Origin: Dehalococcoidia bacterium | Lineage (GTDB): Bacteria; Chloroflexota; Dehalococcoidia; SHYD01 | Reading direction: 5' to 3' | DNA length: 64,000 nucleotides | Assembly: GCA_965226775.1 (NCBI GenBank) | Contig: CBDDEI010000002.1 | Coordinates: 2,082,467-2,146,466 of the forward strand | Shown: piece by piece, positions 1 to 64,000 of the stretch | Layout: every line of letters starts with the position of its first letter | Position numbering within the stretch: position 1 is the first letter of the stretch | Program-made: the position numbers and the translations under genes | Notes under the pieces: generated by a model | Seen by the model: the letters and a program-made list of their open reading frames with translations, nothing else | Told to the model about the DNA's origin: nothing | The model's database searches: none

Positions 1-378
1 GTTTGCGGCGGGCTCACCGGCGTCATGGAAGCTGTCTGCAAGGGCGCTCGCCAGGCCGGCGGGCACACCATTGGGCTCCTGCCCGGCTCGGAACGGTCGG
101 ATGCCAACTCCTACATCGAGTTTGCGCTGCCCACCGGCATGGGCCACGCCCGGAACGCGCTGGTGGCACGGTCGGCTCACGCGGTTATCGCCATAGACGG
201 CAGCTACGGCACGCTCTCCGAGATGGCTTTCGCGCTCGCCTTTGGCACACCCATCATCGGGCTCAACACCTGGGAGATAGGCCTGGAGGGTCAGCAGGAC
301 ACCGGGGTTATCAGGGTCGCCAGCCCGCAAGAGGCGGTTGAGCGGGCACTGGCCGCCGCACAAACACATTCATCCTAG
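1..378 (+). CDS. LOG-like / TIGR00725-type Rossmann-fold protein (5' partial, continues upstream of window)
   Basis: Frame 1 is open from base 1. Translation GGLTGVMEAVCKGA...AIDGSYGTLSEMAFALAFGTPIIGL resembles the LOG/YvdD/TIGR00725 family. Confidence 0.5.
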   Translation, partial: VCGGLTGVMEAVCKGARQAGGHTIGLLPGSERSDANSYIEFALPTGMGHARNALVARSAHAVIAIDGSYGTLSEMAFALAFGTPIIGLNTWEIGLEGQQDTGVIRVASPQEAVERALAAAQTHSS

Positions 379-1812
<1,434 letters not shown>

Positions 1813-1838
1813 AAAGCCTGGGTTTCTGTCTCTATTTT

Positions 1839-1847
1839 TGCTATAAT
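1839..1847 (+). promoter_or_regulatory. Extended -10 element TGCTATAAT upstream of purF
   Basis: tgcTATAAT is seen about 60 nt upstream of the purF ATG. The -35 is weak. Confidence 0.3.
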
Positions 1848-1908
1848 CAATTTGCCTAGTTCTCACCGTTAGGTTTGCCCTGCAGCAGAGGAGTATCACA
1901 CGCCCCAA

Positions 1909-3387
1909 ATGCACCGGGCCCCCCAAGATGAGTCCGCAGCGCAAGATCAGCTTCACGAGGCTTGCGGAGTCTTTGGTATCTACGCCCCAGGCGAAGATGT
2001 CGCCAGGATGACCTTCTACGGTCTCTATGCGCTACAGCACCGGGGACAGGAGAGCGCCGGCATCGCCTCCGCTTACAAAGACAAGATTAACGTCCACACC
2101 GGCATGGGACTCGTCACCCACGCTTTTGAAGAGGCAGACCTCATTGCCCTCCGCGGCGACATGGCTATAGGCCACACCCGCTACTCCACCACCGGCTCCA
2201 CCCATCCCCGCAACGCGCAGCCCTTCATTGCTGAGGGTGAGCTGGGCCAAATCGCCCTCTCTCACAATGGCAACGTGGTTAATGCCGGGGACCTGCAGGC
2301 AGAGCTGCGTGAGCAGGGCAAGACCTTCTCATCTTCCACCGACTCCGAGGTCATTGCCGTTGCGATTGCCCACGCGCCGGGAGACACCTGGGTAGAAAAG
2401 ATCAGGCACGCATTGCGCCGGTTTAGCGGCGCATATTGTTTGACCCTCCTGACCAAAGACAGCGTTATTGCCGTGAGAGACCCCATGGGCATCCGTCCCC
2501 TCTGTCTCGGCAAGCTCAACGGCAGTTGGGTGGTGGCCTCCGAAACCTGCGCGTTGGACCATCTGGGCGCACAGTACATCCGGGACATCGATCCCGGCGA
2601 GATGGTAGTCCTTGACAGCGCCGGCGTCACCAGCCATCAAGTCGAGGAATCGCCGCGCCAGGCCTTCTGCATCTTTGAGCACATCTACTTCGCCCGACCG
2701 GACAGCGTCCTGAACGGACGGCTGACTTATCTCTCCCGCGAACGCATGGGCGAACGCCTGTCGGAGGAGCATCCTGTGGAGGCCGATATCGTCATCGGCA
2801 CGCCGGACTCCGCCATCCCTGCCGCCATCGGCTACGCTAAAGCCTCCGGCATTCCCTACAGTGAGGGGCTTATCAAGAACCGCTACGTGGGCCGCACCTT
2901 CATTCAGCCCGACCAGCGCATCCGCGCCCTAGGCGTGCAGCTTAAGTTCAACCCGCTGCCAGAAGTGCTGCAAGGGAAACGCCTGATAGTGGTGGACGAT
3001 AGTATTGTGCGGGGCACTACTACCCCTCGCGTCGTGGGCCTGCTACGGCGCGCCGGCGCAAAAGAAGTGCACCTGCGTATCTGCTCCCCGCCTATCAAGA
3101 ACCCCTGCTTCTTCGGGGTAGACATGGCGTCGAAGAGCGAGCTTATCGCTGCGCAGCACAGCATACCTGCAATCCGGGACATCGTGGGCGCCGACTCTCT
3201 CGGTTACCTAAGCCTTGCCGGCCTGGAATGGGCCATCAATTTGCCAGACAGCGTCCTCTGCACCGCCTGTATAAGCGGCAACTACCCCTTGCCGGTACAG
3301 CTGGAGCTAGACAAGCTTGCGTTGGAGTCCGGATGGGCGCTGGACCCGGACCGGCAGAGCGGCGCTGCCGGCGACCGCCTCAAGTAG
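1909..3387 (+). CDS. purF: Amidophosphoribosyltransferase
   Basis: N-terminal propeptide followed by CGVFGI. Gln-amidotransferase class II and PRTase motifs (DDSIVRGTT) are present. Confidence 0.95.
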   Translation: MHRAPQDESAAQDQLHEACGVFGIYAPGEDVARMTFYGLYALQHRGQESAGIASAYKDKINVHTGMGLVTHAFEEADLIALRGDMAIGHTRYSTTGSTHPRNAQPFIAEGELGQIALSHNGNVVNAGDLQAELREQGKTFSSSTDSEVIAVAIAHAPGDTWVEKIRHALRRFSGAYCLTLLTKDSVIAVRDPMGIRPLCLGKLNGSWVVASETCALDHLGAQYIRDIDPGEMVVLDSAGVTSHQVEESPRQAFCIFEHIYFARPDSVLNGRLTYLSRERMGERLSEEHPVEADIVIGTPDSAIPAAIGYAKASGIPYSEGLIKNRYVGRTFIQPDQRIRALGVQLKFNPLPEVLQGKRLIVVDDSIVRGTTTPRVVGLLRRAGAKEVHLRICSPPIKNPCFFGVDMASKSELIAAQHSIPAIRDIVGADSLGYLSLAGLEWAINLPDSVLCTACISGNYPLPVQLELDKLALESGWALDPDRQSGAAGDRLK

Positions 3388-3504
3388 TTCGCCACCCGTG
3401 CCTGCACAGGCCAACCTACTCGACACAATCTGCACTTTCGTCCCCTAATAAGCTCGCCCGCAAGAATCGGGTGAGTTAACGCACAACGTGACTAGGAGCA
3501 TGCC

Positions 3505-5067
3505 ATGCGGGCAATACTGAGTGTCTACGACAAGACCCAACTCCAGGAGCTGGCCGCTGGCCTTACTGCGCTGGGCGTTGAGCTTTTCAGCACTGGCGGC
3601 ACCAAGAAAGCCTTAGAGGACGCCCGCATCCCGGTGCGCGCAGTAGAAGACCTCACCGGTTTCCCTGAGATGATGGACGGCCGCGTCAAGACCCTGCATC
3701 CTGCGGTCCACGGCGGCATTCTGGCCCGCAGAGACGTCCCGCAGGACATGGCCCAACTGCAGCAACACGGCTTTGGCCCCCTGGACATGGTGGTGGGCAA
3801 CCTCTATCCCTTCGTGGCTACCATTGCACAACCCGGCGTTGCGCTATCCGATGCGCTGGAGAACATCGACATCGGTGGGCCGACAATGCTGCGCGCGGCT
3901 GCCAAGAACCACCCCAGCGTGTGGGTAGTCACCGACCCCCAGGACTACGAGCCGGTGCTCGATGCGCTGAAGCAGGGCGAGAACGATGACAACCGCGCGT
4001 TCCGTCGCCGTCTTGCGGCTAAGGCCTTCCAGCACGTGGCCTACTACGATACGGTCATCGCCGGCTACCTGCGTGGCGAAGACGACCCGTTCCCCGAGGA
4101 GCTCACCCTGGCATACCAGCGCAAACAAACGCTCCGCTATGGCGAGAACCCCCACCAGAAGGGTGCGCTCTACCAGGAGCCGCTGATTGGGTTCAGCAGC
4201 CTGGTGGTCGGCGAGCGGCTCATGGGGCAGCAGCCCTCCCTCTGCAATTTCTACGACCTCTCTGCGGCGCTGGAGACGGTGCGAGACCATCCCGACCGCG
4301 CTGCGGCGGTGGTGATTAAGCACGCCACACCCAGCGGCTTCGCCTTTGGCGCAACACCGGCGGAGGCGCTGCAGAAGGCCATCCATGCGGATGCTACCTC
4401 TGCCTTCGGCGGGATCATCGGCCTCAACAGGATGCTGGACGTAGACACCGCCCAGGTAGTGGCCGCGTTCAAAGAGGACGAAGCATCCAACATTGATGCT
4501 ATCGTCGCGCCAGGCATCGAACCGGAGGCCAAGGAGATCCTGGAAAAGACCCGCCGGCGCACCATCCTCTACTCCGTGCCCGCCATTCAGCGGCTTCCCG
4601 CTGGCTATCGAAACCTGAAGCAGATCCCAGGCGGGCTGCTCTATCAAGAGGCGGACGTGCTGCCCATCCAGACCACGGACTGGAAGGTGGTCACAGAGGT
4701 AGCGCCCACGCCTGAGCAGATGGAGGCCATGCAAGAAGCATGGTCGCTGCTGCGGCGCATTCGTTCCAACACTATCCTCATCTGGAACGGCACGGAGAAG
4801 GTTACGCTGGGCATCGGCAGCGGGCAGGTGAGCCGCGTGGGTGCGGCCAAGCTCGCGCTGCAGCAGGCGGGAGAGCGTGCCAAGGGCGCTGTCCTGGCCT
4901 CGGACAGCTTCTTCCCCTTCCAGGACTCGGTAGAGCTTGCGGCCAGCTATGGCATCGCTGCGGTGGTGCAGCAAGGCGGCTCAATTAACGACGGTGCATC
5001 CATAGCCGCCGCAAACGCCGCCGGCATCCCCATGGTACTCACAGGCCAGCGCGCCTTCTGGCACTAG
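3505..5067 (+). CDS. purH: Bifunctional AICAR transformylase / IMP cyclohydrolase
   Basis: MRAILSVYDKT...GGTKKAL MGS-like N-domain plus AICARFT domain. Length is 520 aa. Confidence 0.95.
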   Translation: MRAILSVYDKTQLQELAAGLTALGVELFSTGGTKKALEDARIPVRAVEDLTGFPEMMDGRVKTLHPAVHGGILARRDVPQDMAQLQQHGFGPLDMVVGNLYPFVATIAQPGVALSDALENIDIGGPTMLRAAAKNHPSVWVVTDPQDYEPVLDALKQGENDDNRAFRRRLAAKAFQHVAYYDTVIAGYLRGEDDPFPEELTLAYQRKQTLRYGENPHQKGALYQEPLIGFSSLVVGERLMGQQPSLCNFYDLSAALETVRDHPDRAAAVVIKHATPSGFAFGATPAEALQKAIHADATSAFGGIIGLNRMLDVDTAQVVAAFKEDEASNIDAIVAPGIEPEAKEILEKTRRRTILYSVPAIQRLPAGYRNLKQIPGGLLYQEADVLPIQTTDWKVVTEVAPTPEQMEAMQEAWSLLRRIRSNTILIWNGTEKVTLGIGSGQVSRVGAAKLALQQAGERAKGAVLASDSFFPFQDSVELAASYGIAAVVQQGGSINDGASIAAANAAGIPMVLTGQRAFWH

Positions 5068-5090
5068 ACTAACGCCCGTTCCTCTACCCC

Positions 5091-5897
5091 ATGACGACGC
5101 CAAGCGGATCGCCTTCTTCAGACCTACCCGCTGGGCGGCTGCCCCATACGGTAACCACTGTGGAGACCGCCGCCGGCCTCATTAAGCCCCAACGTGTGGA
5201 TGTGGTCATCCCTGTGTACAACGAGGCGCACGTGCTGGCGGGAAGCATCGAGCAGCTGCGCGCCTTTCTCTCCGCTCACCTCCAGCCGCACCGGTGGCGC
5301 ATCGTCGTCGCAAACAACGCCTCCACCGACCACACGCTGGAAGTGGCCCAGCAGCTGGCCCAGACCTACCCAGAAGAGGTTGGCTACGTCCACCTCGACC
5401 AGAAGGGCCGCGGCAGAGCCCTCAAGCGGGCCTGGCTGGAGAGCGACGCCGACATCCTGAGCTACATGGACGTGGACCTCTCTACGGGGTTAGAGGCCTT
5501 CCCTTTGCTGGTGCAAGCCATCATCAACGGCTATGACGTTGCTACCGGCTCCCGGCTCATGCCGGAGTCCCAGACCAGCCGCTCCGCCAAGCGTGAGTTC
5601 ATCTCCCGCACGTACAATCTCATCGTCCGCCTCAGCCACGGATCTAAGGTTATCGATGCCCAATGCGGCTTCAAAGCCATCAGCCGCCCGGCGGTGCAGG
5701 ATCTAGTGCCCTTGGTGGAGAACAACGAGTGGTTCTTTGACACGGAACTCCTACTCTTGGCTCAGCAGCGCGGCTACACGATCAAAGAGCTCCCTGTCCG
5801 CTGGGTAGAAGACCCGGACACCCGTGTGAACATCCTCCGCACTGCCCTAGAAGACCTGCGCGGCCTAGTGCGTGTCCGCTTCCGCCCGCCCAAGTAG
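5091..5897 (+). CDS. Family 2 glycosyltransferase (polyprenyl-phosphate glycosyltransferase-like)
   Basis: VVIPVYNE...MDVDLS GT2 signature (DxD). Confidence 0.8.
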   Translation: MTTPSGSPSSDLPAGRLPHTVTTVETAAGLIKPQRVDVVIPVYNEAHVLAGSIEQLRAFLSAHLQPHRWRIVVANNASTDHTLEVAQQLAQTYPEEVGYVHLDQKGRGRALKRAWLESDADILSYMDVDLSTGLEAFPLLVQAIINGYDVATGSRLMPESQTSRSAKREFISRTYNLIVRLSHGSKVIDAQCGFKAISRPAVQDLVPLVENNEWFFDTELLLLAQQRGYTIKELPVRWVEDPDTRVNILRTALEDLRGLVRVRFRPPK

Positions 5898-6000
5898 CCC
5901 TCTCCACCTTCCGCCAGTCATCCGCTATTCTCAGGGTGCGCACGCGCCGTGTATACTCATGTCAAATAACAACCTCGTCTAGAAAGCGTTAGGTAACCCT

Positions 6001-7851
6001 ATGAACATCGTCGTTTGCATCAAGCAAGTGCCCAACGTGGCCCAGATCAAGTTCGACTCCGAAACCCGCACCCTCGTGCGAGAAGGCGTCACGCTCCAGC
6101 TCAACTCCCTGGATCGTCGCGCCATCACCCAAGCCATACGCTTGAAGGAAGCGCACGGTGGAACCGTTACCTTTATCACCATGGGCCCACCTCAGGCGAA
6201 ATCGGCGCTGGCCGAGGCTATGGCCACCGGCGGCGACCGCGCCATCCACCTCAATGACCGCGCCTTTGCTGGCTCGGACACCCTTGCCACTGCCCGAACG
6301 CTGGCAACCGCTATTAAGAAGCTGGATTACGACGTGATCATCTGCGGCCGCTTCACCAACGACTCCGAGACGGGCCAGGTAGGACCGGAAGTTGCCGAAC
6401 TCCTAGGTATACCGCACGCAACCAACGCCCGAACAGTGGAGTACGAGCCCGTCGGCGGCAAAATGCTCGTGACCCGGGAGATAGAGGAGGGTTGGGACAA
6501 GTGGGAGCTTGATCTGCCCTGTCTGTTCACTGCAGGCGAGTTCCTCATCCTCTCCATCCGTCCCAGCGCCGCGGAAGTTGAAGCCGCCATGGCCCAGGAA
6601 GTAGAGGTCTGGACTGCTGCCGATCTTGGTCTCTTGCCGGAAGAGGTAGGTCTAGCCGGCTCCCCCACTTCCGTCTCAGAGATTCGAGAGATGCACGTTG
6701 ACCGGCGCCAGCAGGTCGTTAGTGGCGCTAACCCGGAGCAGGCCGCCGGTCAAATGGTGGACTATCTCCTCAAAGAAGGCCTCTACACTCCCTGGCAACG
6801 CTCCATCGCATCGCTGCCGCCACGCGCTTCTGCTGCCGCACCGGGCACGGCACAAGCCGTCTGGGTAATCCCTGAACTAGCCCAAGGACAGATACGCGGC
6901 GTGACCTATGAGCTATTGAGCAAGGCGGCGGAGCTGGCGCAACGGCTTAACAGCGAAGTTGCTGCCGTCCTCATTGGCAACAACGTTAGCGCACAGGCGG
7001 AAGTCCTGGCTAGCTACGGCGCAGACCGGGTCTACGTAGCAGACCATCCTGATCTGGACCACTACCACACTCTGCGGTACACACAGGTACTGGCAGAGGC
7101 CATTGCCAGCCATAAGCCGTACGCCGTGCTCTTCCCCGCCAGCATCAACGGGCGGGACCTGGCCCCCAGGGTAGCCGCTCGCTTGGGCCTGGGCCTCACT
7201 GGCGACTGCATTGGCCTGGAGATCGATGACCAGCAGCGGCTAGTGCAGCTTAAGCCCGCGTTCGGCGGCAACATCGTGGCTCCCATCCTTACGCGCACCA
7301 CACCGGCTATGTGCACCGTACGCCCGGGCGTCCTGGACCGCCTGGCTCCGGCCTCAGGGCGAACAGCCGCTATCGAAGCGCTGTCCCTGGGCCAGTGGCA
7401 AGAGAACCACATGCGCCACCTTGGCCTTGAGCGCCTTCCCGGCGATGAGGGCCTCGCCTTAGAAGAGGCCGAGGCGCTGGTGGGTGTGGGCAACGGCGTG
7501 TCCCTCCCCGACGACCTGCCGCTCTTCCAGGAGCTGGCGCAGCTTGTAGACGGCAGCATCGCTACCACCCTACGAGTAGTAGCCAATGGGCAGCTGCCAG
7601 GGCCGTTGCAGGTGGGCCTCACCGGACGGTCGGTTGCCCCCCGCTTCTACATCACCTCAGGTATTTCAGGAGCGTTGAATCACTTAATCGGCGTTCAGAA
7701 GTCCGAGCACATCGTCGCTATCAACAACGATCCTGAAGCGCCCATCTTCAAGAGTTGCGACTTCGGCATCATTGGTGACTACAAGACGCTGGTTCCCGCG
7801 GTCATCGACCAACTGAAGGCCGCCAAGGCTGAATCCGGCAGGGCACACTAA
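6001..7851 (+). CDS. Fused electron transfer flavoprotein, beta subunit fused to alpha subunit (EtfB-EtfA single polypeptide)
   Basis: The N-terminal ~250 aa are EtfB-like (MNIVVCIKQVPN...). The C-terminal ~320 aa are EtfA-like, with the FAD signature YITSGISGALNHLIGVQKSEHIVAINNDPEAPIF. Confidence 0.85.
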   Translation: MNIVVCIKQVPNVAQIKFDSETRTLVREGVTLQLNSLDRRAITQAIRLKEAHGGTVTFITMGPPQAKSALAEAMATGGDRAIHLNDRAFAGSDTLATARTLATAIKKLDYDVIICGRFTNDSETGQVGPEVAELLGIPHATNARTVEYEPVGGKMLVTREIEEGWDKWELDLPCLFTAGEFLILSIRPSAAEVEAAMAQEVEVWTAADLGLLPEEVGLAGSPTSVSEIREMHVDRRQQVVSGANPEQAAGQMVDYLLKEGLYTPWQRSIASLPPRASAAAPGTAQAVWVIPELAQGQIRGVTYELLSKAAELAQRLNSEVAAVLIGNNVSAQAEVLASYGADRVYVADHPDLDHYHTLRYTQVLAEAIASHKPYAVLFPASINGRDLAPRVAARLGLGLTGDCIGLEIDDQQRLVQLKPAFGGNIVAPILTRTTPAMCTVRPGVLDRLAPASGRTAAIEALSLGQWQENHMRHLGLERLPGDEGLALEEAEALVGVGNGVSLPDDLPLFQELAQLVDGSIATTLRVVANGQLPGPLQVGLTGRSVAPRFYITSGISGALNHLIGVQKSEHIVAINNDPEAPIFKSCDFGIIGDYKTLVPAVIDQLKAAKAESGRAH

Positions 7852-7906
7852 CACCACAAGCCCTTGGGAGAAGCATCCGTGGCAAAGGGTTGGTTCTTCC
7901 TAGGGT

Positions 7907-8962
7907 GTGCCGGCATCTTCGCGCTGGTGGCGCTGCTCGTCCTCAGGCGGCCCTTCTAACGAGCCGGCCCCAAGCGTTGCGGCCGCTCCTGCGGCTCCCC
8001 TTGCCGCCACGGCGCTGAGCAATCCTCCTGAAGTCACAGAGGGCGGCGCAGGCCCCCTCCTCGCGCCGGACTACCAGGAGCCAGACCCTACGCCTGCACC
8101 ACCGCAAGCGCCCACGATACCGGACGTGGCCGCGGAGGCCTACATTGAGGAGGGTGCAGGCCCCATCCTCGTGCCGGACTACCAGAAGCCAGACCCTACG
8201 CCTGCACCGCCGGAAGCGCCCAAGCTACCGGGCGTGGTTGCGAAGGCCTACATAGTGGTGGACGCGGCAACGGGCGCCGTGCTGGCAGAGCATCAGGCCC
8301 ATCAGCGGCGTCCTGTCGCAAGCCTTACCAAGATCATGACTGCGCTCTTAGTGCTGGAGCAGGCTCGCCTCGATGAAGTCGTCACGGTAGACGATGCCAT
8401 AAGCAGGCTGTCTCGCCGCAGCACGGTTATGGGCGTTGTCCCTGGCGAGCAGCTTACGGTGCGTGACCTGCTCTATGGCATGATGCTCCCTTCTGGTAAC
8501 GACGCCGCGCTGGCGTTAGCTATCCATGTAGGCGGCGCCGAGAGCGCTTTTGTGGGCATGATGAACGAGCGCGCAGACGGGCTGGAGATGAAGAACACCC
8601 ACTTCGCCAACTCTCATGGCCTGGATTCCCGTCGCGGCAACCACTACAGCAGCGCCTACGACCTCTCCCTGCTGACCCGCGTCGCCATGGAGAACGCTAC
8701 CTTCCGGGAGATCGTGGCGACCTACTCATGGAGCGCCCAGGGACTGCTGCAACCCTACGGCTTGTACAACCGCAACTCACTGATCAACAGGTACGCTGGA
8801 GCAGATGGTGTGAAGATTGGCTACACCCGCCGCGCCGGCCAGACCATCGTCGGCTCTGCGGTGCGCAAAGAAACACGCCTGCTGGCCGTTGCGTTAGGCA
8901 GCACCCAGTCCATTACCGACGCCATTCGTCTGCTGGACTTTGGGTTTCAGCAACCTCCCTAG
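7907..8962 (+). CDS. D-alanyl-D-alanine carboxypeptidase (serine type, PBP5/DacF-like) with a Pro-rich N-terminal tether. The probable authentic start is GTG 7879, in another frame (frameshift about 7945-7960).
   Basis: SLTKIMTAL (SxxK), SGND and KIGYT motifs. A ~25-aa internal tandem repeat (EGGAGPLLAPDYQEPDPTPAPP). The short ORF 7879..7959 encodes the TM anchor VAKGWFFLGCAGIFALVALLVLRRPF and is preceded by a GGGAG RBS. Confidence 0.8.
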   Translation: MPASSRWWRCSSSGGPSNEPAPSVAAAPAAPLAATALSNPPEVTEGGAGPLLAPDYQEPDPTPAPPQAPTIPDVAAEAYIEEGAGPILVPDYQKPDPTPAPPEAPKLPGVVAKAYIVVDAATGAVLAEHQAHQRRPVASLTKIMTALLVLEQARLDEVVTVDDAISRLSRRSTVMGVVPGEQLTVRDLLYGMMLPSGNDAALALAIHVGGAESAFVGMMNERADGLEMKNTHFANSHGLDSRRGNHYSSAYDLSLLTRVAMENATFREIVATYSWSAQGLLQPYGLYNRNSLINRYAGADGVKIGYTRRAGQTIVGSAVRKETRLLAVALGSTQSITDAIRLLDFGFQQPP

Positions 8963-9150
8963 CTCCTCTGAACACGTTGCGCCGCCAACGACCTCCGCCA
9001 ATCCGGCTTCCCGCTCTGCCTCGTTGTCGTATGTGGCAGCAAGCCGCGCGCTCCTGTACCTGGCAGCGCGCTCCTGTAAGCGCCGGCAACGCTACGCCCC
9101 GTAAGCTGCTATCCAGGCTGTGACACGATGCCGACCGCTGCTCTCGCTTC

Positions 9151-9179
9151 TTGTAGCCGTGCTGCCAAGCTGATACAAT
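9151..9179 (+). promoter_or_regulatory. Near-consensus sigma70-type promoter for tRNA-His (TTGTAG-N17-TACAAT)
   Basis: -35 at 9151-9156 and -10 at 9174-9179, about 36 nt upstream of the tRNA. It is absent from the duplicated copy. Confidence 0.45.
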
Positions 9180-9214
9180 ACCTATGCGCCCGCTTCTAGC
9201 GGGCACCATTGCGC

Positions 9215-9291
9215 GGTGGGCGTAGCCGAGTGGTTAAGGCGCCTGGTTGTGGCCCAGGAGAACGTGGGTTCGAACCCCACCGTCCACCCCA
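9215..9291 (+). tRNA. tRNA-His (anticodon GTG), with G-1 and encoded CCA
   Basis: Cloverleaf by hand: acceptor GTGGGCG/CGTCCAC, G-1 opposite C73, anticodon loop TTGTGGC, T-arm GTGGGTTCGAACCCCAC. Confidence 0.85.
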
Positions 9292-9350
9292 TTCTCCCCT
9301 AGAGAGTGCTCCTCCTACACAAACTTCCCCAACATCCCCAGCAACAAACA

Positions 9351-9383
9351 GCCGCCGCGAGCATGGCTCGCGGCGGCTTTGTT
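9351..9383. terminator. Bidirectional rho-independent terminator between tRNA-His (+) and the binding-protein gene (-)
   Basis: GCCGCCGCGAGC-atgg-CTCGCGGCGGC followed by TTTGTT. It is palindromic, with a T/A tract on both sides. Confidence 0.75.
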
Positions 9384-9431
9384 CTAGCGGTCTGATGAGG
9401 AGAGTAACCTCCTCTCAGCTGCGCCTAGTTG

Positions 9432-11192
9432 CTATTTGTCTATCCATGCATTGATCGTTGAGTAGCCTTGATCCAGGTGCGCGGTATAGTTCTTCACGTA
9501 AGGATGCCAGAAGAACGCATTAGGAGACCGGGCAATGGCAATTCCAAATGCCTCCTGATTGATGTAGGTGATTGCCTCTTTCATGATCGCCTGACGCTTC
9601 GTCGGATCACCCTCTCGCCGCTGCGCCTCAATGAGCCCCTTGAGTTTGTCGTCTTTCACACTCGTGTAGTTAAGACGCTGGTCGGGGTAGTAGTATCCGT
9701 ACAGGCTGTAGTCCGCATCTGGGCGTGGGTACTCTCCAAACCAGTGCATCTCAAACAAGCCCTTCTTCCGGTCTCGAGAAACTTCTGCACGGGGCCGCAC
9801 ATCAAACTCTACTGTAATCCCCACCATTTTGAGTTGGGCTTGCAATAGCTGCGCAAGGGAGCGCTCTTGATCGGTCCCTAAGTCTGTCAACAACGCGTAT
9901 GTGAAGCCATTTGGATAGCCAGCTTCGGTAAGGAGTTGCTTCGCCTTTTCCCGGTCAAAGGGCTGTAATGCCTTTATCTCTTCTTGCGTAAAGATGTCCA
10001 CAAAGGTGTTGGCGCCCGCCAACCCATACGTTCCGCCGCCTATAACCTTAATGAATTCATCGCGATCGATGGCCAAGGAGATGGCCTTACGCACCAGCTG
10101 ACTTTGGAAGGGCTCAAACAGATAGTTCATCAGCACGTAGCGGGGGGTGCCGGGGAAATCGTGGCGGAGCGCCTCAGGGTTCTGAGCTGCCAAGTCCTTG
10201 ATCCCCTGGCCGCTGGACGAGTTCATGACATCTAGCTGTCGCGTTTGGAATGCCGCAAATGCGGTCGCATCCTCCGGCAACACCAGGTAGCGAATGTCGT
10301 CTAAGTAGATTGAGTCCGCATCCCTATAGGTGGGGTTTTTCGTGAATACCGCTCTGGTACCCTTTTGGGTATCCGCCTCACTGTGTTGGAAGGGGCCAGT
10401 ACCCACAATATTCGTGGAAAAGTCCCCCTCAAGCTTCAAGAGCTCTTTCGGGTAGATGGGGTTGAACGCGCTGCTCGCATAAATTAAGAACGGCGCGAAC
10501 CCATCCTCGAACTTGACCACTACGGTGTAGTTGTCCGGCGTTGTGATGCTCTCAAGTCCGGCCCACATGAACCCGTTCTGGCTGGCCTTAAGATCGGAGA
10601 AGTCACCGGTGCTGGAAGTATAGTGATAGCTCCACTTCACATCCGCAGCGGTGAGCTCACGGCCGTTAACGGGAGCTATGTTGGCATACTTCACGCCCTT
10701 CTGGAGGTAAAAGGTAAAGGTCTTGGCATCGGCTGAAACCTCCCACCTCTCCGCCAGCTCCGGCGCAACGGTCTTATCGAAGTAATTAATGTTCGGATAA
10801 GGTGTTACCACTTGCTGTAGGAGACTGTCGTATGCAAGTCGGATGCCGTTGACATTGTTGGAATTCTGCCCGTTTATCCGCATATTCCAGTCTGTCATGT
10901 CCGTGGTGTTCCGAATCCTGAGCGTACCCCCGGTCTTCGGCTTTCCCATTGCATCGCCCTCGGTCTTCGCCATTGCGTCGTCCGTCTTGGGCTTCGCCAT
11001 AGCGTCGCCGCTCTCGGTCTTCGCCATTGCGTCGTCCGTCTTGGGCTTCTCCATTGCATCGCTGCTCTCGGTCTTCGCCGTTGTAGCGCTGCTACTAGAC
11101 GCAGCTGGCTGTGCGGGCGCGGCGGGGGCCGCGCAGGCTAGCGCGATCATCATAGAAGCGATCACTAGATAAAACACTGGCTTGAAATACAT
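9432..11192 (-). CDS. ABC transporter substrate-binding lipoprotein, family 5 (DppA/OppA/NikA-like), copy A
   Basis: Likely start ATG at 11190-11192 with a GGAGGA RBS (MYFKPVFYLVIASMMIALAC lipoprotein signal). DAMAKPKT tandem repeats, then a family-5 binding-protein domain. ORF-track start 11219 is upstream and in frame. Confidence 0.85.
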   Translation of the reverse strand: MYFKPVFYLVIASMMIALACAAPAAPAQPAASSSSATTAKTESSDAMEKPKTDDAMAKTESGDAMAKPKTDDAMAKTEGDAMGKPKTGGTLRIRNTTDMTDWNMRINGQNSNNVNGIRLAYDSLLQQVVTPYPNINYFDKTVAPELAERWEVSADAKTFTFYLQKGVKYANIAPVNGRELTAADVKWSYHYTSSTGDFSDLKASQNGFMWAGLESITTPDNYTVVVKFEDGFAPFLIYASSAFNPIYPKELLKLEGDFSTNIVGTGPFQHSEADTQKGTRAVFTKNPTYRDADSIYLDDIRYLVLPEDATAFAAFQTRQLDVMNSSSGQGIKDLAAQNPEALRHDFPGTPRYVLMNYLFEPFQSQLVRKAISLAIDRDEFIKVIGGGTYGLAGANTFVDIFTQEEIKALQPFDREKAKQLLTEAGYPNGFTYALLTDLGTDQERSLAQLLQAQLKMVGITVEFDVRPRAEVSRDRKKGLFEMHWFGEYPRPDADYSLYGYYYPDQRLNYTSVKDDKLKGLIEAQRREGDPTKRQAIMKEAITYINQEAFGIAIARSPNAFFWHPYVKNYTAHLDQGYSTINAWIDK

Positions 11193-11302
11193 CAAGTTCC
11201 TCCTTGTTCTCGGGGACAACCCACTCTTCAGCCACTGGCAAGGCCGCGGCTAAAGGAACCGCAACGTTTGTCCCTTACGTTGTACTTGAGATGCTAGTGC
11301 AG

Positions 11303-11333
11303 ATACATGAGTAATTCATGACGTGTTCATGAG
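11303..11333 (-). promoter_or_regulatory. Three direct TCATGA(A) repeats at 11-bp phasing upstream of binding-protein gene A (candidate response-regulator operator)
   Basis: aCATGAg, TTCATGA, TTCATGA at 11304, 11315 and 11326. An AACGT-N9-ACGTT palindrome lies nearer the gene. The same pattern is conserved in copy B. Confidence 0.35.
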
Positions 11334-11360
11334 AATTATCACGATCGGGCGCCATTGCGC

Positions 11361-11436
11361 GGTGGCCGTAGCCGAGAGGTTAAGGCGCATGGTTGTGGCC
11401 TAGGAGAACGTGGGTTCGAATCTCACCGTCCACCCA
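11361..11436 (+). tRNA. tRNA-His(GTG)-like second copy, probable pseudo-tRNA
   Basis: Same anticodon loop, but a C5-U68 mismatch in the acceptor stem, an A-G mismatch in the anticodon stem, a D-loop change and no upstream promoter. Confidence 0.55.
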
Positions 11437-11498
11437 TTCTCCCCCTGAGAGTGCTTCTCCTGCACCAAGCTTCCCCAACATCCCCAGTAATATAGAAA

Positions 11499-11532
11499 GC
11501 CGCCGCGAGCATAGCTCGCGGCGGCTTTCTTC
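11499..11532. terminator. Duplicated bidirectional terminator hairpin
   Basis: GCCGCCGCGAGC-atag-CTCGCGGCGGC TTTCTTC. Confidence 0.7.
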
Positions 11533-11578
11533 TAGCGGTCTGACGAGGAGATTAACCTCCCCTCATCTGCGCCTAGTG

Positions 11579-13339
11579 CTATTTGTCTATCCATGCATTG
11601 ATTGCTGGGTAGCCTTGATCCAGGTGCGCAGAATAGTTCTTCACGTAAGGATGCCAGAAGAACGCATTGGGAGACCGGGCAATGGCAATGCCAAACGCCT
11701 CTGTATTGATGTAGGTGATTGCTTCCTTCATGATCGCCCGACGCTTCGTCGGATCACCCTCTCGTCGCTGCGCCTCAATGTACGTCTTCAGCTTATCGTC
11801 TTTCACACTCGTGTAGTTAAGACGCTGGTCGGGGTAGTAGTATCCGTACAGGCTGTAGTCCGCGTCTGGGCGACCGTACTCGCCGAACCAGTGCATCTCA
11901 AACAAGCCCTTCTTCCGGTCTCGAGAAACTTCTGCACGAGGCCGCACATCAAACTCTACTGTAATCCCCACCGTTTTGAGCTGGGCTTGCAAGAGCTGCG
12001 CAAGGGAGCGCTCTTGATCGGTCCCTAAGTCTGTCAACAATGCGAATGTGAAGCCATTCGGGTAGCCAGCTTCAGTAAGGAGACTCTTCGCCTTTTCCCG
12101 GTCAAAGGGCTGTAATGCCTTTACCTCTTCTTGCGTGAAGATGTCCACAAAGGTGTTGGCGCCCGCCAACCCATACGTTCCGCCGCCCATAACCGTAATG
12201 AATTCATCCCGATCGATGGCCAGGGAGACGGCCTGACGCACTAGCTGACTTTGGAAGGCAGGAAACTGATAGTTCATCAGTACGTAGCGGGGAGTGCCGG
12301 GGTAATCTTGGCGGAGCGCCTCAGGGTTCTGAGTTGCCAAGTCCTTGATCCCCTGGCCGCTGGACGAGTTCATGACGTCTAGCTGTCGCGTTTGGAATGC
12401 CGCAAATGCGGTCGCATCCTCCGGCAACACCAGGTAGCGAATGTCGTCTAAGTAGATTGAGTCCGCATCCCTATAGGTGGGGTTTTTCGTGAATACCGCT
12501 CTGGTACCCTTTTGGGTATCCGCGTCACTGTGTTGGAAGGGGCCAGTACCCACAATATTCGTGGAAAAATCCCCCTCAAGCTTCAAGAGCTCTTTCGGGT
12601 AGATGGGGTTGAACGCGCTGCTCGCATAAGTTAAGAACGGCGCGAACCCATCCTTGAACTTGACCACTACGGTGTAGTTGTCCGGCGTTGTGATGCTATC
12701 AAGCCCGGCCCACATGAACCCGTTCTGGCTGGCCTTAAGATCGGAGAAGTCACCGGTGCTGGAAGTATAGTGATAGCTCCACTTCGCGTCCGCAGCGGTA
12801 AGCTCACGGCCGTTAACGGGAGCTATGTTGGCATACTTCACGCCCTTCTGGAGGTAGAAGGTGAAGGTCTTGGCATCGGCTGAAACCTCCCACCTCTCTG
12901 CCAGCTCCGGCTCAATGGTCTTGTCAAAGTAGTTAATGTTCGGATGAGGTGTTTCCCTCTGCTTTAAGAGACTGTCGTATGCAACGCGGATGCCGTTGAC
13001 ATTGTTGGAATTCTGCCCGTTTATCCGCATATTCCAGTCTGTCATGTCCGTGGTGTTCCGAATCCTGAGCGTACCGCCAGTCTTCGGCTTCCCCATTGCA
13101 TCGCCCTCGGTCTTCGCCATTGCGTCGTCCGTCTTGGGCTTCGCCATTGCGTCGCCGCTCTCGGTCTTCGCCATTGCGTCGTCCGTCTTAGGCTTCTCCA
13201 TGGCATCGCTGCTCTCGGTCTTCGCCGTTGCAGCGCTGCTACTAGACGCAGCTGGCTGTGCGGGCGCGGCGGGCGCCGCGCAGGCTAGTGCGATCATCAT
13301 CGAAGCGATCACTAAATAAAACACTGGCTTATATTGCAT
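11579..13339 (-). CDS. ABC transporter substrate-binding lipoprotein, family 5, copy B (about 90% identical to copy A)
   Basis: Likely start ATG at 13337-13339 with a GGAGGT RBS (MQYKPVFYLVIASMMIALAC). Same architecture as copy A. Confidence 0.85.
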   Translation of the reverse strand: MQYKPVFYLVIASMMIALACAAPAAPAQPAASSSSAATAKTESSDAMEKPKTDDAMAKTESGDAMAKPKTDDAMAKTEGDAMGKPKTGGTLRIRNTTDMTDWNMRINGQNSNNVNGIRVAYDSLLKQRETPHPNINYFDKTIEPELAERWEVSADAKTFTFYLQKGVKYANIAPVNGRELTAADAKWSYHYTSSTGDFSDLKASQNGFMWAGLDSITTPDNYTVVVKFKDGFAPFLTYASSAFNPIYPKELLKLEGDFSTNIVGTGPFQHSDADTQKGTRAVFTKNPTYRDADSIYLDDIRYLVLPEDATAFAAFQTRQLDVMNSSSGQGIKDLATQNPEALRQDYPGTPRYVLMNYQFPAFQSQLVRQAVSLAIDRDEFITVMGGGTYGLAGANTFVDIFTQEEVKALQPFDREKAKSLLTEAGYPNGFTFALLTDLGTDQERSLAQLLQAQLKTVGITVEFDVRPRAEVSRDRKKGLFEMHWFGEYGRPDADYSLYGYYYPDQRLNYTSVKDDKLKTYIEAQRREGDPTKRRAIMKEAITYINTEAFGIAIARSPNAFFWHPYVKNYSAHLDQGYPAINAWIDK

Positions 13340-13457
13340 TAAGCACCTCCTAAGTTCTTGGGATAACCCACTCTTCAGCCACAGGCAAGGCCGCGGCTGA
13401 AGAAACCGCAACGTTTGTCCCTTACGTTTACGTTGTAATTGAGATGCTATTGCAGAA

Positions 13458-13485
13458 ATATGAGTAATTCATGATGGATTCATGA
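13458..13485 (-). promoter_or_regulatory. TCATGA(A) phased direct repeats upstream of binding-protein gene B
   Basis: aTATGAg, TTCATGA, TTCATGA at 11-bp spacing. An AACGT...ACGTT palindrome is also conserved. Confidence 0.35.
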
Positions 13486-13632
13486 GAAATAGTAAGAGCG
13501 GCACTTTACCACACTTAACCACGCCTACCTCACTATAGCGTCATTGGGAACTCATGCGGCCCTAATCTAATGACCTTACAGTCCTAGCACCTGTACTTAC
13601 GAGCAGCATAGAGTAAGAAGGAGGTAGCCACA

Positions 13633-15507
13633 ATGAGTACTAAGGCATGGCTAGTAGCCCTGTCCATCAGCGCACTGCTGGTAAGTGCCTGCACTGCGGC
13701 CACACCCGCGGCGCCCGCTGAAACCAGCGGGTCCACGAGCAGCGGCGCCAGTAGCAGCAGCGACACCAGTAGCAGCACCAGTGGTACGAGCGACACCAGC
13801 AGCAGCACCAGTGGGACCAGCGACACCAGCAGCAGCACGAGCACCACCAGCAGCCCTAGCGCGACTCCTGTCCCCGCTGCCAGCAGTAGCAGTAGCACGA
13901 CCAGCACCACGGGCAGCGGCGAAACCAAGAAGGAAACCGGCGAAGCCGCAAAAGCCGAACAGGTGATGAAAGACACCGCCGGCAGCTCGGACGTCGTATG
14001 TGAAGAAGGCAAGGAGTCCTGGCGCTCCCCCGGTCCCCCCGTCCGCGGCGGCAGCCTTGTCTGGGCTACTTCGCCCGTCAGCCATCTCGAGAGCGGCGGC
14101 GCGTTCCAGGTCTACAACAGCCTGCTCCAAGAGCGTAAGTGCTTCGTCACCGACCGCGTCATCGTCCCCAGTCTCGCGAAGTCCTGGGAGGTCTCCCCTA
14201 ACGGCTTGACCTGGACCTTGAAGCTCAACGACAACGTGAAGTGGCAGAATATGCCCCCGGTCAACGGCAGAGCCTTCGACTCCTCCGACGTGGCCTGGAT
14301 GATTGACTACCAGAAGGAAAAAGGACGCGAGCGCGTCTGGTGGGAACACGTCAATTACACCACCCCAGACAAGTACACCATCGTCCTGACCCTTACCCGC
14401 CCTGACCCCGACTTTGTCTACAAGCTGGGGGCCGGCGCTAACCTCATGAAAGCCAAAGAGGTCTTTGAGCAGGACGCCGGCTTCCGCAAAACCGCCGTCG
14501 GCACCGGCGCCTATATGGCGCATGACTGGAAGACCGGCCAAGGCGTCACCGGCGTTAAGAATCCCGACTACTGGGAGACGGGCGCAGACGGCAAGCCTCT
14601 CCCCTACCTCGATGAGATCAAGAAGGTAGCTTTCGGCGATATCGCCGCGGAGTTGGCCGCAATGCGGGCCGGACAAACGCACCATCCCGGCACCTTTGGC
14701 TTCCGCCCCGACATGCTGAAGATCCTACGAGATAGTGATCTGAAGCTGACCTTCTACGACATCCTCCCTCCCATCCATGGCGCCGTGTGGTTCGATACTA
14801 CTTCTGCGCCCTGGAACGATAAGCGGGTGCGCCAAGCCACCCTGAAGTCCATCGACCGGGAATCGCTCATCATCTCCTTGCAGGGCGGCGTTGTTCACTC
14901 GGGCTATGTACCCGGCCCCTTTACCGATGCGGCCTGGTCTGAAGCAAAGACGATTGAGAAGTTCGCTCAGGACATCCCTGCCGCCAAGAAGCTCTTGGCC
15001 GAAGCCGGCTACGACGGCAGTGGCCCCCCCGCCAAGATGACTACCACCGGCCAGTATGCCCAAGAAGCCGAAGTGGTCCAAAACTTGATGAAGAAAGCTG
15101 GCTTCAACGTGGAGCTCGAGGTCGCGCCTGACCGCTCCTGGACCACCACCATGCGGAAGTTGAAGTTCGAGATCGGCTGGGGCGTCGCGGGAGGCTCCAT
15201 CACAGAGTTCCCGGTCTACTACCTCTGCCAGCTGGTGACCGATAACCCTCTGAACACAACTCGGTACGGTGATGCCACCATCGATAACCTGTGCGGAACC
15301 CAGGCCGTTGAGCTAGACCCCGCAAAGCGCAAGGCTATCTGGGATCAGCTCCAGGACCACCTCTATGACGTAGTGCCTTACGTGCCCACGGTCGGCACCA
15401 TCTACGGCATGGCTTTGGCCTGCGAAGTCAAAAACTACAAGCGTGTCCACACCGGCCGCAATCCCTCCGGATTCGTCCGGGCCTGGCTCGACAAGACCGG
15501 CTGCTAA
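13633..15507 (+). CDS. ABC transporter substrate-binding lipoprotein, family 5, with a Ser/Thr-rich tether
   Basis: Strong AAGGAGG RBS. LLVSAC lipobox. The DTSSSTSGTS tandem repeat is followed by a family-5 binding-protein domain. Confidence 0.85.
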   Translation: MSTKAWLVALSISALLVSACTAATPAAPAETSGSTSSGASSSSDTSSSTSGTSDTSSSTSGTSDTSSSTSTTSSPSATPVPAASSSSSTTSTTGSGETKKETGEAAKAEQVMKDTAGSSDVVCEEGKESWRSPGPPVRGGSLVWATSPVSHLESGGAFQVYNSLLQERKCFVTDRVIVPSLAKSWEVSPNGLTWTLKLNDNVKWQNMPPVNGRAFDSSDVAWMIDYQKEKGRERVWWEHVNYTTPDKYTIVLTLTRPDPDFVYKLGAGANLMKAKEVFEQDAGFRKTAVGTGAYMAHDWKTGQGVTGVKNPDYWETGADGKPLPYLDEIKKVAFGDIAAELAAMRAGQTHHPGTFGFRPDMLKILRDSDLKLTFYDILPPIHGAVWFDTTSAPWNDKRVRQATLKSIDRESLIISLQGGVVHSGYVPGPFTDAAWSEAKTIEKFAQDIPAAKKLLAEAGYDGSGPPAKMTTTGQYAQEAEVVQNLMKKAGFNVELEVAPDRSWTTTMRKLKFEIGWGVAGGSITEFPVYYLCQLVTDNPLNTTRYGDATIDNLCGTQAVELDPAKRKAIWDQLQDHLYDVVPYVPTVGTIYGMALACEVKNYKRVHTGRNPSGFVRAWLDKTGC

Positions 15508-15621
15508 CACCTAGCTAACAGTCGTTTCTAATTAAATAGCCGGCATCAGCTGCATTGGCCAAATAAGCTTGGTTAATGCAGTTGATGTCGGCTTGCATCA
15601 GAACACGTACCGAGTGGAGCC

Positions 15622-16461
15622 ATGAATTCACCAGAGCCAGGAGAGTGGCTGACGGAGTTGCGGGCCCTTTACGATAACGCCTTCAGTTACGATTGGGACC
15701 GGCACGTTGACCAACTCAATAAGCGGTATAAATTACACGGCAGCAGTAAGTTGGGCCTGCTGGTGCGTGGTCAACCACCTGCATGGTTTAACGGCGATGT
15801 AGAAGCTATCCAGCCGGACCGCTGGGTGTTGGTTGTCTCGCTAAGTCATCAGCTACCTAGCCAAGACCTCGAAGACCATGTACCCGATAGTTCGTGGCAA
15901 GCGTGTTGTCACAACAATGCCAGCTCAGTCATACAATATCCGCAGTTTTTCACGCGAGCGGCAGAACTTGCTGCTACGGCCCTGGAACACGAACACCTAC
16001 AACCAGAGGGGCCTCAGCTAACTGCGAAGGACCTAGTGTTTACCCAAATGTGTCCCTATACCTTCGGACGATTTGAGCCGCCTTTAAGCACAATCAGGAC
16101 AGTGGTAAGACGCGATATAGGCTGTCTTACCGCCGCATCAGTCGGGAGAATCCTCGTAGAGAAGGCCAGGCCCAAACTCATACTCGTCAACGGTAGTCCT
16201 ACCGTGCTTGAGTTTGACGCCATCTACGGCAGCAACCTTTCCTGGGAGGAAAAGCAGTACCCTTCAGAGAGCCACCCGCACCTAAAGCTATGGCACAGGG
16301 AGGGGTATTGGAAAACAGAGCAGGGCGCTATACCAGTAGTAGGAATCCCTCTCTTGGGCACCCAAGGAAGCCATGACTCTGCACTTGAACGCAAACAGCT
16401 GAACGCAGCAATACGAGAACTAGTTGCCTATCCGGTTGCTGCCTCCAACCTTAGCCCGTAG
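15622..16461 (+). CDS. Hypothetical protein in a compositionally atypical (low-GC) segment
   Basis: 279-aa ORF. By eye the GC is about 50% against about 63% in the flanks. No confidently recognisable domain. Confidence 0.55.
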   Translation: MNSPEPGEWLTELRALYDNAFSYDWDRHVDQLNKRYKLHGSSKLGLLVRGQPPAWFNGDVEAIQPDRWVLVVSLSHQLPSQDLEDHVPDSSWQACCHNNASSVIQYPQFFTRAAELAATALEHEHLQPEGPQLTAKDLVFTQMCPYTFGRFEPPLSTIRTVVRRDIGCLTAASVGRILVEKARPKLILVNGSPTVLEFDAIYGSNLSWEEKQYPSESHPHLKLWHREGYWKTEQGAIPVVGIPLLGTQGSHDSALERKQLNAAIRELVAYPVAASNLSP

Positions 16462-16587
16462 CATCTGCTTCCATACACCACCTACGGCGTAAACCCCTTC
16501 TGTGCTGGCCGAGCTGGCAGCAGCCTCAAGTTGCTGCTCAGACGAGCACCATACTAGCCGCTCAGTCTGCTACAATTTATTCGCCGT

Positions 16588-16663
16588 GCGCCCGTAGCTC
16601 AACGGATAGAGCATCAGACTTCGGATCTGAGGGTTGGGGGTTCGAGTCCCTCCGGGCGTACCA
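16588..16663 (+). tRNA. tRNA-Arg (anticodon TCG)
   Basis: Acceptor GCGCCCG/CGGGCGT (G1-U72), D-arm GCTCAACGGATAGAGC, anticodon loop CTTCGGA, T-loop TTCGAGT, CCA encoded. Confidence 0.8.
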
Positions 16664-16765
16664 TCTCTCTCTTGCTGACAACAGTGTCAAGCAGAGCTTG
16701 CAAGCGAACAAAAAAGGGGCCAGCCGTATAGGCTGGCCCCTTGCTCGTGTAGCGTCTAAAGATGG

Positions 16766-17341
16766 CTAGCTCTGAGTGAGCATCTCCTTTAGCTGGTCGA
16801 TGGTGGCCTGCCGCCACGTGCCCCAGTTCTCTTGCCGATAGCGGGCAGTGTGAGCCGCGCGCTCTTCCGGGGACATATTCTCAGTGCCGGCCCGCGCCTC
16901 ATTGATGTGCTCCTCGGCATACTTGGAGCGCTCTATGAAGTGGGTGATGTACTCGTGGTCTTTGGTGTAGAACACCAGGACGGGGATGGACTCAAACTCG
17001 CCATCCTTCTTGAACTCCTCCATGATGTCCTTGTGCTGGTCCCGCTCAAACACCCGCAGCTCCATGCCGCTGGCCTCTGCAATGCGCGCTATTACGGGAG
17101 TTTCCCTGTAGCAGTCCGGGCACCAATTCTCGGTAATAACCATAACTTTGGCCACACCGCCTGGTTGGGCCATAAGATTCTTGAAGTAGGCGGCATCCTC
17201 GTCGCTTACTGTCGTCGCTTCGTAGTTTTCGTCGTACCTGTCACCATACTCGGTGAAGGATGCCCTATAGTCTGCGTACGGTTTTCCAGTAGCAAACCGC
17301 TCCGGCGTCACCACACTCTGCTTACTTGTAACCATGGTCAA
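16766..17341 (-). CDS. Thioredoxin-fold protein (WCPDC active-site motif)
   Basis: A CxxC motif inside a thioredoxin-like region (ITENWCPDCYRETP). Confidence 0.6.
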   Translation of the reverse strand: MTMVTSKQSVVTPERFATGKPYADYRASFTEYGDRYDENYEATTVSDEDAAYFKNLMAQPGGVAKVMVITENWCPDCYRETPVIARIAEASGMELRVFERDQHKDIMEEFKKDGEFESIPVLVFYTKDHEYITHFIERSKYAEEHINEARAGTENMSPEERAAHTARYRQENWGTWRQATIDQLKEMLTQS

Positions 17342-17403
17342 CTACTCCTGTGTCCACTCTTAACGCGTGCCAATAGTGCCTAACCGCTCCATCGTTAGCT
17401 TGG

Positions 17404-17631
17404 TTAGCGGGGCTGTAGTAACGGCCCTCCCGGGTCCTTGACCGTTCCGTCTAGGGCGATAATTGCCGGCCGCTCTTCGCAATAATCACCAAACTCGCAC
17501 TTTTCAAAAAGAAATGCGCTCATATCCTTATCATAACGTATATTCCAGGAGCCCACTACGACACCGTCGGGCCCTAACTCAAGCTGCTGCTGCAACACCT
17601 GAAGCAATGCGTTGAGCTGTGCTTTCCCCAT
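17404..17631 (-). CDS. Small hypothetical protein (75 aa)
   Basis: An ORF located between two same-strand genes. No recognisable domain. Confidence 0.3.
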   Translation of the reverse strand: MGKAQLNALLQVLQQQLELGPDGVVVGSWNIRYDKDMSAFLFEKCEFGDYCEERPAIIALDGTVKDPGGPLLQPR

Positions 17632-17670
17632 TGTTCCTCCTCCTAAGCAGCTAAGCAGCGGGTTGCCGCT

Positions 17671-18465
17671 CTACTCGCTCAAGAACGCTACTGCAGCCTC
17701 GTTGAACTCCTGCGGCTTAAGAACGGCTACGTCATGCCCGCACTCCAGCACCGTCAGTTGAGCGCCAGGCGTCAGGGCCATCGCCTGCTCCGATGCAGGG
17801 AAAGAGGCATCGGTGCGGCCCCAGGCGTAAAGCGTGGGCGCTTTTGTGTATGGCATGCGGCGCATTAGGTCATAGCGCTCCCTGGTGACGCCATCGCCCA
17901 TATGGCGGGCAAGCTTGGCAAAGGCCTCAATGCGGCCAGGCTCATGGGTCGACTGGATCCGCTCCGCTACAAGTCCTTCCAAATCAACATCTGCGCCAGC
18001 CCCAACCACGCGCAGCCAGTCCGCGATTGCCTCATCTGTGGGGGGTTTCCAGTTCATCATGCCGGCGTTTGGCCGGGCGCCAATGCCGTTGTGCCCGGTC
18101 TGGACGACCTTTTCCACGCGCTCCGGGCTTTCGTAAGCCAGCAGGCCGGCAATCCAACCGCCCATAGACGCGCCAATTATGTGACTGCTGCGCAGGCCCA
18201 TAGCGTCCTGGAACTCCCGCACAAAGTCGGTAAGATAGGCAAAGGAGTACTCCTGGTCTAGGAAGTCGCTAGGCGCCCAGCCCACACAGTCCGGCGCAAG
18301 GACATGGAAGTTCTCCGCAAGGGCCTCAACGTTGGGAAGCCAGTCGTCGGCGCTCCGCTGGAACGGGAAGCCGTGGATGAGCACCACCGGCTCTCCGGAG
18401 CCCATATCAATGTAGCGAGTATTGCCGTGACTCAGGTTGACTGATTTGTATTGAATAGCTGCCAT
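17671..18465 (-). CDS. Alpha/beta-fold hydrolase
   Basis: HGFP...GASMGG nucleophile elbow (GxSxG). Confidence 0.8.
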   Translation of the reverse strand: MAAIQYKSVNLSHGNTRYIDMGSGEPVVLIHGFPFQRSADDWLPNVEALAENFHVLAPDCVGWAPSDFLDQEYSFAYLTDFVREFQDAMGLRSSHIIGASMGGWIAGLLAYESPERVEKVVQTGHNGIGARPNAGMMNWKPPTDEAIADWLRVVGAGADVDLEGLVAERIQSTHEPGRIEAFAKLARHMGDGVTRERYDLMRRMPYTKAPTLYAWGRTDASFPASEQAMALTPGAQLTVLECGHDVAVLKPQEFNEAAVAFLSE

Positions 18466-18556
18466 TGGATTCTCCTCTAGTCCGCTCTGCGTCTAGTCTT
18501 TCCAGCCAATTTTCTTCCATAACGTAGCAGTCAGCGCCACAGGGGTCAAGTTGCCG

Positions 18557-19096
18557 TTAGGCAGCCGGTTCTACAGTCCGCAGCCAGCGCCGCTCAACGC
18601 CCTTGATCTCGTTGTGGACAAAAGCCATCACTGCGCCGCCAATGCCTCCGCCCACCAGGTCGCTCACCACCGAAAAGAGGAAGTCCGATCCAACGCGTCC
18701 CATGAAGATTGTGAGCACGTCGTCCACAATAACCAGAACCACCGCCGCGGCAAGCGCCGTGTTGATGAACCGGTCCTTGGTGGTCTTTGCCTGGTCCGCC
18801 ACAATGGTGACCACGGTGCCGGGGATAAGCCCGCCGTACAGTACTACGGTGGGCCAGTTAGCAAGCTGGTTGTAGAGCGGGCTATAATCGCCCCTAAAGA
18901 TCCCCCAGGCGGCAGGCTCAAGAATGAAGCCGCTGCCAAAAAGTCCTGCCGCAAGCGCCAGCCGCAGCAGCACCAGGCCGCTGGTTGCCGCCCTGGGGCG
19001 TATGCCGGTTTCCCGCAACAGGCCCCAGTTGTTCGCTGTAAGTATGAGCCAGGTTACCAGCGCGGCAACCACAGATAGAAACGACCACAGCCACAC
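18557..19096 (-). CDS. Hypothetical multi-pass membrane protein
   Basis: Several hydrophobic helices. Preferred over the overlapping plus-strand ORF 18551..19078. Confidence 0.5.
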   Translation of the reverse strand: MWLWSFLSVVAALVTWLILTANNWGLLRETGIRPRAATSGLVLLRLALAAGLFGSGFILEPAAWGIFRGDYSPLYNQLANWPTVVLYGGLIPGTVVTIVADQAKTTKDRFINTALAAAVVLVIVDDVLTIFMGRVGSDFLFSVVSDLVGGGIGGAVMAFVHNEIKGVERRWLRTVEPAA

Positions 19097-19108
19097 GGAT
19101 AGTACCTC

Positions 19109-19777
19109 CTAACGTAGTGCTGAGTAGGCCGTCGGCCTCAGGATGGTATTGGTGATGTTGAGGATGACCGGCCGGCCATCTCGCAGTGATTGCGCCGATG
19201 CCTCAACCCATTCGGGATCGCTGCGGAACGCTCCCCAGACTTTCTCCCGCGCGCCCAGACTCTCGTAGGCTACCAGGTAATCCAAACGATTATTCACTCC
19301 TACTTCCTCAGTCCAGTAGCCAATGTTGTGGATGCCGTGCTTCTCAAAGAGACGGCAGGTGACGTTGGCAAAGCGCTGGTTAAGGGAGGGCAGGTGGCCG
19401 GTCTCGGTGTCGTACCTCCGCAGCTCGTAGACTCGGCCCTCGCCACTCTCCGGCTCCTGGGGCGAGTAATCCGTAGGACGGAGGATGACGTTGCTAATCT
19501 TGTTGACAATGGGTGAGCCTCTCTCAGCCGTTTCTTTGTTGGATGCCACCCACTCAGGATCAGTACGGAACCCCTCCCATGCAGGGTAGCGGTCCGCTAG
19601 GTTGTCATACCCAACGATGTACACAAGGCGTCCGGTGGTGCCTATCTCTTCCGTCCAGTAGCCAAAGTTGTGCATACCATGCTTTGCAAACAGTTTGGTA
19701 GTAAGGCTGCCGAAGCGTTCGTTCAGCGCCGGCAGATGGCCGGGAGCGGCCTCATAGATGCGTAGCTCGTGAATCAT
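19109..19777 (-). CDS. Tandem NIPSNAP-domain protein
   Basis: Two internal repeats (ELRIYEA...HNFGYWTEE..., ELRRYDT...HNIGYWTEE...). Confidence 0.7.
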   Translation of the reverse strand: MIHELRIYEAAPGHLPALNERFGSLTTKLFAKHGMHNFGYWTEEIGTTGRLVYIVGYDNLADRYPAWEGFRTDPEWVASNKETAERGSPIVNKISNVILRPTDYSPQEPESGEGRVYELRRYDTETGHLPSLNQRFANVTCRLFEKHGIHNIGYWTEEVGVNNRLDYLVAYESLGAREKVWGAFRSDPEWVEASAQSLRDGRPVILNITNTILRPTAYSALR

Positions 19778-19987
19778 AGCGCCCTCCTGACTAATATCAG
19801 TAAATAGTATAGCGGAAGGGCAGTGTCTTGCGTTGGTATACCCACACCATGGACCGCTACGAGAACTGGAAAATGAGGAAAGTGAGGGAAAGTGGGAATC
19901 CTGACCTCCAGGCTACTATCCTTCTCCCTCGGAGGCAAGGAGGGGGAAACGCGCTGCGTAAGCTTAAGCGCCGCTGGCTACGATTGC

Positions 19988-21223
19988 TTAGTGCTTGGGT
20001 AGCGTGAACGTAAAAGTTGCTCCCTGGCCGGGGGCGCTCTTCACCCAGATGCGTCCGCCGTGAGCCTCTACAATGGCCTTGGCAATGCTCAAGCCCAACC
20101 CGCTGCCAGCCGCTTTCTGAGTGCGGGCCTTGTCCCCGCGGTAGAACCGCTCGAAGACCTTCTCAGCTTCCTCCGGCGCAATGCCCTCGCCCGTGTCGAT
20201 GACATCCACCTGCACCTCTTGCCCTTGGTCGCTCGCCTGAATAGAGACTGCTCCGTCCGCGGGCGTGTGGCGTATGGCATTCTGCACCAGGTTGAACAGC
20301 ACACGGTGCACCCGGCTGGCATCCACCAGCACGGTGAGCGTCTCGTCCTCTACGTGCCCTTGCAAAGAGAGCCCGCTCTGACGCGCCTGCGCGCTCATGC
20401 TCTCCAACGCATCGGAGATAAGGTCGTGCAGGCTGGCGCGCTCCAAGTGGAGTTGCAAAACGCCCGTGTCTATCTGAGTCAGCTCAAATAGGTCGTCAAT
20501 GAGCACACTCAACTCCCCTACTTCGTGCTCTAGCATCTGGAGATAGCGTCGCACCGTCTCAGGGTCTGTGACCACGCCATCGTTGATGCTCTCCACAATC
20601 GCACGGATGGACGCCACAGGTGTCCGCAGGTCGTGGGATACCGCCACAAACATCTCCCGTCGCGCCTGCTCAAGGGCTTGCTGGCGCTTGAAGGCGTCCT
20701 CAATGCGGGCGGCCATCACGTTAAATGCCTCGGCCAGCTCACTAAGCTCACTCTTGCCGCCAACCTCCACGCGCGTCTGAAGATCGCCGCCAATCATCCG
20801 CTGCACGCCCACAGACAGTCGTTGAATGGACGTCCGCAGCGATTCTGATAGGAGATAGGTCAAGAACGCAGAGAGTCCCAGGGAGAAGAGCAGCACCAGC
20901 GCCAGCAGGGCGAGGTCGTGTGCGGAGATGAACATGAGCTGGGCAATGAACCAGGTGTTGGCAATGGCCACCACCACCACCACCAGCGGGATCACCAGCA
21001 AACGCAGCCGTACGGAGTGGAGGAAGGGGAAGTCGCCAAGGTAGACCGCCAAGTAGCCAACGGCCAGGGCAGCGCCGCCCGAGGCAAGCAGGAAGAGACC
21101 CAGCAGCGTAAGGTCTTGCAGAGGAGCCTGCAGCAAGGCTAGGCTTCCAGCCAGCACCGCCAGCGTGAGCGCGGCGAGCCCCAAAATGCCCGGTAGCAGG
21201 GTGGAACGCATCCAGGGGGTCAC
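19988..21223 (-). CDS. Sensor histidine kinase (TM, HAMP, HisKA, HATPase_c)
   Basis: H-box SHDLRTP and G-boxes near the C-terminus (GSGLGLSIAK). Confidence 0.9.
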   Translation of the reverse strand: MTPWMRSTLLPGILGLAALTLAVLAGSLALLQAPLQDLTLLGLFLLASGGAALAVGYLAVYLGDFPFLHSVRLRLLVIPLVVVVVAIANTWFIAQLMFISAHDLALLALVLLFSLGLSAFLTYLLSESLRTSIQRLSVGVQRMIGGDLQTRVEVGGKSELSELAEAFNVMAARIEDAFKRQQALEQARREMFVAVSHDLRTPVASIRAIVESINDGVVTDPETVRRYLQMLEHEVGELSVLIDDLFELTQIDTGVLQLHLERASLHDLISDALESMSAQARQSGLSLQGHVEDETLTVLVDASRVHRVLFNLVQNAIRHTPADGAVSIQASDQGQEVQVDVIDTGEGIAPEEAEKVFERFYRGDKARTQKAAGSGLGLSIAKAIVEAHGGRIWVKSAPGQGATFTFTLPKH

Positions 21224-21927
21224 GGGGTTGCCTCAAACTTGTAGCCCACACCCCAAACCGTCTTCAGGTAGCGGGGCCGCACCGGGTCCGCCTCAATCTT
21301 CTCCCTAATACGGCGCACATGCACCGTCACGGTGCTGGCATCGCCGGCGTAGTTGTAGTCCCACACCGCATCCATAAGTTGTTCACGGGTGAATACCTGG
21401 CCGGGGTGGCTGGCGAGAAAGTACAGGAGGTCGAACTCCTTGGCAGTAAGAGTGGCCGGGCCAACCTGGGTCTGTACTCCCCTGGTAGAGGCGTCGATAG
21501 TGAGGTCGCCAAAGTGGAGGCTTTGCTGGGGCCCAACGGTGGTCTGTGAGGTGACCGCTCGGCGTAGCACCGCCTTGATGCGCGCTACAAGCTCTCGCGG
21601 GCTGAAGGGCTTGACTACATAGTCATCGGCGCCCAGCTCCAGACCAACGATGCGGTCGGTCTCCTCTCCCCGGGCAGTCAGCATAATGATGGGCACCTGG
21701 CTCTCCTTGCGGAGAATGCGGCACACCTCCATGCCGTCTATCACCGGCAGCATCAGGTCCAGTACCAGGAGGTCTGGTTGCCAGGAACGGAAGAGGGCCA
21801 GGGCCTCGCCGCCATCCTTGGCGCTGGCGACTTCGTAGCCTTCAAACGTGAGATAGCGCCCAAGCACGTCGGCCACCACCGGCCCGTCGTCTACCAGCAG
21901 CACACGGCCGCGGCTCGCTTCAGCCAC
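21220..21927 (-). CDS. OmpR/PhoB-family response regulator
   Basis: Receiver domain (LLVDD...DLMLP) plus winged-helix C-terminus (VWGVGYKF). ATGA overlap with the kinase gene. Confidence 0.9.
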   Translation of the reverse strand: MAEASRGRVLLVDDGPVVADVLGRYLTFEGYEVASAKDGGEALALFRSWQPDLLVLDLMLPVIDGMEVCRILRKESQVPIIMLTARGEETDRIVGLELGADDYVVKPFSPRELVARIKAVLRRAVTSQTTVGPQQSLHFGDLTIDASTRGVQTQVGPATLTAKEFDLLYFLASHPGQVFTREQLMDAVWDYNYAGDASTVTVHVRRIREKIEADPVRPRYLKTVWGVGYKFEATP

Positions 21928-21978
21928 TTCTAGCGCGTTCCTCTCCGGCGCACGATGCTTCGCTGCTGCCCTGCGTCA

Positions 21979-22695
21979 TTACGTGCCCAAGGCGAGCGCA
22001 CTGGAGATACGGGGGAGCAGGCCGGTAAACAGTGATATCCCAAAGGCGATGAGCATCACGCCCGCCGCCTGGTGCGCGACCTCCAACCAGCGGCCCTGTG
22101 TGCGCAGTAACTGGCTCGTCCAGCCGGTCACTAGTCCTGCCGCCACAAAGGGCACCATCAAGCCAAAGGAGAAGCTGGCCAGCAACGCCGCTCCGTAGCC
22201 TGCCGATGTGCTGGTGCCAGCAACGGCGAGGATTGCGCCCAGGATTGGGCCGACACAGGGCGTCCACCCCAGGGCAAAGGTCGCGCCCACCAGGAAGGAG
22301 GCCAGCCAGCGGAACCGCACGCCCGTTGCCTGCTGAGGCTTGAACCACGGGATAAAGGTGGGCGTCTGGATCAACCCTAGAGTGATGAGACCCATGAGGA
22401 TGATGAACACCCCGCTCACCTGGTTCAACCAGGGGCTGAAGGTGACCACCGCAGCAGAAAGGGTGCCCAGGGAGGCTCCCAGGGCTACAAAAACCACGGT
22501 GAACCCTAGGGAGAAGAGCAGGATGTTGACCGCCATGGCCACCTGGTTCCTGGATTGAGCGCCGTCCACCTGCCCTGCCAGCGTGAAGCCGCCCAGGTAT
22601 GAGAGGTAGAGGGGCACCAGGGCCAGCGTGCAAGGCGCCAGAAAAGATGCGACGCCTGTCGCAAAGGCTGCCAGATAGCTAAATGGAGCGTCCAT
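21979..22695 (-). CDS. ccdA: Cytochrome c biogenesis protein CcdA (DsbD-family thiol-disulfide transporter)
   Basis: Six TM segments. Conserved Cys motifs (LAPCTLALVP...). Confidence 0.8.
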   Translation of the reverse strand: MDAPFSYLAAFATGVASFLAPCTLALVPLYLSYLGGFTLAGQVDGAQSRNQVAMAVNILLFSLGFTVVFVALGASLGTLSAAVVTFSPWLNQVSGVFIILMGLITLGLIQTPTFIPWFKPQQATGVRFRWLASFLVGATFALGWTPCVGPILGAILAVAGTSTSAGYGAALLASFSFGLMVPFVAAGLVTGWTSQLLRTQGRWLEVAHQAAGVMLIAFGISLFTGLLPRISSALALGT

Positions 22696-22930
22696 CTACA
22701 CCTCCGCCTCGCTAAAATGGCGCAGGGTGGTCTCTCGCAAGGGATCATGCCTGGCCATGTTAAGCCCTGTCGAACCCCTAGCGCCCGCCCCTACTTACGG
22801 CAGGCAGGCATGCCTACCGCAGGGAGGCCTGCTCCCATAAGCAGTCTTTAGCAAGCTCAGGACGAGGGGTTGTAACCGACTCGCGCTCAACCTAGAAGCT
22901 TGCCTAGCGTACGGTCGGGGTCACGTGTCC

Positions 22931-23626
22931 CTAGGAGGCCTGCTCCTTGGCTTCCTTGAGCAGTCGCTGGATCCACTCCTCTGTGGTCGCGTACCCGCCT
23001 TCGCCAATGTGATCGTAGCGGATGCGGCCCTGCGCGTCGGCCAGGTAGAGGTGCGGCCAGTAGCGGTTCTCGTAAGCGCGCCAGGTCGAGAAGTCGTTAT
23101 CCATCGCTACGGGCCATACCACGCCCAGCTCTTTCACCGCCTTCTGCACGTTAGCCAGATCCTTCTCATGGTTAAATTCAGGCGAATGTACACCCACGAT
23201 GACTAGGCCATCGTCTGCATACTTGTCGTGCCACTCTCGCAGATAGGGCAGGGTGTTGACGCAGTTGTAGCAACCGAAGGTCCAGAAGTCCACCACGACC
23301 ACTTTGCCCCGCAATTCCGCGATGCTCAACGGCTCAGAGTTCACCCACGCAGTGATGTTCTGCAGCTCCGGCGCCGCTGGGGCGTCCACCGCGGCCGCCT
23401 GTTCGGCCGACGAGTCTGACGGCGTGCTGCTATCCGGCGTCACCGAGTCCGGCGTGACCGAATCAGGCGTTACCGAATCAGACTTAACCGAATCAGACGT
23501 TGTCGAACTCGGCGGCACCGAAGCCGGCGTCGCTGTAGGTGGTAGCCACGTTTGTAATGCCACAATGCTCCCCACTATTACCGTCACTGCCAACAACAGT
23601 CCTTTTACGCCGTATCTTCCAATCAT
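22931..23626 (-). CDS. Thiol-disulfide oxidoreductase, ResA/TlpA-like redoxin with a Ser/Thr/Pro-rich tether
   Basis: N-terminal TM, SDSVTPDSVTPDSVTPDS repeat, then a thioredoxin fold with CYNC. Confidence 0.75.
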   Translation of the reverse strand: MIGRYGVKGLLLAVTVIVGSIVALQTWLPPTATPASVPPSSTTSDSVKSDSVTPDSVTPDSVTPDSSTPSDSSAEQAAAVDAPAAPELQNITAWVNSEPLSIAELRGKVVVVDFWTFGCYNCVNTLPYLREWHDKYADDGLVIVGVHSPEFNHEKDLANVQKAVKELGVVWPVAMDNDFSTWRAYENRYWPHLYLADAQGRIRYDHIGEGGYATTEEWIQRLLKEAKEQAS

Positions 23627-23867
23627 GAGTCACCTTCCTGTATGCCAGACCTGTGTATCAGAGACTACTCTAACAGTAGACTACACATCAAACCTTGCCC
23701 GCTAGTCACTATTCTTACGTTTATCTTAAATCATTTCCGCAAGCATTTAAGAGCCCCCATTAGAAGGGGGTTTCACGCCTGAAGCCGGCATGCCCATCAT
23801 AACGGTAAGACGCTGGATCAGGTACGATGTATCGGTAACCCTATGCTAGTTACACCATCCTACCGCC

Positions 23868-24620
23868 ATGCCTGACATTCTGAGCTTCTTTGCTGCCATC
23901 GAGGGGTTCATGGTAGGCGTCGCCAGCCTGCTCCCCTTTGGTTATGCGTTCGGGGCAGGTATGGTGGCCTCGGTGAACCCTTGCGGCTTCTTCATGCTCC
24001 CGGCCTTCGGCACCTACTACCTGCGCACACAGGATCCCGGCTTTGAGCAAGCGCACATCCTGCTGCGCTTGCTGCGGGCCGTCTACCTGGGCACGATTGC
24101 CTCCGCTGGCTTCGTGCTGCTCTTCGGTGTCGTGGGCTTAGCCCTCAGCCTGGGCGGCCAGAGCCTCATCAGGGTCTTCCCCTGGGCCGGCCTCCTCATT
24201 GGCATCGCGCTGGCGGGCACGGGGTTATGGCTCCTCCTCACCCACAACGATATCGGCATCTATGCCGCCAGCCGCATCCGCGCGCCGCTGGGCGGAAACA
24301 TCGGCAACGTCTTCCTCTTTGGCATTGCTTACGGGATCTCATCCCTAAGCTGCACGCTGCCCATCTTCCTGGTAGTGGTGGGCACAGCGCTAAACAGTGG
24401 TGGGCTGGTAAATGGCCTCACCCAGTTCGTGAGCTACGGCCTGGGCATGGGGCTGGTGCTGGTGTTGGTAACCGTCAGCATGGCTGTGTTCCGCGGCGCG
24501 CTCACCAGCCGGCTACAAGCGCTGCTGCCCTACATTCACCGCGTGGGCGCAGTCTTTCTGCTGGCCGCGGGAATCTACCTGATCTACTACTGGGTAGTGC
24601 TGGGCGATATCTTCGGCTAG
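23868..24620 (+). CDS. CcdA/DsbD-family membrane protein, second divergent paralog
   Basis: NPCGFFMLPAF and SCTLPIFL Cys-containing TM motifs. Confidence 0.7.
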   Translation: MPDILSFFAAIEGFMVGVASLLPFGYAFGAGMVASVNPCGFFMLPAFGTYYLRTQDPGFEQAHILLRLLRAVYLGTIASAGFVLLFGVVGLALSLGGQSLIRVFPWAGLLIGIALAGTGLWLLLTHNDIGIYAASRIRAPLGGNIGNVFLFGIAYGISSLSCTLPIFLVVVGTALNSGGLVNGLTQFVSYGLGMGLVLVLVTVSMAVFRGALTSRLQALLPYIHRVGAVFLLAAGIYLIYYWVVLGDIFG

Positions 24621-26005
24621 TCCGCTACCCGAAACGCCTCGAACTCGGTCAACGCTTCGTCCCAGCCCTCCCGCGTCTCCGACCCGATAGCGTCGGCGGC
24701 GCGGTAACCCATGTAGAGTGAGTGATGGGTGTTGTTGTGCAGGAACAGCCCCTGACGGCCAACCAGCCACAGGTTCCGGAAACCCTCCATCCACGCCATC
24801 ACTGTCTTCATTGACTCCTGATAGGTGAGGTCATAGATGGGGTAGACCTGGCTAAAACGGCGGCTGAACACCTCCTCCACCTCATCGGCGGCAACCAGCC
24901 CAGCCTCGTGCAGCGCGGGCAGCACGTACTGTAGCAGGTCGGCGTCGGAAGCCGAGATGATATCGCTATCCGGGTTGCAGGGGATGTCTAGGCAGAGCAC
25001 CGTGTTGCCGGCAGGGCTCATGCGAGGGCTGAACTTCTTGAACTCCACCGCTCGGTTAAAGGGGAACTGGGGCTCGGGAAAATAGTAGGTATCGGCATCA
25101 CCCACGTTTGGTTTGTTGAGCGCCAGGTAGAGGAGCACCACCGCGCGGTAACGCAGGTTGCCCACGGCCTCCCGCACCTCATCCGGCGGCGCAGGAGTCA
25201 TGCGTCGCACCAGCTCCGGCAGGGGCGCGCTCCAGATGCAGTGGCCCGCGGCCGCCTCCTGCCGCAGCCCGCGCGCCTCGTAGCGCACCGCGACCACCTG
25301 GTCCTCCGACCACACCACTTCCTGCACCGAGGCGGCGCGCTCTATGGTGACGCCATCCATACCTTCCAACGCCTGCTCGTAGGCTGCGGGGATCTGCCCA
25401 AAGCCGCCCTGGGGGTAATAGTATGTCGCCGGCGCGCCCCTGCCCGCAGCGGCCCGGAGCAGATCAGTAAAGCCGCGCTGGTTCACCCGCCGCTCCGCCT
25501 GGGCCACGGCGATCTGACTGCCCGGGAGACCCCAGGTTTTCTCCGCGTAGGGGCCGTAGAAGAGGTCGTAGAGGGGTCTGCCCAAGCGGCGCACCAGCAA
25601 CGCTTCGTAGCTGCCCGCCGGGCTGGAGTTACCCTGCGCCTTCGCAAGTGCAATGCCAGCGGTGAGGGCCGCGAGTCTGGGAATCCCCAAACTGAGGGCA
25701 GCACGCGGCCCCAGCGGATAGGGTACGTAGCGGCCTGCGACTCGAATCTTACCGTGACGCGTGCGCTGAACAAGGTCTTGTCCGAGCAGCAGTTGGAGGT
25801 CGCGCAGGACGTCCGGAGCCAGCTCTGTATGGAGACGGTGGGGCCCAAAGTCCAGGATGTAGTCTTTGTGCCGGAACCCGGCGGCCAGGCCCCCTAGCAC
25901 CGGCGCTCGTTCCAGTAGCAACGAGCCGACGTCCCAGCGTTGCGCGAGGCGGTAGGCAGCAGCCAGTCCTGCCGGCCCTCCGCCCACGATCACTACCGAG
26001 GCCAC
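24617..26005 (-). CDS. FAD-dependent oxidoreductase, UDP-galactopyranose-mutase / amine-oxidase superfamily
   Basis: N-terminal VVIVGGGPAGLAAAY dinucleotide-binding motif. YAEKTWG and YYPQGGFG resemble Glf motifs. Confidence 0.55.
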   Translation of the reverse strand: MASVVIVGGGPAGLAAAYRLAQRWDVGSLLLERAPVLGGLAAGFRHKDYILDFGPHRLHTELAPDVLRDLQLLLGQDLVQRTRHGKIRVAGRYVPYPLGPRAALSLGIPRLAALTAGIALAKAQGNSSPAGSYEALLVRRLGRPLYDLFYGPYAEKTWGLPGSQIAVAQAERRVNQRGFTDLLRAAAGRGAPATYYYPQGGFGQIPAAYEQALEGMDGVTIERAASVQEVVWSEDQVVAVRYEARGLRQEAAAGHCIWSAPLPELVRRMTPAPPDEVREAVGNLRYRAVVLLYLALNKPNVGDADTYYFPEPQFPFNRAVEFKKFSPRMSPAGNTVLCLDIPCNPDSDIISASDADLLQYVLPALHEAGLVAADEVEEVFSRRFSQVYPIYDLTYQESMKTVMAWMEGFRNLWLVGRQGLFLHNNTHHSLYMGYRAADAIGSETREGWDEALTEFEAFRVAD

Positions 26006-26032
26006 ACCGTCTTGCTATAAGAGAAAAGGGGG

Positions 26033-27505
26033 CTAAGCACTGCTTTGTGCTCTGGCACGCAACCACCGGTGGCTGTAGATCATTCCTGCGCACAGGAGAA
26101 GCCAGAACCCAGTCAGGATCCAGGTGCGGGGCTCGTAGCTGGTGTAGAAGGGATACGCCTGGGCCAGTAGCCGGAAGGGCTCCCAGGCCAGGGCAAAGGG
26201 GTCCACTACGAGCACCACATCCTCCGCCGCCGCCTCTGCATACAGCGCGCGAGTAATGAGCAGCGTATACAGCCCCAGCACCGCGGCGCTCCCCATCCAC
26301 AGCGCCGAAACCTGCACCCGGGAGAGCGTCCATGCCAGGAGCGGCGCGAGCAACGGCAGCACGACAATGAGCATGCGGCCGGGGAACCACCAGCCGCGCA
26401 TCGTCAACGATAAGAAGGCGGCAACCAGCACTTGCGTCACCAACAGCAGCGCGAGGGTCCAGCGCACGCGAGGAGGCTGTCTGAGGAGCCACGGCACGGC
26501 CGGCAGCGCGAGCAGCAGGACTGGCGTCCACCGCAGCACACCAAACTCGCCATCGAACCACAGCCCTGCCAGCCTGTAGAGACGCTCCCACAGTACAAAG
26601 TGGCTGCCCACCAGCTCCAGGGTATCCTTGCCGGCGTACAGCACGTTCACCACGTAGGGCGTCAACCCGCCGTAGGTCGCCAGGTGGAACCAGGCGTAGC
26701 CCATGCCCGTGACCGCTGTGCCCAAGAGGAACGGCCCGCGCAGACCGGCCGGCATACGCGCCAGGGCGATGAGCCCGGCTACCGCACCCACCAGCAGGTA
26801 CTTGCTGCCCAGCCATGCCAGACCGTTGAACGCGAGCAGCAGCAGCAACGCGCCGCGCCAACCCAAGCGAGGCTGCACCAGGATAAGCGTCGCAAGGACG
26901 AGGCAGAGGGCGGCAGGCATCTCCGGATAGACCTGCGTGCTGTAGACAAAGAGGGGGGCGCTGAGCCCCAGCAGCCCAGCCGAGATAACGGATGCGCCGA
27001 GGTTCCCGGTGATGCGATAGGCAAGGAGCATCATGCCCGCCGCGGTCAGGCCGCCGATAAGTCCCAGGAACCCCTTAGCCGCATCGACGCCGCCCAGCGC
27101 GTAGGCCGGCGCGATGAGCAGCGGCAACCCCACGTTGTGCGGGGAGAGGATGCGCCCCTGCGCGTCCGGCGCAGATTGATGCCATAGCGGCTGGGAATGA
27201 TCATAGTACGCGGTGTAGCGCTTCAGCTCGTAGTCGTTGCGGAGGTCTAGGTCGCCGTCCTCTAATAGGCTCACCGTAGTCAGCAGATAAAAGGGTTCGT
27301 CCGCCGTGACGCGTGCGCCGTGGCTGGCCCGCAGGGGCACGCCCCACTGGTAACACCATGCCAGCACAACCGCCAGCAGGAGCGCCGTACACACAACGGG
27401 AAGCGTGAGCCTCCCAACTTCACCCCGCTGCGTAGCCTGGGATTCGGCGCGGCGTTGCAGCAACCCTGCCAGGCCCGAGCGCGCGCCGGCCAGCGTCGTG
27501 CTCAC
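26033..27505 (-). CDS. Multi-pass membrane glycosyltransferase-like protein (GT-C fold, ArnT/PMT/DUF2029-like)
   Basis: More than ten predicted TM helices. An acidic first loop (DEPFY...EDGDLDL). Probable start GTG at 27503-27505, overlapping the stop of the upstream GT2 gene. The first ~100 aa of the track ORF overlap that gene and are treated as non-coding. Confidence 0.5.
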   Translation of the reverse strand: MSTTLAGARSGLAGLLQRRAESQATQRGEVGRLTLPVVCTALLLAVVLAWCYQWGVPLRASHGARVTADEPFYLLTTVSLLEDGDLDLRNDYELKRYTAYYDHSQPLWHQSAPDAQGRILSPHNVGLPLLIAPAYALGGVDAAKGFLGLIGGLTAAGMMLLAYRITGNLGASVISAGLLGLSAPLFVYSTQVYPEMPAALCLVLATLILVQPRLGWRGALLLLLAFNGLAWLGSKYLLVGAVAGLIALARMPAGLRGPFLLGTAVTGMGYAWFHLATYGGLTPYVVNVLYAGKDTLELVGSHFVLWERLYRLAGLWFDGEFGVLRWTPVLLLALPAVPWLLRQPPRVRWTLALLLVTQVLVAAFLSLTMRGWWFPGRMLIVVLPLLAPLLAWTLSRVQVSALWMGSAAVLGLYTLLITRALYAEAAAEDVVLVVDPFALAWEPFRLLAQAYPFYTSYEPRTWILTGFWLLLCAGMIYSHRWLRARAQSSA

Positions 27506-29744
27506 GGCTCCAGTAGCTCCTGGGCCATCGCGGGGATCACCCGCCGCAGATACTCGCGGTAGCGGATGAAGGAGCGTCCATGGGAACGCAGTTGGTAGGA
27601 CACGGGAGTCTGGCTCAACCGCATCCCTTTGCGGAGCAGGTCCAGGGTGAGCACCTGCGCGTAATTGTAGTCGTGGCGGATCTCCGCCAAGGCCAGCGCC
27701 CGCGCGCTGAAGGCCCGATATCCTGTCTGGCCGTCCTGCAACCGCTTGCCTGTTAGCAGGGAGACCAGCAGCGTGAATGCACGGTTGCCCAATTTGCGAG
27801 ACCAGCACATGACGCCGTTCGCGCAGGGAAAGCGGGAGCCTAGCACGTAGTCGGCGTCCCCGTGCAGCACCGGCTCCAGCACCGCAACCATATCAGCGGG
27901 GTCGTACTCGCCGTCGCCATCCAGATAGACTACTGCGCCCGCGCCCCGTGCAGCGCCGCGGTCAGGCCGGTCCGCAGCGCTGCGCCGACGCCCTGCCGCG
28001 TATCGTGGCGCACCACCACGTCGGCTCCTGCGGCGCGCGCCACGGTGCCCGTGTCATCGGTAGAGCCGTCGTCCACTACGATGACCCGCACGCTGTATCC
28101 CATCGCACTTAGGGCGGCGCGGGGCACACCGGAGACCACCCGTCCGACCGCAGCGGCTTCGTTAAGCGCGGGAATCACTACAGCAACCCAGTTGCCTGCA
28201 GGAAGCGGCGCAGCGGCGGGCAGCGGGTGGTAAGAGAGCCACCACTGCCGCAGCAACACAATAGCGGCTAATGCTGCCATGCCAAAAAGCAGCGCCTCTC
28301 CAGGGCGGGACGCTCCGAGGAGGATGCTTTGAGCGGTCAGTGTAGGCCACAGCGCTCCCACGAGTGTTGCGCCCACGGCTGTACGCTGCCCCAGCGCCAA
28401 TGCGCCGGCAATACCTAGCCCAAGTGCAATACCGCTAGCTGTCAGGGAGAACACCCCAAAGAGCGCCACGAAAGCCAGCGGGACCAAGAGCAGCACGGGC
28501 AATGCCCGCAAGGGCAGGTGGTGGGTCTTGCCCAGCAACGCCAGCGGCAGTGTGGCCGCCAGTCCTGGCAGCAGCGTCCAGCCGTGCTCCGGCAGCGCCA
28601 CTATGAGCGCAGCAGCCAATGCCACCAGGATGCCGTGGTCGACGTAGCGACTCAGCGGCAATGAGCTAGTACGCCATCGCTGCAACAACTCCTGGGCCCA
28701 CGGCAGCCGCCAGCTAGCGGGCAAGCTGCCAGAGGCTGCTCTTGGCACGAGTTGCCCCAGCAACGCAAACGCACCGCCCTCAAAAGCGCAGCTAACGGCG
28801 CCGGTTGCGTAGGAGTAGACAAACTTGAGGCCGTGGGTGGATAGCGCAAGGGCAAGGGCCACTGTGGGGTCTACCCCGAAGAGGGTTAGTCCTCCCGCCT
28901 GGGCAACCTCGTAGACGCCCAAACCGCCGGGGGTTACCTGCACCGTCTGGAAGAGGATAGTAAACGCAGTGACCGCCACCGCTGCCTCAAAGGCTAGGGG
29001 CACACCGCCAGCCTGGGCTACCACCCAGAGCACCGTGCCTTCCAGCACCCAGCTCGGCAGCACCAACGCCCAGGCCAGGGCGACGCGGGGCGCTTCCAGC
29101 CCTTTAGCAAAGTCCGCCAGTATGCTCAACAGCCGTCGAAAGCGGCCTAAACGGCTCAGCAGCAGCGCGCCGCCCAGGGCAGCAACTGCGGCGATTCCCG
29201 TCACGCCGCCCAGCAGCGCCACTTGGGGCGAATCCAGGCCGGTCAGGAGCGCGGTAGCGACAAGAGCGAGGCCAAGCACCGCACCCAGGTCCAGCAACCG
29301 GGCCAGCACGGTGGTGCTAGCCGCTATAGGCAGCGCAATGCCTCGGCCTGCCAGGAGCACGATACGCAGCGGCTCGCCGACCTTAATAGGAAAGAGGTGG
29401 TTGGCGAGCAGCGAAATATGCAGGATGGCGAGCAGATGGAGAGTCTGACCCCCGTTGCGGCCCAGCAAGACCCGCCACGCCCAGGCCCGCAGCAGGAACG
29501 CGCCGCCGTAGCCCGCAAGGAAGAGCGCCAGCCACTGGGGCGTGAGCGAAAGGCCGCTGATGGTCGCCAACACCTGTGCGCTAAGGGGAGAGTAGGACAG
29601 CGAAAGGAGGAGAAGGAGGAGCGCGCCCGCCGTGCAAACCAGGCTAAGGACGCTCCAAGAGGCCCGCCCCTGCAGCGACCGCTCTGCGCGCTGACCCAGT
29701 TGCGCCGCATAGTTGAGACTGGGCTTGGGAAGACTCTGCTGCAT
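27502..29744 (-). CDS. UPF0104 (flippase-like / lysylphosphatidylglycerol-synthase TM domain) fused to a GT2 glycosyltransferase; interrupted by an apparent 1-bp frameshift at the CCCC run 27944-27947
   Basis: ORF 27930..29744 holds the TM domain plus the GT2 N-part (VVIPALNE...DDGSTDDT). ORF 27502..27891 holds the GT2 C-part (DADYVLGSRF...). Removing one C restores AALHGAGAVVYLDGDGEYDP. Confidence 0.7.
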
Positions 29745-29770
29745 GCTAGCCTCGGGTGTGAACGGAGCGA

Positions 29771-30829
29771 CTACGTGGGGGTTGAGCCTACTACTTCTTC
29801 AGCGGCAGCGAAGACCTGCACCGGGCCGACCACTTCAACCTCCACCCGCTGACCCAACTCGAAGGCATCGGCCACATCCACCCGAGCGCGGATCACCCGG
29901 CCGGAAGCAAGCTGAATCGCGTAGCGCTGGGCGTGACCAAAGTATTCGCGACGCATCACTTGGCCGCGCCCATCTGCTGCGGCCTGTAGCCGCACGCACT
30001 CCGGCTTCACATAGATGTCCACCGGGCCGACTGCTTCGCCGCTAAACTGCAGGTCGCCCAGCTCGCACACGACGCGGTCGTTGTGTGCCTTGCCTGGCAG
30101 ACAGTCCATGTCTCCCACAAACTGCGCAACCTCTCTGGAAATAGGGGTCTGATACACCATTTCCGGCGTATCCACCTGCAGCACGCGTCCCTCCCACATC
30201 ACCGCCACCTTATCGGCCAGAGACAGCGCCTCTTCCTGGTCGTGAGTCACGAAGACCGCGGTTGCGCCGGCATTTTCCAGGATCTCACGCACTTCGGCGC
30301 GCACCCGGGCCCGCAACGTCGCGTCGATGTTGGAGAAAGGCTCGTCCAGCAGGATAACCGCAGGCTGAGGGGCCAGCGCCCGGGCCAGCGCGATGCGCTG
30401 CTGCTGCCCGCCGGAGAGCTGGTGCGGGAAGCGCTCTCTGAGGTCGGCCAAACCCACCATCTCCAAAATCCGTGAGACTGCGCTGTTCCGCGCCTCCTTG
30501 CTCATATGCATCAGCCCAAAGGCCACGTTATCTGCCACGTTCATATGGGGGAAGAGCGCGTAGTCCTGGAACACCATACCCACGCGTCGTTGCTCCGGCG
30601 GCATTACGCGGCCGCGGTCTGCGACCACTCGTCCGCTGATCTCGATTCTGCCGGCGTCGGGCGCTTCAAAGCCGGCCAGCAAGCGTAAGGTGGTGGTCTT
30701 GCCGCAGCCGCTGGGCCCGACCAGAGAGAGCACTTCCCCCTCCGACACCTCCAGGTCGACGCCGTCCACCGCCGTGGTGTGGCCAAAGCGCTTAGTCAGT
30801 CCGGTGCAGCGAATCACTACAGAAGCCAT
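29771..30829 (-). CDS. ABC transporter ATP-binding protein with C-terminal TOBE domain (FbpC/PotA-like)
   Basis: Walker A GPSGCGKTT, signature LSGGQQQR, Walker B ILLDEP. The C-terminal ~100 aa extension is TOBE-like. Confidence 0.85.
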   Translation of the reverse strand: MASVVIRCTGLTKRFGHTTAVDGVDLEVSEGEVLSLVGPSGCGKTTTLRLLAGFEAPDAGRIEISGRVVADRGRVMPPEQRRVGMVFQDYALFPHMNVADNVAFGLMHMSKEARNSAVSRILEMVGLADLRERFPHQLSGGQQQRIALARALAPQPAVILLDEPFSNIDATLRARVRAEVREILENAGATAVFVTHDQEEALSLADKVAVMWEGRVLQVDTPEMVYQTPISREVAQFVGDMDCLPGKAHNDRVVCELGDLQFSGEAVGPVDIYVKPECVRLQAAADGRGQVMRREYFGHAQRYAIQLASGRVIRARVDVADAFELGQRVEVEVVGPVQVFAAAEEVVGSTPT

Positions 30830-30835
30830 ATTGGT

Positions 30836-32449
30836 TTACCTCCCCTCCTGCCTGAACAAGAGAGCAACGGATACAGATGACGCCACTACTAAGAATAAGG
30901 ATGGGACTGCGGCCTGTGCAAAGAGCGCTTCACTGGCGGCGGACCAGATAGAAGTGGCGAGGGTCTCCACGCCCGGCGGACGCAAGAGCAGGGTAGCGGG
31001 CAGCTCTTCCATAGTCAGCAAAAATACCAGCGCCGCGCCGGCTATAACGCCTGGCAATACAATGGGCAGCGTCACCTTAAAGAAGACGAGCCACGGCGGC
31101 ATGCCCAGACTGCGGGCCGCCTCTTCCAGGTGTGGCGTTACCTGTCGGAGCGAGGTCCCTATCCCGCCAAGGGCAGTGGGCAGGAAGAGGATAGCATAAG
31201 CCAGCAGCAGCAGAAACAGCGTCTGGTACAGCGGCTGCATATAGTTCGCGCCAAAAAATACCAGTCCCAGGGCCAAGGCGATGCGGGGCAGCGCGAACCC
31301 TATATAGGTGGCGCTCTCCAGCAGCCTAGTGAGCGGCCCGGGATAGCGCACCGCGAGAATTGCTATGGGCAGCGCCGCTAGCACCGTGCACACTGCCGCC
31401 ATCGCGGCGATGGACACCGAAGTGAAAGCTGCGTTCATGAAGAGATTTAAGGACTGTCCCGCTGCGATGCCCCGTGCCGCCCATGTGATGAGCACGCCCA
31501 GCGGCAAGACCAGCGCGATCAGCAGCAGCACGCTGGAAAAGATAAGCGACGGCGCCTTCCATGGCCCAAGACGATCCACCTTGCGCTCGCGAGACGTGCC
31601 CGGATCGGAGCGGTAGTACTGCACGTTGCGCCGGGTCATCGCCTCCCCCAGGAGCACGAAGGCCGTCACCGCTACCAGCACCAGGGAGAGGCCGGCAGCC
31701 AGGCTCCGGTCGAAGGCGGACTGATACTGAACGTAGATGGCCCAGGTGAACGCCTCGTAGTTCATCAAGGAGACCGCGCCAAAGTCGCCCAAGCTGTAGA
31801 GCGCCGCTAACAGCGCGCCGCTAATAATGCCGGGCCGTAGCTGCGGTAGCAGGACTTGCCAGAAGGTCTCCCGCTTACTTCTTCCTAAATTGCGGGCCGC
31901 CTCTTCCATAGACGGGTCCAGCCGCTGCAACGCCGCGCGCACCGTGAGCATCACATAGGGGTAGGTGTGGAGTGTAAGCACCAGCAACGCGCCGGGAAAG
32001 CCGTAGAAGTCCGGGAGGCGTTCCACACCCAGCGGAGCCAGCAAGCCCTGCACTAAGCCTTTGGGCCCAAAGGCAGTGATGAAGGCCAGTCCGCTCACAT
32101 ACGTCGGAATTACCAAGGGCAGAGTGGCCGCTATCAGCCAGAAACGACGGAAGGGGATATCCGTGCGGGTAGTGAGCCAGGCCAGTGGCACTCCTATCAG
32201 CACGGCCAAGGCCGTTACCGCCATAGTCAGCGCAAGGGAACGGAGGAAGATCGCCAGGATACGGATACTGAACAGGAAATCGAGCAGCTCCGGACCTGCA
32301 TCCAGTGCCCGCAGCAGTAAGTAGACGATGGGCAGGACAAGCACAATGCCCACGACTGCCGCTGGCAACGCCAGTCCAATGGGCGGCACGCCGTGCCTGG
32401 GGCTGGACAGCAGCGGCCAGGTGATGGCCCGTGCCCACGACCTAGACAT
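30836..32449 (-). CDS. ABC transporter permease, fused double MetI-like domains (ferric-type FbpB-like)
   Basis: 537 aa. Two permease repeats, each with an EAA-like loop. Confidence 0.8.
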   Translation of the reverse strand: MSRSWARAITWPLLSSPRHGVPPIGLALPAAVVGIVLVLPIVYLLLRALDAGPELLDFLFSIRILAIFLRSLALTMAVTALAVLIGVPLAWLTTRTDIPFRRFWLIAATLPLVIPTYVSGLAFITAFGPKGLVQGLLAPLGVERLPDFYGFPGALLVLTLHTYPYVMLTVRAALQRLDPSMEEAARNLGRSKRETFWQVLLPQLRPGIISGALLAALYSLGDFGAVSLMNYEAFTWAIYVQYQSAFDRSLAAGLSLVLVAVTAFVLLGEAMTRRNVQYYRSDPGTSRERKVDRLGPWKAPSLIFSSVLLLIALVLPLGVLITWAARGIAAGQSLNLFMNAAFTSVSIAAMAAVCTVLAALPIAILAVRYPGPLTRLLESATYIGFALPRIALALGLVFFGANYMQPLYQTLFLLLLAYAILFLPTALGGIGTSLRQVTPHLEEAARSLGMPPWLVFFKVTLPIVLPGVIAGAALVFLLTMEELPATLLLRPPGVETLATSIWSAASEALFAQAAVPSLFLVVASSVSVALLFRQEGR

Positions 32450-32461
32450 GACTAGCTCGTG

Positions 32462-33487
32462 TTATGGGAGTACTCCCGTCTCTCGGAGCAGCTTCAGCGT
32501 ACCCTCAACATCCCCCAGCTTATCCTGGTCTATAGCTGGGGGATCCAGCTCATCGAAGGATGGCAACCCGGCTGGCCCAGCCATATCCGCCACCAGCGCA
32601 TACTCAAAAGTCTGCTCTACAAAGAACTGCTGTGTCTCTTCAGACAGAAGGTAAGCCACAAATTCTTGTGCCGCCTCCTGGTTCTGGCTGCGCTTCAGGA
32701 TCCCCGCGCCCGCCACGTCCACTAACGACCCCGGATCGCCTCCCTGAAGAAAGAAGTTCCGTGCGCCAAAACTCTCGCCACGCTCGTTGATATACCGTGG
32801 CACGTAGTAATGATTCACAAAGCCGACCTCTATCTCACCATCAGCGGCAGCCTGGACGGTGCTGATGAGGTTGGGGTAGACGCGCGGCTCGTTGGCCATG
32901 ATGCCCAGCACCCACTGCCTTGCCCGCTCTTCGCCAAGTTGGATACGAAGCGCAGTCACCGTTAGCTGCCACTCTCCGTGGGTGGGCGACCAGCCGATCT
33001 TTCCCTTCCATGCAGGATCGGTGTAGTCCAGTATGGAAGTTGGGAGCGTATTGGGGCTCTGCGCCTTGGTGTTGTACACCACAACCTTGGCGCGGCCGGA
33101 GGTGCCAACCCACTCCCCCTTGGTAGAGCGAAGCCGTGGGTCCACCTTGTTGAGCACCGACTCAGGCAGCGTCGCCAGCAGGCCCCGCTGGGATAAGGCG
33201 CCCAAGCCGCTGCTCTCGCCCAGATAGACCAGGTCTGCGGGCGAGTTCTCCCCTTCTTCCAGCAGCGTTGCCACAATCGAAGCGGTCGTATCGTACTTCA
33301 CTCGCAGGTTCACGCCCGTTGTTGTCGCGTAAGTGGTGAGTATGGGCTGCACCAGGCTCTGTGCTCGGCTGGAGTAGACCGTGAGGGTGGGTGTTGCACC
33401 GCCCTGGCCTCTGCCGGAAATGGCACACCCACTTGCTATCAGCAGCCAGGCAAACGCCAAGCCCAGCAGGAAAATCCATCGGTTCAT
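32462..33487 (-). CDS. ABC transporter substrate-binding lipoprotein, Fe(3+)-type (FbpA/AfuA family)
   Basis: LIASGC lipobox. About 340 aa class II binding protein. The operon contains a TOBE-ATPase and a fused permease. Confidence 0.65.
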   Translation of the reverse strand: MNRWIFLLGLAFAWLLIASGCAISGRGQGGATPTLTVYSSRAQSLVQPILTTYATTTGVNLRVKYDTTASIVATLLEEGENSPADLVYLGESSGLGALSQRGLLATLPESVLNKVDPRLRSTKGEWVGTSGRAKVVVYNTKAQSPNTLPTSILDYTDPAWKGKIGWSPTHGEWQLTVTALRIQLGEERARQWVLGIMANEPRVYPNLISTVQAAADGEIEVGFVNHYYVPRYINERGESFGARNFFLQGGDPGSLVDVAGAGILKRSQNQEAAQEFVAYLLSEETQQFFVEQTFEYALVADMAGPAGLPSFDELDPPAIDQDKLGDVEGTLKLLRETGVLP

Positions 33488-33540
33488 ACCTATGTAAAGC
33501 TATCCTCTCTTGTTGCTACTGACTGGAGCTCTGCTACTTG

Positions 33541-34071
33541 TTACGGCGTCACCGTGAACGCCACCCACATGCCCAATTGATAGTGGCTCTCCAACCAGCC
33601 TCCCTCTATTTCCGCGATGTTGCAGATGAGCGCGTACTTGCCGGGCGTCAGATTGAATACTCCCGATGCCTTAGAGTTTGCCGTAAAGGGCCTTACTTCA
33701 CCCACTAGGTTTACCTTGTCCTCGGGCACTCTTCCTTCAGATGTCGGAAGGCCCTCAGGCGAAAGGTCTGTCTTGATAATGACCAACTCATGGACATCAT
33801 CCGGACCCTGATTGTCAACCAGGAAGTAGACGTTGCCGGCCTTGACTGTTGTGGTCTGCAACTCAATGGCCCACTCTCTGAGTGTCACGTTCACTTGGGT
33901 TGCGCCCGCTGGCTTTGGCTCAACAACGCCTGGCTCGGCAGCGACTCCGCTTACGGAGACAGAGGCCGAACCGCCCAAGTTCTCCACGGTCCCTGGACGC
34001 GGTTCCGCCTGGCAGGCGACCGCAAGAAGAGCTAAGGCAAGTGCGCTCGTAAATAGAAGCCGTGGGCTCAT
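33541..34071 (-). CDS. Cupredoxin-like lipoprotein (putative metal-binding)
   Basis: LAVAC lipobox. Beta-rich domain with candidate His/Cys/His/Met ligands (DVHEL, LICNIAE, ESHYQLGM). Confidence 0.4.
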   Translation of the reverse strand: MSPRLLFTSALALALLAVACQAEPRPGTVENLGGSASVSVSGVAAEPGVVEPKPAGATQVNVTLREWAIELQTTTVKAGNVYFLVDNQGPDDVHELVIIKTDLSPEGLPTSEGRVPEDKVNLVGEVRPFTANSKASGVFNLTPGKYALICNIAEIEGGWLESHYQLGMWVAFTVTP

Positions 34072-34148
34072 GTACTCAATCCTTAGATTTTGTGCCTTTC
34101 AATTATCCCATTAGGTCTGCCTAATGGCAAACGTTGTAAAAGCTAATA

Positions 34149-34415
34149 CTATCTGTTTGGTATGTCAATTTCGGACTTAGTGGGACCAGAAGTCTCAGGT
34201 TCTAGCCCAACTGGAATGAAGATTCCCTTAGCGCTGGAATCGGATGGCACGGCTGGTGTTGGGGCCGGCGCCGCAACCGCAGAAACAGATACGCTCCCTC
34301 CTGTGCCGTCGCCTATCGTCTCAACCGTGACTGGCCGGGCTTCCGCCTGGCAGCCTAAGGCCGCCGCGGACAAGAGAAAAACGCTTACTATAGTGAACCA
34401 ACGCGTAAGGAACAT
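34149..34415 (-). CDS. Truncated paralog of the upstream cupredoxin-like lipoprotein (lipobox plus linker only)
   Basis: LGCQAEARPVTVETIGDGTGGSVSVSAVAA resembles VACQAEPRPGTVENLGGSASVSVSGVAA of the neighbour, then terminates. Confidence 0.35.
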   Translation of the reverse strand: MFLTRWFTIVSVFLLSAAALGCQAEARPVTVETIGDGTGGSVSVSAVAAPAPTPAVPSDSSAKGIFIPVGLEPETSGPTKSEIDIPNR

Positions 34416-34757
34416 TCCTTACAACCTCCCAACTGTTAATTTATTGATTAGGGTAGACTAATTAGGTAACCCTAATAACAATTGTTAGAGATTATATAGC
34501 TACATTATTAGGCTGTCAATAGTAAATCTCTTCCCTGTTTAGAATATTCAGAACTATTTTTTGCCCTCGAGCGTCTTTGCTGTGACTGCTTCTTGCTAAC
34601 GTTGCTGATGCCCAATAGAGCGGCAGCAGTTCTAGACACCACCTTCCAAGGAGCTCGGCACATTCACGACGATTAGCCACGGACAATTGACAGTGGTTGT
34701 AGCTTGCCCGCATCATGATTGAGCTATGCCGTTGACACATTTAGTTAGATTCCGACG

Positions 34758-36215
34758 ATGGCTTTTACCGACCTTCACCAATTTGTAGAGTTCCTGGACC
34801 GCAACCACCAGTTGCAACGGATCAAGGCGTCCGTTGACCCGGTGCTGGAGCTCGCCGAGATCACGGACCGTGTCTGCAAGGCAGACGGCGGCGGCACTGC
34901 CCTCCTCTTTGAGCACGTGCAGGGTTCGAGCATGCCCGTGCTCATCAACACCTTCGGCAGTGAGGAGCGTATGTGCTGGGCGCTGGGCGTGGATAGCCTG
35001 GACGATCTGGGCGCGCGCATCAGTCACCTGTTGAGCATGAACATGCCCACTTCCTTTGTGGAGCGCGCTAAGAAGCTCCTGGAGATGAGCGAGGTTGCCC
35101 GCTTCTCACCCAAAGTGGTGAGCCAAGCCCCCTGCCAGGAACTCGTAGAGACCATCAATCCTTCTCTGGCAGACCTTCCCATCATGCAGTGCTGGCCTAA
35201 CGATGGAGGCCGCTATATCACCTTCCCCCTGGTCTTCACCAAGAACCCTTCTACTGGGCAGCGCAACGTGGGGACGTACCGCCTCCAGGTCTACGACGAC
35301 CGTACCCTGGGGATGCACTGGCACATCCATAAAGGCGGCGCAGAGCACTTCCGGCAGGGCCAGGAACGCGGCCGGGGGTTAGAGGTCGCCATCGCTCTGG
35401 GCGCGGATCCGGTCACCATGTACGCCGGCACCTGCCCGCTCCCGCCTATCGTGGACGAGATGATGCTGGCGGGGTGGCTCCGTCGCGAGCGTGTAGAGAT
35501 GGTGAAGGGTGTAACCGTAGACCTAGAGGTGCCAGCCCATGCGGAGATCATCCTGGAAGGCTACGTTGACCCGGACGAGCATCGCACAGAGGGCCCATTC
35601 GGCGACCACACCGGCTTCTACTCCTTGGAGGACGAGTATCCTGTCTTCCATCTGACCGCGGTCACCAGACGTCGCGATGCCATCTACCCGTCGATTATTG
35701 TTGGACGGCCGCCCATGGAGGACGGCTGGCTGGGAAAGGCTACGGAACGCCTCTTTCTGCCGCTGATACGGTTAATCCATCCAGAAGTGGTGGACATAAA
35801 CATGCCCTTTGAGGGCAGTTTTCACAACCTGGTGATTGTCTCTGTTCGCAAGTCCTATCCCGGCCAGGTGCGCAAAGTGATGTACGGCCTATGGAGCCTT
35901 GGCCTCTTGATGCTTGCCAAGAACATCATCGTGCTGGATGAAGACGCGAACGTGCACGATGCAAGCGAGGTGGTGTGGCGCATCACAAACAACGTCGACC
36001 CCAAACGAGACGTGGTCATTGTTGATGGACCGCTGGATGCCCTGGACTACGCATCGCCGATGCCGCACTACGGCTCTAAGATGGGCATAGACGGCACTAA
36101 GAAGGGGCCAATGGATGGACACACCCGACCCTGGCCGGAAGAGGTCACCATGTCGCCGGAGGTCAAGGAATTGGTCACTCGGCGCTGGCAGGAGTACGGC
36201 ATCCGGCTCAACTGA
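34758..36215 (+). CDS. UbiD-family aromatic acid decarboxylase (UbiD/MqnL-like)
   Basis: ALLFEHVQGSSMPVLINTFG and other UbiD-conserved blocks. 485 aa. Confidence 0.85.
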   Translation: MAFTDLHQFVEFLDRNHQLQRIKASVDPVLELAEITDRVCKADGGGTALLFEHVQGSSMPVLINTFGSEERMCWALGVDSLDDLGARISHLLSMNMPTSFVERAKKLLEMSEVARFSPKVVSQAPCQELVETINPSLADLPIMQCWPNDGGRYITFPLVFTKNPSTGQRNVGTYRLQVYDDRTLGMHWHIHKGGAEHFRQGQERGRGLEVAIALGADPVTMYAGTCPLPPIVDEMMLAGWLRRERVEMVKGVTVDLEVPAHAEIILEGYVDPDEHRTEGPFGDHTGFYSLEDEYPVFHLTAVTRRRDAIYPSIIVGRPPMEDGWLGKATERLFLPLIRLIHPEVVDINMPFEGSFHNLVIVSVRKSYPGQVRKVMYGLWSLGLLMLAKNIIVLDEDANVHDASEVVWRITNNVDPKRDVVIVDGPLDALDYASPMPHYGSKMGIDGTKKGPMDGHTRPWPEEVTMSPEVKELVTRRWQEYGIRLN

Positions 36216-36262
36216 AGTTCAACAAACAAACACTCCTAACGAAGAGTTGAGGCCTCTCCCCA

Positions 36263-36919
36263 ATGCGGGTAAAACACGGACATTACAAGTACAAAACGCC
36301 CTTCCGTGCTCATTCCCTCCTGTCCGACGTGCCGCTGCACGATGTCTGGGCTATCCTTCTACACGCACGCGGGCCCAAACGCAACATTCAGGATGTGCGA
36401 CGCGTCCTTGCCTCCCTGCGCACTGAGCACCCTGACCCGCTTGTGGACTTCTTTCTGCGCGCCCGGCAGCGGCTAGGACGCATCTTTGAGTGGGACGATG
36501 AGAACCACGGCACACCGGACAGCTCTTACGTGCATCGTCTCACGCCGGACGACCGCAGCCGCTCTTTGGAGCCGCCGGGGACAATTGATCCCGCCTCCGA
36601 CTTTCGCGTGCTCTACGTCTTTGAGGACGAGGCCGCCTTTGAAGTCATTAACGGCACAGGGCAGTCCTTCTACGTCATCGCAATGGAACCTGTGGCCGAA
36701 GGCTACATTCTATATGCCGCAGTCTACGTGAAGCAGACGAGCTTGTGGACCCCCTTCTACACGGTCGTAGCAGACCCCTTTCTCCGCTACATCATCTACC
36801 CCACTATCATCCATAACCTGGAGTCATTATGGGCGGGGCTCTACGCCCGGACGCGCCAGCACGCGCCGCCGCCGCCGCCGCCACTTCCTCCCCCTAGGTC
36901 ATTGAGAGGCCGGTTCTGA
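36263..36919 (+). CDS. Hypothetical protein with a poly-proline C-terminus, translationally coupled to the downstream prenyltransferase
   Basis: No recognised domain. Its stop TGA overlaps the ATG of the next gene (ATGA at 36917-36921). Confidence 0.5.
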   Translation: MRVKHGHYKYKTPFRAHSLLSDVPLHDVWAILLHARGPKRNIQDVRRVLASLRTEHPDPLVDFFLRARQRLGRIFEWDDENHGTPDSSYVHRLTPDDRSRSLEPPGTIDPASDFRVLYVFEDEAAFEVINGTGQSFYVIAMEPVAEGYILYAAVYVKQTSLWTPFYTVVADPFLRYIIYPTIIHNLESLWAGLYARTRQHAPPPPPPLPPPRSLRGRF

Positions 36920-37776
36920 TGCTGCTCTACCGCAAGCTGCGTCTGCTCCTTGAGAACATCCGCTTTGAGCAGTCCGTGTTTGCCCTGCCCTTTGCCTACC
37001 TGGGCATGGTGCTGGCGGCCCAGGGCCTGCCCACGCTTTACCAATTCTTGTGGATCACGCTCGCCATGGTGGGCGCGCGCAGCTTTGCCATGAGCATGAA
37101 CCGCCTCCAAGACTTAGACTTAGACCTTCGCCATATGCGAGCACGTGAGCGGCCAATCCCTTCAGGACGGTTAAGCATTGCGGAGGTGCTGGTGTTCAGC
37201 CTGGCCGCCGCGGCGCTCTTGCTGTTCGCCGCCAGCCAGCTCAATCCGCTGTGCGTCCTGCTCTCCCCCCTCGCCCTAGTGGTGTTCTCCGGCTACTCTT
37301 ATGTGAAGCGGGTGAGCTGGCTCACTCACTTTGTGCTGGGCATCGCGCTGGGCGGCGCGCCGGTAGGGGGCTGGATTGCAGTAACGGGCACATTGGGCTG
37401 GGAGCCGGTGCTGCTCGGACTCTCCGTAGCGGCCTGGGCCAGCGGGTTCGATGTGCTCTATGCCTGCGGAGACGCCGACGAGGATCGCGGTTTGGGCGTC
37501 AAGACTATTCCGGTGCGCTTCGGCATCCCGACTGCGCTGGCGCTCTCTGCCGTGCTCCACGTGATAACGGCGCTGTTGCTCATCAGTGTGGGGGTTGCCT
37601 TTGGGCTAAGCTGGCCTTATTGGCTCGGGCTAACCTTTACCCTTGGCCTCTTGGCCTACCAGCACCGCGTGGTCACTCCAAACGACCTCTCTCGCCTCAA
37701 TGCGGCCTTCTTTACCGTGAACGGTGCAGTGTCCCTCGTCATCTTTCTCAGCGCCTTCATCAGCCTGCCGCGCTAG
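36919..37776 (+). CDS. UbiA-family polyprenyltransferase (4-hydroxybenzoate / dihydroxynaphthoate prenyltransferase-like)
   Basis: Asp-rich motifs (NRLQDLDLD, DVLYACGDADEDR) in a membrane protein of about 285 aa. Confidence 0.8.
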   Translation: MLLYRKLRLLLENIRFEQSVFALPFAYLGMVLAAQGLPTLYQFLWITLAMVGARSFAMSMNRLQDLDLDLRHMRARERPIPSGRLSIAEVLVFSLAAAALLLFAASQLNPLCVLLSPLALVVFSGYSYVKRVSWLTHFVLGIALGGAPVGGWIAVTGTLGWEPVLLGLSVAAWASGFDVLYACGDADEDRGLGVKTIPVRFGIPTALALSAVLHVITALLLISVGVAFGLSWPYWLGLTFTLGLLAYQHRVVTPNDLSRLNAAFFTVNGAVSLVIFLSAFISLPR

Positions 37777-37834
37777 TGTAGACTCCTTGCTATACTATGA
37801 GCGGATTTTAAGAAACTAATGGGAGTACACGCAC

Positions 37835-38491
37835 GTGGCTGAGCAAGCAGAGACCCACGAGCTTCCCCTCTTTCTCCTAAATACCGTCCTGTTCCCCAGA
37901 ATGGAGCTGCCGCTCCGTGTCTTTGAGCAACGCTACCGCGAGATGGTGGCCTTCTGCATGGAAAGGGACCAGACCTTTGGCGTCGTCCTCATCAAACACG
38001 GAAACGAAATCGGCATACCGGCCGTACCCTACTCCGTGGGCACTGCCACGCATATCGACTCCATTGAGAACTTGGCAGACGGCACGCTGGCGGTGATGAC
38101 CAGTGGCGTCCGGCGCTTTGTGCTGGAGGAGGTAATCCAGGAACGGCCCTTCCAGATAGGGCGCGTCACCTATCCGGACGACACCGCTAATCCCCTCTCG
38201 GACACTGCCTTTGCGGAGATACGGGAATTAGCAGCGCGCTGCGTTCAACGCTGGCTAGCGCTCAACCGCCAGTGGATGCGTGAACCACCGCTGCCTCGCA
38301 GCCAGCGCGGCCTCTCCTTCTCCATCGCCACGCGCTTGCCTCTGGAGATGGACGTCAAACAGATGCTGCTGGAATGTCCCAGCGCATCGGAACGCCTGGA
38401 AAAAGAACGAACGCTCCTCGCCCAAGAAGAGGAGCGTCTCAACCGGCTTATTCTGGAGCAGGCCTGGCTCCAGACGGCCAGAATGAACTAG
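37835..38491 (+). CDS. LON N-terminal (substrate-binding) domain protein
   Basis: LPLFLLNTVLFPRMELPLRVFEQRY matches the Lon N-domain signature. No ATPase or protease part. Confidence 0.7.
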   Translation: MAEQAETHELPLFLLNTVLFPRMELPLRVFEQRYREMVAFCMERDQTFGVVLIKHGNEIGIPAVPYSVGTATHIDSIENLADGTLAVMTSGVRRFVLEEVIQERPFQIGRVTYPDDTANPLSDTAFAEIRELAARCVQRWLALNRQWMREPPLPRSQRGLSFSIATRLPLEMDVKQMLLECPSASERLEKERTLLAQEEERLNRLILEQAWLQTARMN

Positions 38492-38856
38492 TCGCCGCTG
38501 CGGCGCACTACTTCAACCCCTGCGTAGTCCAGCGCGCCCGGCAATGGCACGCCCGGCTTCTTCACCCGTACCAGCACGCCGTTCACGGGAAACGTTTGCA
38601 GCACCTTGTTCGCTATAGCCGTTGCAAGGGCTTCCAGTAAGCGATAGGGCGCACCCTGCACGATTGGGGCCACTGTCTCGTACACTTTGCCGTAATCGAT
38701 GGTGTCGGCTAGGTCATCGGAGTCACCACTCTTGGAGAGGTCCGTCTCCAGCTCCACGTCTACTACAAAACGCTGGCCCAAGCGCTGCTCTTCGGGCGAC
38801 ACCCCGTGATAGCCGTAGAAGACCATGCCGTGCAACAGCATGCGGTCAGCGGTCAC
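38488..38856 (-). CDS. folB: Dihydroneopterin aldolase
   Basis: LHGMVFYGYHGV...GQRFVVDVEL FolB motifs. 122 aa. Confidence 0.85.
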   Translation of the reverse strand: MTADRMLLHGMVFYGYHGVSPEEQRLGQRFVVDVELETDLSKSGDSDDLADTIDYGKVYETVAPIVQGAPYRLLEALATAIANKVLQTFPVNGVLVRVKKPGVPLPGALDYAGVEVVRRSGD

Positions 38857-39442
38857 GATAGGGATTGACTCCTTGTAACCCTAGTACCGGCGCGGCCTCT
38901 TTCATGGCATCAATGACAAAGGCGATGTGCTCCTTCATGTCCAAGTCCATGTCTTCAATGCCTACCCGGATATCCTCGCGGCTGACCGACCTCGCAAAAG
39001 CCTTGTCTTTCATCTTCTTGATGACCGAATCCGCATCAACTTCCCATATGCTCTTGTTGGGCTTGACCAGGGCCGTAGCGGTAACCAGACCCGTTAACTC
39101 ATCTACAGAAAAGAGGGCCTTATCCAGCAACGTAGAGCGGGGCACACCCGTAGCCGCGTTGTGGGCCATCACCGCATGGACCACCTCCTCCGGAAAGCTG
39201 CGCTCCGTGAGAATGCGTCCTCCCACCGTGGCATGCTCTTCTGGCGCGGGATATTGCTCGTAGTCAAAATCATGGAGCAGTCCCGTCATGCCCCAGAGGT
39301 TCCGATCCTGCTTGAATTTCAACGCGTAGGCCCGCATCACTGCCTCAACGGTCAGTCCATGCTTAACCAGGCTGTCTGCCTTAGTCAGCTCTGAGAAGAC
39401 TTCCCAGGCATCCGAGCGGGTTTTCTTGCTGGCCTCTGCCAT
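38846..39442 (-). CDS. HD-domain phosphohydrolase
   Basis: The LLHDFDY H-D dyad and AHNAA are present. Confidence 0.7.
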   Translation of the reverse strand: MAEASKKTRSDAWEVFSELTKADSLVKHGLTVEAVMRAYALKFKQDRNLWGMTGLLHDFDYEQYPAPEEHATVGGRILTERSFPEEVVHAVMAHNAATGVPRSTLLDKALFSVDELTGLVTATALVKPNKSIWEVDADSVIKKMKDKAFARSVSREDIRVGIEDMDLDMKEHIAFVIDAMKEAAPVLGLQGVNPYRDR

Positions 39443-39570
39443 ATCTCACCTCAGCGTTATTTGCTACACCATATATATTGAGCACAAATTTGCACTCTGT
39501 AACCTTGACGCACCTTGCACCCGATGCTATGATGCTGCTGTTTGTGATTTTTGTCATTAAGAGACACAGC

Positions 39571-40014
39571 ATGGAGCGTCTACTAGTAGCCTTAGGTCTG
39601 ATCATTGCGTTAAGCATTGCGTGTGCGCAAGCTGGCCCTGTGCCCGCCACTCCTGTCGGCGGCGGCCCCATGCCCACAGCTACTCGTCCCGCAACAGAAG
39701 ACAGCGGGGTGATTCCCGGTCAGTCTCCTGAAGATGCTGGGAAGGGGCTGTTGACCACCAAGGGCTGCATAGCATGCCACACTGTTCCCAACCTACCCGG
39801 CGCTGTCGGGACTATCGGCCCAGCACTGGAAGGGGTTGCGGATCCCGAAAAACGGCCTACTATTGCGGACGGCAATTTGGCTAACACCCCAAGCAACATG
39901 AGGCGCTGGCTTTCCAACCCCCCAGCCGTAAAATCAGGCACTTTGATGCCCAATTTGAGCCTGAGTCCCGACGAAATAGACAGCCTGTTAGCGTATCTAC
40001 AAACGCTGAAGTAA
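39571..40014 (+). CDS. Class I c-type cytochrome lipoprotein
   Basis: CIACH heme-binding motif. Signal peptide with SIAC lipobox. ORF-track start 39478 is an in-frame alternative. Confidence 0.75.
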   Translation: MERLLVALGLIIALSIACAQAGPVPATPVGGGPMPTATRPATEDSGVIPGQSPEDAGKGLLTTKGCIACHTVPNLPGAVGTIGPALEGVADPEKRPTIADGNLANTPSNMRRWLSNPPAVKSGTLMPNLSLSPDEIDSLLAYLQTLK

Positions 40015-40036
40015 CCCCCTACGGGGGTTACTTTCT
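40013..40036. terminator. Bidirectional rho-independent terminator (AACCCCC-tac-GGGGGTT, then T tract)
   Basis: Perfect 7-bp GC stem immediately after the cytochrome stop, between convergent genes. Confidence 0.7.
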
Positions 40037-40653
40037 TACGGCCTTGGTCCGCCTATGGTAGAAGCGATCTCTTCTATTGAAGGGCGGCCTTCTCTCTGAG
40101 ACGCCTCTAACTGCCGGTAAATGGTGATGAGCTTGCAGCACTCTTCCAGCAGTGAGGTCCAGCGGTGCGCCTCTTCCAGCAACTGCCCCACAGCAAAAGT
40201 GCCGTGGCCGCGCACAACTACTACTTTTGACTCCTTCAGGAGCGACGCCAGCTCTTCAGCCACCGTACGCACCTGAAACACCACCTCATCGCCCACAACC
40301 GGCACGAGTTCCAGATTATGCCGAGCTTCCGCATCCAACGGCTGGATGACCCGCTCACGCAGCGAGAGCGCAACGGCATACGCCGGATGCGCGTGGACAA
40401 TAGCATGCGCGCCCGTGCGCTGATAGAGGAAGCGGTGAATAGATAGCTCCGACGAAGCGGAGGGCGTGGCGCGGTCGTTCCAGTCCACACCTGTCTCCAC
40501 CATGTCTCGCTCCCTGAGGTGGGCCAACCGGGAGGCTCGCCGAGTGATGATAAGCTTGTCACCAGCCCGCACGCTCAGGTTGCCACCGTGGGAGGACACC
40601 AGCCCTCTTGTAAAAAGATCGCTGCCTACTTCTTGAAACTCTTGTAAGCGCAT
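40036..40653 (-). CDS. Class II aldolase/adducin-family protein
   Basis: SSHGGNLS ... HAHP motifs typical of fuculose-phosphate aldolase / MTRu-1-P dehydratase. Confidence 0.75.
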   Translation of the reverse strand: MRLQEFQEVGSDLFTRGLVSSHGGNLSVRAGDKLIITRRASRLAHLRERDMVETGVDWNDRATPSASSELSIHRFLYQRTGAHAIVHAHPAYAVALSLRERVIQPLDAEARHNLELVPVVGDEVVFQVRTVAEELASLLKESKVVVVRGHGTFAVGQLLEEAHRWTSLLEECCKLITIYRQLEASQREGRPSIEEIASTIGGPRP

Positions 40654-40870
40654 GAGGCTACCTCACTCAACTAACTCATCCATCCCATTCATATAGATAT
40701 AACAAGAAAGTACGGTCTTAGTAACAGCTTTTTTGCATTATACGGAATGCTTTCAGCCGCCGCCAAATCCAGCAGCGCTGCCCCCTGCAAAGCCGTTGTA
40801 TACTACCTAGAGCTTCAAGCAAGCTAAGGCTCAACGCTCCTAGCTACTATCCTGCGATACTACAGACCTT

Positions 40871-41665
40871 ATGCGCAAGTTCGTTTCTACTAGACCTGAC
40901 CCCTACGCTGCCATTGCCAGGTTCTACGACCTGGAGTACAGGGATTACGATGAAGACCTTCCCCTCTACCTGAGCCTTGCTCAGAAGAGCGGCGGGCCCA
41001 TACTGGACGGCGGCGCTGGCACAGGGCGCGTCGCTCAGGCGTTGGCGGAAGCAGGACACACCGTGGTGGGACTAGACATCTCGCCCGCGATGCTGGAGCT
41101 TGCGCAGCAGCAGATTCCGAAGGACATCGCAAAGCGCATCACCCTGGCGCTGGGCGACCTGCGGAAGTTCAGCCGCCCGGAGCGGTTCACCCTTGCCCTG
41201 CTGGCCGTCAACACCTTCGACTACTTTGCAACGCGGGAGGAGCAGGAGCAGGCCCTCAGCTGCTTATGGGAGCACCTGGCGCCGGAGGGGATGCTGGTTA
41301 TAGCGCTCCAGAATCCGTATCTCTGGGCAGTGGACACTCAACAGCACGAGACTATTCTTGAATGGGACCTCGCCGGCCCTGATGAGGGAGAGCACACGAA
41401 GAAGTTCTCTTCCGGATGGTCTGATCTCGCTAATCAAGTTCGCCATGTTGCTTTATGGTATGATGTCGCAGGCCCCAGCGGGGCGCTCCACCGTATTTCC
41501 ACCTCCATGACTCTCCGCTGGAGCTACCGTTTTGAGCTTGAGTTGCTTCTGGAGCAGGCGAGTTTTCACGCCGAGCAATGGTACGGCTCCTACGACTTAG
41601 AGCCGTATATGGACGACAGCCCCTTGCTCCTTGTAGTGGCAAGAAAAGCCCCCAAAAAACGGTAG
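40871..41665 (+). CDS. Class I SAM-dependent methyltransferase
   Basis: ILDGGAGTGRV motif I. LDISPAML. Confidence 0.8.
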   Translation: MRKFVSTRPDPYAAIARFYDLEYRDYDEDLPLYLSLAQKSGGPILDGGAGTGRVAQALAEAGHTVVGLDISPAMLELAQQQIPKDIAKRITLALGDLRKFSRPERFTLALLAVNTFDYFATREEQEQALSCLWEHLAPEGMLVIALQNPYLWAVDTQQHETILEWDLAGPDEGEHTKKFSSGWSDLANQVRHVALWYDVAGPSGALHRISTSMTLRWSYRFELELLLEQASFHAEQWYGSYDLEPYMDDSPLLLVVARKAPKKR

Positions 41666-42007
41666 AGGCCGTGACCTGCCGGTAGTTTTAGTGTTTATAA
41701 CAATCGAAGACTTTAGTACGTAGATAGAGGCAGCGTGGAATTACCTGCATCACAAGTACGACACAGCTTAAAGATAGCGCACGCAATCCTAAAGCGCGCT
41801 CCCTCAAACTGTCCCAGTAAGATGGTTTCAGTAGGAGCGTCTGCCCTCCTAGTGGTCGCCTCAGCGGTCATGGCCCGCTTGGTCATCACCAAACCGGAAG
41901 ATGCCGCCCACGTCGAGGCCAAGGAGTTTTGTCGGAACTGCGCCGTTCGGCCTCAATGCAAGCACAGCCTGGTAAAGTAACCAACCCCTGCTTGTAGCCA
42001 CCTCAAG

Positions 42008-43018
42008 ATGCGCATCGCGGTAGACGCTATGGGGGGTGATGCCGCCCCCCAGGTAGTAGTTGAGGGTGCTCTTGCCTTCGCTGCTCAATCCCCAGTAGAA
42101 GTACTCCTCGTCGGCCAGGAAGAGGCCATCCTCCCCCTTCTCAACGCACGCGGCTCTGTGCCCAGTTCTATTCACGTTCACCACGCGCCGCAGATTGTGG
42201 AGATGGGCGAGCACCCCTCCGTTGCCGTGCGCCAAAAATCAGCGTCCTCCATTGCTCTCGGCCTGAAGCTGGTCAAGGACGGCGAGGCGGAGGCCTTTGT
42301 CTCGGCAGGCAACACCGGCGCCGTGATGGCGTTTAGCCTCCACCTCGTAGGGCGGCTACCCGGCGTCGAGCGGCCGGCGCTGGGAGCGGTGTTCTCCGCC
42401 CAGGACCGTCCGTGCCTGCTCATAGACGCGGGCGCAAACGCAGACTGCAAGCCTAGCTACTTACTCCAGTTCGCTGGGATGGGCAGCGCATACATGCGCG
42501 GCACCTTCGGCATAGACGAGCCTCTGGTTGGGCTGCTGAACATCGGCGGGGAAGAGGGCAAAGGCAACCAACTAGCCCAAGCCTCCTATAAGCTGCTTCA
42601 AGAGAGCGGCCTGCCTTTCATAGGCAACGTAGAGGGCCAGGAGCTCTCCCACGGGCGTGCCCAGGTGGTGGTAACCGACGGCTTTTCCGGTAACGTGGCC
42701 CTTAAGATAGCGGAGGGCACAGCAGCAGTACTGCAGAGCAGCCTCCGTGAAGCCCTCACCGCTAAGCTCCACTACAAGCTGGCGGCAGCCATCCTGCGCC
42801 CTGCATTCCGAGCCGCAGCCCGGCGCTTAGACTACGCCGAATACGGCGGCGCGCCGCTGCTGGGCGTGAATGGCATCGTGATCATCGGCCACGGCAGAAG
42901 CACGCCCCGGGCTATCCAGCAGGCTATCGTAGCGGCTAAGAACGCCGTGGAGGGCAACGTAGTGGAACGCATCCGCGCCTTCACCGCCAACGCTGCCACA
43001 CCTACCGAGGCAGAATGA
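42008..43018 (+). CDS. plsX: Phosphate acyltransferase
   Basis: MRIAVDAMGGDAAP...SAGNTGA conserved PlsX blocks. Confidence 0.9.
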   Translation: MRIAVDAMGGDAAPQVVVEGALAFAAQSPVEVLLVGQEEAILPLLNARGSVPSSIHVHHAPQIVEMGEHPSVAVRQKSASSIALGLKLVKDGEAEAFVSAGNTGAVMAFSLHLVGRLPGVERPALGAVFSAQDRPCLLIDAGANADCKPSYLLQFAGMGSAYMRGTFGIDEPLVGLLNIGGEEGKGNQLAQASYKLLQESGLPFIGNVEGQELSHGRAQVVVTDGFSGNVALKIAEGTAAVLQSSLREALTAKLHYKLAAAILRPAFRAAARRLDYAEYGGAPLLGVNGIVIIGHGRSTPRAIQQAIVAAKNAVEGNVVERIRAFTANAATPTEAE

Positions 43019-43446
43019 CCTATCAACAACCCTGGCGTCTCTTCACCTTGGAAGAAGCAAAGGAGGCGCTCGTCGCCATTGAGCCGCTGGCGCGGGAAGC
43101 CCAGCAGAAGGTCGGCGAGCTGCAATCCTTGCGCTTGAACCAAGGCCGCGCCTTTCAGGAGACACAGCATACTAATGGACACCACACCAACGGGCACCAC
43201 GCAGAGGCCGAGGAAAACGCAACCGGCCAGGGCGAGCGCGCAGAACGGCTGCTGAACGACATCCAAGAGCTTATCAACCAGATCCAGGCGCACGGATGCG
43301 AGCTGAAAGACCCGACGCTGGGGCTGCTGGACTTTCGCGCTATGCGGGACGACAGGATTGTCTATCTATGCTGGAAGCTGGGAGAAGACACTATTGCCTA
43401 CTGGCACGAGCTGGAAACCGGCTACGCCGGCCGTCAGCCGCTTTAG
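43015..43446 (+). CDS. Conserved hypothetical protein (DUF2203-like) coupled to plsX
   Basis: 4-nt overlap with plsX. His-rich low-complexity insert (HTNGHHTNGHH). Confidence 0.5.
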   Translation: MTYQQPWRLFTLEEAKEALVAIEPLAREAQQKVGELQSLRLNQGRAFQETQHTNGHHTNGHHAEAEENATGQGERAERLLNDIQELINQIQAHGCELKDPTLGLLDFRAMRDDRIVYLCWKLGEDTIAYWHELETGYAGRQPL

Positions 43447-43542
43447 CAGCGTATCTGCATAAGCATCGATAGTAATTTTTTAAAGGTTCGGCTATACTGT
43501 TGCTACGCCTAAAAAGCAGCGTGCAACGTTGAAAGGAGCACC

Positions 43543-43854
43543 ATGATCACGGTAACAACCGATGCAGCAGTTCAATTAAAGCAAATTATGGAGAACCAAG
43601 CCCTGACGGACGTCAGCGTGCGTGTATTCGCTCGCGGTCAGTGCGGTTGTGGCAAGATCCACTTCGGCATGGGTTTTGACGACAAGGTTGCCACCGAGGA
43701 CCAGGCCATGGAGAGCGAAGGCGTCAAGCTCCTCTTTGATGAGAAAGTAGCTCCTTCTCTAACTGAGGCAACCATCGACTTCATCGAAACCGAAGCCGGT
43801 CAAGGGTTCACTATCAATACGCCCAACGCGCCGGGCTGCAGCTGCGGCCAGTAG
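43543..43854 (+). CDS. HesB/IscA-family iron-sulfur cluster insertion protein
   Basis: About 100 aa with conserved Cys (GQCGCG...PGCSCGQ). Confidence 0.6.
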   Translation: MITVTTDAAVQLKQIMENQALTDVSVRVFARGQCGCGKIHFGMGFDDKVATEDQAMESEGVKLLFDEKVAPSLTEATIDFIETEAGQGFTINTPNAPGCSCGQ

Positions 43855-43898
43855 GAGTATTCTAGGGCAGGGATACCTCCCCTCCAGACTGCGCGCGT

Positions 43899-43973
43899 GC
43901 CCCTGTAGCTCAGAGGATAGAGCACCGGCCTCCGGAGCCGGGTGCGAGCGTTCGAGTCGCTCCAGGGGTACCA
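43899..43973 (+). tRNA. tRNA-Arg (anticodon CCG)
   Basis: Acceptor GCCCCTG/CAGGGGT (G1-U72), anticodon loop CTCCGGA, T-loop TTCGAGT, CCA encoded. Confidence 0.8.
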
Positions 43974-44030
43974 TCCCCCCTAACTACAACAGCTAAACCC
44001 GCTCTTAATCAGGGCGGGTTCTTCACGAAT

Positions 44031-44784
44031 ATGAGTCAAACACGTCGTCTGCGGCGGGAAGCCGCACGCCAACAACTACAGCTTCGCCTCAGAAGAGCCC
44101 TAGCCACAGGTCGCACGCGCCGCGGGACCTATCCGTGGTGGGCCTTCTGGTCGTCCCCAAAACGCACCATTGCCGTCATCGCGTCGATAGGTATGGCCCT
44201 CGTCATTGGCCTGCCGGCCCTCGCCCCGCCTGCGCCTAGCGACACTCCCGAGCCGACACCCGCCACTATCTCCGAACCAACGCCAGGTCCAGAGTCCAAG
44301 AAAAGATCAGCGCCCCCTGAGATGCAGCTCACCCAGGAAGCAACGTACTCGGCCGCTATCCGCACCAGCCGCGGCGAAGTTAGGGTGAATTTACTTAGCG
44401 CACGAAGCGCCCAATGCAGTGAACAACTTCGTCAGCCTGGCTAATGACCGCTTCTATACCGATACACCCGTTGCTACCAAGTCCACCGCTGCACAGGTCT
44501 ACCTGGGCGGTCTGGACCCTGCCGGCGACGAAGGCCCCGGCTACGGTATCCCCGCGGAGACCACTTCAAGCCAGCCCGCTCTTGGCTCTGTGGTAATGGT
44601 GGACCAGGGCGATGGCACCCTAGGCAGTCAGTTCATCATTGTGCTGGAAGACCAGCCCACCGTCAGCGGCCCGTACACGGTCATTGGTCGGGTGACGGTG
44701 GGCCTGGACGTGGTGCGGCGGCTGACTCCCAACGACCAAATCCTAAGCGTAAATATCACTGAAGCGCCGCCGGCTGGCGGATAG
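44031..44784 (+). CDS. Membrane-anchored cyclophilin-type peptidyl-prolyl isomerase, split by an apparent frameshift near 44390-44410
   Basis: ORF 44031..44444 gives an Arg-rich N-terminus, a TM segment, a Pro-rich linker and the start of the cyclophilin domain. ORF 44419..44784 gives NNFVSLA...GSQFIIV...IGRVTVGLDVV, the cyclophilin core. Confidence 0.7.
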
Positions 44785-44805
44785 CTTCACTTGTAGGAGC
44801 GCTCA

Positions 44806-45171
44806 TTGCACACAGTGGGCGTAGACATCGTCGAAATTGCGCGGGTAGAAGCAGCTCTCGAGCGCTGGGGGGCGCGCTTCCTCAATCGCATCTACACGGA
44901 CAAAGAGATCCGCTATTGCCGCGGGCGTGTTCCAGAACTGGCCGCTCGGTTTGCCGCTAAAGAAGCGGTCATGAAGGCGCTGGGAACCGGCATTAGAGGC
45001 GTGGGCTGGCGAGACATTGAGGTGCTCCCCATGCGCAGCGGCAAGCCTCTGGTCTTCCTCCACGGACGCGCTCAGCAACGGGCGCAGACGCTGGGCTTGG
45101 AGGACTTTGCTATCAGCCTCACCCATTCCAGAGAATTTGCCATCGCTTCGGTGGTAAGTGGCTTCGGATAG
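44806..45171 (+). CDS. acpS: Holo-[acyl-carrier-protein] synthase
   Basis: VGVDIVEIARV...EAVMKALG. TTG (44806) or GTG (44815) start. Confidence 0.85.
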   Translation: MHTVGVDIVEIARVEAALERWGARFLNRIYTDKEIRYCRGRVPELAARFAAKEAVMKALGTGIRGVGWRDIEVLPMRSGKPLVFLHGRAQQRAQTLGLEDFAISLTHSREFAIASVVSGFG

Positions 45172-45949
45172 CGGCGGCAACTCCTCCCGCCAAAGGCGCA
45201 TCCCCAGGGTGCTGATTCCCACGCCCTTCGTCTCTCTTATTGTCGTGCTCCTCGTCGGGCTTGCGAGCGCCGCCGCGGGCAGCCGCACCACGGAGCGCTC
45301 AGTTACCGTTCAGCGTGAGGTTACCATTGCGCCTGAAGCTACCACCGCCCAGGCCGCGGCGGCCTCCCCTATCAGCACGGTTGCCACCGGCCCCACTTTT
45401 ATCACCGGCGGCACGATTATCACCGGAAGAGCTGAAACCCTGGTGCTCCATTCGGCCGACGTGTTGCCGCTGTCTCGAGACTTGCGCTTATCCGAGGACC
45501 AAAGCGGCCCCCTCGACTCGGCTTTGGCGAACGGACGCTGGCCCACGCCCACGGGCGAACAGTACAATGCGTGGGGACGAGCCGATGGCCATCGGACCAC
45601 ATACCAGCGCAGGCACCTCGATACCGACTCCAGCGCGCCGGTAGAAGTCTACTCCCAGGTCGATGTCTTCAGCTCGGTCTCCGGCGCACAACAGGCCTTA
45701 GAGGCGGTATCAGCAGAGCGGCGCGCGGCCCCCGCCGTTCCGCTTTCCTACAAAAGGATTGCCAATGCCTCATTTATTCTTATAGGCGCCAATGGCCCCT
45801 TTGTCCAGACGCTGGTAGTCTTCCGGAAGGACAGTGCTGTGGCTCAGGTGCTGGTTACAAGCTATAGAGAGCATCCACCTCAGCAAGCTGCGGTAATACT
45901 GGCACACCTGCTGGAGGAGCGCATCGAGCTGCTGGGAGGCGGCCAGTGA
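45158..45949 (+). CDS. Hypothetical membrane-anchored protein
   Basis: N-terminal TM helix (VSLIVVLLVGLASAAAG). No recognised domain. Confidence 0.45.
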   Translation: MASDSGGNSSRQRRIPRVLIPTPFVSLIVVLLVGLASAAAGSRTTERSVTVQREVTIAPEATTAQAAAASPISTVATGPTFITGGTIITGRAETLVLHSADVLPLSRDLRLSEDQSGPLDSALANGRWPTPTGEQYNAWGRADGHRTTYQRRHLDTDSSAPVEVYSQVDVFSSVSGAQQALEAVSAERRAAPAVPLSYKRIANASFILIGANGPFVQTLVVFRKDSAVAQVLVTSYREHPPQQAAVILAHLLEERIELLGGGQ

Positions 45950-47487
45950 AGGTCGTTACCATAGCCCAGATGCGTGCCTTGGAGGAGCACGCCTTCCAGG
46001 AGGGGATGTCATCACCCATGCTTATGGAACGGGCGGGGCTAGAGACGGCCCGCGGTGTGCGTGACCAGCTCGGCGGGGCAGCCGGACGGCGCATAGTGGT
46101 GCTGGTTGGGCCCGGCAACAACGGCGGCGATGCCCTGGTGGCCGCGCGCTATCTCTCCGACTGGGGTGCGCTCCCCCACCTCTTTCTCCTGACCGCCCGC
46201 GCAGCCTCCGACTCCAACTTCCAGGCCACCCAAGAGCGTCGTATTCCTGCAACCCTTGCCGGCGACTCCACTTATCTCCCTGCGTTGCAACACGCGCTAC
46301 GTCAAGGCGAGGCCGTGCTGGACGGCGTTCTGGGCATTGGCAGCGAGCGCCCGTTGGAAGGCATCTTCAAGGAGACGCTGGAGTTAGTCCGTCAGGGCAA
46401 GGCACAGCGGCCCAGCCTGCAGCTCATCGCCGTAGATGTGCCCACAGGGCTGGGCGCAGACACCGGCGCCGCCGACCCCAGCGCCTTTCCCGCAGATACT
46501 ACTATCTCCCTCGGTGCGCCTAAGCGCGGCCTCTTTGCATTTCCCGGCGCAGCTCTGGTGGGGCGATTGCTTACCGCGGACATTGGTCTACCGCCGGAAT
46601 GGAGCGCAGACCTTCCCGTGACGCTGCTGACGGCGGCGTACGCCCGCAGCCTGCTCCCCGGCCGCTCTCTGGACGCCAACAAGGGCACCTTTGGCCGTGT
46701 GCTGGTAGTGGCCGGGTCGAGCAACTACCCAGGGGCGGCTATCCTGGCCTGTCGCGGCGCAACCCGCGCCGGCGCCGGCTTGGTGACGCTGGCTGCGCCA
46801 CCGTCTGCGATAGACGCCGTGGTTGCGGCCATGCCAGAGACCACCTATCTCCCGCTCTCGGATGCGCCATCGAGCGATGTGAAGGCCCTGCTCACTGCGA
46901 GCAGCTACGACGCACTTCTTGTGGGCTGCGGTCTTGGCGCACAGCCCGCCTCGAACGCGCTGGTCTCCGGCCTCTTATTGGATAACCCGGACCTGCCACC
47001 CAGTCTGGTCATTGACGCCGACGGCCTGAACATTCTGGCGGGCATCCCTGAATGGTGGAGGCGTCTCAGCCGCCCCGCCGTTATCACGCCACACCCAGGA
47101 GAGATGGCGCGCCTGTTGAACACCACCATACCGGCTGTGCAGCAAGACCGCATCGCCACGGCTACTAGCGCCGCGCAGTCATGGGGCTGCGTAGTGGTGC
47201 TCAAGGGCGCCCACACGGTCATCGCAGCGCCGGACGGGCAGTCCTTGGTCAGCCCCTTTGCCAACCCCGCGCTGGCAACCGCGGGCACGGGCGACGTGCT
47301 GGCGGGCGCACTCGCCGGCCTGCTGGCCCAGGGCGCTTCACCCTTTGACGCGGCGGGCGCAGCGGTCTACGCCCACGGCCTCGCCGGAGAGCGCTTCTTC
47401 CAAACCCACGGCAATGCGGGCCTGCTCGCGTCTGAACTGGCATCGCTGCTGCCCGACGCGCTCACCGCCATGCGGCAGGGGACTTAG
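45946..47487 (+). CDS. nnr: Bifunctional NAD(P)H-hydrate repair enzyme (epimerase plus ADP-dependent dehydratase)
   Basis: YjeF-N (VLVGPGNNGGDALVAARYL) and YjeF-C carbohydrate-kinase domain (GTGDVLAG). Confidence 0.85.
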   Translation: MKVVTIAQMRALEEHAFQEGMSSPMLMERAGLETARGVRDQLGGAAGRRIVVLVGPGNNGGDALVAARYLSDWGALPHLFLLTARAASDSNFQATQERRIPATLAGDSTYLPALQHALRQGEAVLDGVLGIGSERPLEGIFKETLELVRQGKAQRPSLQLIAVDVPTGLGADTGAADPSAFPADTTISLGAPKRGLFAFPGAALVGRLLTADIGLPPEWSADLPVTLLTAAYARSLLPGRSLDANKGTFGRVLVVAGSSNYPGAAILACRGATRAGAGLVTLAAPPSAIDAVVAAMPETTYLPLSDAPSSDVKALLTASSYDALLVGCGLGAQPASNALVSGLLLDNPDLPPSLVIDADGLNILAGIPEWWRRLSRPAVITPHPGEMARLLNTTIPAVQQDRIATATSAAQSWGCVVVLKGAHTVIAAPDGQSLVSPFANPALATAGTGDVLAGALAGLLAQGASPFDAAGAAVYAHGLAGERFFQTHGNAGLLASELASLLPDALTAMRQGT

Positions 47488-47491
47488 TAGC

Positions 47492-48079
47492 GTGATCGCC
47501 GGACTACTGTTGGCCGCGGGCGAGTCCCGTCGCATGGGTTCACCCAAGCCGCTGCTGGACTGGCATGGCCGCCCGCTGGTGCAACATCAGGTGCGGGAGC
47601 TGCGGCGCGGCGGCTGCGACCTCGTGGTGGTGGTGCTAGGCCATCAGGCGGGCCGAGTGGAGTCCTTTGTCCAAGCATCCCAGGCGCAAGTAGTCTACAA
47701 CGCCGACTATCGGGAGGGCAGGGCAAGCTCGGTGCGGGCGGGCGCTCAAGCACTGCCGGGCAACCTGGACTGGATTGTAGTGCTGGGCGTTGATCAGCCT
47801 CGCCCTGCAGGAGTCGTTGCCACCATAGTCAAGGCGGCGCGCCAGAGCGATGCCAGCATCCTGCTACCGGTCTACCAGGGACGCCACGGCCACCCCACGC
47901 TGTTCTCGGGGCGTCTCCTGGCGGAGATGGCGCAGGTGCAGGACGAGACCCTCGGCCTGCGGGCGGTCGTTCGCCGCCACGAATCCGAGTTGCGGGATGT
48001 GCCCGTGGACACCGGTGCAGTGTTGCTGGACCTCAACACACCCCAGGACTACACACGAGCCCTTGCATCAAGTCGGTAG
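47492..48079 (+). CDS. MobA-like nucleotidyltransferase (molybdenum cofactor cytidylyl/guanylyltransferase family)
   Basis: VIAGLLLAAGESRRMGSPKPLL N-terminal signature. GTG start directly after the nnr stop. The track ORF 47258.. carries an artefactual upstream extension. Confidence 0.7.
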   Translation: MIAGLLLAAGESRRMGSPKPLLDWHGRPLVQHQVRELRRGGCDLVVVVLGHQAGRVESFVQASQAQVVYNADYREGRASSVRAGAQALPGNLDWIVVLGVDQPRPAGVVATIVKAARQSDASILLPVYQGRHGHPTLFSGRLLAEMAQVQDETLGLRAVVRRHESELRDVPVDTGAVLLDLNTPQDYTRALASSR

Positions 48080-48129
48080 AAAGCTGCCGTCAAGCAGAAG
48101 CGTCATGCAACCATCTCTATTGGGAAGTT

Positions 48130-48175
48130 CAGAGGGGTAGTCCCTCTGACAGAGGTTCTAGGGGGCATCTCCCCC
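48130..48175 (+). terminator. Two tandem GC hairpins downstream of the MobA-like gene (candidate terminator)
   Basis: CAGAGGG-gtagt-CCCTCTG and GGGGG-catct-CCCCC, followed by ATAGTATTT. Confidence 0.3.
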
Positions 48176-48243
48176 ATAGTATTTCGATAATCTACTCCTT
48201 GAACCCCATTGACGGAGTTGGGAGTGATACAAGGACGAAAATT

Positions 48244-48900
48244 ATGGCAATTAGAGTCTTTTCAGATATAGGCCCCTTTGGCAACAACGTCTACTTGGTC
48301 TGGGACGAGGTCAGCAAGGAGACTATGGTTGTGGACACCTCCCTGGGCAGTGAGCGCGTGTGGGACGTCATCCAGCAAGAAGGGCTGACGTTAAGCTGCA
48401 TTCTCAACACCCACGGCCACCTGGACCACCTGATCAACAACGCCTACTTCAAGGGTAAAGCGCCCGGCGCGGGGCTGATCCTGCACAAGGACGACCTCTT
48501 CCTGCTGGAGGGCATGGTGGAGGATGCCAAGCGCTGGGGGGTGAACGTTGCGCCCTCTCCTGCGCCCGACCGCTTCATTGAGGGCGGTCAGCAGATCACG
48601 CTGGGCGAAACCCACTTCCAGGTGCTCCACACGCCCGGCCATACGCCCGGCAGCGTGTCCGTCTACGGCGAGGGCTGGGTGATTGCGGGCGATACGCTCT
48701 TCCAGGGCGCAATCGGCCGCTGCGACCTGCCGGGCGGGGATATGCCTCAGCTGCTGACTTCTATCCGGGAGCAGTTGTTAACGCTGCCGCCGGACACTAC
48801 GGTCTACCCCGGACACGGCGCTAAGACAACCATCGGCGACGAACTAGTCGATAACCCCTACCTCCAGGAAAGCTTCCTCAAGCGTGTAGGGCTGGCGTAG
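48244..48900 (+). CDS. MBL-fold metallo-hydrolase (glyoxalase II-like)
   Basis: THGHLDH motif. The ATG at 48244 fits the family N-terminus (MAIRVFSD..). Confidence 0.8.
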   Translation: MAIRVFSDIGPFGNNVYLVWDEVSKETMVVDTSLGSERVWDVIQQEGLTLSCILNTHGHLDHLINNAYFKGKAPGAGLILHKDDLFLLEGMVEDAKRWGVNVAPSPAPDRFIEGGQQITLGETHFQVLHTPGHTPGSVSVYGEGWVIAGDTLFQGAIGRCDLPGGDMPQLLTSIREQLLTLPPDTTVYPGHGAKTTIGDELVDNPYLQESFLKRVGLA

Positions 48901-49002
48901 CATACCCGCAACATTGCTTGCGGCTTCGCCGTGCCCTTTGGTCCCATACAACAAGAAATGGGAACGCCCGGAAGCCACGCCCTCTGCAAGCCTCTGTAGG
49001 CT

Positions 49003-49605
49003 TTAGAAATCCAGCCCTGGCTGCGCCTTGATCCCCTGCTTGTAGGGGTGCTTTACCTCTCGCATCTCGGTAACCAGGTCGGCGTACTCGGTAAGCGCCG
49101 GGTCGGCCTTACGGCCGGTCAGGATGACGTGCAGGTGCGGGGGCCGCGCCCGCAATGCTTCTAAGACTTCCTCAACAGGGACCCAGCCGTAGGTGATGGG
49201 GTAGGTGATCTCGTCCAGCACCACCACCTGATACTCCGGTGCTTGCAGTTTCTCCTTGGCCGCATCCCAGGCCTCGCGCGCCAGCGCCTTATCCCGCTCG
49301 ATGTCCTTGGAGAGCCAGGTAAAGCCGCCGCCCAGGCTGATGATCTCGATGTCCAGCTTGCGGGCTGCGTGGTGCTCACCATACATGCTCGTGCTCTGCT
49401 TGATGAACTGTACGATGACCACCTTCATGCCCCGGCCCCACGCGCGGAACACCACGCCTAGCGCTGCGGTGGTCTTGCCCTTGCCGTCGCCGGTGTTGAC
49501 GACTACCAGGCCCCGACGCGTCGAGCCGCCTTCGGAGATACTACGGCGGCCCTGGGTTTCGTCTTGGGCCGCCGCTTCTTGCTCTGGGTGTGGCTCTTGT
49601 GTCAC
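49003..49605 (-). CDS. cobO: Cob(I)yrinic acid a,c-diamide adenosyltransferase (CobO/BtuR type)
   Basis: GDGKGKTTAALG P-loop. VVLDEITYP. Confidence 0.8.
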   Translation of the reverse strand: MTQEPHPEQEAAAQDETQGRRSISEGGSTRRGLVVVNTGDGKGKTTAALGVVFRAWGRGMKVVIVQFIKQSTSMYGEHHAARKLDIEIISLGGGFTWLSKDIERDKALAREAWDAAKEKLQAPEYQVVVLDEITYPITYGWVPVEEVLEALRARPPHLHVILTGRKADPALTEYADLVTEMREVKHPYKQGIKAQPGLDF

Positions 49606-50678
49606 GGAAGAAGGTCTCGCTGTTTGAGCAGCTCTCCTACGAGCACCGCGCCCTTGGCGGCGCCCATCTTGGTGTTATGGGAGAGGAGCACGTACTTGAT
49701 GCCGTTGTCCAGCGCGCCATCCTCTCGTATGCGACCCACTACCGTCGCCATGCCGTCTTCGGTGTCGCGGTCAAGACGAGGCTGCGGACGGAAAGGGTCG
49801 TCGCTCACGACAATCATATGCTCAGGCGCGGAGGGCAACCCTAGCGGCTGCAGCACCGGCGCGTAGGACTCCATCACCGCACGGATGTCGGCCACGCTAG
49901 CCGGGCGCTCGGTAGAGAGGAAGACCGTCTCCGTGTGGCCGTCCATCACATTGACCCGGGTGCAGGTGCAGCTGATACGAAAGTCCGCGTCAGCAATAGC
50001 GCCTTCTCCCAAGCGGCCCAGGATCTTCTTGCTCTCTAGCTCAACTCGCTGCTCTTCATTGGGGATGTAGGGAATTACATTGTCCAGAATATCTAAGCCC
50101 AGCACGCCGCCGGCACGGCCCGCGCCAGACATAGCCTGCATGGAGGTCATGAGCACTTGGCGCACCCCAAAAGCGTCCATGATGGGGCGCATGGTCACCG
50201 CCAGGCCGGTGGTGGTGCAGTTGGGCTGGGTAACGATGTAACCATGCCAGCCGCGCTCTCTCCGTTGCCGCTCAATCAAGGATGTGTGGTCGTCATTAAC
50301 ACCGGGGATGAGCACCGGCACGTCCGGTTCGTCTCTAAATGATCGCGCAGTGCTGATGACTACGGCATGCTTAGCAAAACGGGGCTCCAGCTCCTTTGCG
50401 GCCGCCGTCTCCAATCCGGAGAAGTAGATATCTGCCTCGGTGCCGTCCAGCTTGTCGGCCTCTACCACGGGCATCTCTAGGACATCCTTATCCGGAGCTT
50501 CGTCGCAATACCAATGCGTTGCGCCGGAAGGATCACGCAGCGCATCCTTGTAGCTCTTGCCGGCGGAGCGTTCGGATGCGGCGAGTAGTGAAAGCTGGAA
50601 CCAGGGGTGCTTTTGGAGGGCCACCACAAACTGCTGGCCTACTACTCCGGTGGCACCAATGACTGCGGCGCGAAGCAT
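49602..50678 (-). CDS. asd: Aspartate-semialdehyde dehydrogenase
   Basis: GATGVVGQ, LAASERSAGK, NCTT, VGRIR blocks. Confidence 0.85.
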   Translation of the reverse strand: MLRAAVIGATGVVGQQFVVALQKHPWFQLSLLAASERSAGKSYKDALRDPSGATHWYCDEAPDKDVLEMPVVEADKLDGTEADIYFSGLETAAAKELEPRFAKHAVVISTARSFRDEPDVPVLIPGVNDDHTSLIERQRRERGWHGYIVTQPNCTTTGLAVTMRPIMDAFGVRQVLMTSMQAMSGAGRAGGVLGLDILDNVIPYIPNEEQRVELESKKILGRLGEGAIADADFRISCTCTRVNVMDGHTETVFLSTERPASVADIRAVMESYAPVLQPLGLPSAPEHMIVVSDDPFRPQPRLDRDTEDGMATVVGRIREDGALDNGIKYVLLSHNTKMGAAKGAVLVGELLKQRDLLP

Positions 50679-50810
50679 GGGTATGGGTATCCTTTCGATG
50701 AAAAGTTGAAACTATAGGCGAGAACGCCTAACAATTATAGCATCACTTAGGCGCTACGGGGAGACGTGTTGCGGCTGACAATGGGGCAGTCGATACAGCC
50801 GAGTTCCCGA

Positions 50811-51536
50811 TCATGGCCTCGGCGGGCTGATGTTCTGCGCCACGCTAACGTTACGGGGCAACGGATCCTCCATGAGCAGCGCCCGCCGCGGCGTGAAGGG
50901 TAGCGTGATGATGTAGCTGCTAGCCGTGTTCGTGGAGCTACTAGCCGTGTTCGCGGAGATGTACCAAAACCCGGAGCGAGGCCGCCCGCCGTCATTCAGC
51001 GTATCGGGGTCGGAGAAGGGGATGTCCGCCGATTTCCGGGTAGGCAACTCCACGATCGTGAAGTGGAGATGCGGCGAGCCACAGACATAGCCCGTCTTGC
51101 CGGTCACGGCCAACGCGTCTCCGGCCCTTACCGTTGCGCCTTCAAGCGGAACCACGCTCTGGGGAGCTAGGTGCCTGTAGATCGATCCGTACCCATCGCC
51201 GTGGTCCAGCACCACATAGTTGTCCTGCCCTGAAGAAGCAGGATCGCAGTCGGGGCTGGTGGGGTAGTCTTCCTCCAGCTCCACGACCGTCCCGTCACTA
51301 CTGGCGAGTACGGTGAAGGTGCCATCGCCGGTGGGCGCGGGGGCAAAGTCGTAAGCATACTTGGAGTAATAGCTCTGGTGCGTGCCTTGGGCCTGTCCCT
51401 GGAAGACGTACATCCGCTGACCTGCTTCCCAGGGCAGCAGGAACACCGGCGCTGCGACCGCTGAACGGAGACCGGCTCCCCCAGACAACGCCGTAAGAGC
51501 CAGTAAGAGAAGGCCGGCGGCTCCCGCTACGCGCAA
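50811..51536 (-). CDS. M23-family metallopeptidase (secreted)
   Basis: Signal peptide. HxxxD...HLH zinc ligands (VVLDHGDGYGSIYRHL, SPHLHFT). Confidence 0.75.
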   Translation of the reverse strand: MRVAGAAGLLLLALTALSGGAGLRSAVAAPVFLLPWEAGQRMYVFQGQAQGTHQSYYSKYAYDFAPAPTGDGTFTVLASSDGTVVELEEDYPTSPDCDPASSGQDNYVVLDHGDGYGSIYRHLAPQSVVPLEGATVRAGDALAVTGKTGYVCGSPHLHFTIVELPTRKSADIPFSDPDTLNDGGRPRSGFWYISANTASSSTNTASSYIITLPFTPRRALLMEDPLPRNVSVAQNISPPRP

Positions 51537-51669
51537 GAAACCCGGCCATTTTCGCCAGGCGCCATTCTTAACTTGCCGTGGTTGTGCCCCTATGGCTACC
51601 CCCTCAAACGCGCGCAGGTTGCCTCATTTGTTCTAACGGGGATAGGGGAAAGAAGTTTCGGAAGGGGCG

Positions 51670-52248
51670 CTAGGCGTCTTGCTGCGCCTGTTGCGGCTCG
51701 GGAGCAAGAAGCTCCATGTGGATGAAGAGATAACCGTTACGCATGACTTCCCGCACCGGTGTAAAGCCAGCCTTCATGAAGGACTTCTGGGCCCGCACGT
51801 TCCACTTGAGGGTATGCAGATAGATGCGCTTCAGGCCGCGCTCGCTGAAGAGGTAGTCAGTGAAGAGCGTGATGGCTTCCGTGCCGTAGCCCTGGCCCCA
51901 GTAGTCCTTCCGGCCAATCATGATGCCGAGCTCTGCTTCCGCCCGATACTCTTGGTAGTCATAGAACATGCAGTTGCCAATGTGGTCGCCTGTCCTAATA
52001 TCCTCGATGGAGAGATTGAGCTGCCGCGGATAGGGGTGCCCCAAGTCACGCTCCAAGATGCGCTTAAAATCCGCACGCGACATGCGCAGCGCCGGCACGG
52101 CGTCGAAGGTCGCCAGCTCTGGGTCCGACCGCCAGTCGAAATCGTCGTCGGCGTCGTCCAGCCGTTTCTCTCGTAGCACTATTTGCTCGCCAACCAGGCG
52201 GATGGGGGTGCCATCACTGATGGGCGCGGGGTCCGGACGAGCGCTCAT
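51670..52248 (-). CDS. GNAT-family N-acetyltransferase
   Basis: Acetyl-CoA binding block (WGQGYGTEA). Confidence 0.7.
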   Translation of the reverse strand: MSARPDPAPISDGTPIRLVGEQIVLREKRLDDADDDFDWRSDPELATFDAVPALRMSRADFKRILERDLGHPYPRQLNLSIEDIRTGDHIGNCMFYDYQEYRAEAELGIMIGRKDYWGQGYGTEAITLFTDYLFSERGLKRIYLHTLKWNVRAQKSFMKAGFTPVREVMRNGYLFIHMELLAPEPQQAQQDA

Positions 52249-52760
52249 GGCTGCTCTTCGTTACCGGGTGAAGACTCGGGCGCGGGTGGATCCTCGTCTG
52301 GCAGAGGCTGGCCGGTCAGCGCTTCGTAGGCCTTCCTAACGATATTCACCTCATTGGGATAGCTCATAGTAGCCATTGCATCTCGGATGGGGAACCAGCG
52401 CACCTCATCAAATTCGTGGTCATGCAAAGAGATATTGCCGCCGCAAGGACGCATCAAGTAGTGGTGCACCGTCTTGTCGCAACGGGTATTGTCCTGCGTG
52501 CGCATGAAGAAGTAGCGGATGGCTCCCAGCTCGCTCTCAATCTCCACCTGCACGCCTGTCTCCTCGTTCACCTCACGCCGAGCGGTCTCCTGAATAGCCT
52601 CGCCGGGATTGGGCGTCCCTTTAGGCAGCGCCCAGAGGAGCGGCTGGTGGCGGCCGCAGAGCAAGATCTCTAGCTTCCCATCTCCGCGACGGTACACCAC
52701 CCCGCCGGCGGAGATCTGCCGCTCGTATTTTGGTCTACGGTTGGTGTTTTGCGAGGTCAT
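52245..52760 (-). CDS. NUDIX hydrolase
   Basis: Nudix box GEAIQETARREVNEETGV. Confidence 0.8.
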   Translation of the reverse strand: MTSQNTNRRPKYERQISAGGVVYRRGDGKLEILLCGRHQPLLWALPKGTPNPGEAIQETARREVNEETGVQVEIESELGAIRYFFMRTQDNTRCDKTVHHYLMRPCGGNISLHDHEFDEVRWFPIRDAMATMSYPNEVNIVRKAYEALTGQPLPDEDPPAPESSPGNEEQP

Positions 52761-53878
52761 TCGTTTTTCTTTAGAACTTGCTGCGGCGGGACAGCCTCAA
52801 CGCCCAAGGCTCCCGCTACCGCAGGATGGGTTACCACACCCTGGTAGGTGTTCAGCCCCAGGGCAATCGCCTGGTCTTGCGCCGCCTGCTCCAGGCCCGT
52901 GTCAGCAATCTGCGCTACGTAAGGATAACTCGCCGCGGCGTAGGCCTGGCTGGCGGTACGGGGCACCGCTCCCGGCATATTTATTACACAATAATGTACC
53001 ACGCCCTCATCAACGTAAGTGGGGTCGCTGTGGTGCGTGGGCCGGGCCGTCTCAATGCAGCCGCCCTGATCAATAGAAACGTCGATGATGACAGCGCCGG
53101 GCTGCATAGTCCGCACCATCTCGCGGGTCACCACAGAAGGCGTTTTAGCCCCCGGGACCAGCACTGCGCCCACCACCACATCGGCCACAGGCAGCGTATC
53201 CGCCAGCGCGACCTCGTTGGAGAGCATGGTTACCAGATTGCCGTGCAAGTTTTCCTGGAGATAGACCAGCCGGCGGTGGGAGCGGTCGAGCACTGTAACC
53301 TCTGCGCCCACGCCCAGGGCCATGCGAGCCGCGGCCGTGCCCACGCTGCCGCCGCCTACGACCACCACTTTGGCAGGCGACACGCCTACTACGCCCGGCA
53401 GCAGCTTGCCGATACCACCACCCGGCTTGGAGAGATAGTATGCGCCCACTTGCAGCGTCATCTTGCCCGCAATCTCGCTCATGGGCGAAAGCACCGGCAG
53501 CGCGCCGTCCGCGGTCTGCACCGTCTCAGCGGCAATGCTGTTCACCCGCTCCTTCAGCAACACCCTCGCAAGGTCTGCCTCTGCAGCCAGGTGAAAGAAG
53601 CAGAAGAGGTTCAGTCCGGCCCGAAAATAGGGATACTCTTCGGGTAGCGGCTGCTTTACCTTGACCACCAGTCCTGCCCGCTCCCAGACCTCTGCGGCGC
53701 TCTTAGCTATCTCCACGCCCTGCGTCTTGAAGCTGGAGTCTTCATGGCCTGCGCCTGCACCCGCGCCGGACTGGAGCAGCACCGTGTGGCCGCGCTTGAC
53801 CAGCAGGCCGCACACGCCGGGCGTGAGCCCCACGCGATACTCCTGATCCATCACTTCCTTGGGCACCCCAATAATCAT
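52757..53878 (-). CDS. ald: Alanine dehydrogenase
   Basis: MIIGVPKEV start. Rossmann motif VVVVGGGSVG. Track ORF start 53893 is 5 codons upstream. Confidence 0.85.
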   Translation of the reverse strand: MIIGVPKEVMDQEYRVGLTPGVCGLLVKRGHTVLLQSGAGAGAGHEDSSFKTQGVEIAKSAAEVWERAGLVVKVKQPLPEEYPYFRAGLNLFCFFHLAAEADLARVLLKERVNSIAAETVQTADGALPVLSPMSEIAGKMTLQVGAYYLSKPGGGIGKLLPGVVGVSPAKVVVVGGGSVGTAAARMALGVGAEVTVLDRSHRRLVYLQENLHGNLVTMLSNEVALADTLPVADVVVGAVLVPGAKTPSVVTREMVRTMQPGAVIIDVSIDQGGCIETARPTHHSDPTYVDEGVVHYCVINMPGAVPRTASQAYAAASYPYVAQIADTGLEQAAQDQAIALGLNTYQGVVTHPAVAGALGVEAVPPQQVLKKNE

Positions 53879-53949
53879 GGCGTTTCTACACAACTAGTAT
53901 GCGTGCTGACTCAATACTACTTGATGGCATTGCGCAGCAAACCTTGCGG

Positions 53950-54246
53950 CTAGAACTGGGTTAGCGAGAGCAGATTCCCGTCCGGGTCTTTGAACCAGGC
54001 CACTTGTGCGCCGCCCGGCACGCTCCAGACACCATCCTCGTCCTGAGGAAGAAACTCGTAGCGCTCAAAGACCACGTCTTGCTCTGTGAGACCACGTATA
54101 GTGGCGCGAATGTCATCCACGCGCCACCCTAGCGCGGTGTACGGCGTGGGCGACACTTGCTCCACTTTCTGAAGCCACAGCGTTGTCCCGTTGGCATTGA
54201 ACACCATCGCCCACTGCTCGTCGGACATCAGCTGCAACCCTAACAC
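53950..54246 (-). CDS. VOC (glyoxalase/bleomycin-resistance) fold protein; start uncertain
   Basis: Half a VOC domain lies downstream of GTG 54246. A VOC-like sequence continues in frame up to 54333 with no canonical start codon. Confidence 0.45.
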   Translation of the reverse strand: MLGLQLMSDEQWAMVFNANGTTLWLQKVEQVSPTPYTALGWRVDDIRATIRGLTEQDVVFERYEFLPQDEDGVWSVPGGAQVAWFKDPDGNLLSLTQF

Positions 54247-54342
54247 CTCCCCATAAAAGTGCTTGGCCTGCTCCGGGTTCTGGGTGGCGGCAAACGCGAT
54301 AAGACTACTTTTGTCTAGTATGCTACAACTCCGTTAGGGGAA

Positions 54343-55335
54343 CTAGCGGCTGGGCGCGGCTGCCTTCACAGGCACCGGCGTTAGCCAGTGGGCGTAGCGC
54401 TCATCTTTGCGTCGCACTACCTGCTCAAAGCGTTGCTCCAGCGTCTTGGTCAGGGGCCCCATTGCGCCCTCGCCCACCTTGTAGTGGTCGACGCTGCCTA
54501 CAGCGGCGATCTCCATTAACGTGCCGCAGAGGAAGACCTCGTCGGCCACGTAGAGCTCGGTGCGGTCCACCTCTCGCTCCTCCGTCGCCACGCCCATTTC
54601 ATGCAGCATCTCAATGAGACTGTCTCTGGTGATGCTCTCCAGGATGCCCTGTGTCTTGGCTGGCGTGATAGCGACACCGTTGCGAACGATGAACACGCAG
54701 GCGTAGGAGCCCTCGGCTACCTTGCCGCGGTCGTTGAGGATAAGCCCTATGTCGTGGCCGTGAAGCTGTGCCTCGTTGGAGACGTAGCGGCTGTTCTGGT
54801 AGTTGGTCACCGCCTTGGCCCGTGCGGGCATGACGTTATCGGAGATGCGCGCCCAGGAAGAGACGCCGCCGGACATGACCCGGCTTTTGCCCAGGTTGGA
54901 GGGCGCAGGCCGAGTGGTAATAAACACCTCGCTGGGGAAGCCGTCTGCAGGGAAGTAGCCGGGCACGCTGCGCCCCATGTACGCTAGGGGCTGGCAATAG
55001 GCGTCGTCCCGGTAGCCGTTGGCTTGGATCAGGGCCGCAATGGCAGCCTCAATATCCTGAGCCGAGTAGGTCTGCACCATACGCATGAACTTGATGGAGT
55101 CGGAAAATCGCCTCATGTGCTGGTCTAAGCGGAAGATGAGAAACTCCTCCCGCTCCGCATCCCAGTAGGCGCGGATGCCCTCGAACACCGCAGAGACGCC
55201 GGACCAGCCCACCATAGTGACGTGGACGTTCGCCTCCTCCCAGGGGGTAACTTTGCCGGCCCACCAGATATAGGGCGGGTGCTCCGGCGCGGCGCCCACG
55301 TTAGCGGCGTTTTGTTTGGGGTCTTGCGTAGTCAT
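54343..55335 (-). CDS. ilvE: Branched-chain amino acid aminotransferase (class IV PLP enzyme)
   Basis: FEGIRAY...E.R..L class IV aminotransferase blocks. 330 aa. Confidence 0.8.
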   Translation of the reverse strand: MTTQDPKQNAANVGAAPEHPPYIWWAGKVTPWEEANVHVTMVGWSGVSAVFEGIRAYWDAEREEFLIFRLDQHMRRFSDSIKFMRMVQTYSAQDIEAAIAALIQANGYRDDAYCQPLAYMGRSVPGYFPADGFPSEVFITTRPAPSNLGKSRVMSGGVSSWARISDNVMPARAKAVTNYQNSRYVSNEAQLHGHDIGLILNDRGKVAEGSYACVFIVRNGVAITPAKTQGILESITRDSLIEMLHEMGVATEEREVDRTELYVADEVFLCGTLMEIAAVGSVDHYKVGEGAMGPLTKTLEQRFEQVVRRKDERYAHWLTPVPVKAAAPSR

Positions 55336-55469
55336 AGTACGCCCGATTGTAGGCCCGCACCCGCGGCGCGGTCAATGCACAAGGGGCTTCCCCAAGCGAA
55401 AAAACCTAGTATTATATTCCCTGGCAGCATTACTATCTCTGCGCTATACCGGCGCCACACTAGGGTTGC

Positions 55470-56025
55470 ATGCAAGAGTTAAAAGCCACAGCCAACCGGC
55501 TGGAGTTGCCCGCAATAGCCACTGCGACGGGCCTCGGATTACTCACAGCGATTATCCTGGGAGGGACTATGTTCCTCTTGCTGTTGGGCTGTCTGATAGT
55601 CGGCTATGGCCTGCTCAAACTCTCCACTCTGCTTAAGGAGCGTCCCGTCACTGAACCCAGTCTGGGTGAGCGCTGCCACCGTTGCTGCCGGCGGCGACAT
55701 CACTGTGCGCTGCGAGCTTCGTCCCAGGCCGGGCACTGCGATTCGGCAGGTGGCCATTGGTCTGGAAGGGATAACCGCTCACCAGTCACGGCGCAAGGTG
55801 GGCGACATCGACCTTGCAAAGCACAAGCGATCAGAGATAGTGGTTCCACAGGACGACGCGCCCGGTAGCTCCGCCGCTGAGGTTTCCCTCAACGTCCCCT
55901 TTGACGCACTCCCAACCGTGCAGGGGGCGAACTACCGCTGGTATGTCACCCTGCGCGTCTCTACCGGCCAGTGGCCGAGTGCGCTCAACCGCCGCTATGA
56001 GATAGACGTGCGCCCTCACGCCTGA
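55470..56025 (+). CDS. Hypothetical membrane-anchored protein, probably frameshifted (about 55640-55665)
   Basis: ORF 55470.. gives the TM helices. ORF 55606..56025 gives a beta-rich domain. The two overlap in different frames. Confidence 0.35.
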
Positions 56026-56034
56026 GGTCTGCAG

Positions 56035-57306
56035 CTACGTCGCTTTTTTCGGCTCCACACCGGCGGCGTCAGCCCGTGCCATGGTATTGCCAAGGAAGGT
56101 CTGCGCCAGCACCGAGACCAGCAGCGCGCATACCGCCAGGTAGATAAATCCCGAGCCGTAGCCCTGCCACTCCGCAAAGAAGGCAAACAGGGCGGGGCTA
56201 ATGGTAGCGCCCAGCTGGGCAATAAGCCTCCAGATAGCAAAGAAGCGCCCTCTGGCGAACGCGGGCGCTAGGTCCGTCCCCAAGACCTGCATCGTGCCGC
56301 CCACCGTGCCTTGAGTCATCTGCACCAGGATGTACGCGCCCAGGAAGAAGGTTAGCGGGAGCGACAGGAACGAGGTGAAGGACATGACGATGACCGCCAC
56401 CGCGTAAGAAGCCCACCCCGGCACGATAACCGACCGGCGGCCAAACTTGTCCATGAGATACCCCGTAATGAAGGGCACGGGCAGACCAAAGACTACCGAG
56501 GCCGTATTCAAGAGCCCGAGGAGCTGCGGGCCCACGTTATACGCGTACACCGCGTAGAGGTTCAGCGACCCGTATTCCTGGCCACCGCGCGCCAGCTGTC
56601 CCGACATCTGCACAATGAAGAAGATGATCATCTGGAAGGTGAGCATGTAAGCAATGACGCCCTTCCAGCCCTCTTGCGTTCCGGCAGCGGTGGCGGCCGC
56701 AGCCTGGCGCGCTTTATCCGGCCTGCTCTCCTTAATCAGCCAGAAGCTGGGCAGCACGATGAAGATCTCCAATGCAGCAAACAGCACAAAAGGCACCCAG
56801 ATGCCAAACTGCACCGCAAGGAAGCCGCCCAGCGCAGGGCCGATGAGATGCCCCGCCCGGCCAAAGCCCATCATCCACTGCACCTGGCGCGCCCGCTCAT
56901 TGTCTGCCGCAGTGTCCGCAATCACCGCTAGGCGTGACTGCTGCCAGAGCTGGTTCGCGCCGCCTGCCAGGAAGCGCCACATTAAGAGCTGAGTGAACGT
57001 GCTGGAGAAGGGCGTCATGGCGGAACCCACAGCCTCCAGGATGGGGCCGGCCAGGAGCACCGGCTTCCTGCCGATCTTATCGATGAGGTAGCCGGCGGGA
57101 AAGGTGACGGCCACGCCGCCCGCGTTGTAGGCCACAAAGACCAGCGCTGCAGCGCCAAAGCCGACGTTGAAGGACTTGGTAAACACGGGAATGATGGGCG
57201 CAACCATACTGATGCCAAAGGACAGCACCACTGAAGGAAGATAGAGGGAGAGCACCTGGTGGAGAGAGAACAGCCCGTTACGGCGAGCCTCGTTCATTGC
57301 CGGCAC
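56035..57306 (-). CDS. MFS transporter
   Basis: 12 predicted TM segments. MFS loop motif GYLIDKIGRKPV. Confidence 0.8.
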   Translation of the reverse strand: MPAMNEARRNGLFSLHQVLSLYLPSVVLSFGISMVAPIIPVFTKSFNVGFGAAALVFVAYNAGGVAVTFPAGYLIDKIGRKPVLLAGPILEAVGSAMTPFSSTFTQLLMWRFLAGGANQLWQQSRLAVIADTAADNERARQVQWMMGFGRAGHLIGPALGGFLAVQFGIWVPFVLFAALEIFIVLPSFWLIKESRPDKARQAAAATAAGTQEGWKGVIAYMLTFQMIIFFIVQMSGQLARGGQEYGSLNLYAVYAYNVGPQLLGLLNTASVVFGLPVPFITGYLMDKFGRRSVIVPGWASYAVAVIVMSFTSFLSLPLTFFLGAYILVQMTQGTVGGTMQVLGTDLAPAFARGRFFAIWRLIAQLGATISPALFAFFAEWQGYGSGFIYLAVCALLVSVLAQTFLGNTMARADAAGVEPKKAT

Positions 57307-57528
57307 CTGTTTCTAAGATAGTTAGGCACCGCGCGCTTACGCGCCAAGCGCTGCCGAAGATACTATCTTCCTTTGTGCAGCCTAGCGCAACTTACCCCGC
57401 GGTTACGGTACCTAAGGGCAATAGTGGATGGATTGACAGTGTACTGAAACAGGACTAGCCTTGAACCCTGGCAGCGATCGCGCTGCCAGGATGCTTTTTA
57501 CGAGAGCTTAAAACAAGCGCCCAAAGGA

Positions 57529-58122
57529 GTGCATAATTTAGTGAAGCGGCAAGTGGGAATGGCGATTCTGGCGATGGCCGTGCTTTCTCTCCTCGCATGT
57601 AGCGACAACGACAGCGACGGCGACAGCACAGGCACAAGTCCTAGCGCCGGCAGTGATACCAGCAGCATTACCAGCACTCCAGCGCCAGCCGCAAGACAAG
57701 GAGGATCAGTGCAAGACGGCGATACAGTAGAAGTCAACTATAGAGGGACACTGGACGACGGCGCGGAGTTCGATTCATCGTACGGTCGTGCACCGCTCAG
57801 CTTTGTTGTAGGACAAGGCCAACTCATCCCCGGTTTTGAGGGCGCTGTGATGGGCCTTACCCTTGGCGATAAAGTCACCGTGCGCCTGGAGGCAGGTGAT
57901 GCCTACGGCGAGCCATCAGAGGATATGATCTTTGAAGTACCGCGAGCGCAAGCCCCGGAAGACGTCTCTGAGGGCGACCAGGTGCAGCTTAACAATGGCG
58001 CAGCGGCCACCATCGTACAGGTAACGTCCGAGGTCGTGCGCATTGATGCCAATCACCCGCTGGCAGGCAAAGCCCTTACCTTTGAGATTGAGGTCGTCTC
58101 GATCAACGGACTGGCGCGCTAG
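57529..58122 (+). CDS. FKBP-type peptidyl-prolyl isomerase lipoprotein with an acidic Ser/Asp-rich tether
   Basis: LLAC lipobox. FKBP core (DTVEVNYRGTLDDG...GQLIPGFEGAVMGL). Alternative starts at GTG 57541 or ATG 57559. Confidence 0.8.
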   Translation: MHNLVKRQVGMAILAMAVLSLLACSDNDSDGDSTGTSPSAGSDTSSITSTPAPAARQGGSVQDGDTVEVNYRGTLDDGAEFDSSYGRAPLSFVVGQGQLIPGFEGAVMGLTLGDKVTVRLEAGDAYGEPSEDMIFEVPRAQAPEDVSEGDQVQLNNGAAATIVQVTSEVVRIDANHPLAGKALTFEIEVVSINGLAR

Positions 58123-58144
58123 CTACTCAACAAAAGACATACCA

Positions 58145-58173
58145 AAAGGGACGGGCTAGCCCGTCCCTTTTTC
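58145..58173. terminator. Bidirectional rho-independent terminator (GGGACGGG-ctag-CCCGTCCC, then TTTTT)
   Basis: Perfect 8-bp stem between convergent genes. Confidence 0.75.
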
Positions 58174-58188
58174 TAACTTAGCGAGTGT

Positions 58189-59052
58189 TTAGCGAAGAGC
58201 GCCTAGCGCTTGCCCTAGGTCAAGGCCCCATTCATCACGCAGCTTCTGGTGGAAGGCCCTGTTTGTAGTAAGTTTGAGCAAATGCAGCTTACCCGTGACC
58301 TGCGAAACCTTGTCGAGGCTCTCTTTCATTGCGGTAACGTCCATATTAGCCACTTGGAGCATGGCCTGAGAATGCTTCTTGTAGTCTTTAATGAAAGTGG
58401 GGCCGGGCATCTGGAAGCGGAGTAGCATGTCGTCCACTTCATCCATCAGGTGCTTGTCCTCTTTCAACTCCATCTTACATTTCTCTAAGTAGAACTGGCA
58501 GTGACGGTACTCGTCCTTGGATACCAGGTTCAAGATAGTTTTGAGCAGCGGTTCCTTGGTAGACTCCGCAAATCGCTTATAGAACAGGCCGGTCACCTGC
58601 TCCTGGAGCGTGGTGTAGGTAAAGCTCTGCACGCGGGTCATGTTCATCTCTTCTTCGCCCCAGGGGCCTGCGCGAGTCTCGTCCAGCTCCTTCAGAAGCT
58701 CTTTGGCGTCCACCATGCCGGTTGCTTCCAGGTAGGTCTTCAGGGCGGCGTAGTGCTTCATCTCCTCGTAGGCCCAGGTGACCACAAAGGAAGTGAGCTC
58801 ATGATCCTGGCGGAAGTAGTCCAAAATACGGGCTGTATAGACGGGGTTGTGAGATTCCACTAGCATGGCGCCGCGAATGGCGCCAATATCTTCCGGCGTC
58901 AGCAATTCTTTCTTGATACTGGAATAATCCAAGTCATTGAACTGCCACATCACCTTCTCATGAATGCGGAAGAACTTGTCAAAATGAGGGGAAAAGAGCA
59001 TCCCGGGAGCATTCTTAGGAGCAGAGCCCTGCCCGAACTTACTAAAGACCAT
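58189..59052 (-). CDS. Ferritin-like diiron protein of the soluble acyl-ACP desaturase type (DesA-like)
   Basis: E66, E97xxH100, E151, D/E181xxH184 spacing (31/54/30) mirrors the diiron ligand spacing of stearoyl-ACP desaturases. The gene has lower GC than its surroundings. Confidence 0.5.
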   Translation of the reverse strand: MVFSKFGQGSAPKNAPGMLFSPHFDKFFRIHEKVMWQFNDLDYSSIKKELLTPEDIGAIRGAMLVESHNPVYTARILDYFRQDHELTSFVVTWAYEEMKHYAALKTYLEATGMVDAKELLKELDETRAGPWGEEEMNMTRVQSFTYTTLQEQVTGLFYKRFAESTKEPLLKTILNLVSKDEYRHCQFYLEKCKMELKEDKHLMDEVDDMLLRFQMPGPTFIKDYKKHSQAMLQVANMDVTAMKESLDKVSQVTGKLHLLKLTTNRAFHQKLRDEWGLDLGQALGALR

Positions 59053-59181
59053 AGATATTACTCCATGTTAGATATCAGCCAAATTGGCACAAACTCGTGA
59101 AAAGTTTCGCATTAAACTATACCATGAGAAGCGCTCTCCCAAACGGACTCTTGAGACGATTTCTTAAGGAAATGTGGATTA

Positions 59182-59745
59182 CTAAATCCCGGATTTGCCC
59201 CTATCCAGGACCCACACACGCAGCAAGCCAGCCACGCTCTTAGCGTCTTTGATCTCCCCGCTCTCAATAAGCCGCACAGCTTCTGGCAGCGATGTTGGCA
59301 CAAGCTGCAACAGCTCGTCAACATCCGGAGCCAGTGGATTGTGGCGTAAATCCTTTGCCAGGAACAGATGCAGGTACTCCTCCGTGTAGCCGGGTGCGGC
59401 GTAGAAGCCGCCCAGAGCCTCCAACACGCCCGCAGAATAGCCCGTCTCCTCTTGCAGCTCTCGCATGGCGCTCTCTTCCGGCGACTCGCCAGGTTCCATC
59501 CCGCCCGCTGGCAGCTCCAGAAGGCTCGCACCGATGGCTTTGCGATACTGTCGCACTAGCAGCACACGTCCCTCGGCATCAATGGGCGCCAGCACTACCG
59601 CAGGGCCGTGCTCCACGATCTCGCGTTTGCTGGTAATGCCGTTGGGCAACTGCACCGTATCCACACGCAGCCCGAGCACTCTACCGGAGAAGAGATGCTG
59701 GCTGGAGATGGTCTCTTCAGTTAGGGGATCGTGCTGCTGTGTCAT
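59182..59745 (-). CDS. NUDIX hydrolase (ADP-ribose pyrophosphatase-like)
   Basis: Nudix box GESPEESAMRELQEETGY. Confidence 0.8.
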   Translation of the reverse strand: MTQQHDPLTEETISSQHLFSGRVLGLRVDTVQLPNGITSKREIVEHGPAVVLAPIDAEGRVLLVRQYRKAIGASLLELPAGGMEPGESPEESAMRELQEETGYSAGVLEALGGFYAAPGYTEEYLHLFLAKDLRHNPLAPDVDELLQLVPTSLPEAVRLIESGEIKDAKSVAGLLRVWVLDRGKSGI

Positions 59746-59818
59746 GGCGATGTGCTGATCCTCGATCTAACAAGATGCCCCGCCTATGCGGGGCCCGGTG
59801 TCTTTTACCTATCCCGCG

Positions 59819-60403
59819 CTAACCAGAGCGTCCGGCATTGTTCCATACAGGCAGCAACGCAGAGGGCACGTCTCCATCGGGGTCCTGCTGCAGGCTGTCT
59901 GCGCCGCCGGGCAGTAGGTTATAGACCATGGCCACCTCATTACAATGAGGGAACTTAGGACAGCGCAGGCACTCGCCCCACACTTTGCGGGGGAGGGTCA
60001 TCACGTCCACCTGCTTAAAGCCAAGCTGTTCGTAGTAGCCGGTCTTGAGCACCAAGACGAACACACTGCTAAGGCCCATACTCTTGGCCTCTTCCATGCA
60101 GTGGTGAATAAGCTGTTTGCCCAGCCCTTGGGACTGGTGGTCTTCACGTACTGCAACTGCCTTGATCTCCGCTAGGTCCGACCACACTACGTGGAGTGCA
60201 GAGCAGCCAATGATCTCGTCCCCTTCCCGGATGACGAAGTAGTCCCGAATATTCTCGTAGAGTTCGCTGAGGGGACGATGTAACATCTCGTCCTGATTTG
60301 CGAAGTAAGTGATGAGCTGGTGGATCTTGGGAACATCGCTAAGTTGAGCCCGCTGGATAGCGAACTCTGCAGTGGCTGCACCGTCTACTTTCTGCTGTGC
60401 CAT
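59819..60403 (-). CDS. GNAT-family N-acetyltransferase with a Cys-rich C-terminus
   Basis: Acetyltransferase core (QSQGLGKQLI) plus CLRCPKFPHC. Confidence 0.7.
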   Translation of the reverse strand: MAQQKVDGAATAEFAIQRAQLSDVPKIHQLITYFANQDEMLHRPLSELYENIRDYFVIREGDEIIGCSALHVVWSDLAEIKAVAVREDHQSQGLGKQLIHHCMEEAKSMGLSSVFVLVLKTGYYEQLGFKQVDVMTLPRKVWGECLRCPKFPHCNEVAMVYNLLPGGADSLQQDPDGDVPSALLPVWNNAGRSG

Positions 60404-60614
60404 AACCTAATGTCCGGATTCCGCCGCCTTTGATACTGCATTCCTGATTGCAGAGAAATAGGACATAAGTCTAGCACGAAAGCCCACGTTTGCGAAATAG
60501 GGATTTCACGCTACAATAGAGCCTACACACTGTGGGCGCATGAGCGCCCATTGTGCGCTTTAGGGTGTGAGGAAAGCCACGAGCGGGGCACGCCGCTCGA
60601 AGGGAAGAGGTGCG

Positions 60615-61604
60615 ATGGCCGATGCATTCGGTGCTCTGCACGAACAAGTGGCGGAAAAGAGCCGCTTCGTCGCGCCGTTGCTCGCAGAAGTTGGCAAGGT
60701 CATCGTGGGCCAGCCCCAGCTCCTTGAGCAGCTCCTCATTGGGCTGATGTGCAACGGGCACATCCTCATTGAAGGCGTGCCCGGCCTCGCCAAGACCCTC
60801 ACCGTCCGCACCCTCTCGGACGCGATCCAGTGCCATTTCCAGCGCATACAGTTCACGCCTGACCTGTTGCCGGCCGACCTCATCGGTACCCTGGTCTACA
60901 ACCCCCAGTCCGGCAGCTTCTCGCCCAGAAAGGGCCCCATCTTCGCCAACCTCATCCTGGCGGACGAGATTAACCGTGCCCCAGCCAAGGTGCAGAGCGC
61001 TCTGCTAGAGGCTATGCAGGAGCAGCAGGTGACTATCGGGGACACCACTTATCCCCTTGACGATCCTTTCATGGTGCTGGCTACCCAGAACCCTATCGAG
61101 CAGGAAGGGACTTACCACCTCCCTGAAGCCCAGGTAGACCGCTTTATGCTCAAAGTGCTCGTCTCCTACCCCACTCCTGAAGAGGAGCTGGTCATCATGG
61201 AGCGGATGATGGGGGAGGAGATGCCGCCCGTCCAGACTATGGTCACGCCTGAAGACCTGCTCGCCGCCCGCCGAGTGGTGCGCAGCCTCAGTCTGGACGA
61301 TGCGCTAAAGAACTATATCATCCAGATCATCTTCGCCACTCGGGAGCCGGAGCGCTTCAACATGCCGGATATGCGCCAGCTCATCGCCTACGGAGCTTCG
61401 CCACGCGCCACCATCTACCTGGCTCTGGCTGCCAAGGCCCGGGCGTTCATCCAAGGCCGCGCCTACGTCATCCCAGAGGACATCAAGGCGGTGGCCCATG
61501 AAGTCCTGCGCCACCGCATCATCGTAACCTACGAGGCAGAAGCGGAAGAGATTACGCCGGAGATGGTGATAGACCGGGTGCTGCATCAGGTGGCTGTGCC
61601 ATGA
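60615..61604 (+). CDS. MoxR-family AAA+ ATPase
   Basis: Walker A region, GLMCNGHILIEGVPGLAKT and LADEINRAP are conserved in MoxR. Confidence 0.85.
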   Translation: MADAFGALHEQVAEKSRFVAPLLAEVGKVIVGQPQLLEQLLIGLMCNGHILIEGVPGLAKTLTVRTLSDAIQCHFQRIQFTPDLLPADLIGTLVYNPQSGSFSPRKGPIFANLILADEINRAPAKVQSALLEAMQEQQVTIGDTTYPLDDPFMVLATQNPIEQEGTYHLPEAQVDRFMLKVLVSYPTPEEELVIMERMMGEEMPPVQTMVTPEDLLAARRVVRSLSLDDALKNYIIQIIFATREPERFNMPDMRQLIAYGASPRATIYLALAAKARAFIQGRAYVIPEDIKAVAHEVLRHRIIVTYEAEAEEITPEMVIDRVLHQVAVP

Positions 61605-62515
61605 CCTCCCAGAGCGCGGCGCAGGATACTCACACCTTGGGCATCCCTGCGGAACTGCTGCGCAAGATCCGCAGCATAGAGATACGTGTGCGCCGCATTC
61701 TGAATACCTCCTTCCTTGGCGAATACCACTCCGTCTTCCGCGGGCAGGGCATGGAGTTCTCCGAGGTGCGCGAATACCAGCCCGGCGACGACGTGCGCGC
61801 CATCGATTGGAACGTCACCGCCCGCATGGGGTACCCCTATATCAAACAGTTCGTGGAAGAGCGGGAGCTGACCGTCCTTCTGGTAGTGGACGTTTCGGCT
61901 TCCGGCGACTACGGCAGCGCGGACCAGTCCAAGCTGGAAGTGGCCACAGAGGTGGCGGCGCTGCTTGCTTTCTCCGCCATCCGCAATAACGACAAAGTTG
62001 GCCTTGTGGCCTTCAGTGACCGCGTAGAGAAGTTTGTGCCCGCCCGCAAAGGCCAGCAGCACGTCCTGCGCATCATCCGGGAGCTGCTTTACACCAAACC
62101 CCACGGCCGCGGCACCAACATCGTAGAAGCCCTACGCTACGCCAACCACCTACAAAGGCGGCGCAGCGTCATCTTCCTCCTGTCCGATTTCCTTACGGAG
62201 GACTATGAGGCAACGCTGCGGGTGACCGGCCGCCGCCACGACGTCGTCGCAATCATGCTTAGCGACCCCAGAGAGGAGCAGCTGCCCAATGCCGGCCTAG
62301 TAACCCTGGAGGACGCCGAAACCGGTGCCCTGGCCGTGGTGGACACAGGCAACCCCTCCGTACGCGCCGAGTACTATCGCCTGGCGCTGGAAGCGCGGGC
62401 TAAGCGCAAAAGCACCCTGAAATCGCTGAAAGTAGACAGCCTGGAGGTCTCTACACAGTCCTCCTACGTGGAGCCGCTGGCAGTCTTTTTCAAGAGCCGG
62501 GCGCGGAGAACGTGA
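61601..62515 (+). CDS. DUF58 (vWA-like) protein, MoxR partner
   Basis: DDVRAIDWNVTAR and VDVSASG motifs. ATGA overlap with the MoxR gene. Confidence 0.8.
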   Translation: MTSQSAAQDTHTLGIPAELLRKIRSIEIRVRRILNTSFLGEYHSVFRGQGMEFSEVREYQPGDDVRAIDWNVTARMGYPYIKQFVEERELTVLLVVDVSASGDYGSADQSKLEVATEVAALLAFSAIRNNDKVGLVAFSDRVEKFVPARKGQQHVLRIIRELLYTKPHGRGTNIVEALRYANHLQRRRSVIFLLSDFLTEDYEATLRVTGRRHDVVAIMLSDPREEQLPNAGLVTLEDAETGALAVVDTGNPSVRAEYYRLALEARAKRKSTLKSLKVDSLEVSTQSSYVEPLAVFFKSRARRT

Positions 62516-62516
62516 C

Positions 62517-63518
62517 ATGTCACGGATAAAGCTCATCGCCCTCGTCTTTTCTATTGCAGCGCTGCTGCCGGTGATAGACACGCCCGCCGCTTTGGGCGCA
62601 CCCGCCGCTGCCGAAACCGTGGCGGTAGAGACACGCCTCACTCAGAACAGCTTCCACGTGGGCGATCAGGTGGGGCTCCAGGTAATTGTCATGCACCCTC
62701 GTGAAACGCTTGTGCAGTTCCCCACACTCCAGGGCAAGCTGGGCTCGGCGGAAGCCCTCGGCTTCAAGGCCCTTACTCCACTCCTCGGCATAGATGGCAC
62801 CCAGACTTCAACAGGGGAGTACGCCATTACCAGCTTCCTACCCGGCCAGTTCACCTTGCCGCTCATCACCGTCACGTACACCAACACAGACGGCTCTCCG
62901 GCTTCTGCAACCAGCACACAGCCCATTGCTTTCGAGGTCGTCAGCGTCCTCACTGGCCCGGTGGAAGAGCCGCTGCGGGACATCAAGCCGCCCTTAGCCA
63001 TCGCCAAGGTCCCGACGTCTTACACCAATCCCATAGCATGGACAACTCTCGTATTGGGCAGCTTGGCCCTGGCTGCCATTACCGCCCGGCGCATCAAGGC
63101 AAGCAGGAGGCGTCCCGTCCCCGTGGCGTTGGGAAGGACGCTGGAGGATGTGACACGCGAGGAGCTAGACCGCATCGGGGCGATGGGCCTGGTGGACCAG
63201 GGCCGCTACTCGGACTACTGCAATCTCATCTCCGCAGCAGTGCGCAACTATATCGACCAACGTTTTGAGCTGGAGTTCACGGCTTCTACGACCACGGAGA
63301 TTCGAGGCCAACGGCTACAGGAGCGGCTGGGCACCTGGGAGACCCGCGTTGTGGTGGGACTCTTGGAGGAGTGCGACGCCATCCGCTGGGCGCACTACCA
63401 TCCCGATCCTCAGCGGGCCGCTCGCTTGCTGAACATGGCCTACGAGATACTAGACCTAACTGCGGGGGAGCCTGCGGAAGTGGCGAATGAAGCCCTTGCG
63501 GGAAGGGAAGCGCGGTAA
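62517..63518 (+). CDS. Membrane protein of the MoxR/vWA (Bat-like) operon
   Basis: Signal peptide, a central TM helix, conserved C-terminal region. Sits in the typical position in the operon. Confidence 0.5.
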   Translation: MSRIKLIALVFSIAALLPVIDTPAALGAPAAAETVAVETRLTQNSFHVGDQVGLQVIVMHPRETLVQFPTLQGKLGSAEALGFKALTPLLGIDGTQTSTGEYAITSFLPGQFTLPLITVTYTNTDGSPASATSTQPIAFEVVSVLTGPVEEPLRDIKPPLAIAKVPTSYTNPIAWTTLVLGSLALAAITARRIKASRRRPVPVALGRTLEDVTREELDRIGAMGLVDQGRYSDYCNLISAAVRNYIDQRFELEFTASTTTEIRGQRLQERLGTWETRVVVGLLEECDAIRWAHYHPDPQRAARLLNMAYEILDLTAGEPAEVANEALAGREAR

Positions 63519-63527
63519 GGCAGCGTC

Positions 63528-64000
63528 ATGACGTTCCATCTTGGTGAGCCGTTTGCCCTGCTGTTGCTCGTTGCCCTGGTGCCGCTGCTGCTGTGGCGAA
63601 TCCTCACCAGCGGACAGGCACGCGGCACGCTGCGCTTCTCCAGCGTAGCTATTGCGAGCAAGCTCCCGGTAACGCCCCGGCAGCGGCTGGGATTTGTGAT
63701 GGACGCGCTGCGTGTGTTGACCCTCGTGATGCTCATCGTAGCGCTGGCCCGCCCTAGCATTAGCCGCGCCGTGGAGGTCATCCCCACAGAAGGCATCGAC
63801 ATCGTCCTTGCCATAGACGTCTCCTACAGCATGGCAGCCACGGATATGGGGGCTCTAACTCGCCTTGAAATGGCCAAGGGCACTATAGAAGAGTTTGTGG
63901 CAGGCCGCTCCGGCGACCGCATGGGCCTAGTGGCCTTTGCATCCGAAGCCGTGACGGTTAGCCCGCTGACCCTAGACTACCCTCTGCTGCTGCAGACGCT
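63528..64000 (+). CDS. vWA-domain membrane protein (BatA-like), 3' partial
   Basis: N-terminal TM helices, then the vWA MIDAS start LAIDVSYSM. The frame runs open to the window end. Confidence 0.7.
   Translation, partial: MTFHLGEPFALLLLVALVPLLLWRILTSGQARGTLRFSSVAIASKLPVTPRQRLGFVMDALRVLTLVMLIVALARPSISRAVEVIPTEGIDIVLAIDVSYSMAATDMGALTRLEMAKGTIEEFVAGRSGDRMGLVAFASEAVTVSPLTLDYPLLLQT

Follow-up and report, generated by a model that had tools for sequence, protein, structure and literature searches.

Tandem duplication of a 2.15-kb segment carrying tRNA-His and a family-5 binding-protein gene in an uncultured Chloroflexota bacterium, with putative decay of the second tRNA copy

In experimental evolution of Pseudomonas fluorescens SBW25, tandem duplications give rise to extra tRNA gene copies (PMC7661048, PMC10954465). 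The locus described in this study resembles those duplications in that it is arranged head-to-tail and a whole tRNA gene was copied together with neighbouring genes. However, while the SBW25 duplications span 45-290 kb and are recent, unstable and selected for tRNA dosage, the present one is 2.15 kb long, old and fixed in the species, its selected cargo appears to be a binding-protein gene, and the tRNA copy lacks a promoter and is putatively decaying. The model of tandem duplication and random loss for organelle genomes also leaves tRNA pseudogenes (e.g. PMC4223735), and here too one tRNA copy seems to have degenerated to a recognisable pseudogene between retained genes, although the organelle cases are mitochondrial and lose one copy of each duplicated gene, whereas here the tRNA copy alone decays and both protein genes are putatively under selection. 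Integrating elements, in turn, create non-canonical or partial tRNA genes in prokaryotes (PMC9897764). As in those cases, a canonical tRNA has a lower-scoring tRNA-like sequence close by that automated annotation could miscount, but the described sequences are 3' or 5' pieces located at the borders of elements, whereas the present copy is full length, includes its leader, has no accompanying integrase and belongs to a local segmental duplication. The locus, in an uncultured Chloroflexota bacterium, represents an ordinary outcome and is unusually well documented here.

The window analysed is a 64-kb stretch of DNA. Self-alignment resolved two head-to-tail units (9200-11338/11345 and 11346-13491/13501) with a period of 2146-2147 nt and 93.4% identity, differing by 140 substitutions and 7 small indels, and a BLAST search of the whole window with unit 1 recovered one further full copy only, giving two copies in total. 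The tandem duplication of about 2.15 kb proposed in a first-pass annotation was borne out by these alignments, and the boundaries given there (9203, 11349 and 13495) agree with the self-alignment to 3-6 nt. Within each unit, tRNA-His(GTG) comes first, followed by a strong bidirectional hairpin terminator and then by a family-5 solute-binding lipoprotein gene in convergent orientation, and the duplicated segment extends from ~15 nt 5' of the tRNA to ~160 nt 5' of the binding-protein start codon. Microhomology at the junctions amounts to at most 3-5 nt ('CGG/AGCGG'), too short to tell from chance. The features of the locus are as follows.

9151-9179, plus strand: candidate promoter of tRNA copy 1, TTGTAG-N17-TACAAT, read from the sequence; hexamers identical in the related contigs L001, L002, L004, L085 and L086
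9200-11345, no strand: duplication unit 1 (self-alignment and BLAST)
9215-9291, plus strand: tRNA-His(GTG) copy 1, with encoded G-1 (9215), C73 and CCA (ARAGORN, 9216-9291; Rfam RF00005)
9350-9378, no strand: bidirectional intrinsic terminator between the convergent tRNA copy 1 and SBP1, called on both strands
9387-9422, minus strand: second hairpin, located immediately 3' of the stop codon of SBP1 (minimum-energy and centroid fold)
9432-11192, minus strand: SBP1, family-5 solute-binding lipoprotein, 586 aa (PF00496, E 9.5e-72)
10201-10700, no strand: gene-conversion tract of ~500 bp, partner at ~12349-12848 in unit 2 (paralogue identity profile)
10933-11083, minus strand: 27-nt (9-aa) tandem repeats in the SBP1 linker, DAMAKPKTD / DAMAKTESG (TRF, period 27/54)
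11193-11345, minus strand: SBP1 upstream region, containing three copies of the CATGA motif at an 11-nt phasing (11304-11333)
11346-13501, no strand: duplication unit 2 (self-alignment and BLAST)
11361-11436, plus strand: putative tRNA-His pseudogene, copy 2 (ARAGORN, 11362-11435; Rfam); no promoter match upstream
about 11494-11530, no strand: terminator hairpin copy 2, an inverted repeat (-47.8 and -55.6 kcal/mol, z-scores -5.4 and -8.6)
11579-13339, minus strand: SBP2, paralogous family-5 solute-binding lipoprotein, 586 aa (PF00496, E 3.3e-70)
13080-13231, minus strand: 27-nt linker repeats of SBP2 (TRF)
13633-15507, plus strand: SBP3, distant family-5 paralogue outside the duplication, divergent from SBP2 (PF00496)

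The GC-hairpin terminator noted in the first-pass annotation was confirmed by the both-strand call and by folding. Its 13-bp stem contains 11 G-C pairs and is T-rich on both strands, and the region 9340-9430 folds at -53 kcal/mol with a z-score of -6.3. The second hairpin is duplicated with changes at ~11533-11570, and the CATGA motif pair is confined to the two units (0.04 expected by chance).

The two-unit arrangement was also found in six independent ENA metagenome contigs from the same species-level population, whose flanking genes are 97-99% identical to those of the window, and four of the six (L002, of 1.7 Mb, L004, L085 and L086) span both units. The recurrence of the arrangement in six contigs, with four spanning it, therefore shows that it is no assembly artefact and that the duplication predates the split of these strains. 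Between strains, unit-1 copies are 95-99% identical and unit-2 copies 91-99%, as against 90-94% between unit 1 and unit 2; unit-1 copies cluster together and unit-2 copies likewise, in agreement with the earlier view that the event is not recent. Several of the contigs are of low coverage (2x-6x), and read errors could account for some of the differences confined to one strain; copy 1 and the coding regions of these contigs, however, are free of read-error-like noise. A search for an outgroup with the single-copy state found none, and we thus infer how the locus was arranged ancestrally and in which direction the event ran.

All three binding-protein genes give full-length matches to PF00496 (SBP_bac_5), with scores of 242.6 (SBP1), 237.5 (SBP2) and 197.7 bits (SBP3) against a cut-off of 32.4, and SBP1 starts at an ATG at 11192 with an AGGAGG ribosome-binding site upstream. 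Judged by eye on the translations against a PROSITE-type rule, each product has a signal peptide and lipobox cysteine, MYFKPVFYLVIASMMIALAC in SBP1 and SBP2 (ending in IALAC) and ...ALLVSAC in SBP3. The third, more divergent family-5 gene reported at 13633 is indeed present, with 28% identity to SBP1. SBP1 and SBP2 were said to be about 90% identical; the high identity holds, but the figure is 93.7% at the protein level, with dN/dS of 0.22 and dS of 0.16. The ORFs are intact in all contigs except the 2x-coverage L004, whose other genes are broken too, and that of SBP2 is intact in L002, L003, L085 and L086. Population diversity at codon positions 1, 2 and 3 is 0.023, 0.015 and 0.050 for SBP1 and 0.038, 0.017 and 0.089 for SBP2. 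These data indicate that both copies are kept by purifying selection, and the dN/dS value and the intact ORFs bear out the earlier proposal that the binding-protein gene is the retained cargo and the tRNA a hitchhiker. The description of the locus as a clean example of binding-protein gene family expansion is complicated by the gene-conversion tract between the copies. In the window, L004, L085 and L086, the paralogues are 97-99% identical within this tract, compared with 90-93% to either side of it. In L002 they are only 91% identical across the same tract. This profile shows that gene conversion from SBP1 has occasionally acted on SBP2.

Paralogous cluster-C (family 5) binding proteins can share one Opp/Dpp-type translocator, as do E. 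coli MppA with Opp and the products of the multiple Borrelia OppA genes. The present locus is similar in that several neighbouring SBP_bac_5 lipoprotein genes have no permease or ATPase genes of their own, but it differs in that no partner translocator was found in the 64-kb window and no NCBIfam equivalog for ligand class reaches its cut-off (best ~100 bits, versus cut-offs of 393-1005). Pfam scans of the main ORFs of at least 150 aa (most non-nested ones) detected no Opp/Dpp-type permease or ATPase within the 64 kb, as the first-pass annotation had stated for the neighbourhood; its term orphan is apt for this window only, and a partner translocator may be encoded elsewhere in the genome. The sole ABC system that the scans found in the window (29771-33487) is of an unrelated iron/polyamine type and is complete, comprising a TOBE-type ATPase, a fused permease and an SBP_bac_1/6/8-type binding protein of its own. 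The best solved relatives of SBP1 are peptide, nickel and opine binders (DppA, NikA, OppA and AccA-type), with E values of 7e-35 or weaker.

The two tRNA copies, both of which ARAGORN scores as tRNA-His(GTG), have fared very differently. Copy 1 scores 67.1 bits against RF00005, in every strain as in the window, and its alignment is without a non-canonical pair, all four cloverleaf stems being standard-paired, which agrees with the earlier description of intact stems; the GTG anticodon sits in a 7-nt loop, and G at 9215, C73 and CCA at 9289-9291 can be read directly from the sequence. An encoded G-1 opposite C73 is the identity element for HisRS. The six genomes that hold copy 1 all have the same sequence for it (0/76 variable sites), whereas the adjacent spacer varies at 15 of 140 sites (Fisher p = 0.0015), a difference that points to purifying selection. 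By this measure copy 1 is under absolute constraint, and it is probably the working tRNA-His gene. Its candidate promoter lies outside the duplicated unit. This site, once described as near-consensus, is present and kept in relatives, but it matches the consensus at just 3/6 plus 5/6 positions and a consensus promoter scan of 8900-13700 called no promoter, either at copy 1 or upstream of copy 2, so near-consensus is too strong and the match is better termed moderate. With the duplication boundary ~15 nt 5' of the tRNA, copy 2 is without the copy-1 promoter region, as had been noted with a distance of about 12 nt.

The copy 2 of the window scores 47.6 bits with two non-canonical pairs, the C5-U68 acceptor mismatch and the anticodon-stem mismatch (A28-G42) already recorded in the first pass. 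It further shows G30-U40 and G52-U62 wobbles, and its C73-CCA run is short of one C, which leaves either C73 or CCA incomplete. It retains the GTG anticodon, a 7-nt anticodon loop, G-1 (11361), an intact T-loop and a score above the Rfam gathering threshold, and may have residual function in this genome. Across the population, seven different alleles occur in 7 genomes (43.8-53.6 bits), and their lesions vary by strain, including stem mismatches, T-loop changes, an anticodon-loop deletion and loss of a C in the C73-CCA run. T54/T55 changes occur in six of the seven alleles, that of the window being the exception, and in L085 and L086 a one-base deletion leaves a 6-nt anticodon loop, reported by ARAGORN as 'tRNA-???'. 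In the six genomes that have a complete unit 2, copy 2 varies at 13 of 74 sites and its own spacer at 22 of 138 (p = 0.85), and the variable sites of copy 1 and copy 2 differ significantly (p = 6e-5). Nucleotide diversity (pi) is 0.078 in copy 2, 0.079 in the adjacent spacer and 0.089 at SBP2 third codon positions. The invariance of copy 1 against neutral-rate variation with strain-specific lesions in copy 2 upholds the earlier claim of decay, and these comparisons mark copy 2 as a pseudogene whose decay proceeds at the neutral rate, although it could be transcribed from an unrecognised promoter.

We consider it very probable that a tandem duplication was followed by retention of SBP2 through selection and by neutral drift of a redundant, promoter-less tRNA copy 2. 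The ancestor of this Chloroflexota species would have had a promoter, tRNA-His, a bidirectional terminator and a single binding-protein gene on the opposite strand, and one illegitimate recombination or slippage event would have duplicated 2.15 kb head-to-tail. Unit 2 would have inherited the binding-protein gene with its own upstream region and terminator, and SBP2 would thus have been expressed from birth and retained by purifying selection, presumably to serve a distant Opp/Dpp-type importer as an additional or somewhat diverged receptor. The tRNA copy 2, on the other hand, would have come to lie behind the upstream region of SBP1, lacking the copy-1 promoter, redundant and probably silent, and the population data show that it has since accumulated changes at the neutral rate.

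It might be argued that the duplication is an assembly artefact, either an expansion or two strain haplotypes stitched in tandem, and the short contigs L001 and L003 do end inside the repeat, which shows that the region is hard to assemble. However, the substitutions and indels that separate the units, the unit-specific differences common to several strains, and the same junction in four independent spanning contigs from different samples leave this a practically negligible probability. It is highly improbable that unit 2 arose when a mobile element or island integrated at tRNA-His, with the tRNA repeat as attL/attR. While tRNA genes are common integration sites and integration yields partial, non-canonical tRNA copies (PMC9897764), the repeat here comprises the whole tRNA plus ~15 nt of 5' leader rather than merely a 3' segment, and the supposed cargo is an end-to-end 93%-identical copy of the neighbouring unit. 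In Pfam scans, the units and the DNA beside them contained neither an integrase nor an excisionase or transposase, and no integrase or transposase domain was found in 0-24 kb.

As regards the fate of copy 2, it seems very unlikely that both tRNA copies are functional, with copy 2 retained as a variant or weakly expressed isodecoder that serves dosage or a special role. ARAGORN still calls it tRNA-His(GTG) in the window and in L001-L004, every allele exceeds the Rfam gathering score of 29 bits, and tandem duplications can raise tRNA dosage adaptively (PMC7661048, PMC10954465), but its diversity equals that of neutral DNA, its alleles carry differing stem-breaking, T-loop and anticodon-loop lesions beside an invariant copy 1, and the scan found no promoter-like site upstream. 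Just as unlikely is its retention as a non-tRNA element, acting in SBP1 upstream regulation, as an antisense element or insulator between the SBP2 terminator and the SBP1 promoter, or as a decoy integrase target. The tRNA-like sequence is present in every strain, never deleted, and adjoins the conserved CATGA-repeat region upstream of SBP1; yet conservation in no segment of copy 2 exceeds that of the spacer around it, ~75 nt of neutral DNA can persist over such a time without selection, and Pfam scans found no integrase or mobile-element gene nearby. A pseudogene drifting neutrally since the duplication remains our preferred reading. It is also very unlikely that something other than drift keeps unit 2, including copy 2, unusually polymorphic; if so, a receptor exposed at the cell surface might be under balancing or diversifying selection, for example through phage or ligand pressure, and the tRNA-like remnant could act as a recombination or regulatory element rather than pure junk. 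Third-position diversity is 0.089 in unit 2 versus 0.050 in unit 1, and unit 2 of L002 is only ~92% identical to that of other strains, with flanks 98% identical.

Repeat finding and local self-alignment resolved two head-to-tail segments with a period of 2146-2147 nt, unit 1 and unit 2, which share 93.4% identity (1996 matches, 140 mismatches and 7 small indels), and a BLAST search of the entire 64 kb with unit 1 returned one further full copy and no other match. The tandem 2.15-kb duplication proposed in the first-pass annotation is therefore borne out, with coordinates that had been a few bases off. Both units keep the same order of parts, namely a tRNA-His(GTG) gene, a long G+C hairpin, a second and smaller hairpin, a convergent gene for a family-5 solute-binding lipoprotein (SBP1 or SBP2) and roughly 150 nt of DNA upstream of it, and each gene start was set at an ATG downstream of a good AGGAGG site. 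A distant paralogue, SBP3, stands outside the repeat.

Features of the duplicated region and its neighbour
9200-11345: unit 1 (repeat finding and local self-alignment)
11346-13501: unit 2 (repeat finding and local self-alignment)
9216-9291, forward strand: tRNA-His(GTG), copy 1 (tRNA search)
11362-11435, forward strand: tRNA-His(GTG), copy 2 (tRNA search)
9350-9378, both strands: long G+C hairpin of unit 1, 13-bp stem, called as a terminator, folding z-score -6.3
about 11494-11530: unit 2 copy of the long G+C hairpin
9432-11192, reverse strand: SBP1, 586 aa, PF00496 (SBP_bac_5), E <=1e-70
11579-13339, reverse strand: SBP2, 586 aa, PF00496 (SBP_bac_5), E <=1e-70
13633-15507, forward strand: SBP3, SBP_bac_5

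Other RNA families gave only sub-threshold chance matches to the terminator hairpin in this region (sodF sRNA, CrfA and mir-486). CATGA motifs with 11-nt spacing (TTCATGA-N4-TTCATGAG) were found at 11304-11333 and 13468-13486, in the upstream DNA of SBP1 and SBP2 at 110-140 nt from the start codons; the motif pair occurs nowhere else in the window, with 0.04 expected by chance, is largely kept in relatives, and may be a putative operator for a regulator.

Protein searches with SBP1 gave same-species matches at 84-97% identity, four near relatives among them, and then nothing above 53%, and those with the neighbouring S11 peptidase gave matches at 94-96% and then at most 59%. Six different samples yielded six independent ENA metagenome contigs (L001, the 1.7-Mb L002, L003, L004, L085 and L086), and since their flanking genes, including purF, purH, ETF, the S11 peptidase, SBP3 and a 279-aa gene, share 97-99% DNA identity with the window, the window and the six contigs represent one species-level population. 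The two-unit arrangement was present in all six contigs; four of them (L002, L004, L085 and L086) span both units from the S11 peptidase to SBP3, and L001 and L003 end within the repeat, as is typical of short assemblies. An assembly artefact or expansion is ruled out by these four independent spanning contigs together with the 6.6% divergence between the units. In prokaryotes, additional tRNA calls with low scores usually represent fragments left by integrating elements (PMC9897764); in contrast, copy 2 is full-length. The entire tRNA was duplicated and no integrase is present, and an integrative-element origin was rejected on these grounds.

When all 14 units from the window and its relatives were aligned, identity between strains was 95-99% for unit 1 and 91-99% for unit 2, and any unit 1 compared with any unit 2 gave 90-94%. 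As unit-1 copies from different strains group together, and likewise unit-2 copies, the duplication predates the strain split, and the tandem arrangement is shown to be fixed in the species. The window paralogues SBP1 and SBP2 have a dS of 0.16 and a dN/dS of 0.22, with dS rising to 0.21-0.25 outside a central tract.

10201-10700 in unit 1, with its partner at about 12349-12848 in unit 2: conversion tract of about 500 bp

Within this tract, identity between the paralogues is 97-99% in the window, L004, L085 and L086 and only 91% in L002, and the unit 2 of the window is 98% identical to the unit 1 of L002. Such a pattern carries the signature of gene conversion, with unit 1 as donor and unit 2 as recipient, after the unit 2 of L002 had diverged, and shows that patchy gene conversion has taken place between the copies. 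This tract blurs the first-pass description of a clean example. In the same strains unit 2 shows higher polymorphism than unit 1, with third-position pi of 0.089 vs 0.050 and upstream-region pi of 0.118 vs 0.060, and the unit 2 of L002 is only about 92% identical to other unit 2s while its flanking genes are 98% identical, which may reflect deeper coalescence or imported DNA.

Under the Rfam tRNA model, copy 1 scores 67.1 bits with all stem pairs standard, and copy 2 of the window scores 47.6 bits with two non-canonical pairs flagged. Read against the cloverleaf, the acceptor stem of copy 2 has C5-U68, its anticodon stem has A28-G42 and G30-U40, and its T stem has G52-U62, while a D-loop T is replaced by A and the C73-CCA run is short by one C; the acceptor and anticodon-stem mismatches noted earlier are thus confirmed, and both window copies retain G-1 and the GTG anticodon. 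Each unit starts some 15 nt before the G-1 of the tRNA, and the putative copy-1 promoter TTGTAG-N17-TACAAT lies at 9151-9179, just outside the unit. These hexamers had been called near-consensus, which is too strong for a moderate match of 3/6 and 5/6, although they are present and external to the unit as proposed; a consensus scan of 8900-13700 on both strands found no promoter-like site, the region upstream of copy 2 included.

Copy 1 is absolutely conserved: it is identical base for base in each of the six genomes where it is present, with none of 76 sites variable, compared with 15/140 variable sites in its adjoining spacer (Fisher p = 0.0015) and a pi of 0.050 at third codon positions of SBP1. 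Some of the relative contigs have only 2-6x coverage, and copy 1 in those contigs is free of noise. Copy 2, on the other hand, has seven different alleles in seven genomes; 13/74 of its sites are variable among the six genomes with a full unit 2 (copy 1 vs copy 2, p = 6e-5), and its pi of 0.078 is indistinguishable from that of its spacer (pi 0.079, 22/138 variable, p = 0.85) and of SBP2 third codon positions (0.089). Copy-2 alleles score 43.8-53.6 bits, and every copy 1 scores 67.1. The lesions form strain-specific sets: T54 and/or T55 is altered in all six contigs, L001 has a changed D-loop G, L003 has a D-loop insertion, L085 and L086 share the loss of one anticodon-loop base (reported by ARAGORN as 'tRNA-???'), and the 3' acceptor strand is altered in L001, L085 and L086. 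Such positions are usually conserved in tRNAs. Per-site divergence of copy 2 from copy 1 is about 7-10%, lies entirely on the copy-2 branch, and roughly matches the value expected for a single branch from the paralogue dS. The proposed decay of the second tRNA is upheld by this diversity equal to that of the spacer beside an invariant copy 1, showing that copy 2 evolves without tRNA constraint, by neutral decay; judged from its sequence, it is best regarded as a pseudogene as yet not erased.

SBP1 and SBP2 differ at 37 amino acids, at a measured identity of 94% rather than about 90%. No contig of adequate quality has a broken ORF for either protein; L004 is a 2x contig with frameshifts alike in all three SBP genes. 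Diversity within the population at codon positions 1, 2 and 3 is 0.023, 0.015 and 0.050 for SBP1 and 0.038, 0.017 and 0.089 for SBP2, showing purifying selection of similar strength on both. In the search for an SBP ligand, no NCBIfam equivalog reached its cut-off, and the nearest solved structures were generic binders of peptide, nickel, opine and heme with E values of 7e-35 or weaker. Pfam scans of the main ORFs of the 64-kb window detected neither a permease nor an ATPase of the Opp/Dpp type, and the sole ABC system there, at 29771-33487, is complete and of another type, with an ATPase of the TOBE type, a fused permease and an SBP_bac_1/6/8-type binder of its own. The earlier view of orphan binding proteins therefore holds for this window, and for no greater extent. 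A literature search on orphan SBPs in Chloroflexi found nothing specific. The third divergent family-5 gene reported at 13633 was also recovered, at 28% identity to SBP1.

The N-terminal linkers of SBP1 and SBP2 consist of 27-nt (9-aa) tandem repeats, DAMAKPKTD / DAMAKTESG, at 10933-11083 and 13080-13231; SBP lengths across strains range from 569 to 586 aa, and as some differ by exactly 9 aa, a change in repeat copy number is suggested. The SBP3 linker (13719-13910) is Ser/Thr-rich with 9/15/30-nt repeats.

A single illegitimate recombination or slippage event could have made both units; the three boundary sequences have only CGG/AGCGG in common, which is too short to tell from chance. Copy 2 would then have been dead on arrival through loss of its promoter, and the selected benefit might have been a second binding protein feeding a distant importer. 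Tandem duplications creating extra bacterial tRNA copies have been seen directly, in large, recent and dosage-selected cases (PMC7661048, PMC10954465), and the model of tandem duplication and random loss in organelles leaves tRNA pseudogenes (PMC4223735). The locus is one more instance of processes already known rather than a system of a new kind, and a well-documented textbook case with an annotation caveat: automated annotation of this genome would give two tRNA-His genes, only one of which is under constraint, and one should be used in tRNA gene-set counts and codon-usage inferences for the lineage. It also offers a natural control, one ancestral sequence present twice in one genome, one frozen and one drifting at the synonymous rate, and thereby an internal neutral-rate yardstick, and illustrates how the fate of a gene can be set by a duplication boundary 15 nt away. 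Family-5 binding-protein families are very large in Chloroflexota, and the locus documents their growth through small local duplications, together with purifying selection and gene conversion in patches. None of these points alters current understanding.

No pre-duplication outgroup was found in the SBP1, S11 peptidase, GTDB and JGI searches. Among GTDB species representatives, S11 peptidase identity was at most 53% (at most 50% beyond fragment matches), in Chloroflexota and Dehalococcoidia MAGs, and a tRNA-His stood beside the peptidase in none of 54 loci scanned; an exact search with the copy-1 tRNA gave no match in JGI metagenomes, and the context of P0006, a 50%-identical SBP, held no tRNA. 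Exact-sequence queries with the SBP1 and S11 peptidase of the window itself matched no recorded entry. The lineage belongs to Chloroflexota and probably lies near Dehalococcoidia: the named relatives and GTDB representatives with the best matches are Chloroflexota/Dehalococcoidia MAGs at about 40-50% protein identity, the closest representative for the S11 peptidase being about 50% (53% over one 150-residue fragment). Same-species matches (~95%) came from ENA metagenome assemblies only, and for two proteins identity then falls below 60%. In the collections searched the lineage has poor representation, and it is probably an undescribed Chloroflexota lineage of genus rank or higher.

Several further features were observed in the window and its relatives. 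Between its tRNA-Arg(TCG) and 279-aa genes, L002 carries at 5537-6652 an extra 371-aa gene with HSDR_N / HSDR_N_2 domains, restriction-enzyme-like; this gene is missing from the window (16461-16588), L003 and L004 and is an insertion/deletion polymorphism adjoining a tRNA gene. The 279-aa gene itself (15622-16461, just 3' of SBP3) encodes a predicted cytoplasmic protein with no Pfam or NCBIfam match and about 99% DNA identity in relatives. At 8039-8254, a 108-nt tandem direct repeat, with two copies 86% identical, lies inside the gene for the S11 D-Ala-D-Ala carboxypeptidase, in its 5' part; calls of this gene among relatives range over 272-400 aa. The region 26001-30000 has a high G+C of 0.66 and an AT skew of +0.22 to +0.26, and two genes were recorded there.

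26033-27808, reverse strand: 591-aa ORF, no Pfam match
27930-29744: LPG_synthase_TM and glycosyltransferase fusion

At 6001-7851, an electron-transfer flavoprotein is encoded in one 616-aa ORF with two ETF domains and ETF_alpha, an apparent beta-alpha fusion that is kept as a single ORF in L001, L002 and L004.

Follow-up and report, generated by a model that had tools for sequence, protein, structure and literature searches.

A predicted UDG-fold protein of an undescribed Brig1/Brig3-related family in Dehalococcoidia, altered at conserved pocket positions

The gene, its surroundings and its composition

The window, a stretch of 64,000 nucleotides from contig CBDDEI010000002.1 of a Dehalococcoidia bacterium, carries on its forward strand a 279-aa ORF (15622–16461) that starts with ATG, is preceded by a GGAG, and encodes a protein of predicted uracil-DNA glycosylase (UDG) superfamily fold from an undescribed family related to Brig1 and Brig3. 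The ORF and its adjacency to a tRNA gene stand as the preliminary description gave them: ARAGORN places a tRNA-Arg gene (anticodon TCG; 16588–16663, forward strand) 127 nt downstream of the ORF, and the same arrangement, the gene followed by tRNA-Arg, occurs at the related locus L004. The neighbouring genes encode binding proteins, a thioredoxin-like protein and a hydrolase, and the ORF itself stands alone. A hairpin with a 25-bp stem (15538–15593, forward strand) occupies the spacer that separates the ORF from the binding-protein gene upstream, with a predicted RNA folding energy of −43.1 kcal/mol (z −9.0) and a single copy within the window. It is kept at L001 and L004, with two G·U pairs changed to G–C, and is probably a terminator or insulator dividing two transcription units.

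The GC content is 53.3% in the ORF and 53.0% in the interval 15510–16587, compared with a window mean of 60.4%; the AT-richness claimed earlier is thus right in direction but not in size, about 50% against about 63% having been given. The region from 10 to 20 kb of the window is relatively AT-rich as a whole (GC 55–58%), and in a sliding-window analysis the ORF falls within the lowest 3.3% of windows of the same size. Codon usage, which had been proposed as a check on foreign origin, is atypical as well: the GC3 of 0.548 is the lowest among the 59 window genes (mean 0.728, sd 0.056, z −3.2), the GC content is the second lowest, and the synonymous-codon fit is the third worst. Since GC3 is normal in the immediate neighbours (0.78 and 0.73), the compositional anomaly is limited to one gene. 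The family gene has a low GC3 at seven of ten family loci, and across the family this deficit is a tendency, no rule.

The interval had been described as a single-gene foreign insert. The part of this claim that concerns one compositionally deviating gene is upheld by the GC3 values, but searches around the ORF for flanking direct repeats, a duplicated tRNA fragment and an integrase found none. A tRNA-targeted genomic island was considered and rejected, as the gene is located on the 5′ side of tRNA-Arg whereas such islands sit at the 3′ end, and no integrase or tRNA repeat accompanies it. Comparison of orthologous loci, also suggested earlier, places the gene at the same site in two related genomes, with amino acid identities of 97% (L001) and 93% (L004); in metagenome contigs of more distant relatives, searched through the flanking hydrolase, no empty site came to light, the closest matches being too short or non-syntenic. 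The dS of the orthologues equals that of the flanking genes (0.12 versus 0.12). The shared site together with this equal dS means that any acquisition is older than the divergence of the genomes, and hence not recent.

Fold, family and relation to Brig1

The AlphaFold model of the window protein, built from a 47-sequence alignment, shows an α/β/α arrangement around a central four-stranded parallel sheet. All its top structural matches are UDG-fold proteins, while a library of viral structures yields weak UDG-like matches only; by this model, the protein has the UDG-superfamily fold. The earlier suggestion of a divergent UDG-superfamily member thus holds for the fold but fails for Pfam family PF03167, whose profile misses the window protein at E-values up to 10 and matches one of the 47 members below threshold (E 0.045), and for the family 4 landmarks. 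Where family 4 has GE[AG]PG as motif A, the window protein has SLSHQ after strand β1 (69–73); where family 4 has HPS[PA] after the last strand, it has H251-D252-S253; and the segment previously likened to the family 4 IVPLG is LILVNG (codons 186–191; 16177–16194), which forms core strand β3 (186–190) and carries N190 in 43 of 47 members and an invariant glycine, G191, in all 47.

Compared with the canonical UDG families 1–6 and UdgX (PF03167), whose motif A reads GQDPY, GINPG or GE[AG]PG, the family has SLN[PH] at this position, without an HPS motif or an Fe–S cluster. As to the four cysteines that ligate the 4Fe–4S cluster of family 4, a Cys frequency of 25% or more is reached in just one alignment column (C144, 34 of 47 members). 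Relative to the canonical enzymes, the family possesses in addition an N-terminal helical segment, the motif PPxWFNGD and a β-hairpin insert. Single-sequence searches of the window protein against Pfam, NCBIfam, PHROGs, PADLOC and PDB sequences gave no match, and the 47-sequence alignment, used as a profile against the PDB, returned chance matches only. An EVE/PUA-type modified-base reader as a C-terminal extension of P0002 was also considered, from a likeness seen by eye, and was dropped after Pfam and PDB gave it no support.

The closest described relation is to Brig1, an anti-phage α-glucosyl-5hmC DNA glycosylase (Hossain et al., Nature 2024, PMC11078745). In hhalign, the family profile matches Brig1 with a probability of 94.1% and an E-value of 1.3e-7, compared with at most 0.4% in shuffled controls; the match spans residues 23–152, the N-terminal ~55% of the protein, and leaves the C-terminal half unaligned. 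Direct comparison of Brig1 with the family gave phmmer E-values of at least 0.008 in a set of 166 and no significant hit by hmmsearch with the family profile, and the homologue sets of the two do not overlap. Membership in Brig1 proper was rejected for this lack of direct similarity and common homologues, and the profile evidence points to a sister family that is only remotely related to Brig1. The proteins of the two consist of a single domain of ~260–280 aa with the UDG-superfamily fold, escape Pfam UDG, and have a series of elements in one order: N-terminal helices, a PxP[WYF]xGD motif, an LNP-type motif behind strand 1, two neighbouring aromatics on the helix of the pocket and, where strand 2 ends, an acid with xP[YW]xS after it. 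They also share a sporadic distribution, defence or mobile contexts at some loci, and atypical composition. Brig1 differs in having GxAGPP where the family has H-N-S, and in occurring mainly in Actinobacteria, whereas family members in named genomes belong to Chloroflexota.

Two further systems widen this comparison. Brig3 is a Brig1 homologue that acts as an anti-phage 5hmC DNA glycosylase and has been solved by crystallography (bioRxiv 2026, PMC13160076); its six-strand topology with a β4–β5 hairpin matches the model of the window protein, and it has an operon partner, BapA, whereas the window gene is alone. Brig2, like further UDG-like defence proteins carried by integrons, was found by structure (bioRxiv 10.1101/2025.10.29.685425). 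According to that study, Brig2-type proteins are at most 20% identical to Brig1, lie in AT-rich regions associated with mobile elements and target modified thymidines, and many divergent UDG-like clades act in defence. Brig2 homologues occur mainly in Pseudomonadota and Bacillota.

The family comprises ~147 clusters at 50% identity, all without annotation. A scan of named genomes, run with the 12 closest sequences because the full alignment is too diverse, found members in Chloroflexota only; a distant branch takes in marine archaea. Its members are scattered very patchily, and identities drop from 93% straight to ~41%. No members were found in the viral contigs searched, which leaves a phage origin unsupported. 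All-against-all comparison of the neighbours at 11 loci found no shared operon partner. Defence or mobile genes lie nearby at four of ten independent loci (L002, L005, L008 and L010), an SbcC gene adjoins the family gene at L011, and the neighbours at family loci include restriction endonuclease, SbcC, DprA, GIY-YIG and HNH genes. About half of the contexts, that of the window included, consist of ordinary housekeeping genes.

Pocket residues of the window protein

The residues that matter in Brig1 and Brig3 are known from mutants. In Brig1, E147Q and E147A are inactive and Y121A is dead (PMC11078745). In Brig3, N50 holds Mg2+/water at C1′ and N50A abolishes defence, while D127 is the general base, both D127N and D127A being inactive; the engineered D127N mutant flips and holds a modified base (PMC13160076). 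The aromatic cage of Brig3 consists of F31, W100, F101 and H125, with W100A dead; R197, in the β4–β5 hairpin loop, contacts the DNA backbone, with R197A likewise dead; and N225 is the wedge Asn (PMC13160076). The roles of Brig3 residues were carried over to the family through Brig1 numbering, not through a direct alignment with Brig3, and the correspondences given below are to be read accordingly.

Ahead of the core sheet, the family-specific N-terminal motif PPAWFNGD (codons 52–59; 15775–15798, forward strand, as are all elements described here) is kept in the window protein. Its conservation is high (P53 45/47, F56 45/47, G58 47/47; F56 100/113 in a larger set), and it aligns to PEP[YW]xGD of the Brig1 family, with F56 opposite Brig1 W53. 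The numbering of Brig1 and Brig3 differs by a constant 22, and on this basis F56 would correspond to the base-stacking F31 of Brig3. The next element, VLVVSLSHQ (codons 69–77; 15826–15852), contains strand β1 and the motif-A position. Here codon 75 (15844–15846, AGT) encodes Ser, where all 115 other members have Asn. Position 75 aligns with N72 in the GLNPG of Brig1, and by Brig1 numbering would be equivalent to Brig3 N50, so that the window protein presumably has Ser at the site where N50A was the Brig3 mutant.

On the pocket-lining helix, the aromatic pair within QFF (codons 108–110; 15943–15951) is retained and, in the hhalign register, aligns with Brig1 Y121/W122 (Brig3 W100/F101). Position 109 is Phe in 43 of 47 members, and the larger set has 75 Phe and 14 Tyr among 99. 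The acid motif follows in LVFTQMCPYTF (codons 138–148; 16033–16065), which includes strand β2 (138–142) and for which the consensus is FVELCPYAS. Codon 142 (16045–16047, CAA) is Gln, where the other members are acidic without exception (88 Glu and 20 Asp, 108/108). This position aligns with Brig1 E147, and an amide therefore appears to occupy the Brig3 D127 position; the window protein thus has neither the Asn nor the Glu that Brig1 needs. Codon 148 (16063–16065, TTC) is Phe, where 107 of 110 other members have Ser.

The C-terminal half is placed by the model. A β-hairpin between core strands (codons 206–232; 16237–16317) has its strands at 206–214 and 222–232, and in its loop codon 221 (16282–16284, CTA) is Leu, a position that is Lys in 69 and Arg in 16 of 107 family members. 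By topology, in an unaligned region, position 221 may correspond to Brig3 R197. The last core strand (235–242) and the loop H251-D252-S253, with the consensus H-N-S, lie within codons 235–253 (16324–16380). His251 is kept in the window protein, as in 65 of 100 members, and codon 252 (16375–16377, GAC) is Asp, where 88 of 98 members have Asn. In the model, this H-D-S loop would sit in place of the UDG motif B and intercalation loop; a tie to the wedge Asn N225 of Brig3 is speculative.

Altogether, F56, F109, F110 and Y146 of the aromatic cage are kept in the window protein. The combination of Ser75 with Gln142 is limited to the window lineage, that is, three genomes, and occurs in none of more than 100 other members; this lineage also departs from the family consensus at S148F, K221L and N252D.

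Selection on the gene and readings of the altered pocket

The window gene is under purifying selection. At 0.26, its dN/dS lies significantly under 1 (p = 1.3e-4) and among the values of the neighbouring genes (0.03–0.32); three genomes ~0.12 dS apart preserve an uninterrupted frame, and the protein keeps 25 of the 29 positions that the family conserves most. Against the closest genome, dN/dS is 0.52, a value drawn from 11 changes only and not significant. The L004 orthologue stops 10 codons early, the lost part being only the low-confidence tail of the model.

The preferred reading, to which we give about an even chance, is that of a horizontally acquired sister of the Brig proteins whose catalytic residues have been replaced and which is now non-excising. 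Typical members of the family appear to keep the Brig pocket, comprising the PPxWFNGD aromatic, the Asn of SLN[PH], the two helix aromatics, the strand-2 acid (Glu or Asp), a basic residue on the β-hairpin and the H-N-S loop. By analogy with Brig1 and Brig3, their activity is most likely to turn a modified pyrimidine out of the DNA and cleave its glycosidic bond by hydrolysis, leaving abasic sites that would block the replication of phages with modified DNA. In one Dehalococcoidia species group, represented by three genomes, the gene would have been gained horizontally before their divergence, after which Asn75 would have changed to Ser and Glu142 to Gln, both residues being indispensable in Brig1/Brig3, along with Ser148 to Phe, Lys221 to Leu and Asn252 to Asp, with the fold, the aromatic cage and the intact frame retained by purifying selection. 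Because the equivalent mutants of the other proteins, Brig1 and Brig3, are dead, base excision by the mechanism of these enzymes has most likely been lost in the window protein. Its present function is probably to bind or sense a flipped or modified base, or some other task that involves no excision. The composition, the purifying selection, the fold, the family membership, the distant homology to Brig1 and the unique substitutions are shown by the data; the class of substrate, the absence of catalysis and the role of the protein today are what we infer.

A more specific form of the preferred reading is put forward tentatively. The protein would be a predicted catalytically dead Brig-like glycosylase that has been exapted and that flips a modified base and holds it uncut in its cage, like Brig3 D127N; it might thus serve its Dehalococcoidia host as a stoichiometric blocker, or as a sensor, of modified DNA, whether of a phage or of the host itself. 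The parent family would form a third, so far unrecognised branch of Brig-type defence glycosylases, distributed over Chloroflexota and marine archaea and using a motif-B chemistry of its own (H-N-S).

An active DNA glycosylase with shifted specificity is the rival that survives best, though we consider it rather doubtful. Under this rival, the amide of Gln142 would read a keto-pyrimidine of the uracil or thymine type, not a cytosine-type base, His251 would steady the leaving group, and activation would fall to the new Asp252 or to a Ser75-bound water. The changes look coordinated: one acid is lost (E142Q) and another appears in the adjacent loop of the pocket (N252D). All five have reached fixation in the three genomes, where the gene is under purifying selection, and F56, F109, F110, Y146 and H251 are kept. 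In human UNG, the Asn-to-Asp swap N204D at the equivalent site turns uracil specificity into cytosine specificity. That thymidine derivatives can be targets of UDG-like defence enzymes is known from Brig2. A study of the superfamily (PMC5387724) describes family 4 catalysis by an Asn that follows strand 2 together with a motif-2 His, and a relocation of catalytic residues between motifs in UDG-superfamily enzymes; because of such relocation, the set Q142/H251/D252 could still be catalytic. Against this stand the dead single substitutions at equivalent positions (Brig1 E147Q, Brig3 D127N and Brig3 N50A), the simultaneous loss through K221L of the basic residue that in the Brig3 hairpin contacts DNA, the electrostatically unfavourable placing of an Asp in a loop that approaches DNA, and a combination explored by none of the more than 100 other members.

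The remaining accounts are far less probable. A decaying relic, that is, a once-active Brig-like glycosylase heading to a pseudogene, would fit the loss of five near-invariant residues, the higher dN/dS against the closest genome, the shortened L004 orthologue and the poor codon usage, and is improbable in view of the intact frames, the overall dN/dS typical of the neighbours, the conserved positions that are kept, and the restriction of the L004 truncation to the tail. It is very improbable that the likeness to UDGs is one of fold only, with the protein a non-DNA nucleotide or small-molecule hydrolase on a flavodoxin-like or MogA-like core, given that every top structural match is UDG-fold, that the profile homology to Brig1 has the pocket motifs in register, and that some family loci adjoin DNA-acting genes. 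A housekeeping, family 4-like uracil-DNA glycosylase repairing deaminated cytosine can hardly be upheld, as Pfam UDG and NCBIfam give no match, GE[AG]PG, HPS and the 4Fe–4S cysteines are all missing, the distribution is patchy with the identity gap noted above, the composition is atypical, and the profile is nearer to Brig1.

Base-excision defence is a very recent field, with Brig1 described in 2024, Brig2 in 2025 and Brig3 in 2026, and its known members came from functional screens or from structure searches in integrons. What is new here is a family of ~147 clusters in poorly studied phyla, without a convincing match in Pfam, NCBIfam, PADLOC or PHROG. Its Brig-specific pocket elements, combined with a different C-terminal motif, suggest a likely wider range of substrates and hosts for base-excision immunity. 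For annotation, the lesson is that ORF 15622–16461 should not carry a uracil-DNA glycosylase label. Furthermore, the window copy is a natural experiment, being the only lineage of more than 100 to replace both residues essential in Brig1/Brig3 and yet remain under selection, and it raises the question whether UDG-fold defence enzymes may turn into proteins that read modified bases without cutting, or may rebuild catalysis with other residues.

The ORF and its locus

The 279-residue ORF at 15622–16461 on the plus strand, claimed in the preliminary description, is real, possessing 279 codons, an ATG start and a GGAG 5' of the start. It is located on the 5' side of tRNA-Arg(TCG) (16588–16663), which begins 127 nt after its end. 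The AT-richness attributed to it was correct in direction and overstated in its figures, with 53.3% GC in the ORF and 53.0% in the interval around it against a window mean of 60.4%; the 10–20 kb stretch of the window lies at 55–58% throughout. In a gene-by-gene ranking of 59 genes, the ORF is a true outlier, having the lowest GC3 (0.548; mean 0.728, z -3.2), the second lowest GC and the third worst synonymous-codon fit. Both flanking genes have ordinary GC3 (0.78 and 0.73), and the anomaly is therefore limited to a single gene. Flanking direct repeats, a duplicated tRNA fragment and an integrase were sought around the ORF as an insertion scar, and none was found.

Collinearity with the window extends over this region in two relatives, the metagenome contig L001 (97% amino acid identity) and L004, the complete Dehalococcoidia MAG chromosome OZ244809.1 (93%). 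In the suggested comparison of orthologous loci, the ORF is present in both; a search for an empty site in more distant relatives yielded none, the contigs with 60–86% orthologues of the flanking hydrolase being too short or no longer syntenic. The dS of the ORF equals that of neighbouring genes (0.12, window versus L001/L004), and the ORF is not recently acquired. Near window position 19804, about 3.2 kb of L004 (12189–15416) is absent from the window, an indel 3 kb from the ORF.

A very stable hairpin (15538–15593; 25-bp stem, -43.1 kcal/mol, z -9.0) occupies the spacer that separates the Brig-like gene from the binding-protein gene. It occurs once in the window and is not followed by a U-tract. 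L001 and L004 both retain it, with G-C in place of two G.U pairs, and it may be a terminator, insulator or regulatory element. The spacer from tRNA-Arg to the thioredoxin-like gene, which is convergent with it, holds a perfect 12-bp GC-rich hairpin (16714–16742) with a run of T after it on the minus strand. This hairpin probably terminates the minus-strand gene and may act bidirectionally. Upstream, 9201–11335 and 11346–13488 form a tandem duplication, the unit being an SBP_bac_5 lipoprotein gene and tRNA-His(GTG) (9216–9291 and 11362–11435). Each copy is at about 91–94% to the other copy's counterpart in L001/L004, and one tRNA-His copy of L004 (3790–3864) is called defective by ARAGORN ('tRNA-???'). 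Three paralogous substrate-binding lipoprotein genes (9432–11219 and 11579–13411, minus strand; 13633–15507, plus strand) encode a signal peptide followed by long, repetitive linkers rich in Ser, Thr, Asp and Lys, such as TSSSTSGTSDTSSSTSGTSDTSSS and KTESGDAMAKPKTDDAMAKTE, which produce spurious long ORFs in other frames.

A UDG-fold family remotely related to Brig1

Single-sequence searches with the window protein against Pfam, NCBIfam, PHROGs, PADLOC and PDB sequences gave no match, and a word-indexed search of 5.8 billion clusters recovered only three relatives. When 1.84 billion representatives were searched exhaustively with a profile, 147 matched at E<1e-3, 59 of them at E<1e-30. The window protein belongs to a real but small family, mostly of 260–290 aa, with a few members carrying additional C- or N-terminal regions.

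With 47 family sequences as input, the AlphaFold model is confident (pLDDT 87.6, pTM 0.89; an earlier four-sequence input gave pLDDT 50), and at fold level the proposed UDG-superfamily membership is correct. The core strands are 69–73, 138–142, 186–190 and 235–242, with a hairpin at 206–232. The family consensus reads G.PPxWFNGD.EA..PG.WVLVxSLN[PH] ... WY..FF.PLVRLA ... FVELCPYAS ... PALxLVNG ... (hairpin) ... PVxGFPFLR...HNS. Because of these strand positions, SLN[PH] (SLSHQ in the window protein) is placed at motif A, LILVNG is strand 3, and H-N-S (H-D-S in the window protein) forms the motif-B-like loop. The by-eye readings of GQPP as motif A, HQLPSQ as the CRPP motif and ILVNGSPT as the HPSP region were thus mistaken, as was the family-4 flavour: GE[AG]PG and HPS are absent, and a single semi-conserved Cys means that no 4Fe-4S cluster is present. 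Pfam UDG matches 1 of the 47 members, below threshold.

The sequence of Brig1, an anti-phage DNA glycosylase, was taken from its paper's supplement with one missing residue restored from the DNA, reproducing the published numbering at Y121, N145 and E147. Searched directly against each other, Brig1 and the family gave no significant match, and no member is common to Brig1's 54 homologues and the family. Profile–profile comparison of the two families gave 94.1% probability (E 1.3e-7, score 60.3, 120 columns), with 20 column-shuffled controls at or below score 18.0 and 0.4%, and a reversed alignment at score 14.1. Reciprocally, the Brig1 HMM matches several family members in a 167-sequence set (best E 1.7e-5). 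The likeness is in register, PPxWFNGD, SLNP, F109/F110, E142 and CPYAS of the family facing PEP[YW]xGD, GLNPG, Y121/W122, E147 and YPWHS of Brig1. The C-terminal half is unaligned and Brig1 has GxAGPP against H-N-S in the family, which is therefore better regarded as a sister family than as Brig1 proper.

Distribution and genomic contexts

A pattern-limited scan of named genomes gave nine loci, all in Chloroflexota (Dehalococcoidia, Thermomicrobiales, Chloroflexia), and no member was found in viral contigs. A distant branch (P0148, P0150–P0166; about 18–30% identity to the window protein) derives from marine metagenomes and includes marine Poseidoniales archaea, one Candidatus Poseidoniales archaeon being represented by 29 contigs, which reach 44 kb in length. 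The members P0002 (L003 886–2184), P0004, P0008 and P0011 carry C-terminal extensions of 130–160 aa of two different kinds. By eye the P0002 extension seemed similar to EVE/PUA, but Pfam and PDB both gave no match. If such extensions were modified-base readers, a role on modified DNA would be supported.

Across 11 loci, no gene consistently adjoins the family gene. Of ten independent loci, four have defence or mobile genes in the neighbourhood: a BglII-type endonuclease, a tyrosine integrase and a Shedu fragment in L005; GIY-YIG (GIY-YIG_3), DUF6884, HNH-like, DUF2130, DUF3825 and Shedu (SduA_C) genes in L002; PIN toxins on both sides in L008; and a DprA/SLOG gene with an AbiEi antitoxin in L010. 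The metagenome contig L002 (1–13184), where the member is embedded among largely uncharacterised genes, resembles a defence or mobile island. In L011 the family gene follows an SbcC gene, and the remaining loci, including the window, are housekeeping contexts. A tRNA or tmRNA adjoins the family gene in three independent loci, and its GC3 is below that of its neighbours in seven of ten, resembling the reported AT-rich, mobile-element-associated placement of Brig2 homologues.

Putative active site of the window lineage

In Brig3, a Brig1 homologue excising 5hmC, residue roles were assigned by crystal structures (PMC13160076). N50 of motif A holds Mg2+/water at C1', D127 is the essential acid, F31, W100, F101 and H125 form the base cage, R197 in the β4–β5 hairpin loop binds the backbone, and N225 is the wedge; N50A, D127A, D127N, R197A and N225A are dead, and D127N traps flipped substrate (PMC13160076). 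Brig1 Q81, W122 and position 147 are paired with Brig3 E55, W100 and 127 (PMC13160076). These pairs and a nearly constant numbering offset give the putative equivalences N75 (family, window numbering)–N72 (Brig1)–N50 (Brig3) and E142–E147–D127. From topology only, we infer that K221 corresponds to R197; a link of N252 to the wedge loop (N225) is speculative.

Alignment of 166 family sequences to the family HMM revealed five exceptions. The window lineage has Ser75 where all 115 others have Asn, Gln142 where all 108 others have Glu (88) or Asp (20), Phe148 where 107 of 110 have Ser, Leu221 where 85 of 107 have Lys or Arg, and Asp252 where 88 of 98 have Asn. All five are shared by the window protein, P0001 (97% identical to it) and the L004 orthologue (93%); for four, a single base change from a codon for the family residue suffices, and K221L needs two. 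Simultaneously, 25 of the 29 most conserved columns are retained, including the aromatic cage (F56, F109, F110, Y146) and H251. Since the three genomes diverged, dN/dS has been 0.26, a value significantly lower than 1 (p = 1.3e-4) that falls inside the range of neighbouring genes (0.03–0.32). No frameshift was found across the three genomes, and the L004 orthologue stops 10 codons early, inside the low-confidence tail of the model. The dN/dS, the absent frameshifts and the retained columns show that the protein, although its pocket has been remodelled, is under selection and is no evident pseudogene.

The likeliest reading, at about even odds, is that the family comprises Brig-type base-excision enzymes acting on modified pyrimidines in foreign DNA and that the window lineage is a derivative without Brig-mechanism excision, retained for binding, sensing or another non-cutting role. 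The main rival, possible though on the unlikely side, is that the protein still works as a glycosylase whose chemistry has been rebuilt and whose specificity has shifted; Gln142 would then read a keto-pyrimidine, and His251 and the new Asp252 would take part. There is precedent in the UDG superfamily for catalytic residues moving from one motif to another (PMC5387724). Less likely than either are a decaying gene, which is improbable, a non-DNA function, which is very improbable, and a housekeeping UDG, the least probable. The window would hold a unique natural active-site variant within a sister family of the Brig glycosylases that lacks annotation, which may be of relevance to the fields of phage defence and DNA repair.

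Follow-up and report, generated by a model that had tools for sequence, protein, structure and literature searches.

A DUF2867 gene of predicted SRPBCC fold between mqnL and mqnP in a narrow lineage of Dehalococcoidia

In a Dehalococcoidia genome, the genes for a UbiD-family decarboxylase and a UbiA-family prenyltransferase are separated by a third gene on the same strand, which runs into the start of the prenyltransferase gene. Does the product of this middle gene help its neighbours to make menaquinone, or does it only share their transcript? Menaquinone is vitamin K2. A membrane-embedded prenyltransferase and a soluble UbiD-type decarboxylase have to share a greasy substrate, and the equivalent problem is solved in ubiquinone synthesis by lipid-binding helper proteins. 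To our knowledge, both the order in which the last futalosine steps occur and their physical setting rest on prediction so far. We analysed the stretch of 64,000 nucleotides that holds the locus (referred to below as the window), for which a first-pass annotation had proposed a candidate late menaquinone (futalosine-type) module with a middle gene of no recognisable domain.

The mqnL-mqnP pair and its transcription unit

The locus consists of three same-strand ORFs, the middle one of which (218 aa) spans 36263-36919 (Table 1). Their coordinates and the UbiD-like and UbiA-like assignments of the outer two agree with the first-pass annotation: UbiD_N, UbiD and UbiD_C are each found in ORF1 above the gathering score, and ORF3 carries a UbiA domain (PF01040, 186 bits). 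ORF1 matches TIGR03701 (menaquinone biosynthesis decarboxylase, SCO4490 family, an equivalog model) with 619.9 bits against a curated cutoff of 495.9, over residues 8-441 and profile positions 1-433 of 433, and falls far under the cutoff of the E. coli-type UbiD model NF008175 (420 against 788). Its product, MqnL, is 99% identical to the counterpart in the Dehalococcoidia MAG OZ244809.1, and the dN/dS of the gene is 0.05-0.07.

ORF3 passes the UbiA-like polyprenyltransferase model TIGR01475 (269.4, cutoff 180.8), and the Asp-rich motifs NRLQDLDLD and DADED are both visible in its translation. MqnP-type models rank second, fourth and seventh among its best matches, all under their own cutoffs (MqnP_DT, 296.9 against 430; MqnP_SCO4491, 274.4 against 420; MqnP_Cj_Hp, 204.3 against 375). 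As these are narrow "exception" models, ORF3 is, on its scores, MqnP-like but outside the clades of the NCBIfam MqnP models. It begins 704 nt 3' of the mqnL stop codon, and an mqnP orthologue lies directly 3' of mqnL in 45 other genomes (of 79 other loci). Identity to these orthologues is 35-65% in the genome loci and 78-83% in two further related contigs (L005 and L006). By family assignment and gene order, the locus is an mqnL-mqnP pair, of the kind assigned to the last steps of futalosine-route menaquinone synthesis, as the first-pass annotation had supposed; the late roles of MqnL and MqnP are predictions of Ravcheev & Thiele 2016 (PMC4746308).

The window holds no UbiX/MqnM-like gene, as had been noted before: there was no PF02441 match among the scanned ORFs, and two UbiX proteins of related loci, used as tblastn queries against the window, reached no E value below 4. 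Early futalosine genes (mqnA-D/E) were not found within the 64-kb window either. A methyltransferase gene at 40871-41665 was ruled out as a MenG/UbiE type (TIGR01934, 29.7 bits against a cutoff of 158).

The promoter-like site in front of mqnL ends approximately 42 nt 5' of its start codon, inside a 342-nt gap to a divergent gene, and no further plus-strand promoter-like site was detected 3' of it in a scan to position 39000. Neither junction of the trio contains a plus-strand promoter-like or terminator-like site; the sole match in the spacer after mqnL, the equivalents of which measure 48 nt (L001), 73 nt (L005) and 41 nt (L006) in relatives, is on the minus strand at 36247-36263. The stop/start overlap reported between the middle gene and mqnP is present, but its sequence is TGATG (in the context ...TTC TGA TG...) with one shared nucleotide and not ATGA. 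An identical 1-nt overlap occurs in L001, L006 and L007, the last of which is a 13-kb copy of this region from genome OZ244809.1, and L005 has a 7-nt spacer. The three genes look like one transcription unit, and the family scores and the purifying selection described below indicate that all three ORFs are real genes and not chance ORFs. A gene for a stand-alone Lon N-terminal domain protein starts 58 nt 3' of mqnP on the same strand and may be co-transcribed with it. No such gene was found adjoining mqnP in the other 79 genome loci, and we do not count it among the genes of the quinone module.

Table 1. Features of the mqnL-DUF2867-mqnP locus, in window positions.
Feature	Position	Strand	Basis or remark
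Promoter-like site TTGACA-18-CATCAT	34687..34716	+	10/12 matches; consensus match only
mqnL, UbiD-family (prFMN-type) decarboxylase, 485 aa	34758..36215	+	TIGR03701, UbiD_N/UbiD/UbiD_C
Spacer between mqnL and DUF2867 gene, 47 nt	36216..36262	+	sequence
DUF2867 core, residues 1-195	36263..36847	+	predicted SRPBCC/START helix-grip
Pro-/Arg-rich C-terminal tail RTRQHAPPPPPPLPPPRSLRGRF	36848..36916	+	composition; predicted disordered
TGATG junction	36917..36921	+	stop TGA 36917-36919, mqnP ATG 36919-36921, 1 nt common
mqnP-type UbiA-family polyprenyltransferase, 285 aa, membrane protein	36919..37776	+	PF01040, TIGR01475
Stand-alone Lon N-terminal (substrate-binding) domain protein	37835..38491	+	PF02190, 110.5 bits

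Family, predicted fold and selection of the middle protein

The middle protein does have a recognisable domain. It matches Pfam PF11066 (DUF2867) with 38.6 bits (gathering score, 27), and the match covers residues 21-180 and nearly the full profile (positions 3-141 of 142). PF11066 is likewise found in all 60 aligned homologues. Fifteen columns are invariant across the 60 sequences, including the window protein (H17, L20, L25, H26, D27, W29, R68, G72, E123, E127, N130, T132, Y166, Y179 and P180), and the near-invariant positions H134, M167, I170 and R174 are altered in the window protein (H134Q, M167T, I170A). The N-terminal signature MRV...DVPLHDVWA is shared with the stand-alone PF11066 proteins of approximately 190-205 aa. 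From these the window protein differs in its identity (at most 49% outside its own subclade), in the changed near-invariant positions and in an added Pro/Arg tail. The subclade of proteins encoded in this syntenic position forms a long branch apart from the rest of the family, which comprises approximately 1,450 clusters at 50% identity, and is the only DUF2867 subclade seen adjoining quinone-biosynthesis genes. We found no functional literature on DUF2867. No other Pfam family matched the window protein at E<=1 or more than four of the 60 homologues, a search of PDB sequences with the family profile found none at E<=10, and ORF2 showed no catalytic-motif match to characterised SRPBCC enzyme families.

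The proline-rich tail described in the first-pass annotation is present: the C-terminus reads ...HAPPPPPPLPPPRSLRGRF, and the tail contains nine Pro, five Arg and no acidic residues. Its coding region doubles as the sequence immediately 5' of the mqnP start. The tail is confined to the syntenic subclade and is poorly conserved there (P0002 ends in ...HQPQPPAPTRRLR and P0003 in ...PPQTARRRR), and the majority of other DUF2867 homologues stop at about residue 192-197. Hydrophobic segments are lacking in the window protein, whose highest Kyte-Doolittle mean over 19 residues is 1.36.

An AF2 model of the protein has a pLDDT of 83 and a pTM of 0.77, with the tail at pLDDT 55-67 over the last blocks. 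The predicted elements are a beta strand (25-34), two helices (42-55 and 59-74), four strands across 114-158 and a C-terminal helix (163-195), which satisfies the helix-grip order beta-alpha-alpha-beta(n)-long C-terminal alpha; residues ~42-100 include an extra helical insert. All named Foldseek matches of the model belong to the SRPBCC superfamily, and the fold searches placed it in no specific branch. The product is therefore confidently predicted to be a soluble SRPBCC/START helix-grip protein of approximately 195 residues with a disordered Pro/Arg-rich tail.

Could the middle ORF be a decaying remnant, or have arisen by chance in a high-GC spacer? Of the 60 aligned homologues it scores lowest against DUF2867, and it is broken in the related contig L004. 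However, L004 is a long-read contig of 3x coverage that also splits mqnL and the Lon-N gene, so the breaks are assembly errors, and the ORF is intact in L001, L005, L006 and L007. The window ORF is of full length and keeps all 15 family-invariant residues, and its dN/dS is 0.12-0.22 in three comparisons, on which grounds a pseudogene was rejected. We thus regard a non-functional ORF as extremely improbable; on this comparative evidence the DUF2867 gene is genuine and under purifying selection. In the comparisons with L006 and L005 its dS is either saturated or no lower than 1.4, and non-synonymous change in it is approximately 3-6 times faster than in mqnL. As its GC and GC3 are native, matching those of the neighbouring genes, a recent horizontal transfer was ruled out.

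Distribution of the trio and neighbourhoods of DUF2867 genes

We surveyed 80 genome loci with MqnL orthologues. The middle gene was present only in the window's own species and absent from the other 79, including the 45 with mqnP 3' of mqnL. The nearest relatives without it are L008 (MqnL 74% identical) and L054 (MqnL 68% identical). Absence from orthologous ubiD-ubiA loci had been named beforehand as evidence against the first-pass proposal, and what we found (a DUF2867 protein of predicted SRPBCC fold, missing from nearly every locus) does not support an integral, domain-less component of the module. Among 5.8 billion proteins the syntenic subclade amounts to only three 90% clusters; a subclade profile found no further members there, with the score falling from 400 to 211 bits. 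The JGI metagenome collection contained no relative of the middle protein above 49% identity.

Among 82 loci encoding homologues of the middle protein at 42-49% identity, none had UbiD or UbiA relatives nearby, and neighbour clustering of the 82 revealed no conserved partner, the best being a MerR-type regulator (8/82). The wider contexts are heterogeneous (MerR regulators, sigma factors, glyoxalase-like genes, a transposase). Three loci have the gene order sigma factor, DUF2867, DoxX membrane protein. The nearest outgroup, P0247, is encoded 33 nt 3' of a type II NADH:quinone oxidoreductase (NDH-2) gene, a single case in 84 loci. Eighteen of the best 150 DUF2867 representatives have an N-terminal extension with three to six hydrophobic segments, for which there was no Pfam match; a 145-aa gene 5' of DUF2867 in L003 was considered as a homologue of this extension and is not homologous.

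Because the distribution is so restricted across the 80 loci, the protein clusters and the homologue neighbourhoods, the comparative data indicate that the DUF2867 gene was inserted once between mqnL and mqnP, in a narrow Dehalococcoidia lineage, and that it is not a general part of the mqnL-mqnP module. The recurrent neighbours of mqnL are mqnP, UbiX-like genes and ubiE-like genes, and no SRPBCC-like or other small lipid-binding gene recurs beside mqnL in other lineages. In another Chloroflexota genome (L011), the mqnL-mqnP junction contains an unrelated Uma2-family endonuclease gene, so this junction tolerates passenger genes. Contigs whose DUF2867 proteins are only 71% and 57% identical to that of the window keep the trio, and in them the stop and start codons overlap or nearly do so. 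Since the trio has been kept in this form in a narrow clade in which synonymous sites are saturated, a lineage-specific functional link of the middle gene to mqnL and mqnP is possible but unproven.

Possible roles and comparison with known systems

START-fold proteins bind ubiquinone or menaquinone and pass the quinone to soluble enzymes (PMC13525633; bioRxiv 10.1101/2024.01.09.574806). By analogy with COQ10/PasT or CoxG, we tentatively propose that the DUF2867 protein is an accessory carrier for prenylated naphthoquinone intermediates, a role we hold to be possible rather than probable. It would be a non-essential carrier of hydrophobic molecules, made together with MqnP, and at the membrane surface it would shelter an intermediate, either polyprenylated naphthoate or demethylmenaquinone. 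Soluble MqnL, or downstream users, could thereby reach a substrate made by membrane-embedded MqnP, and the positively charged tail might keep the carrier at the anionic membrane or close to MqnP. In nearly all other organisms the pathway runs without a DUF2867 protein. The identity of the flanking genes, the modelled SRPBCC fold, the purifying selection, the native GC, the retained trio and the promoter-free junctions favour a carrier, and the hydrophobic N-terminal extensions, the position of P0247 beside NDH-2 and the DoxX neighbours offer hints of a connection to membranes or quinones. Against a carrier stand the absence from 79 of 80 mqnL loci (L008 and L054 included), the lack of a recurrent SRPBCC-like gene beside mqnL, the 82 homologue loci without UbiD/UbiA, an NDH-2 adjacency seen in one of 84 loci, the Uma2 endonuclease at the L011 junction, non-synonymous change faster than in mqnL and the losses H134Q, M167T and I170A. 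The invariant polar residues (H17, H26, D27, R68, E123, E127, N130, T132, Y166 and Y179) also count against it, as they would suit an enzyme or a polar ligand as well as they would a lipid carrier. It is rather unlikely that the late futalosine steps have here their first dedicated accessory factor for carrying lipids, with the protein pulling polyprenylated naphthoate or demethylmenaquinone from the membrane and presenting it to MqnL, and that the whole DUF2867 family, including its membrane-anchored members and those encoded beside NDH-2 or DoxX, handles quinones or isoprenoid lipids.

Almost as likely as a carrier is a passenger: a stand-alone DUF2867 gene, with a stress-linked or small-molecule-binding role unrelated to menaquinone, may have landed in the short mqnL-mqnP junction and stayed since little rearrangement happened. 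Co-transcription and the stop/start overlap would then be by-products of the insertion, and the Pro/Arg tail would be read-through into the former junction. Such an origin is consistent with the gene's absence from 79 of 80 orthologous loci, the three 90% clusters in 5.8 billion proteins, the heterogeneous contexts of the wider family, the Uma2 gene at the L011 junction, the unconserved tail and non-synonymous change faster than in the flanking genes. It sits less well with an insertion that has been kept, tightly coupled to mqnP and lacking a promoter-like site of its own, across saturated synonymous divergence; the fold, moreover, is repeatedly used for hydrophobic and quinone ligands (PMC13525633), and the long branch of the subclade fits a changed role after recruitment. 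Finally, the protein could be a catalytic SRPBCC protein comparable to polyketide cyclases, norcoclaurine synthase or lachrymatory-factor synthase, with the naphthoate or naphthoquinone head group, or a different small aromatic compound, as its substrate; the lineage would then have a modified quinone or an extra chemical step. The 15 invariant columns, with a His, a His-Asp, an Arg, two Glu on one strand, an Asn, a Thr and two Tyr, look more like an active site or a polar binding site than like a simple tunnel for lipids. We nevertheless consider a tailoring or helper enzyme quite improbable: MqnP, MqnL/MqnM and a UbiE-type methyltransferase already account for the known and predicted late steps of prenylation, decarboxylation and C-methylation, leaving no step missing (PMC4746308), a near-invariant His is lost in the window protein (H134Q), and there was no catalytic-motif match, no other Pfam match at E<=1 and no PDB sequence match. 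Placed inside the mqnL-mqnP operon, the gene is a concrete, testable helper candidate and would provide a first functional handle on DUF2867; as a passenger, it would leave the locus a plain mqnL-mqnP pair of no further consequence. The arrangement is rare, so its general importance is limited under either reading.

Like the SCO4490/SCO4491-type pair, the locus has a UbiD-family decarboxylase gene 5' of a UbiA-family prenyltransferase gene on the same strand, but here a 657-nt gene lies between mqnL and mqnP, which in most other genomes overlap or are less than ~200 nt apart. Elsewhere the pair is accompanied by UbiX/MqnM (20 loci) or a UbiE-type methyltransferase (9 loci), neither of which is near here. 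The window protein shows no sequence-family relation to the START-fold ubiquinone chaperones COQ10, PasT and CC1736, as it matches DUF2867 only, and its modelled structure is no closer to these or to CoxG than to other SRPBCC branches. It further differs from the chaperones in the extra helical insert of its fold, and quinone binding by it is putative. CoxG, also of START fold, draws menaquinone out of the membrane for CO dehydrogenase; a C-terminal transmembrane helix anchors it and its client is a redox enzyme, whereas the window protein lacks a hydrophobic segment and is encoded in a biosynthetic operon. UbiJ and UbiK (and UbiT) are accessory lipid-binding factors of ubiquinone biosynthesis that present polyprenyl intermediates to soluble enzymes. 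They have an SCP2 fold and are widespread in their pathway, whereas the window gene encodes an SRPBCC protein found in one small lineage; the concept that the two would share is that of a non-enzymatic lipid-binding protein encoded with quinone-biosynthesis genes.

The mqnL–mqnP locus

The first-pass annotation had proposed a late menaquinone module of three same-strand ORFs, and these are present where it placed them (see table). ORF1 contains all three UbiD domains and scores 619.9 bits against the equivalog TIGR03701 ("menaquinone biosynthesis decarboxylase, SCO4490 family"; curated cutoff 495.9), but far below the requirement of the E. coli UbiD model. ORF3 has a UbiA-family domain, passes the UbiA-like subfamily model TIGR01475, and shows both Asp-rich motifs in its translation; its best matches include MqnP-type models, with scores under those models' narrow "exception" cutoffs. 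The MqnL region is 99% identical to the Dehalococcoidia MAG chromosome OZ244809.1. A same-strand MqnP orthologue lies 3' of the MqnL orthologue in 45 of the 79 other genome loci, and such pairs usually overlap or are ≤ ~200 nt apart. The pairing was predicted to serve the last futalosine steps by Ravcheev & Thiele (PMC4746308), and later phylogenies handle the pair as MqnPL (PMC11874023). Gene identity, pairing in other genomes and the published prediction together support the late menaquinone reading, and the locus is the known mqnL–mqnP pair. The window was also said to lack a UbiX/MqnM gene, which was borne out: no Flavoprotein-family domain was seen among the scanned ORFs and a tblastn search using two UbiX proteins taken from related loci produced no match.

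Features of the window and of compared loci
Feature	Coordinates	Strand	Remark
Promoter-like site	34687-34716	+	~42 nt 5' of mqnL
ORF1, mqnL	34758-36215	+	485 aa
ORF2, DUF2867 gene	36263-36919	+	218 aa
ORF3, mqnP-type	36919-37776	+	285 aa
Lon N-terminal-domain gene	37835-38491		just 3' of mqnP
Fused EtfB-EtfA	6001-7851	+	616 aa; beta subunit residues 1-256, alpha ~284-611
Family-5 ABC substrate-binding proteins	9432-15507	two -, one +	three tandem paralogues, ~600 aa
Region of high AT skew	26001-30000		skew 0.22-0.26, GC 0.66
Small ORF	33541-34071	-	176 aa
Small ORF	34149-34415	-	88 aa
Uma2-family gene	L011:7516-8103		Chloroflexota MAG OZ241866.1
P0247 locus	L167:1099-3098		metagenome contig, ERZ23486287
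Sigma-70/DUF2867/DoxX	L171:3287-5323
Sigma-70/DUF2867/DoxX	L172:3465-5491
Sigma-70/DUF2867/DoxX	L173:4058-5709
Transposase/DUF2867/Lon-N	L169:3385-6286		same metagenome sample as L004

The ORF2/ORF3 junction does not have the ATGA overlap originally described but reads TTC TGA TG, with the ORF2 stop (36917-36919) and the ORF3 ATG sharing one base (TGATG). mqnL and the DUF2867 gene are separated by 47 nt, and neither junction of the three genes contains a + strand promoter-like or terminator-like site. The three genes are apparently co-transcribed.

Elsewhere in the window, an electron-transfer-flavoprotein is encoded as a fusion of its two subunits, and the three ABC substrate-binding proteins are of the peptide/nickel type. 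The strikingly AT-skewed region carries two long - strand genes, encoding a 591-aa protein without a family match and a 604-aa LPG_synthase_TM plus glycosyltransferase-2 protein. The two adjacent small ORFs are secreted or lipoprotein-like and match no family; their N-terminal regions are alike (18/35 residues identical, E 8e-07), and the shorter ORF (88 aa) has the appearance of a truncated paralogue of the longer one (176 aa).

Distribution and constraint of the DUF2867 gene

Profiling of orthologous loci went against a general association, as 79 of 80 genome loci have no DUF2867 gene with the pair; the only one with it between mqnL and mqnP is L007, from the window's own species. The insertion is missing from the nearest other relatives, L008 (MqnL 74% identical) and L054 (68%). 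The recurrent neighbours of mqnL are mqnP (45 loci), UbiX-like (20) and ubiE-like (9) genes, and no SRPBCC-like gene recurs near mqnL across the examined loci. Other gaps between mqnL and mqnP hold a ubiE-type methyltransferase plus UbiX (L080) or no convincing ORF (the larger gaps of L022, L028 and L029). In L011 the gap is occupied by a putative restriction endonuclease of the Uma2 family (PF05685, 110.8 bits), so unrelated genes are tolerated at this junction.

The trio is also retained in two short metagenome contigs, L006 (identities of 71% for DUF2867, 87% for the MqnL C-terminus and 83% for MqnP) and L005 (57%, 85% and 78%). The DUF2867/mqnP junction has the same 1-nt overlap in L006 and a 7-nt spacer in L005. 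A profile of the syntenic subclade, searched against 5.8 billion proteins, recovered only three 90% clusters (400-438 bits; next match 211 bits). Neighbour joining places the members of this subclade together as a monophyletic group with a long branch. Most simply, the gene was gained once, in a narrow lineage of Dehalococcoidia.

Against increasingly distant copies, dN/dS of the DUF2867 gene is 0.12 (L001), 0.22 (L007) and 0.14 (L006), with dS at 1.4 for L006 and saturated for L005, compared with dN/dS of 0.05-0.07 for mqnL and 0.10-0.16 for mqnP. These rates indicate a gene that is clearly constrained, though faster-evolving than its neighbours. Its core GC (0.585) and GC3 (0.72) resemble those of neighbouring genes, so a recent import was ruled out. 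In L004 (ERZ25766727, ctg327430_3x_l), a long-read contig at 3x coverage, the DUF2867 gene, mqnL and the downstream Lon-N gene are each split; these breaks are most likely assembly indels and not signs of pseudogenes. A non-functional ORF2 is excluded for practical purposes.

The DUF2867 protein and its family

ORF2 had been described as having no recognisable domain, yet Pfam PF11066 (DUF2867) aligns to it along almost the full profile (38.6 bits; gathering score 27). Its 98 relatives, most of 190-205 aa, carry no annotation beyond DUF2867 or hypothetical, and we found no literature on DUF2867 function. Fifteen residues are invariant in a 60-sequence alignment (H17, L20, L25, H26, D27, W29, R68, G72, E123, E127, N130, T132, Y166, Y179 and P180). 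An AlphaFold2 model built with this alignment is confident (pLDDT 83.1, pTM 0.77) and predicts one strand followed by two helices, a helical stretch of lower confidence, four further strands and finally a long C-terminal helix. Foldseek was consistent with an SRPBCC-type fold, with weak E-values, the family profile matched no PDB sequence, and DUF2867 was the only Pfam family matched. The model and these searches indicate that ORF2 encodes a divergent SRPBCC-fold protein belonging to none of the characterised branches. The Pro-rich C-terminal tail reported earlier (HAPPPPPPLPPPRSLRGRF) is genuine. This Pro/Arg-rich tail is confined to the subclade and otherwise poorly conserved, has no acidic residues or hydrophobic segment, and falls in the ~23 C-terminal residues modelled as disordered. 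It may be read-through into an old junction, or else a tether to a membrane or partner.

The family comprises ~1,450 50%-identity clusters at E ≤ 1e-3. Around homologues of 42-49% identity (82 loci, 371 kb) there were no UbiD/UbiA relatives and no common neighbour, the commonest being a MerR-type regulator (8/82); individually inspected loci have mixed contexts. The closest outgroup of the subclade, P0247 (222 aa), shares its INxTG and MEPxxEGYILY motifs and is encoded 33 nt 3' of a type II NADH:quinone oxidoreductase (Pyr_redox_2 + NDH2_C), a single case among 84 loci. Three loci share the order sigma-70 factor, DUF2867 and DoxX-family membrane protein; their stop and start codons overlap or are 4 nt apart. 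In 18 of the best 150 family representatives (P0105, P0107, P0119 and 15 others), the domain is fused to an N-terminal extension that is ~135 aa long, lacks any Pfam match and contains 3-6 hydrophobic segments of transmembrane-like character. The NDH-2 adjacency, DoxX order and hydrophobic extensions are hints of a link to membranes or quinones. Among other contexts, L168 has an ECF-type sigma factor directly 5' of the DUF2867 gene, and the fused protein P0122 (616 aa) has an additional C-terminal metallo-beta-lactamase domain. In L169, the DUF2867 gene lies between a DDE transposase and a convergent Lon N-terminal-domain gene that is 37.5% identical to the window gene 3' of mqnP; this may reflect chance, or the Lon-N gene may be a second neighbour that recurs.

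Possible roles and comparison with known systems

From its narrow synteny and predicted fold, we tentatively propose that the DUF2867 protein is an accessory carrier of hydrophobic ligands, one that would shield prenylated naphthoate or demethylmenaquinone as it passes between MqnP, in the membrane, and soluble MqnL. Almost as likely, the gene is an unrelated passenger, as its near-complete absence from orthologous loci, the heterogeneous contexts of its family and the Uma2 gene inserted at the same site elsewhere would favour. The many invariant polar residues could instead point to a catalytic role, which we consider improbable.

Quinones are handled by the START-fold proteins COQ10/PasT and CoxG (PMC13525633; bioRxiv 10.1101/2024.01.09.574806). 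By sequence the ORF2 protein falls outside the COQ10 and CoxG families, and it shows no preferential structural similarity to them; as a carrier, it may nonetheless work like them. The insertion offers a testable lead on lipid-substrate handling in the late futalosine steps and on DUF2867 function, and is a new, rare variant of the known mqnL–mqnP operon rather than a new kind of system.
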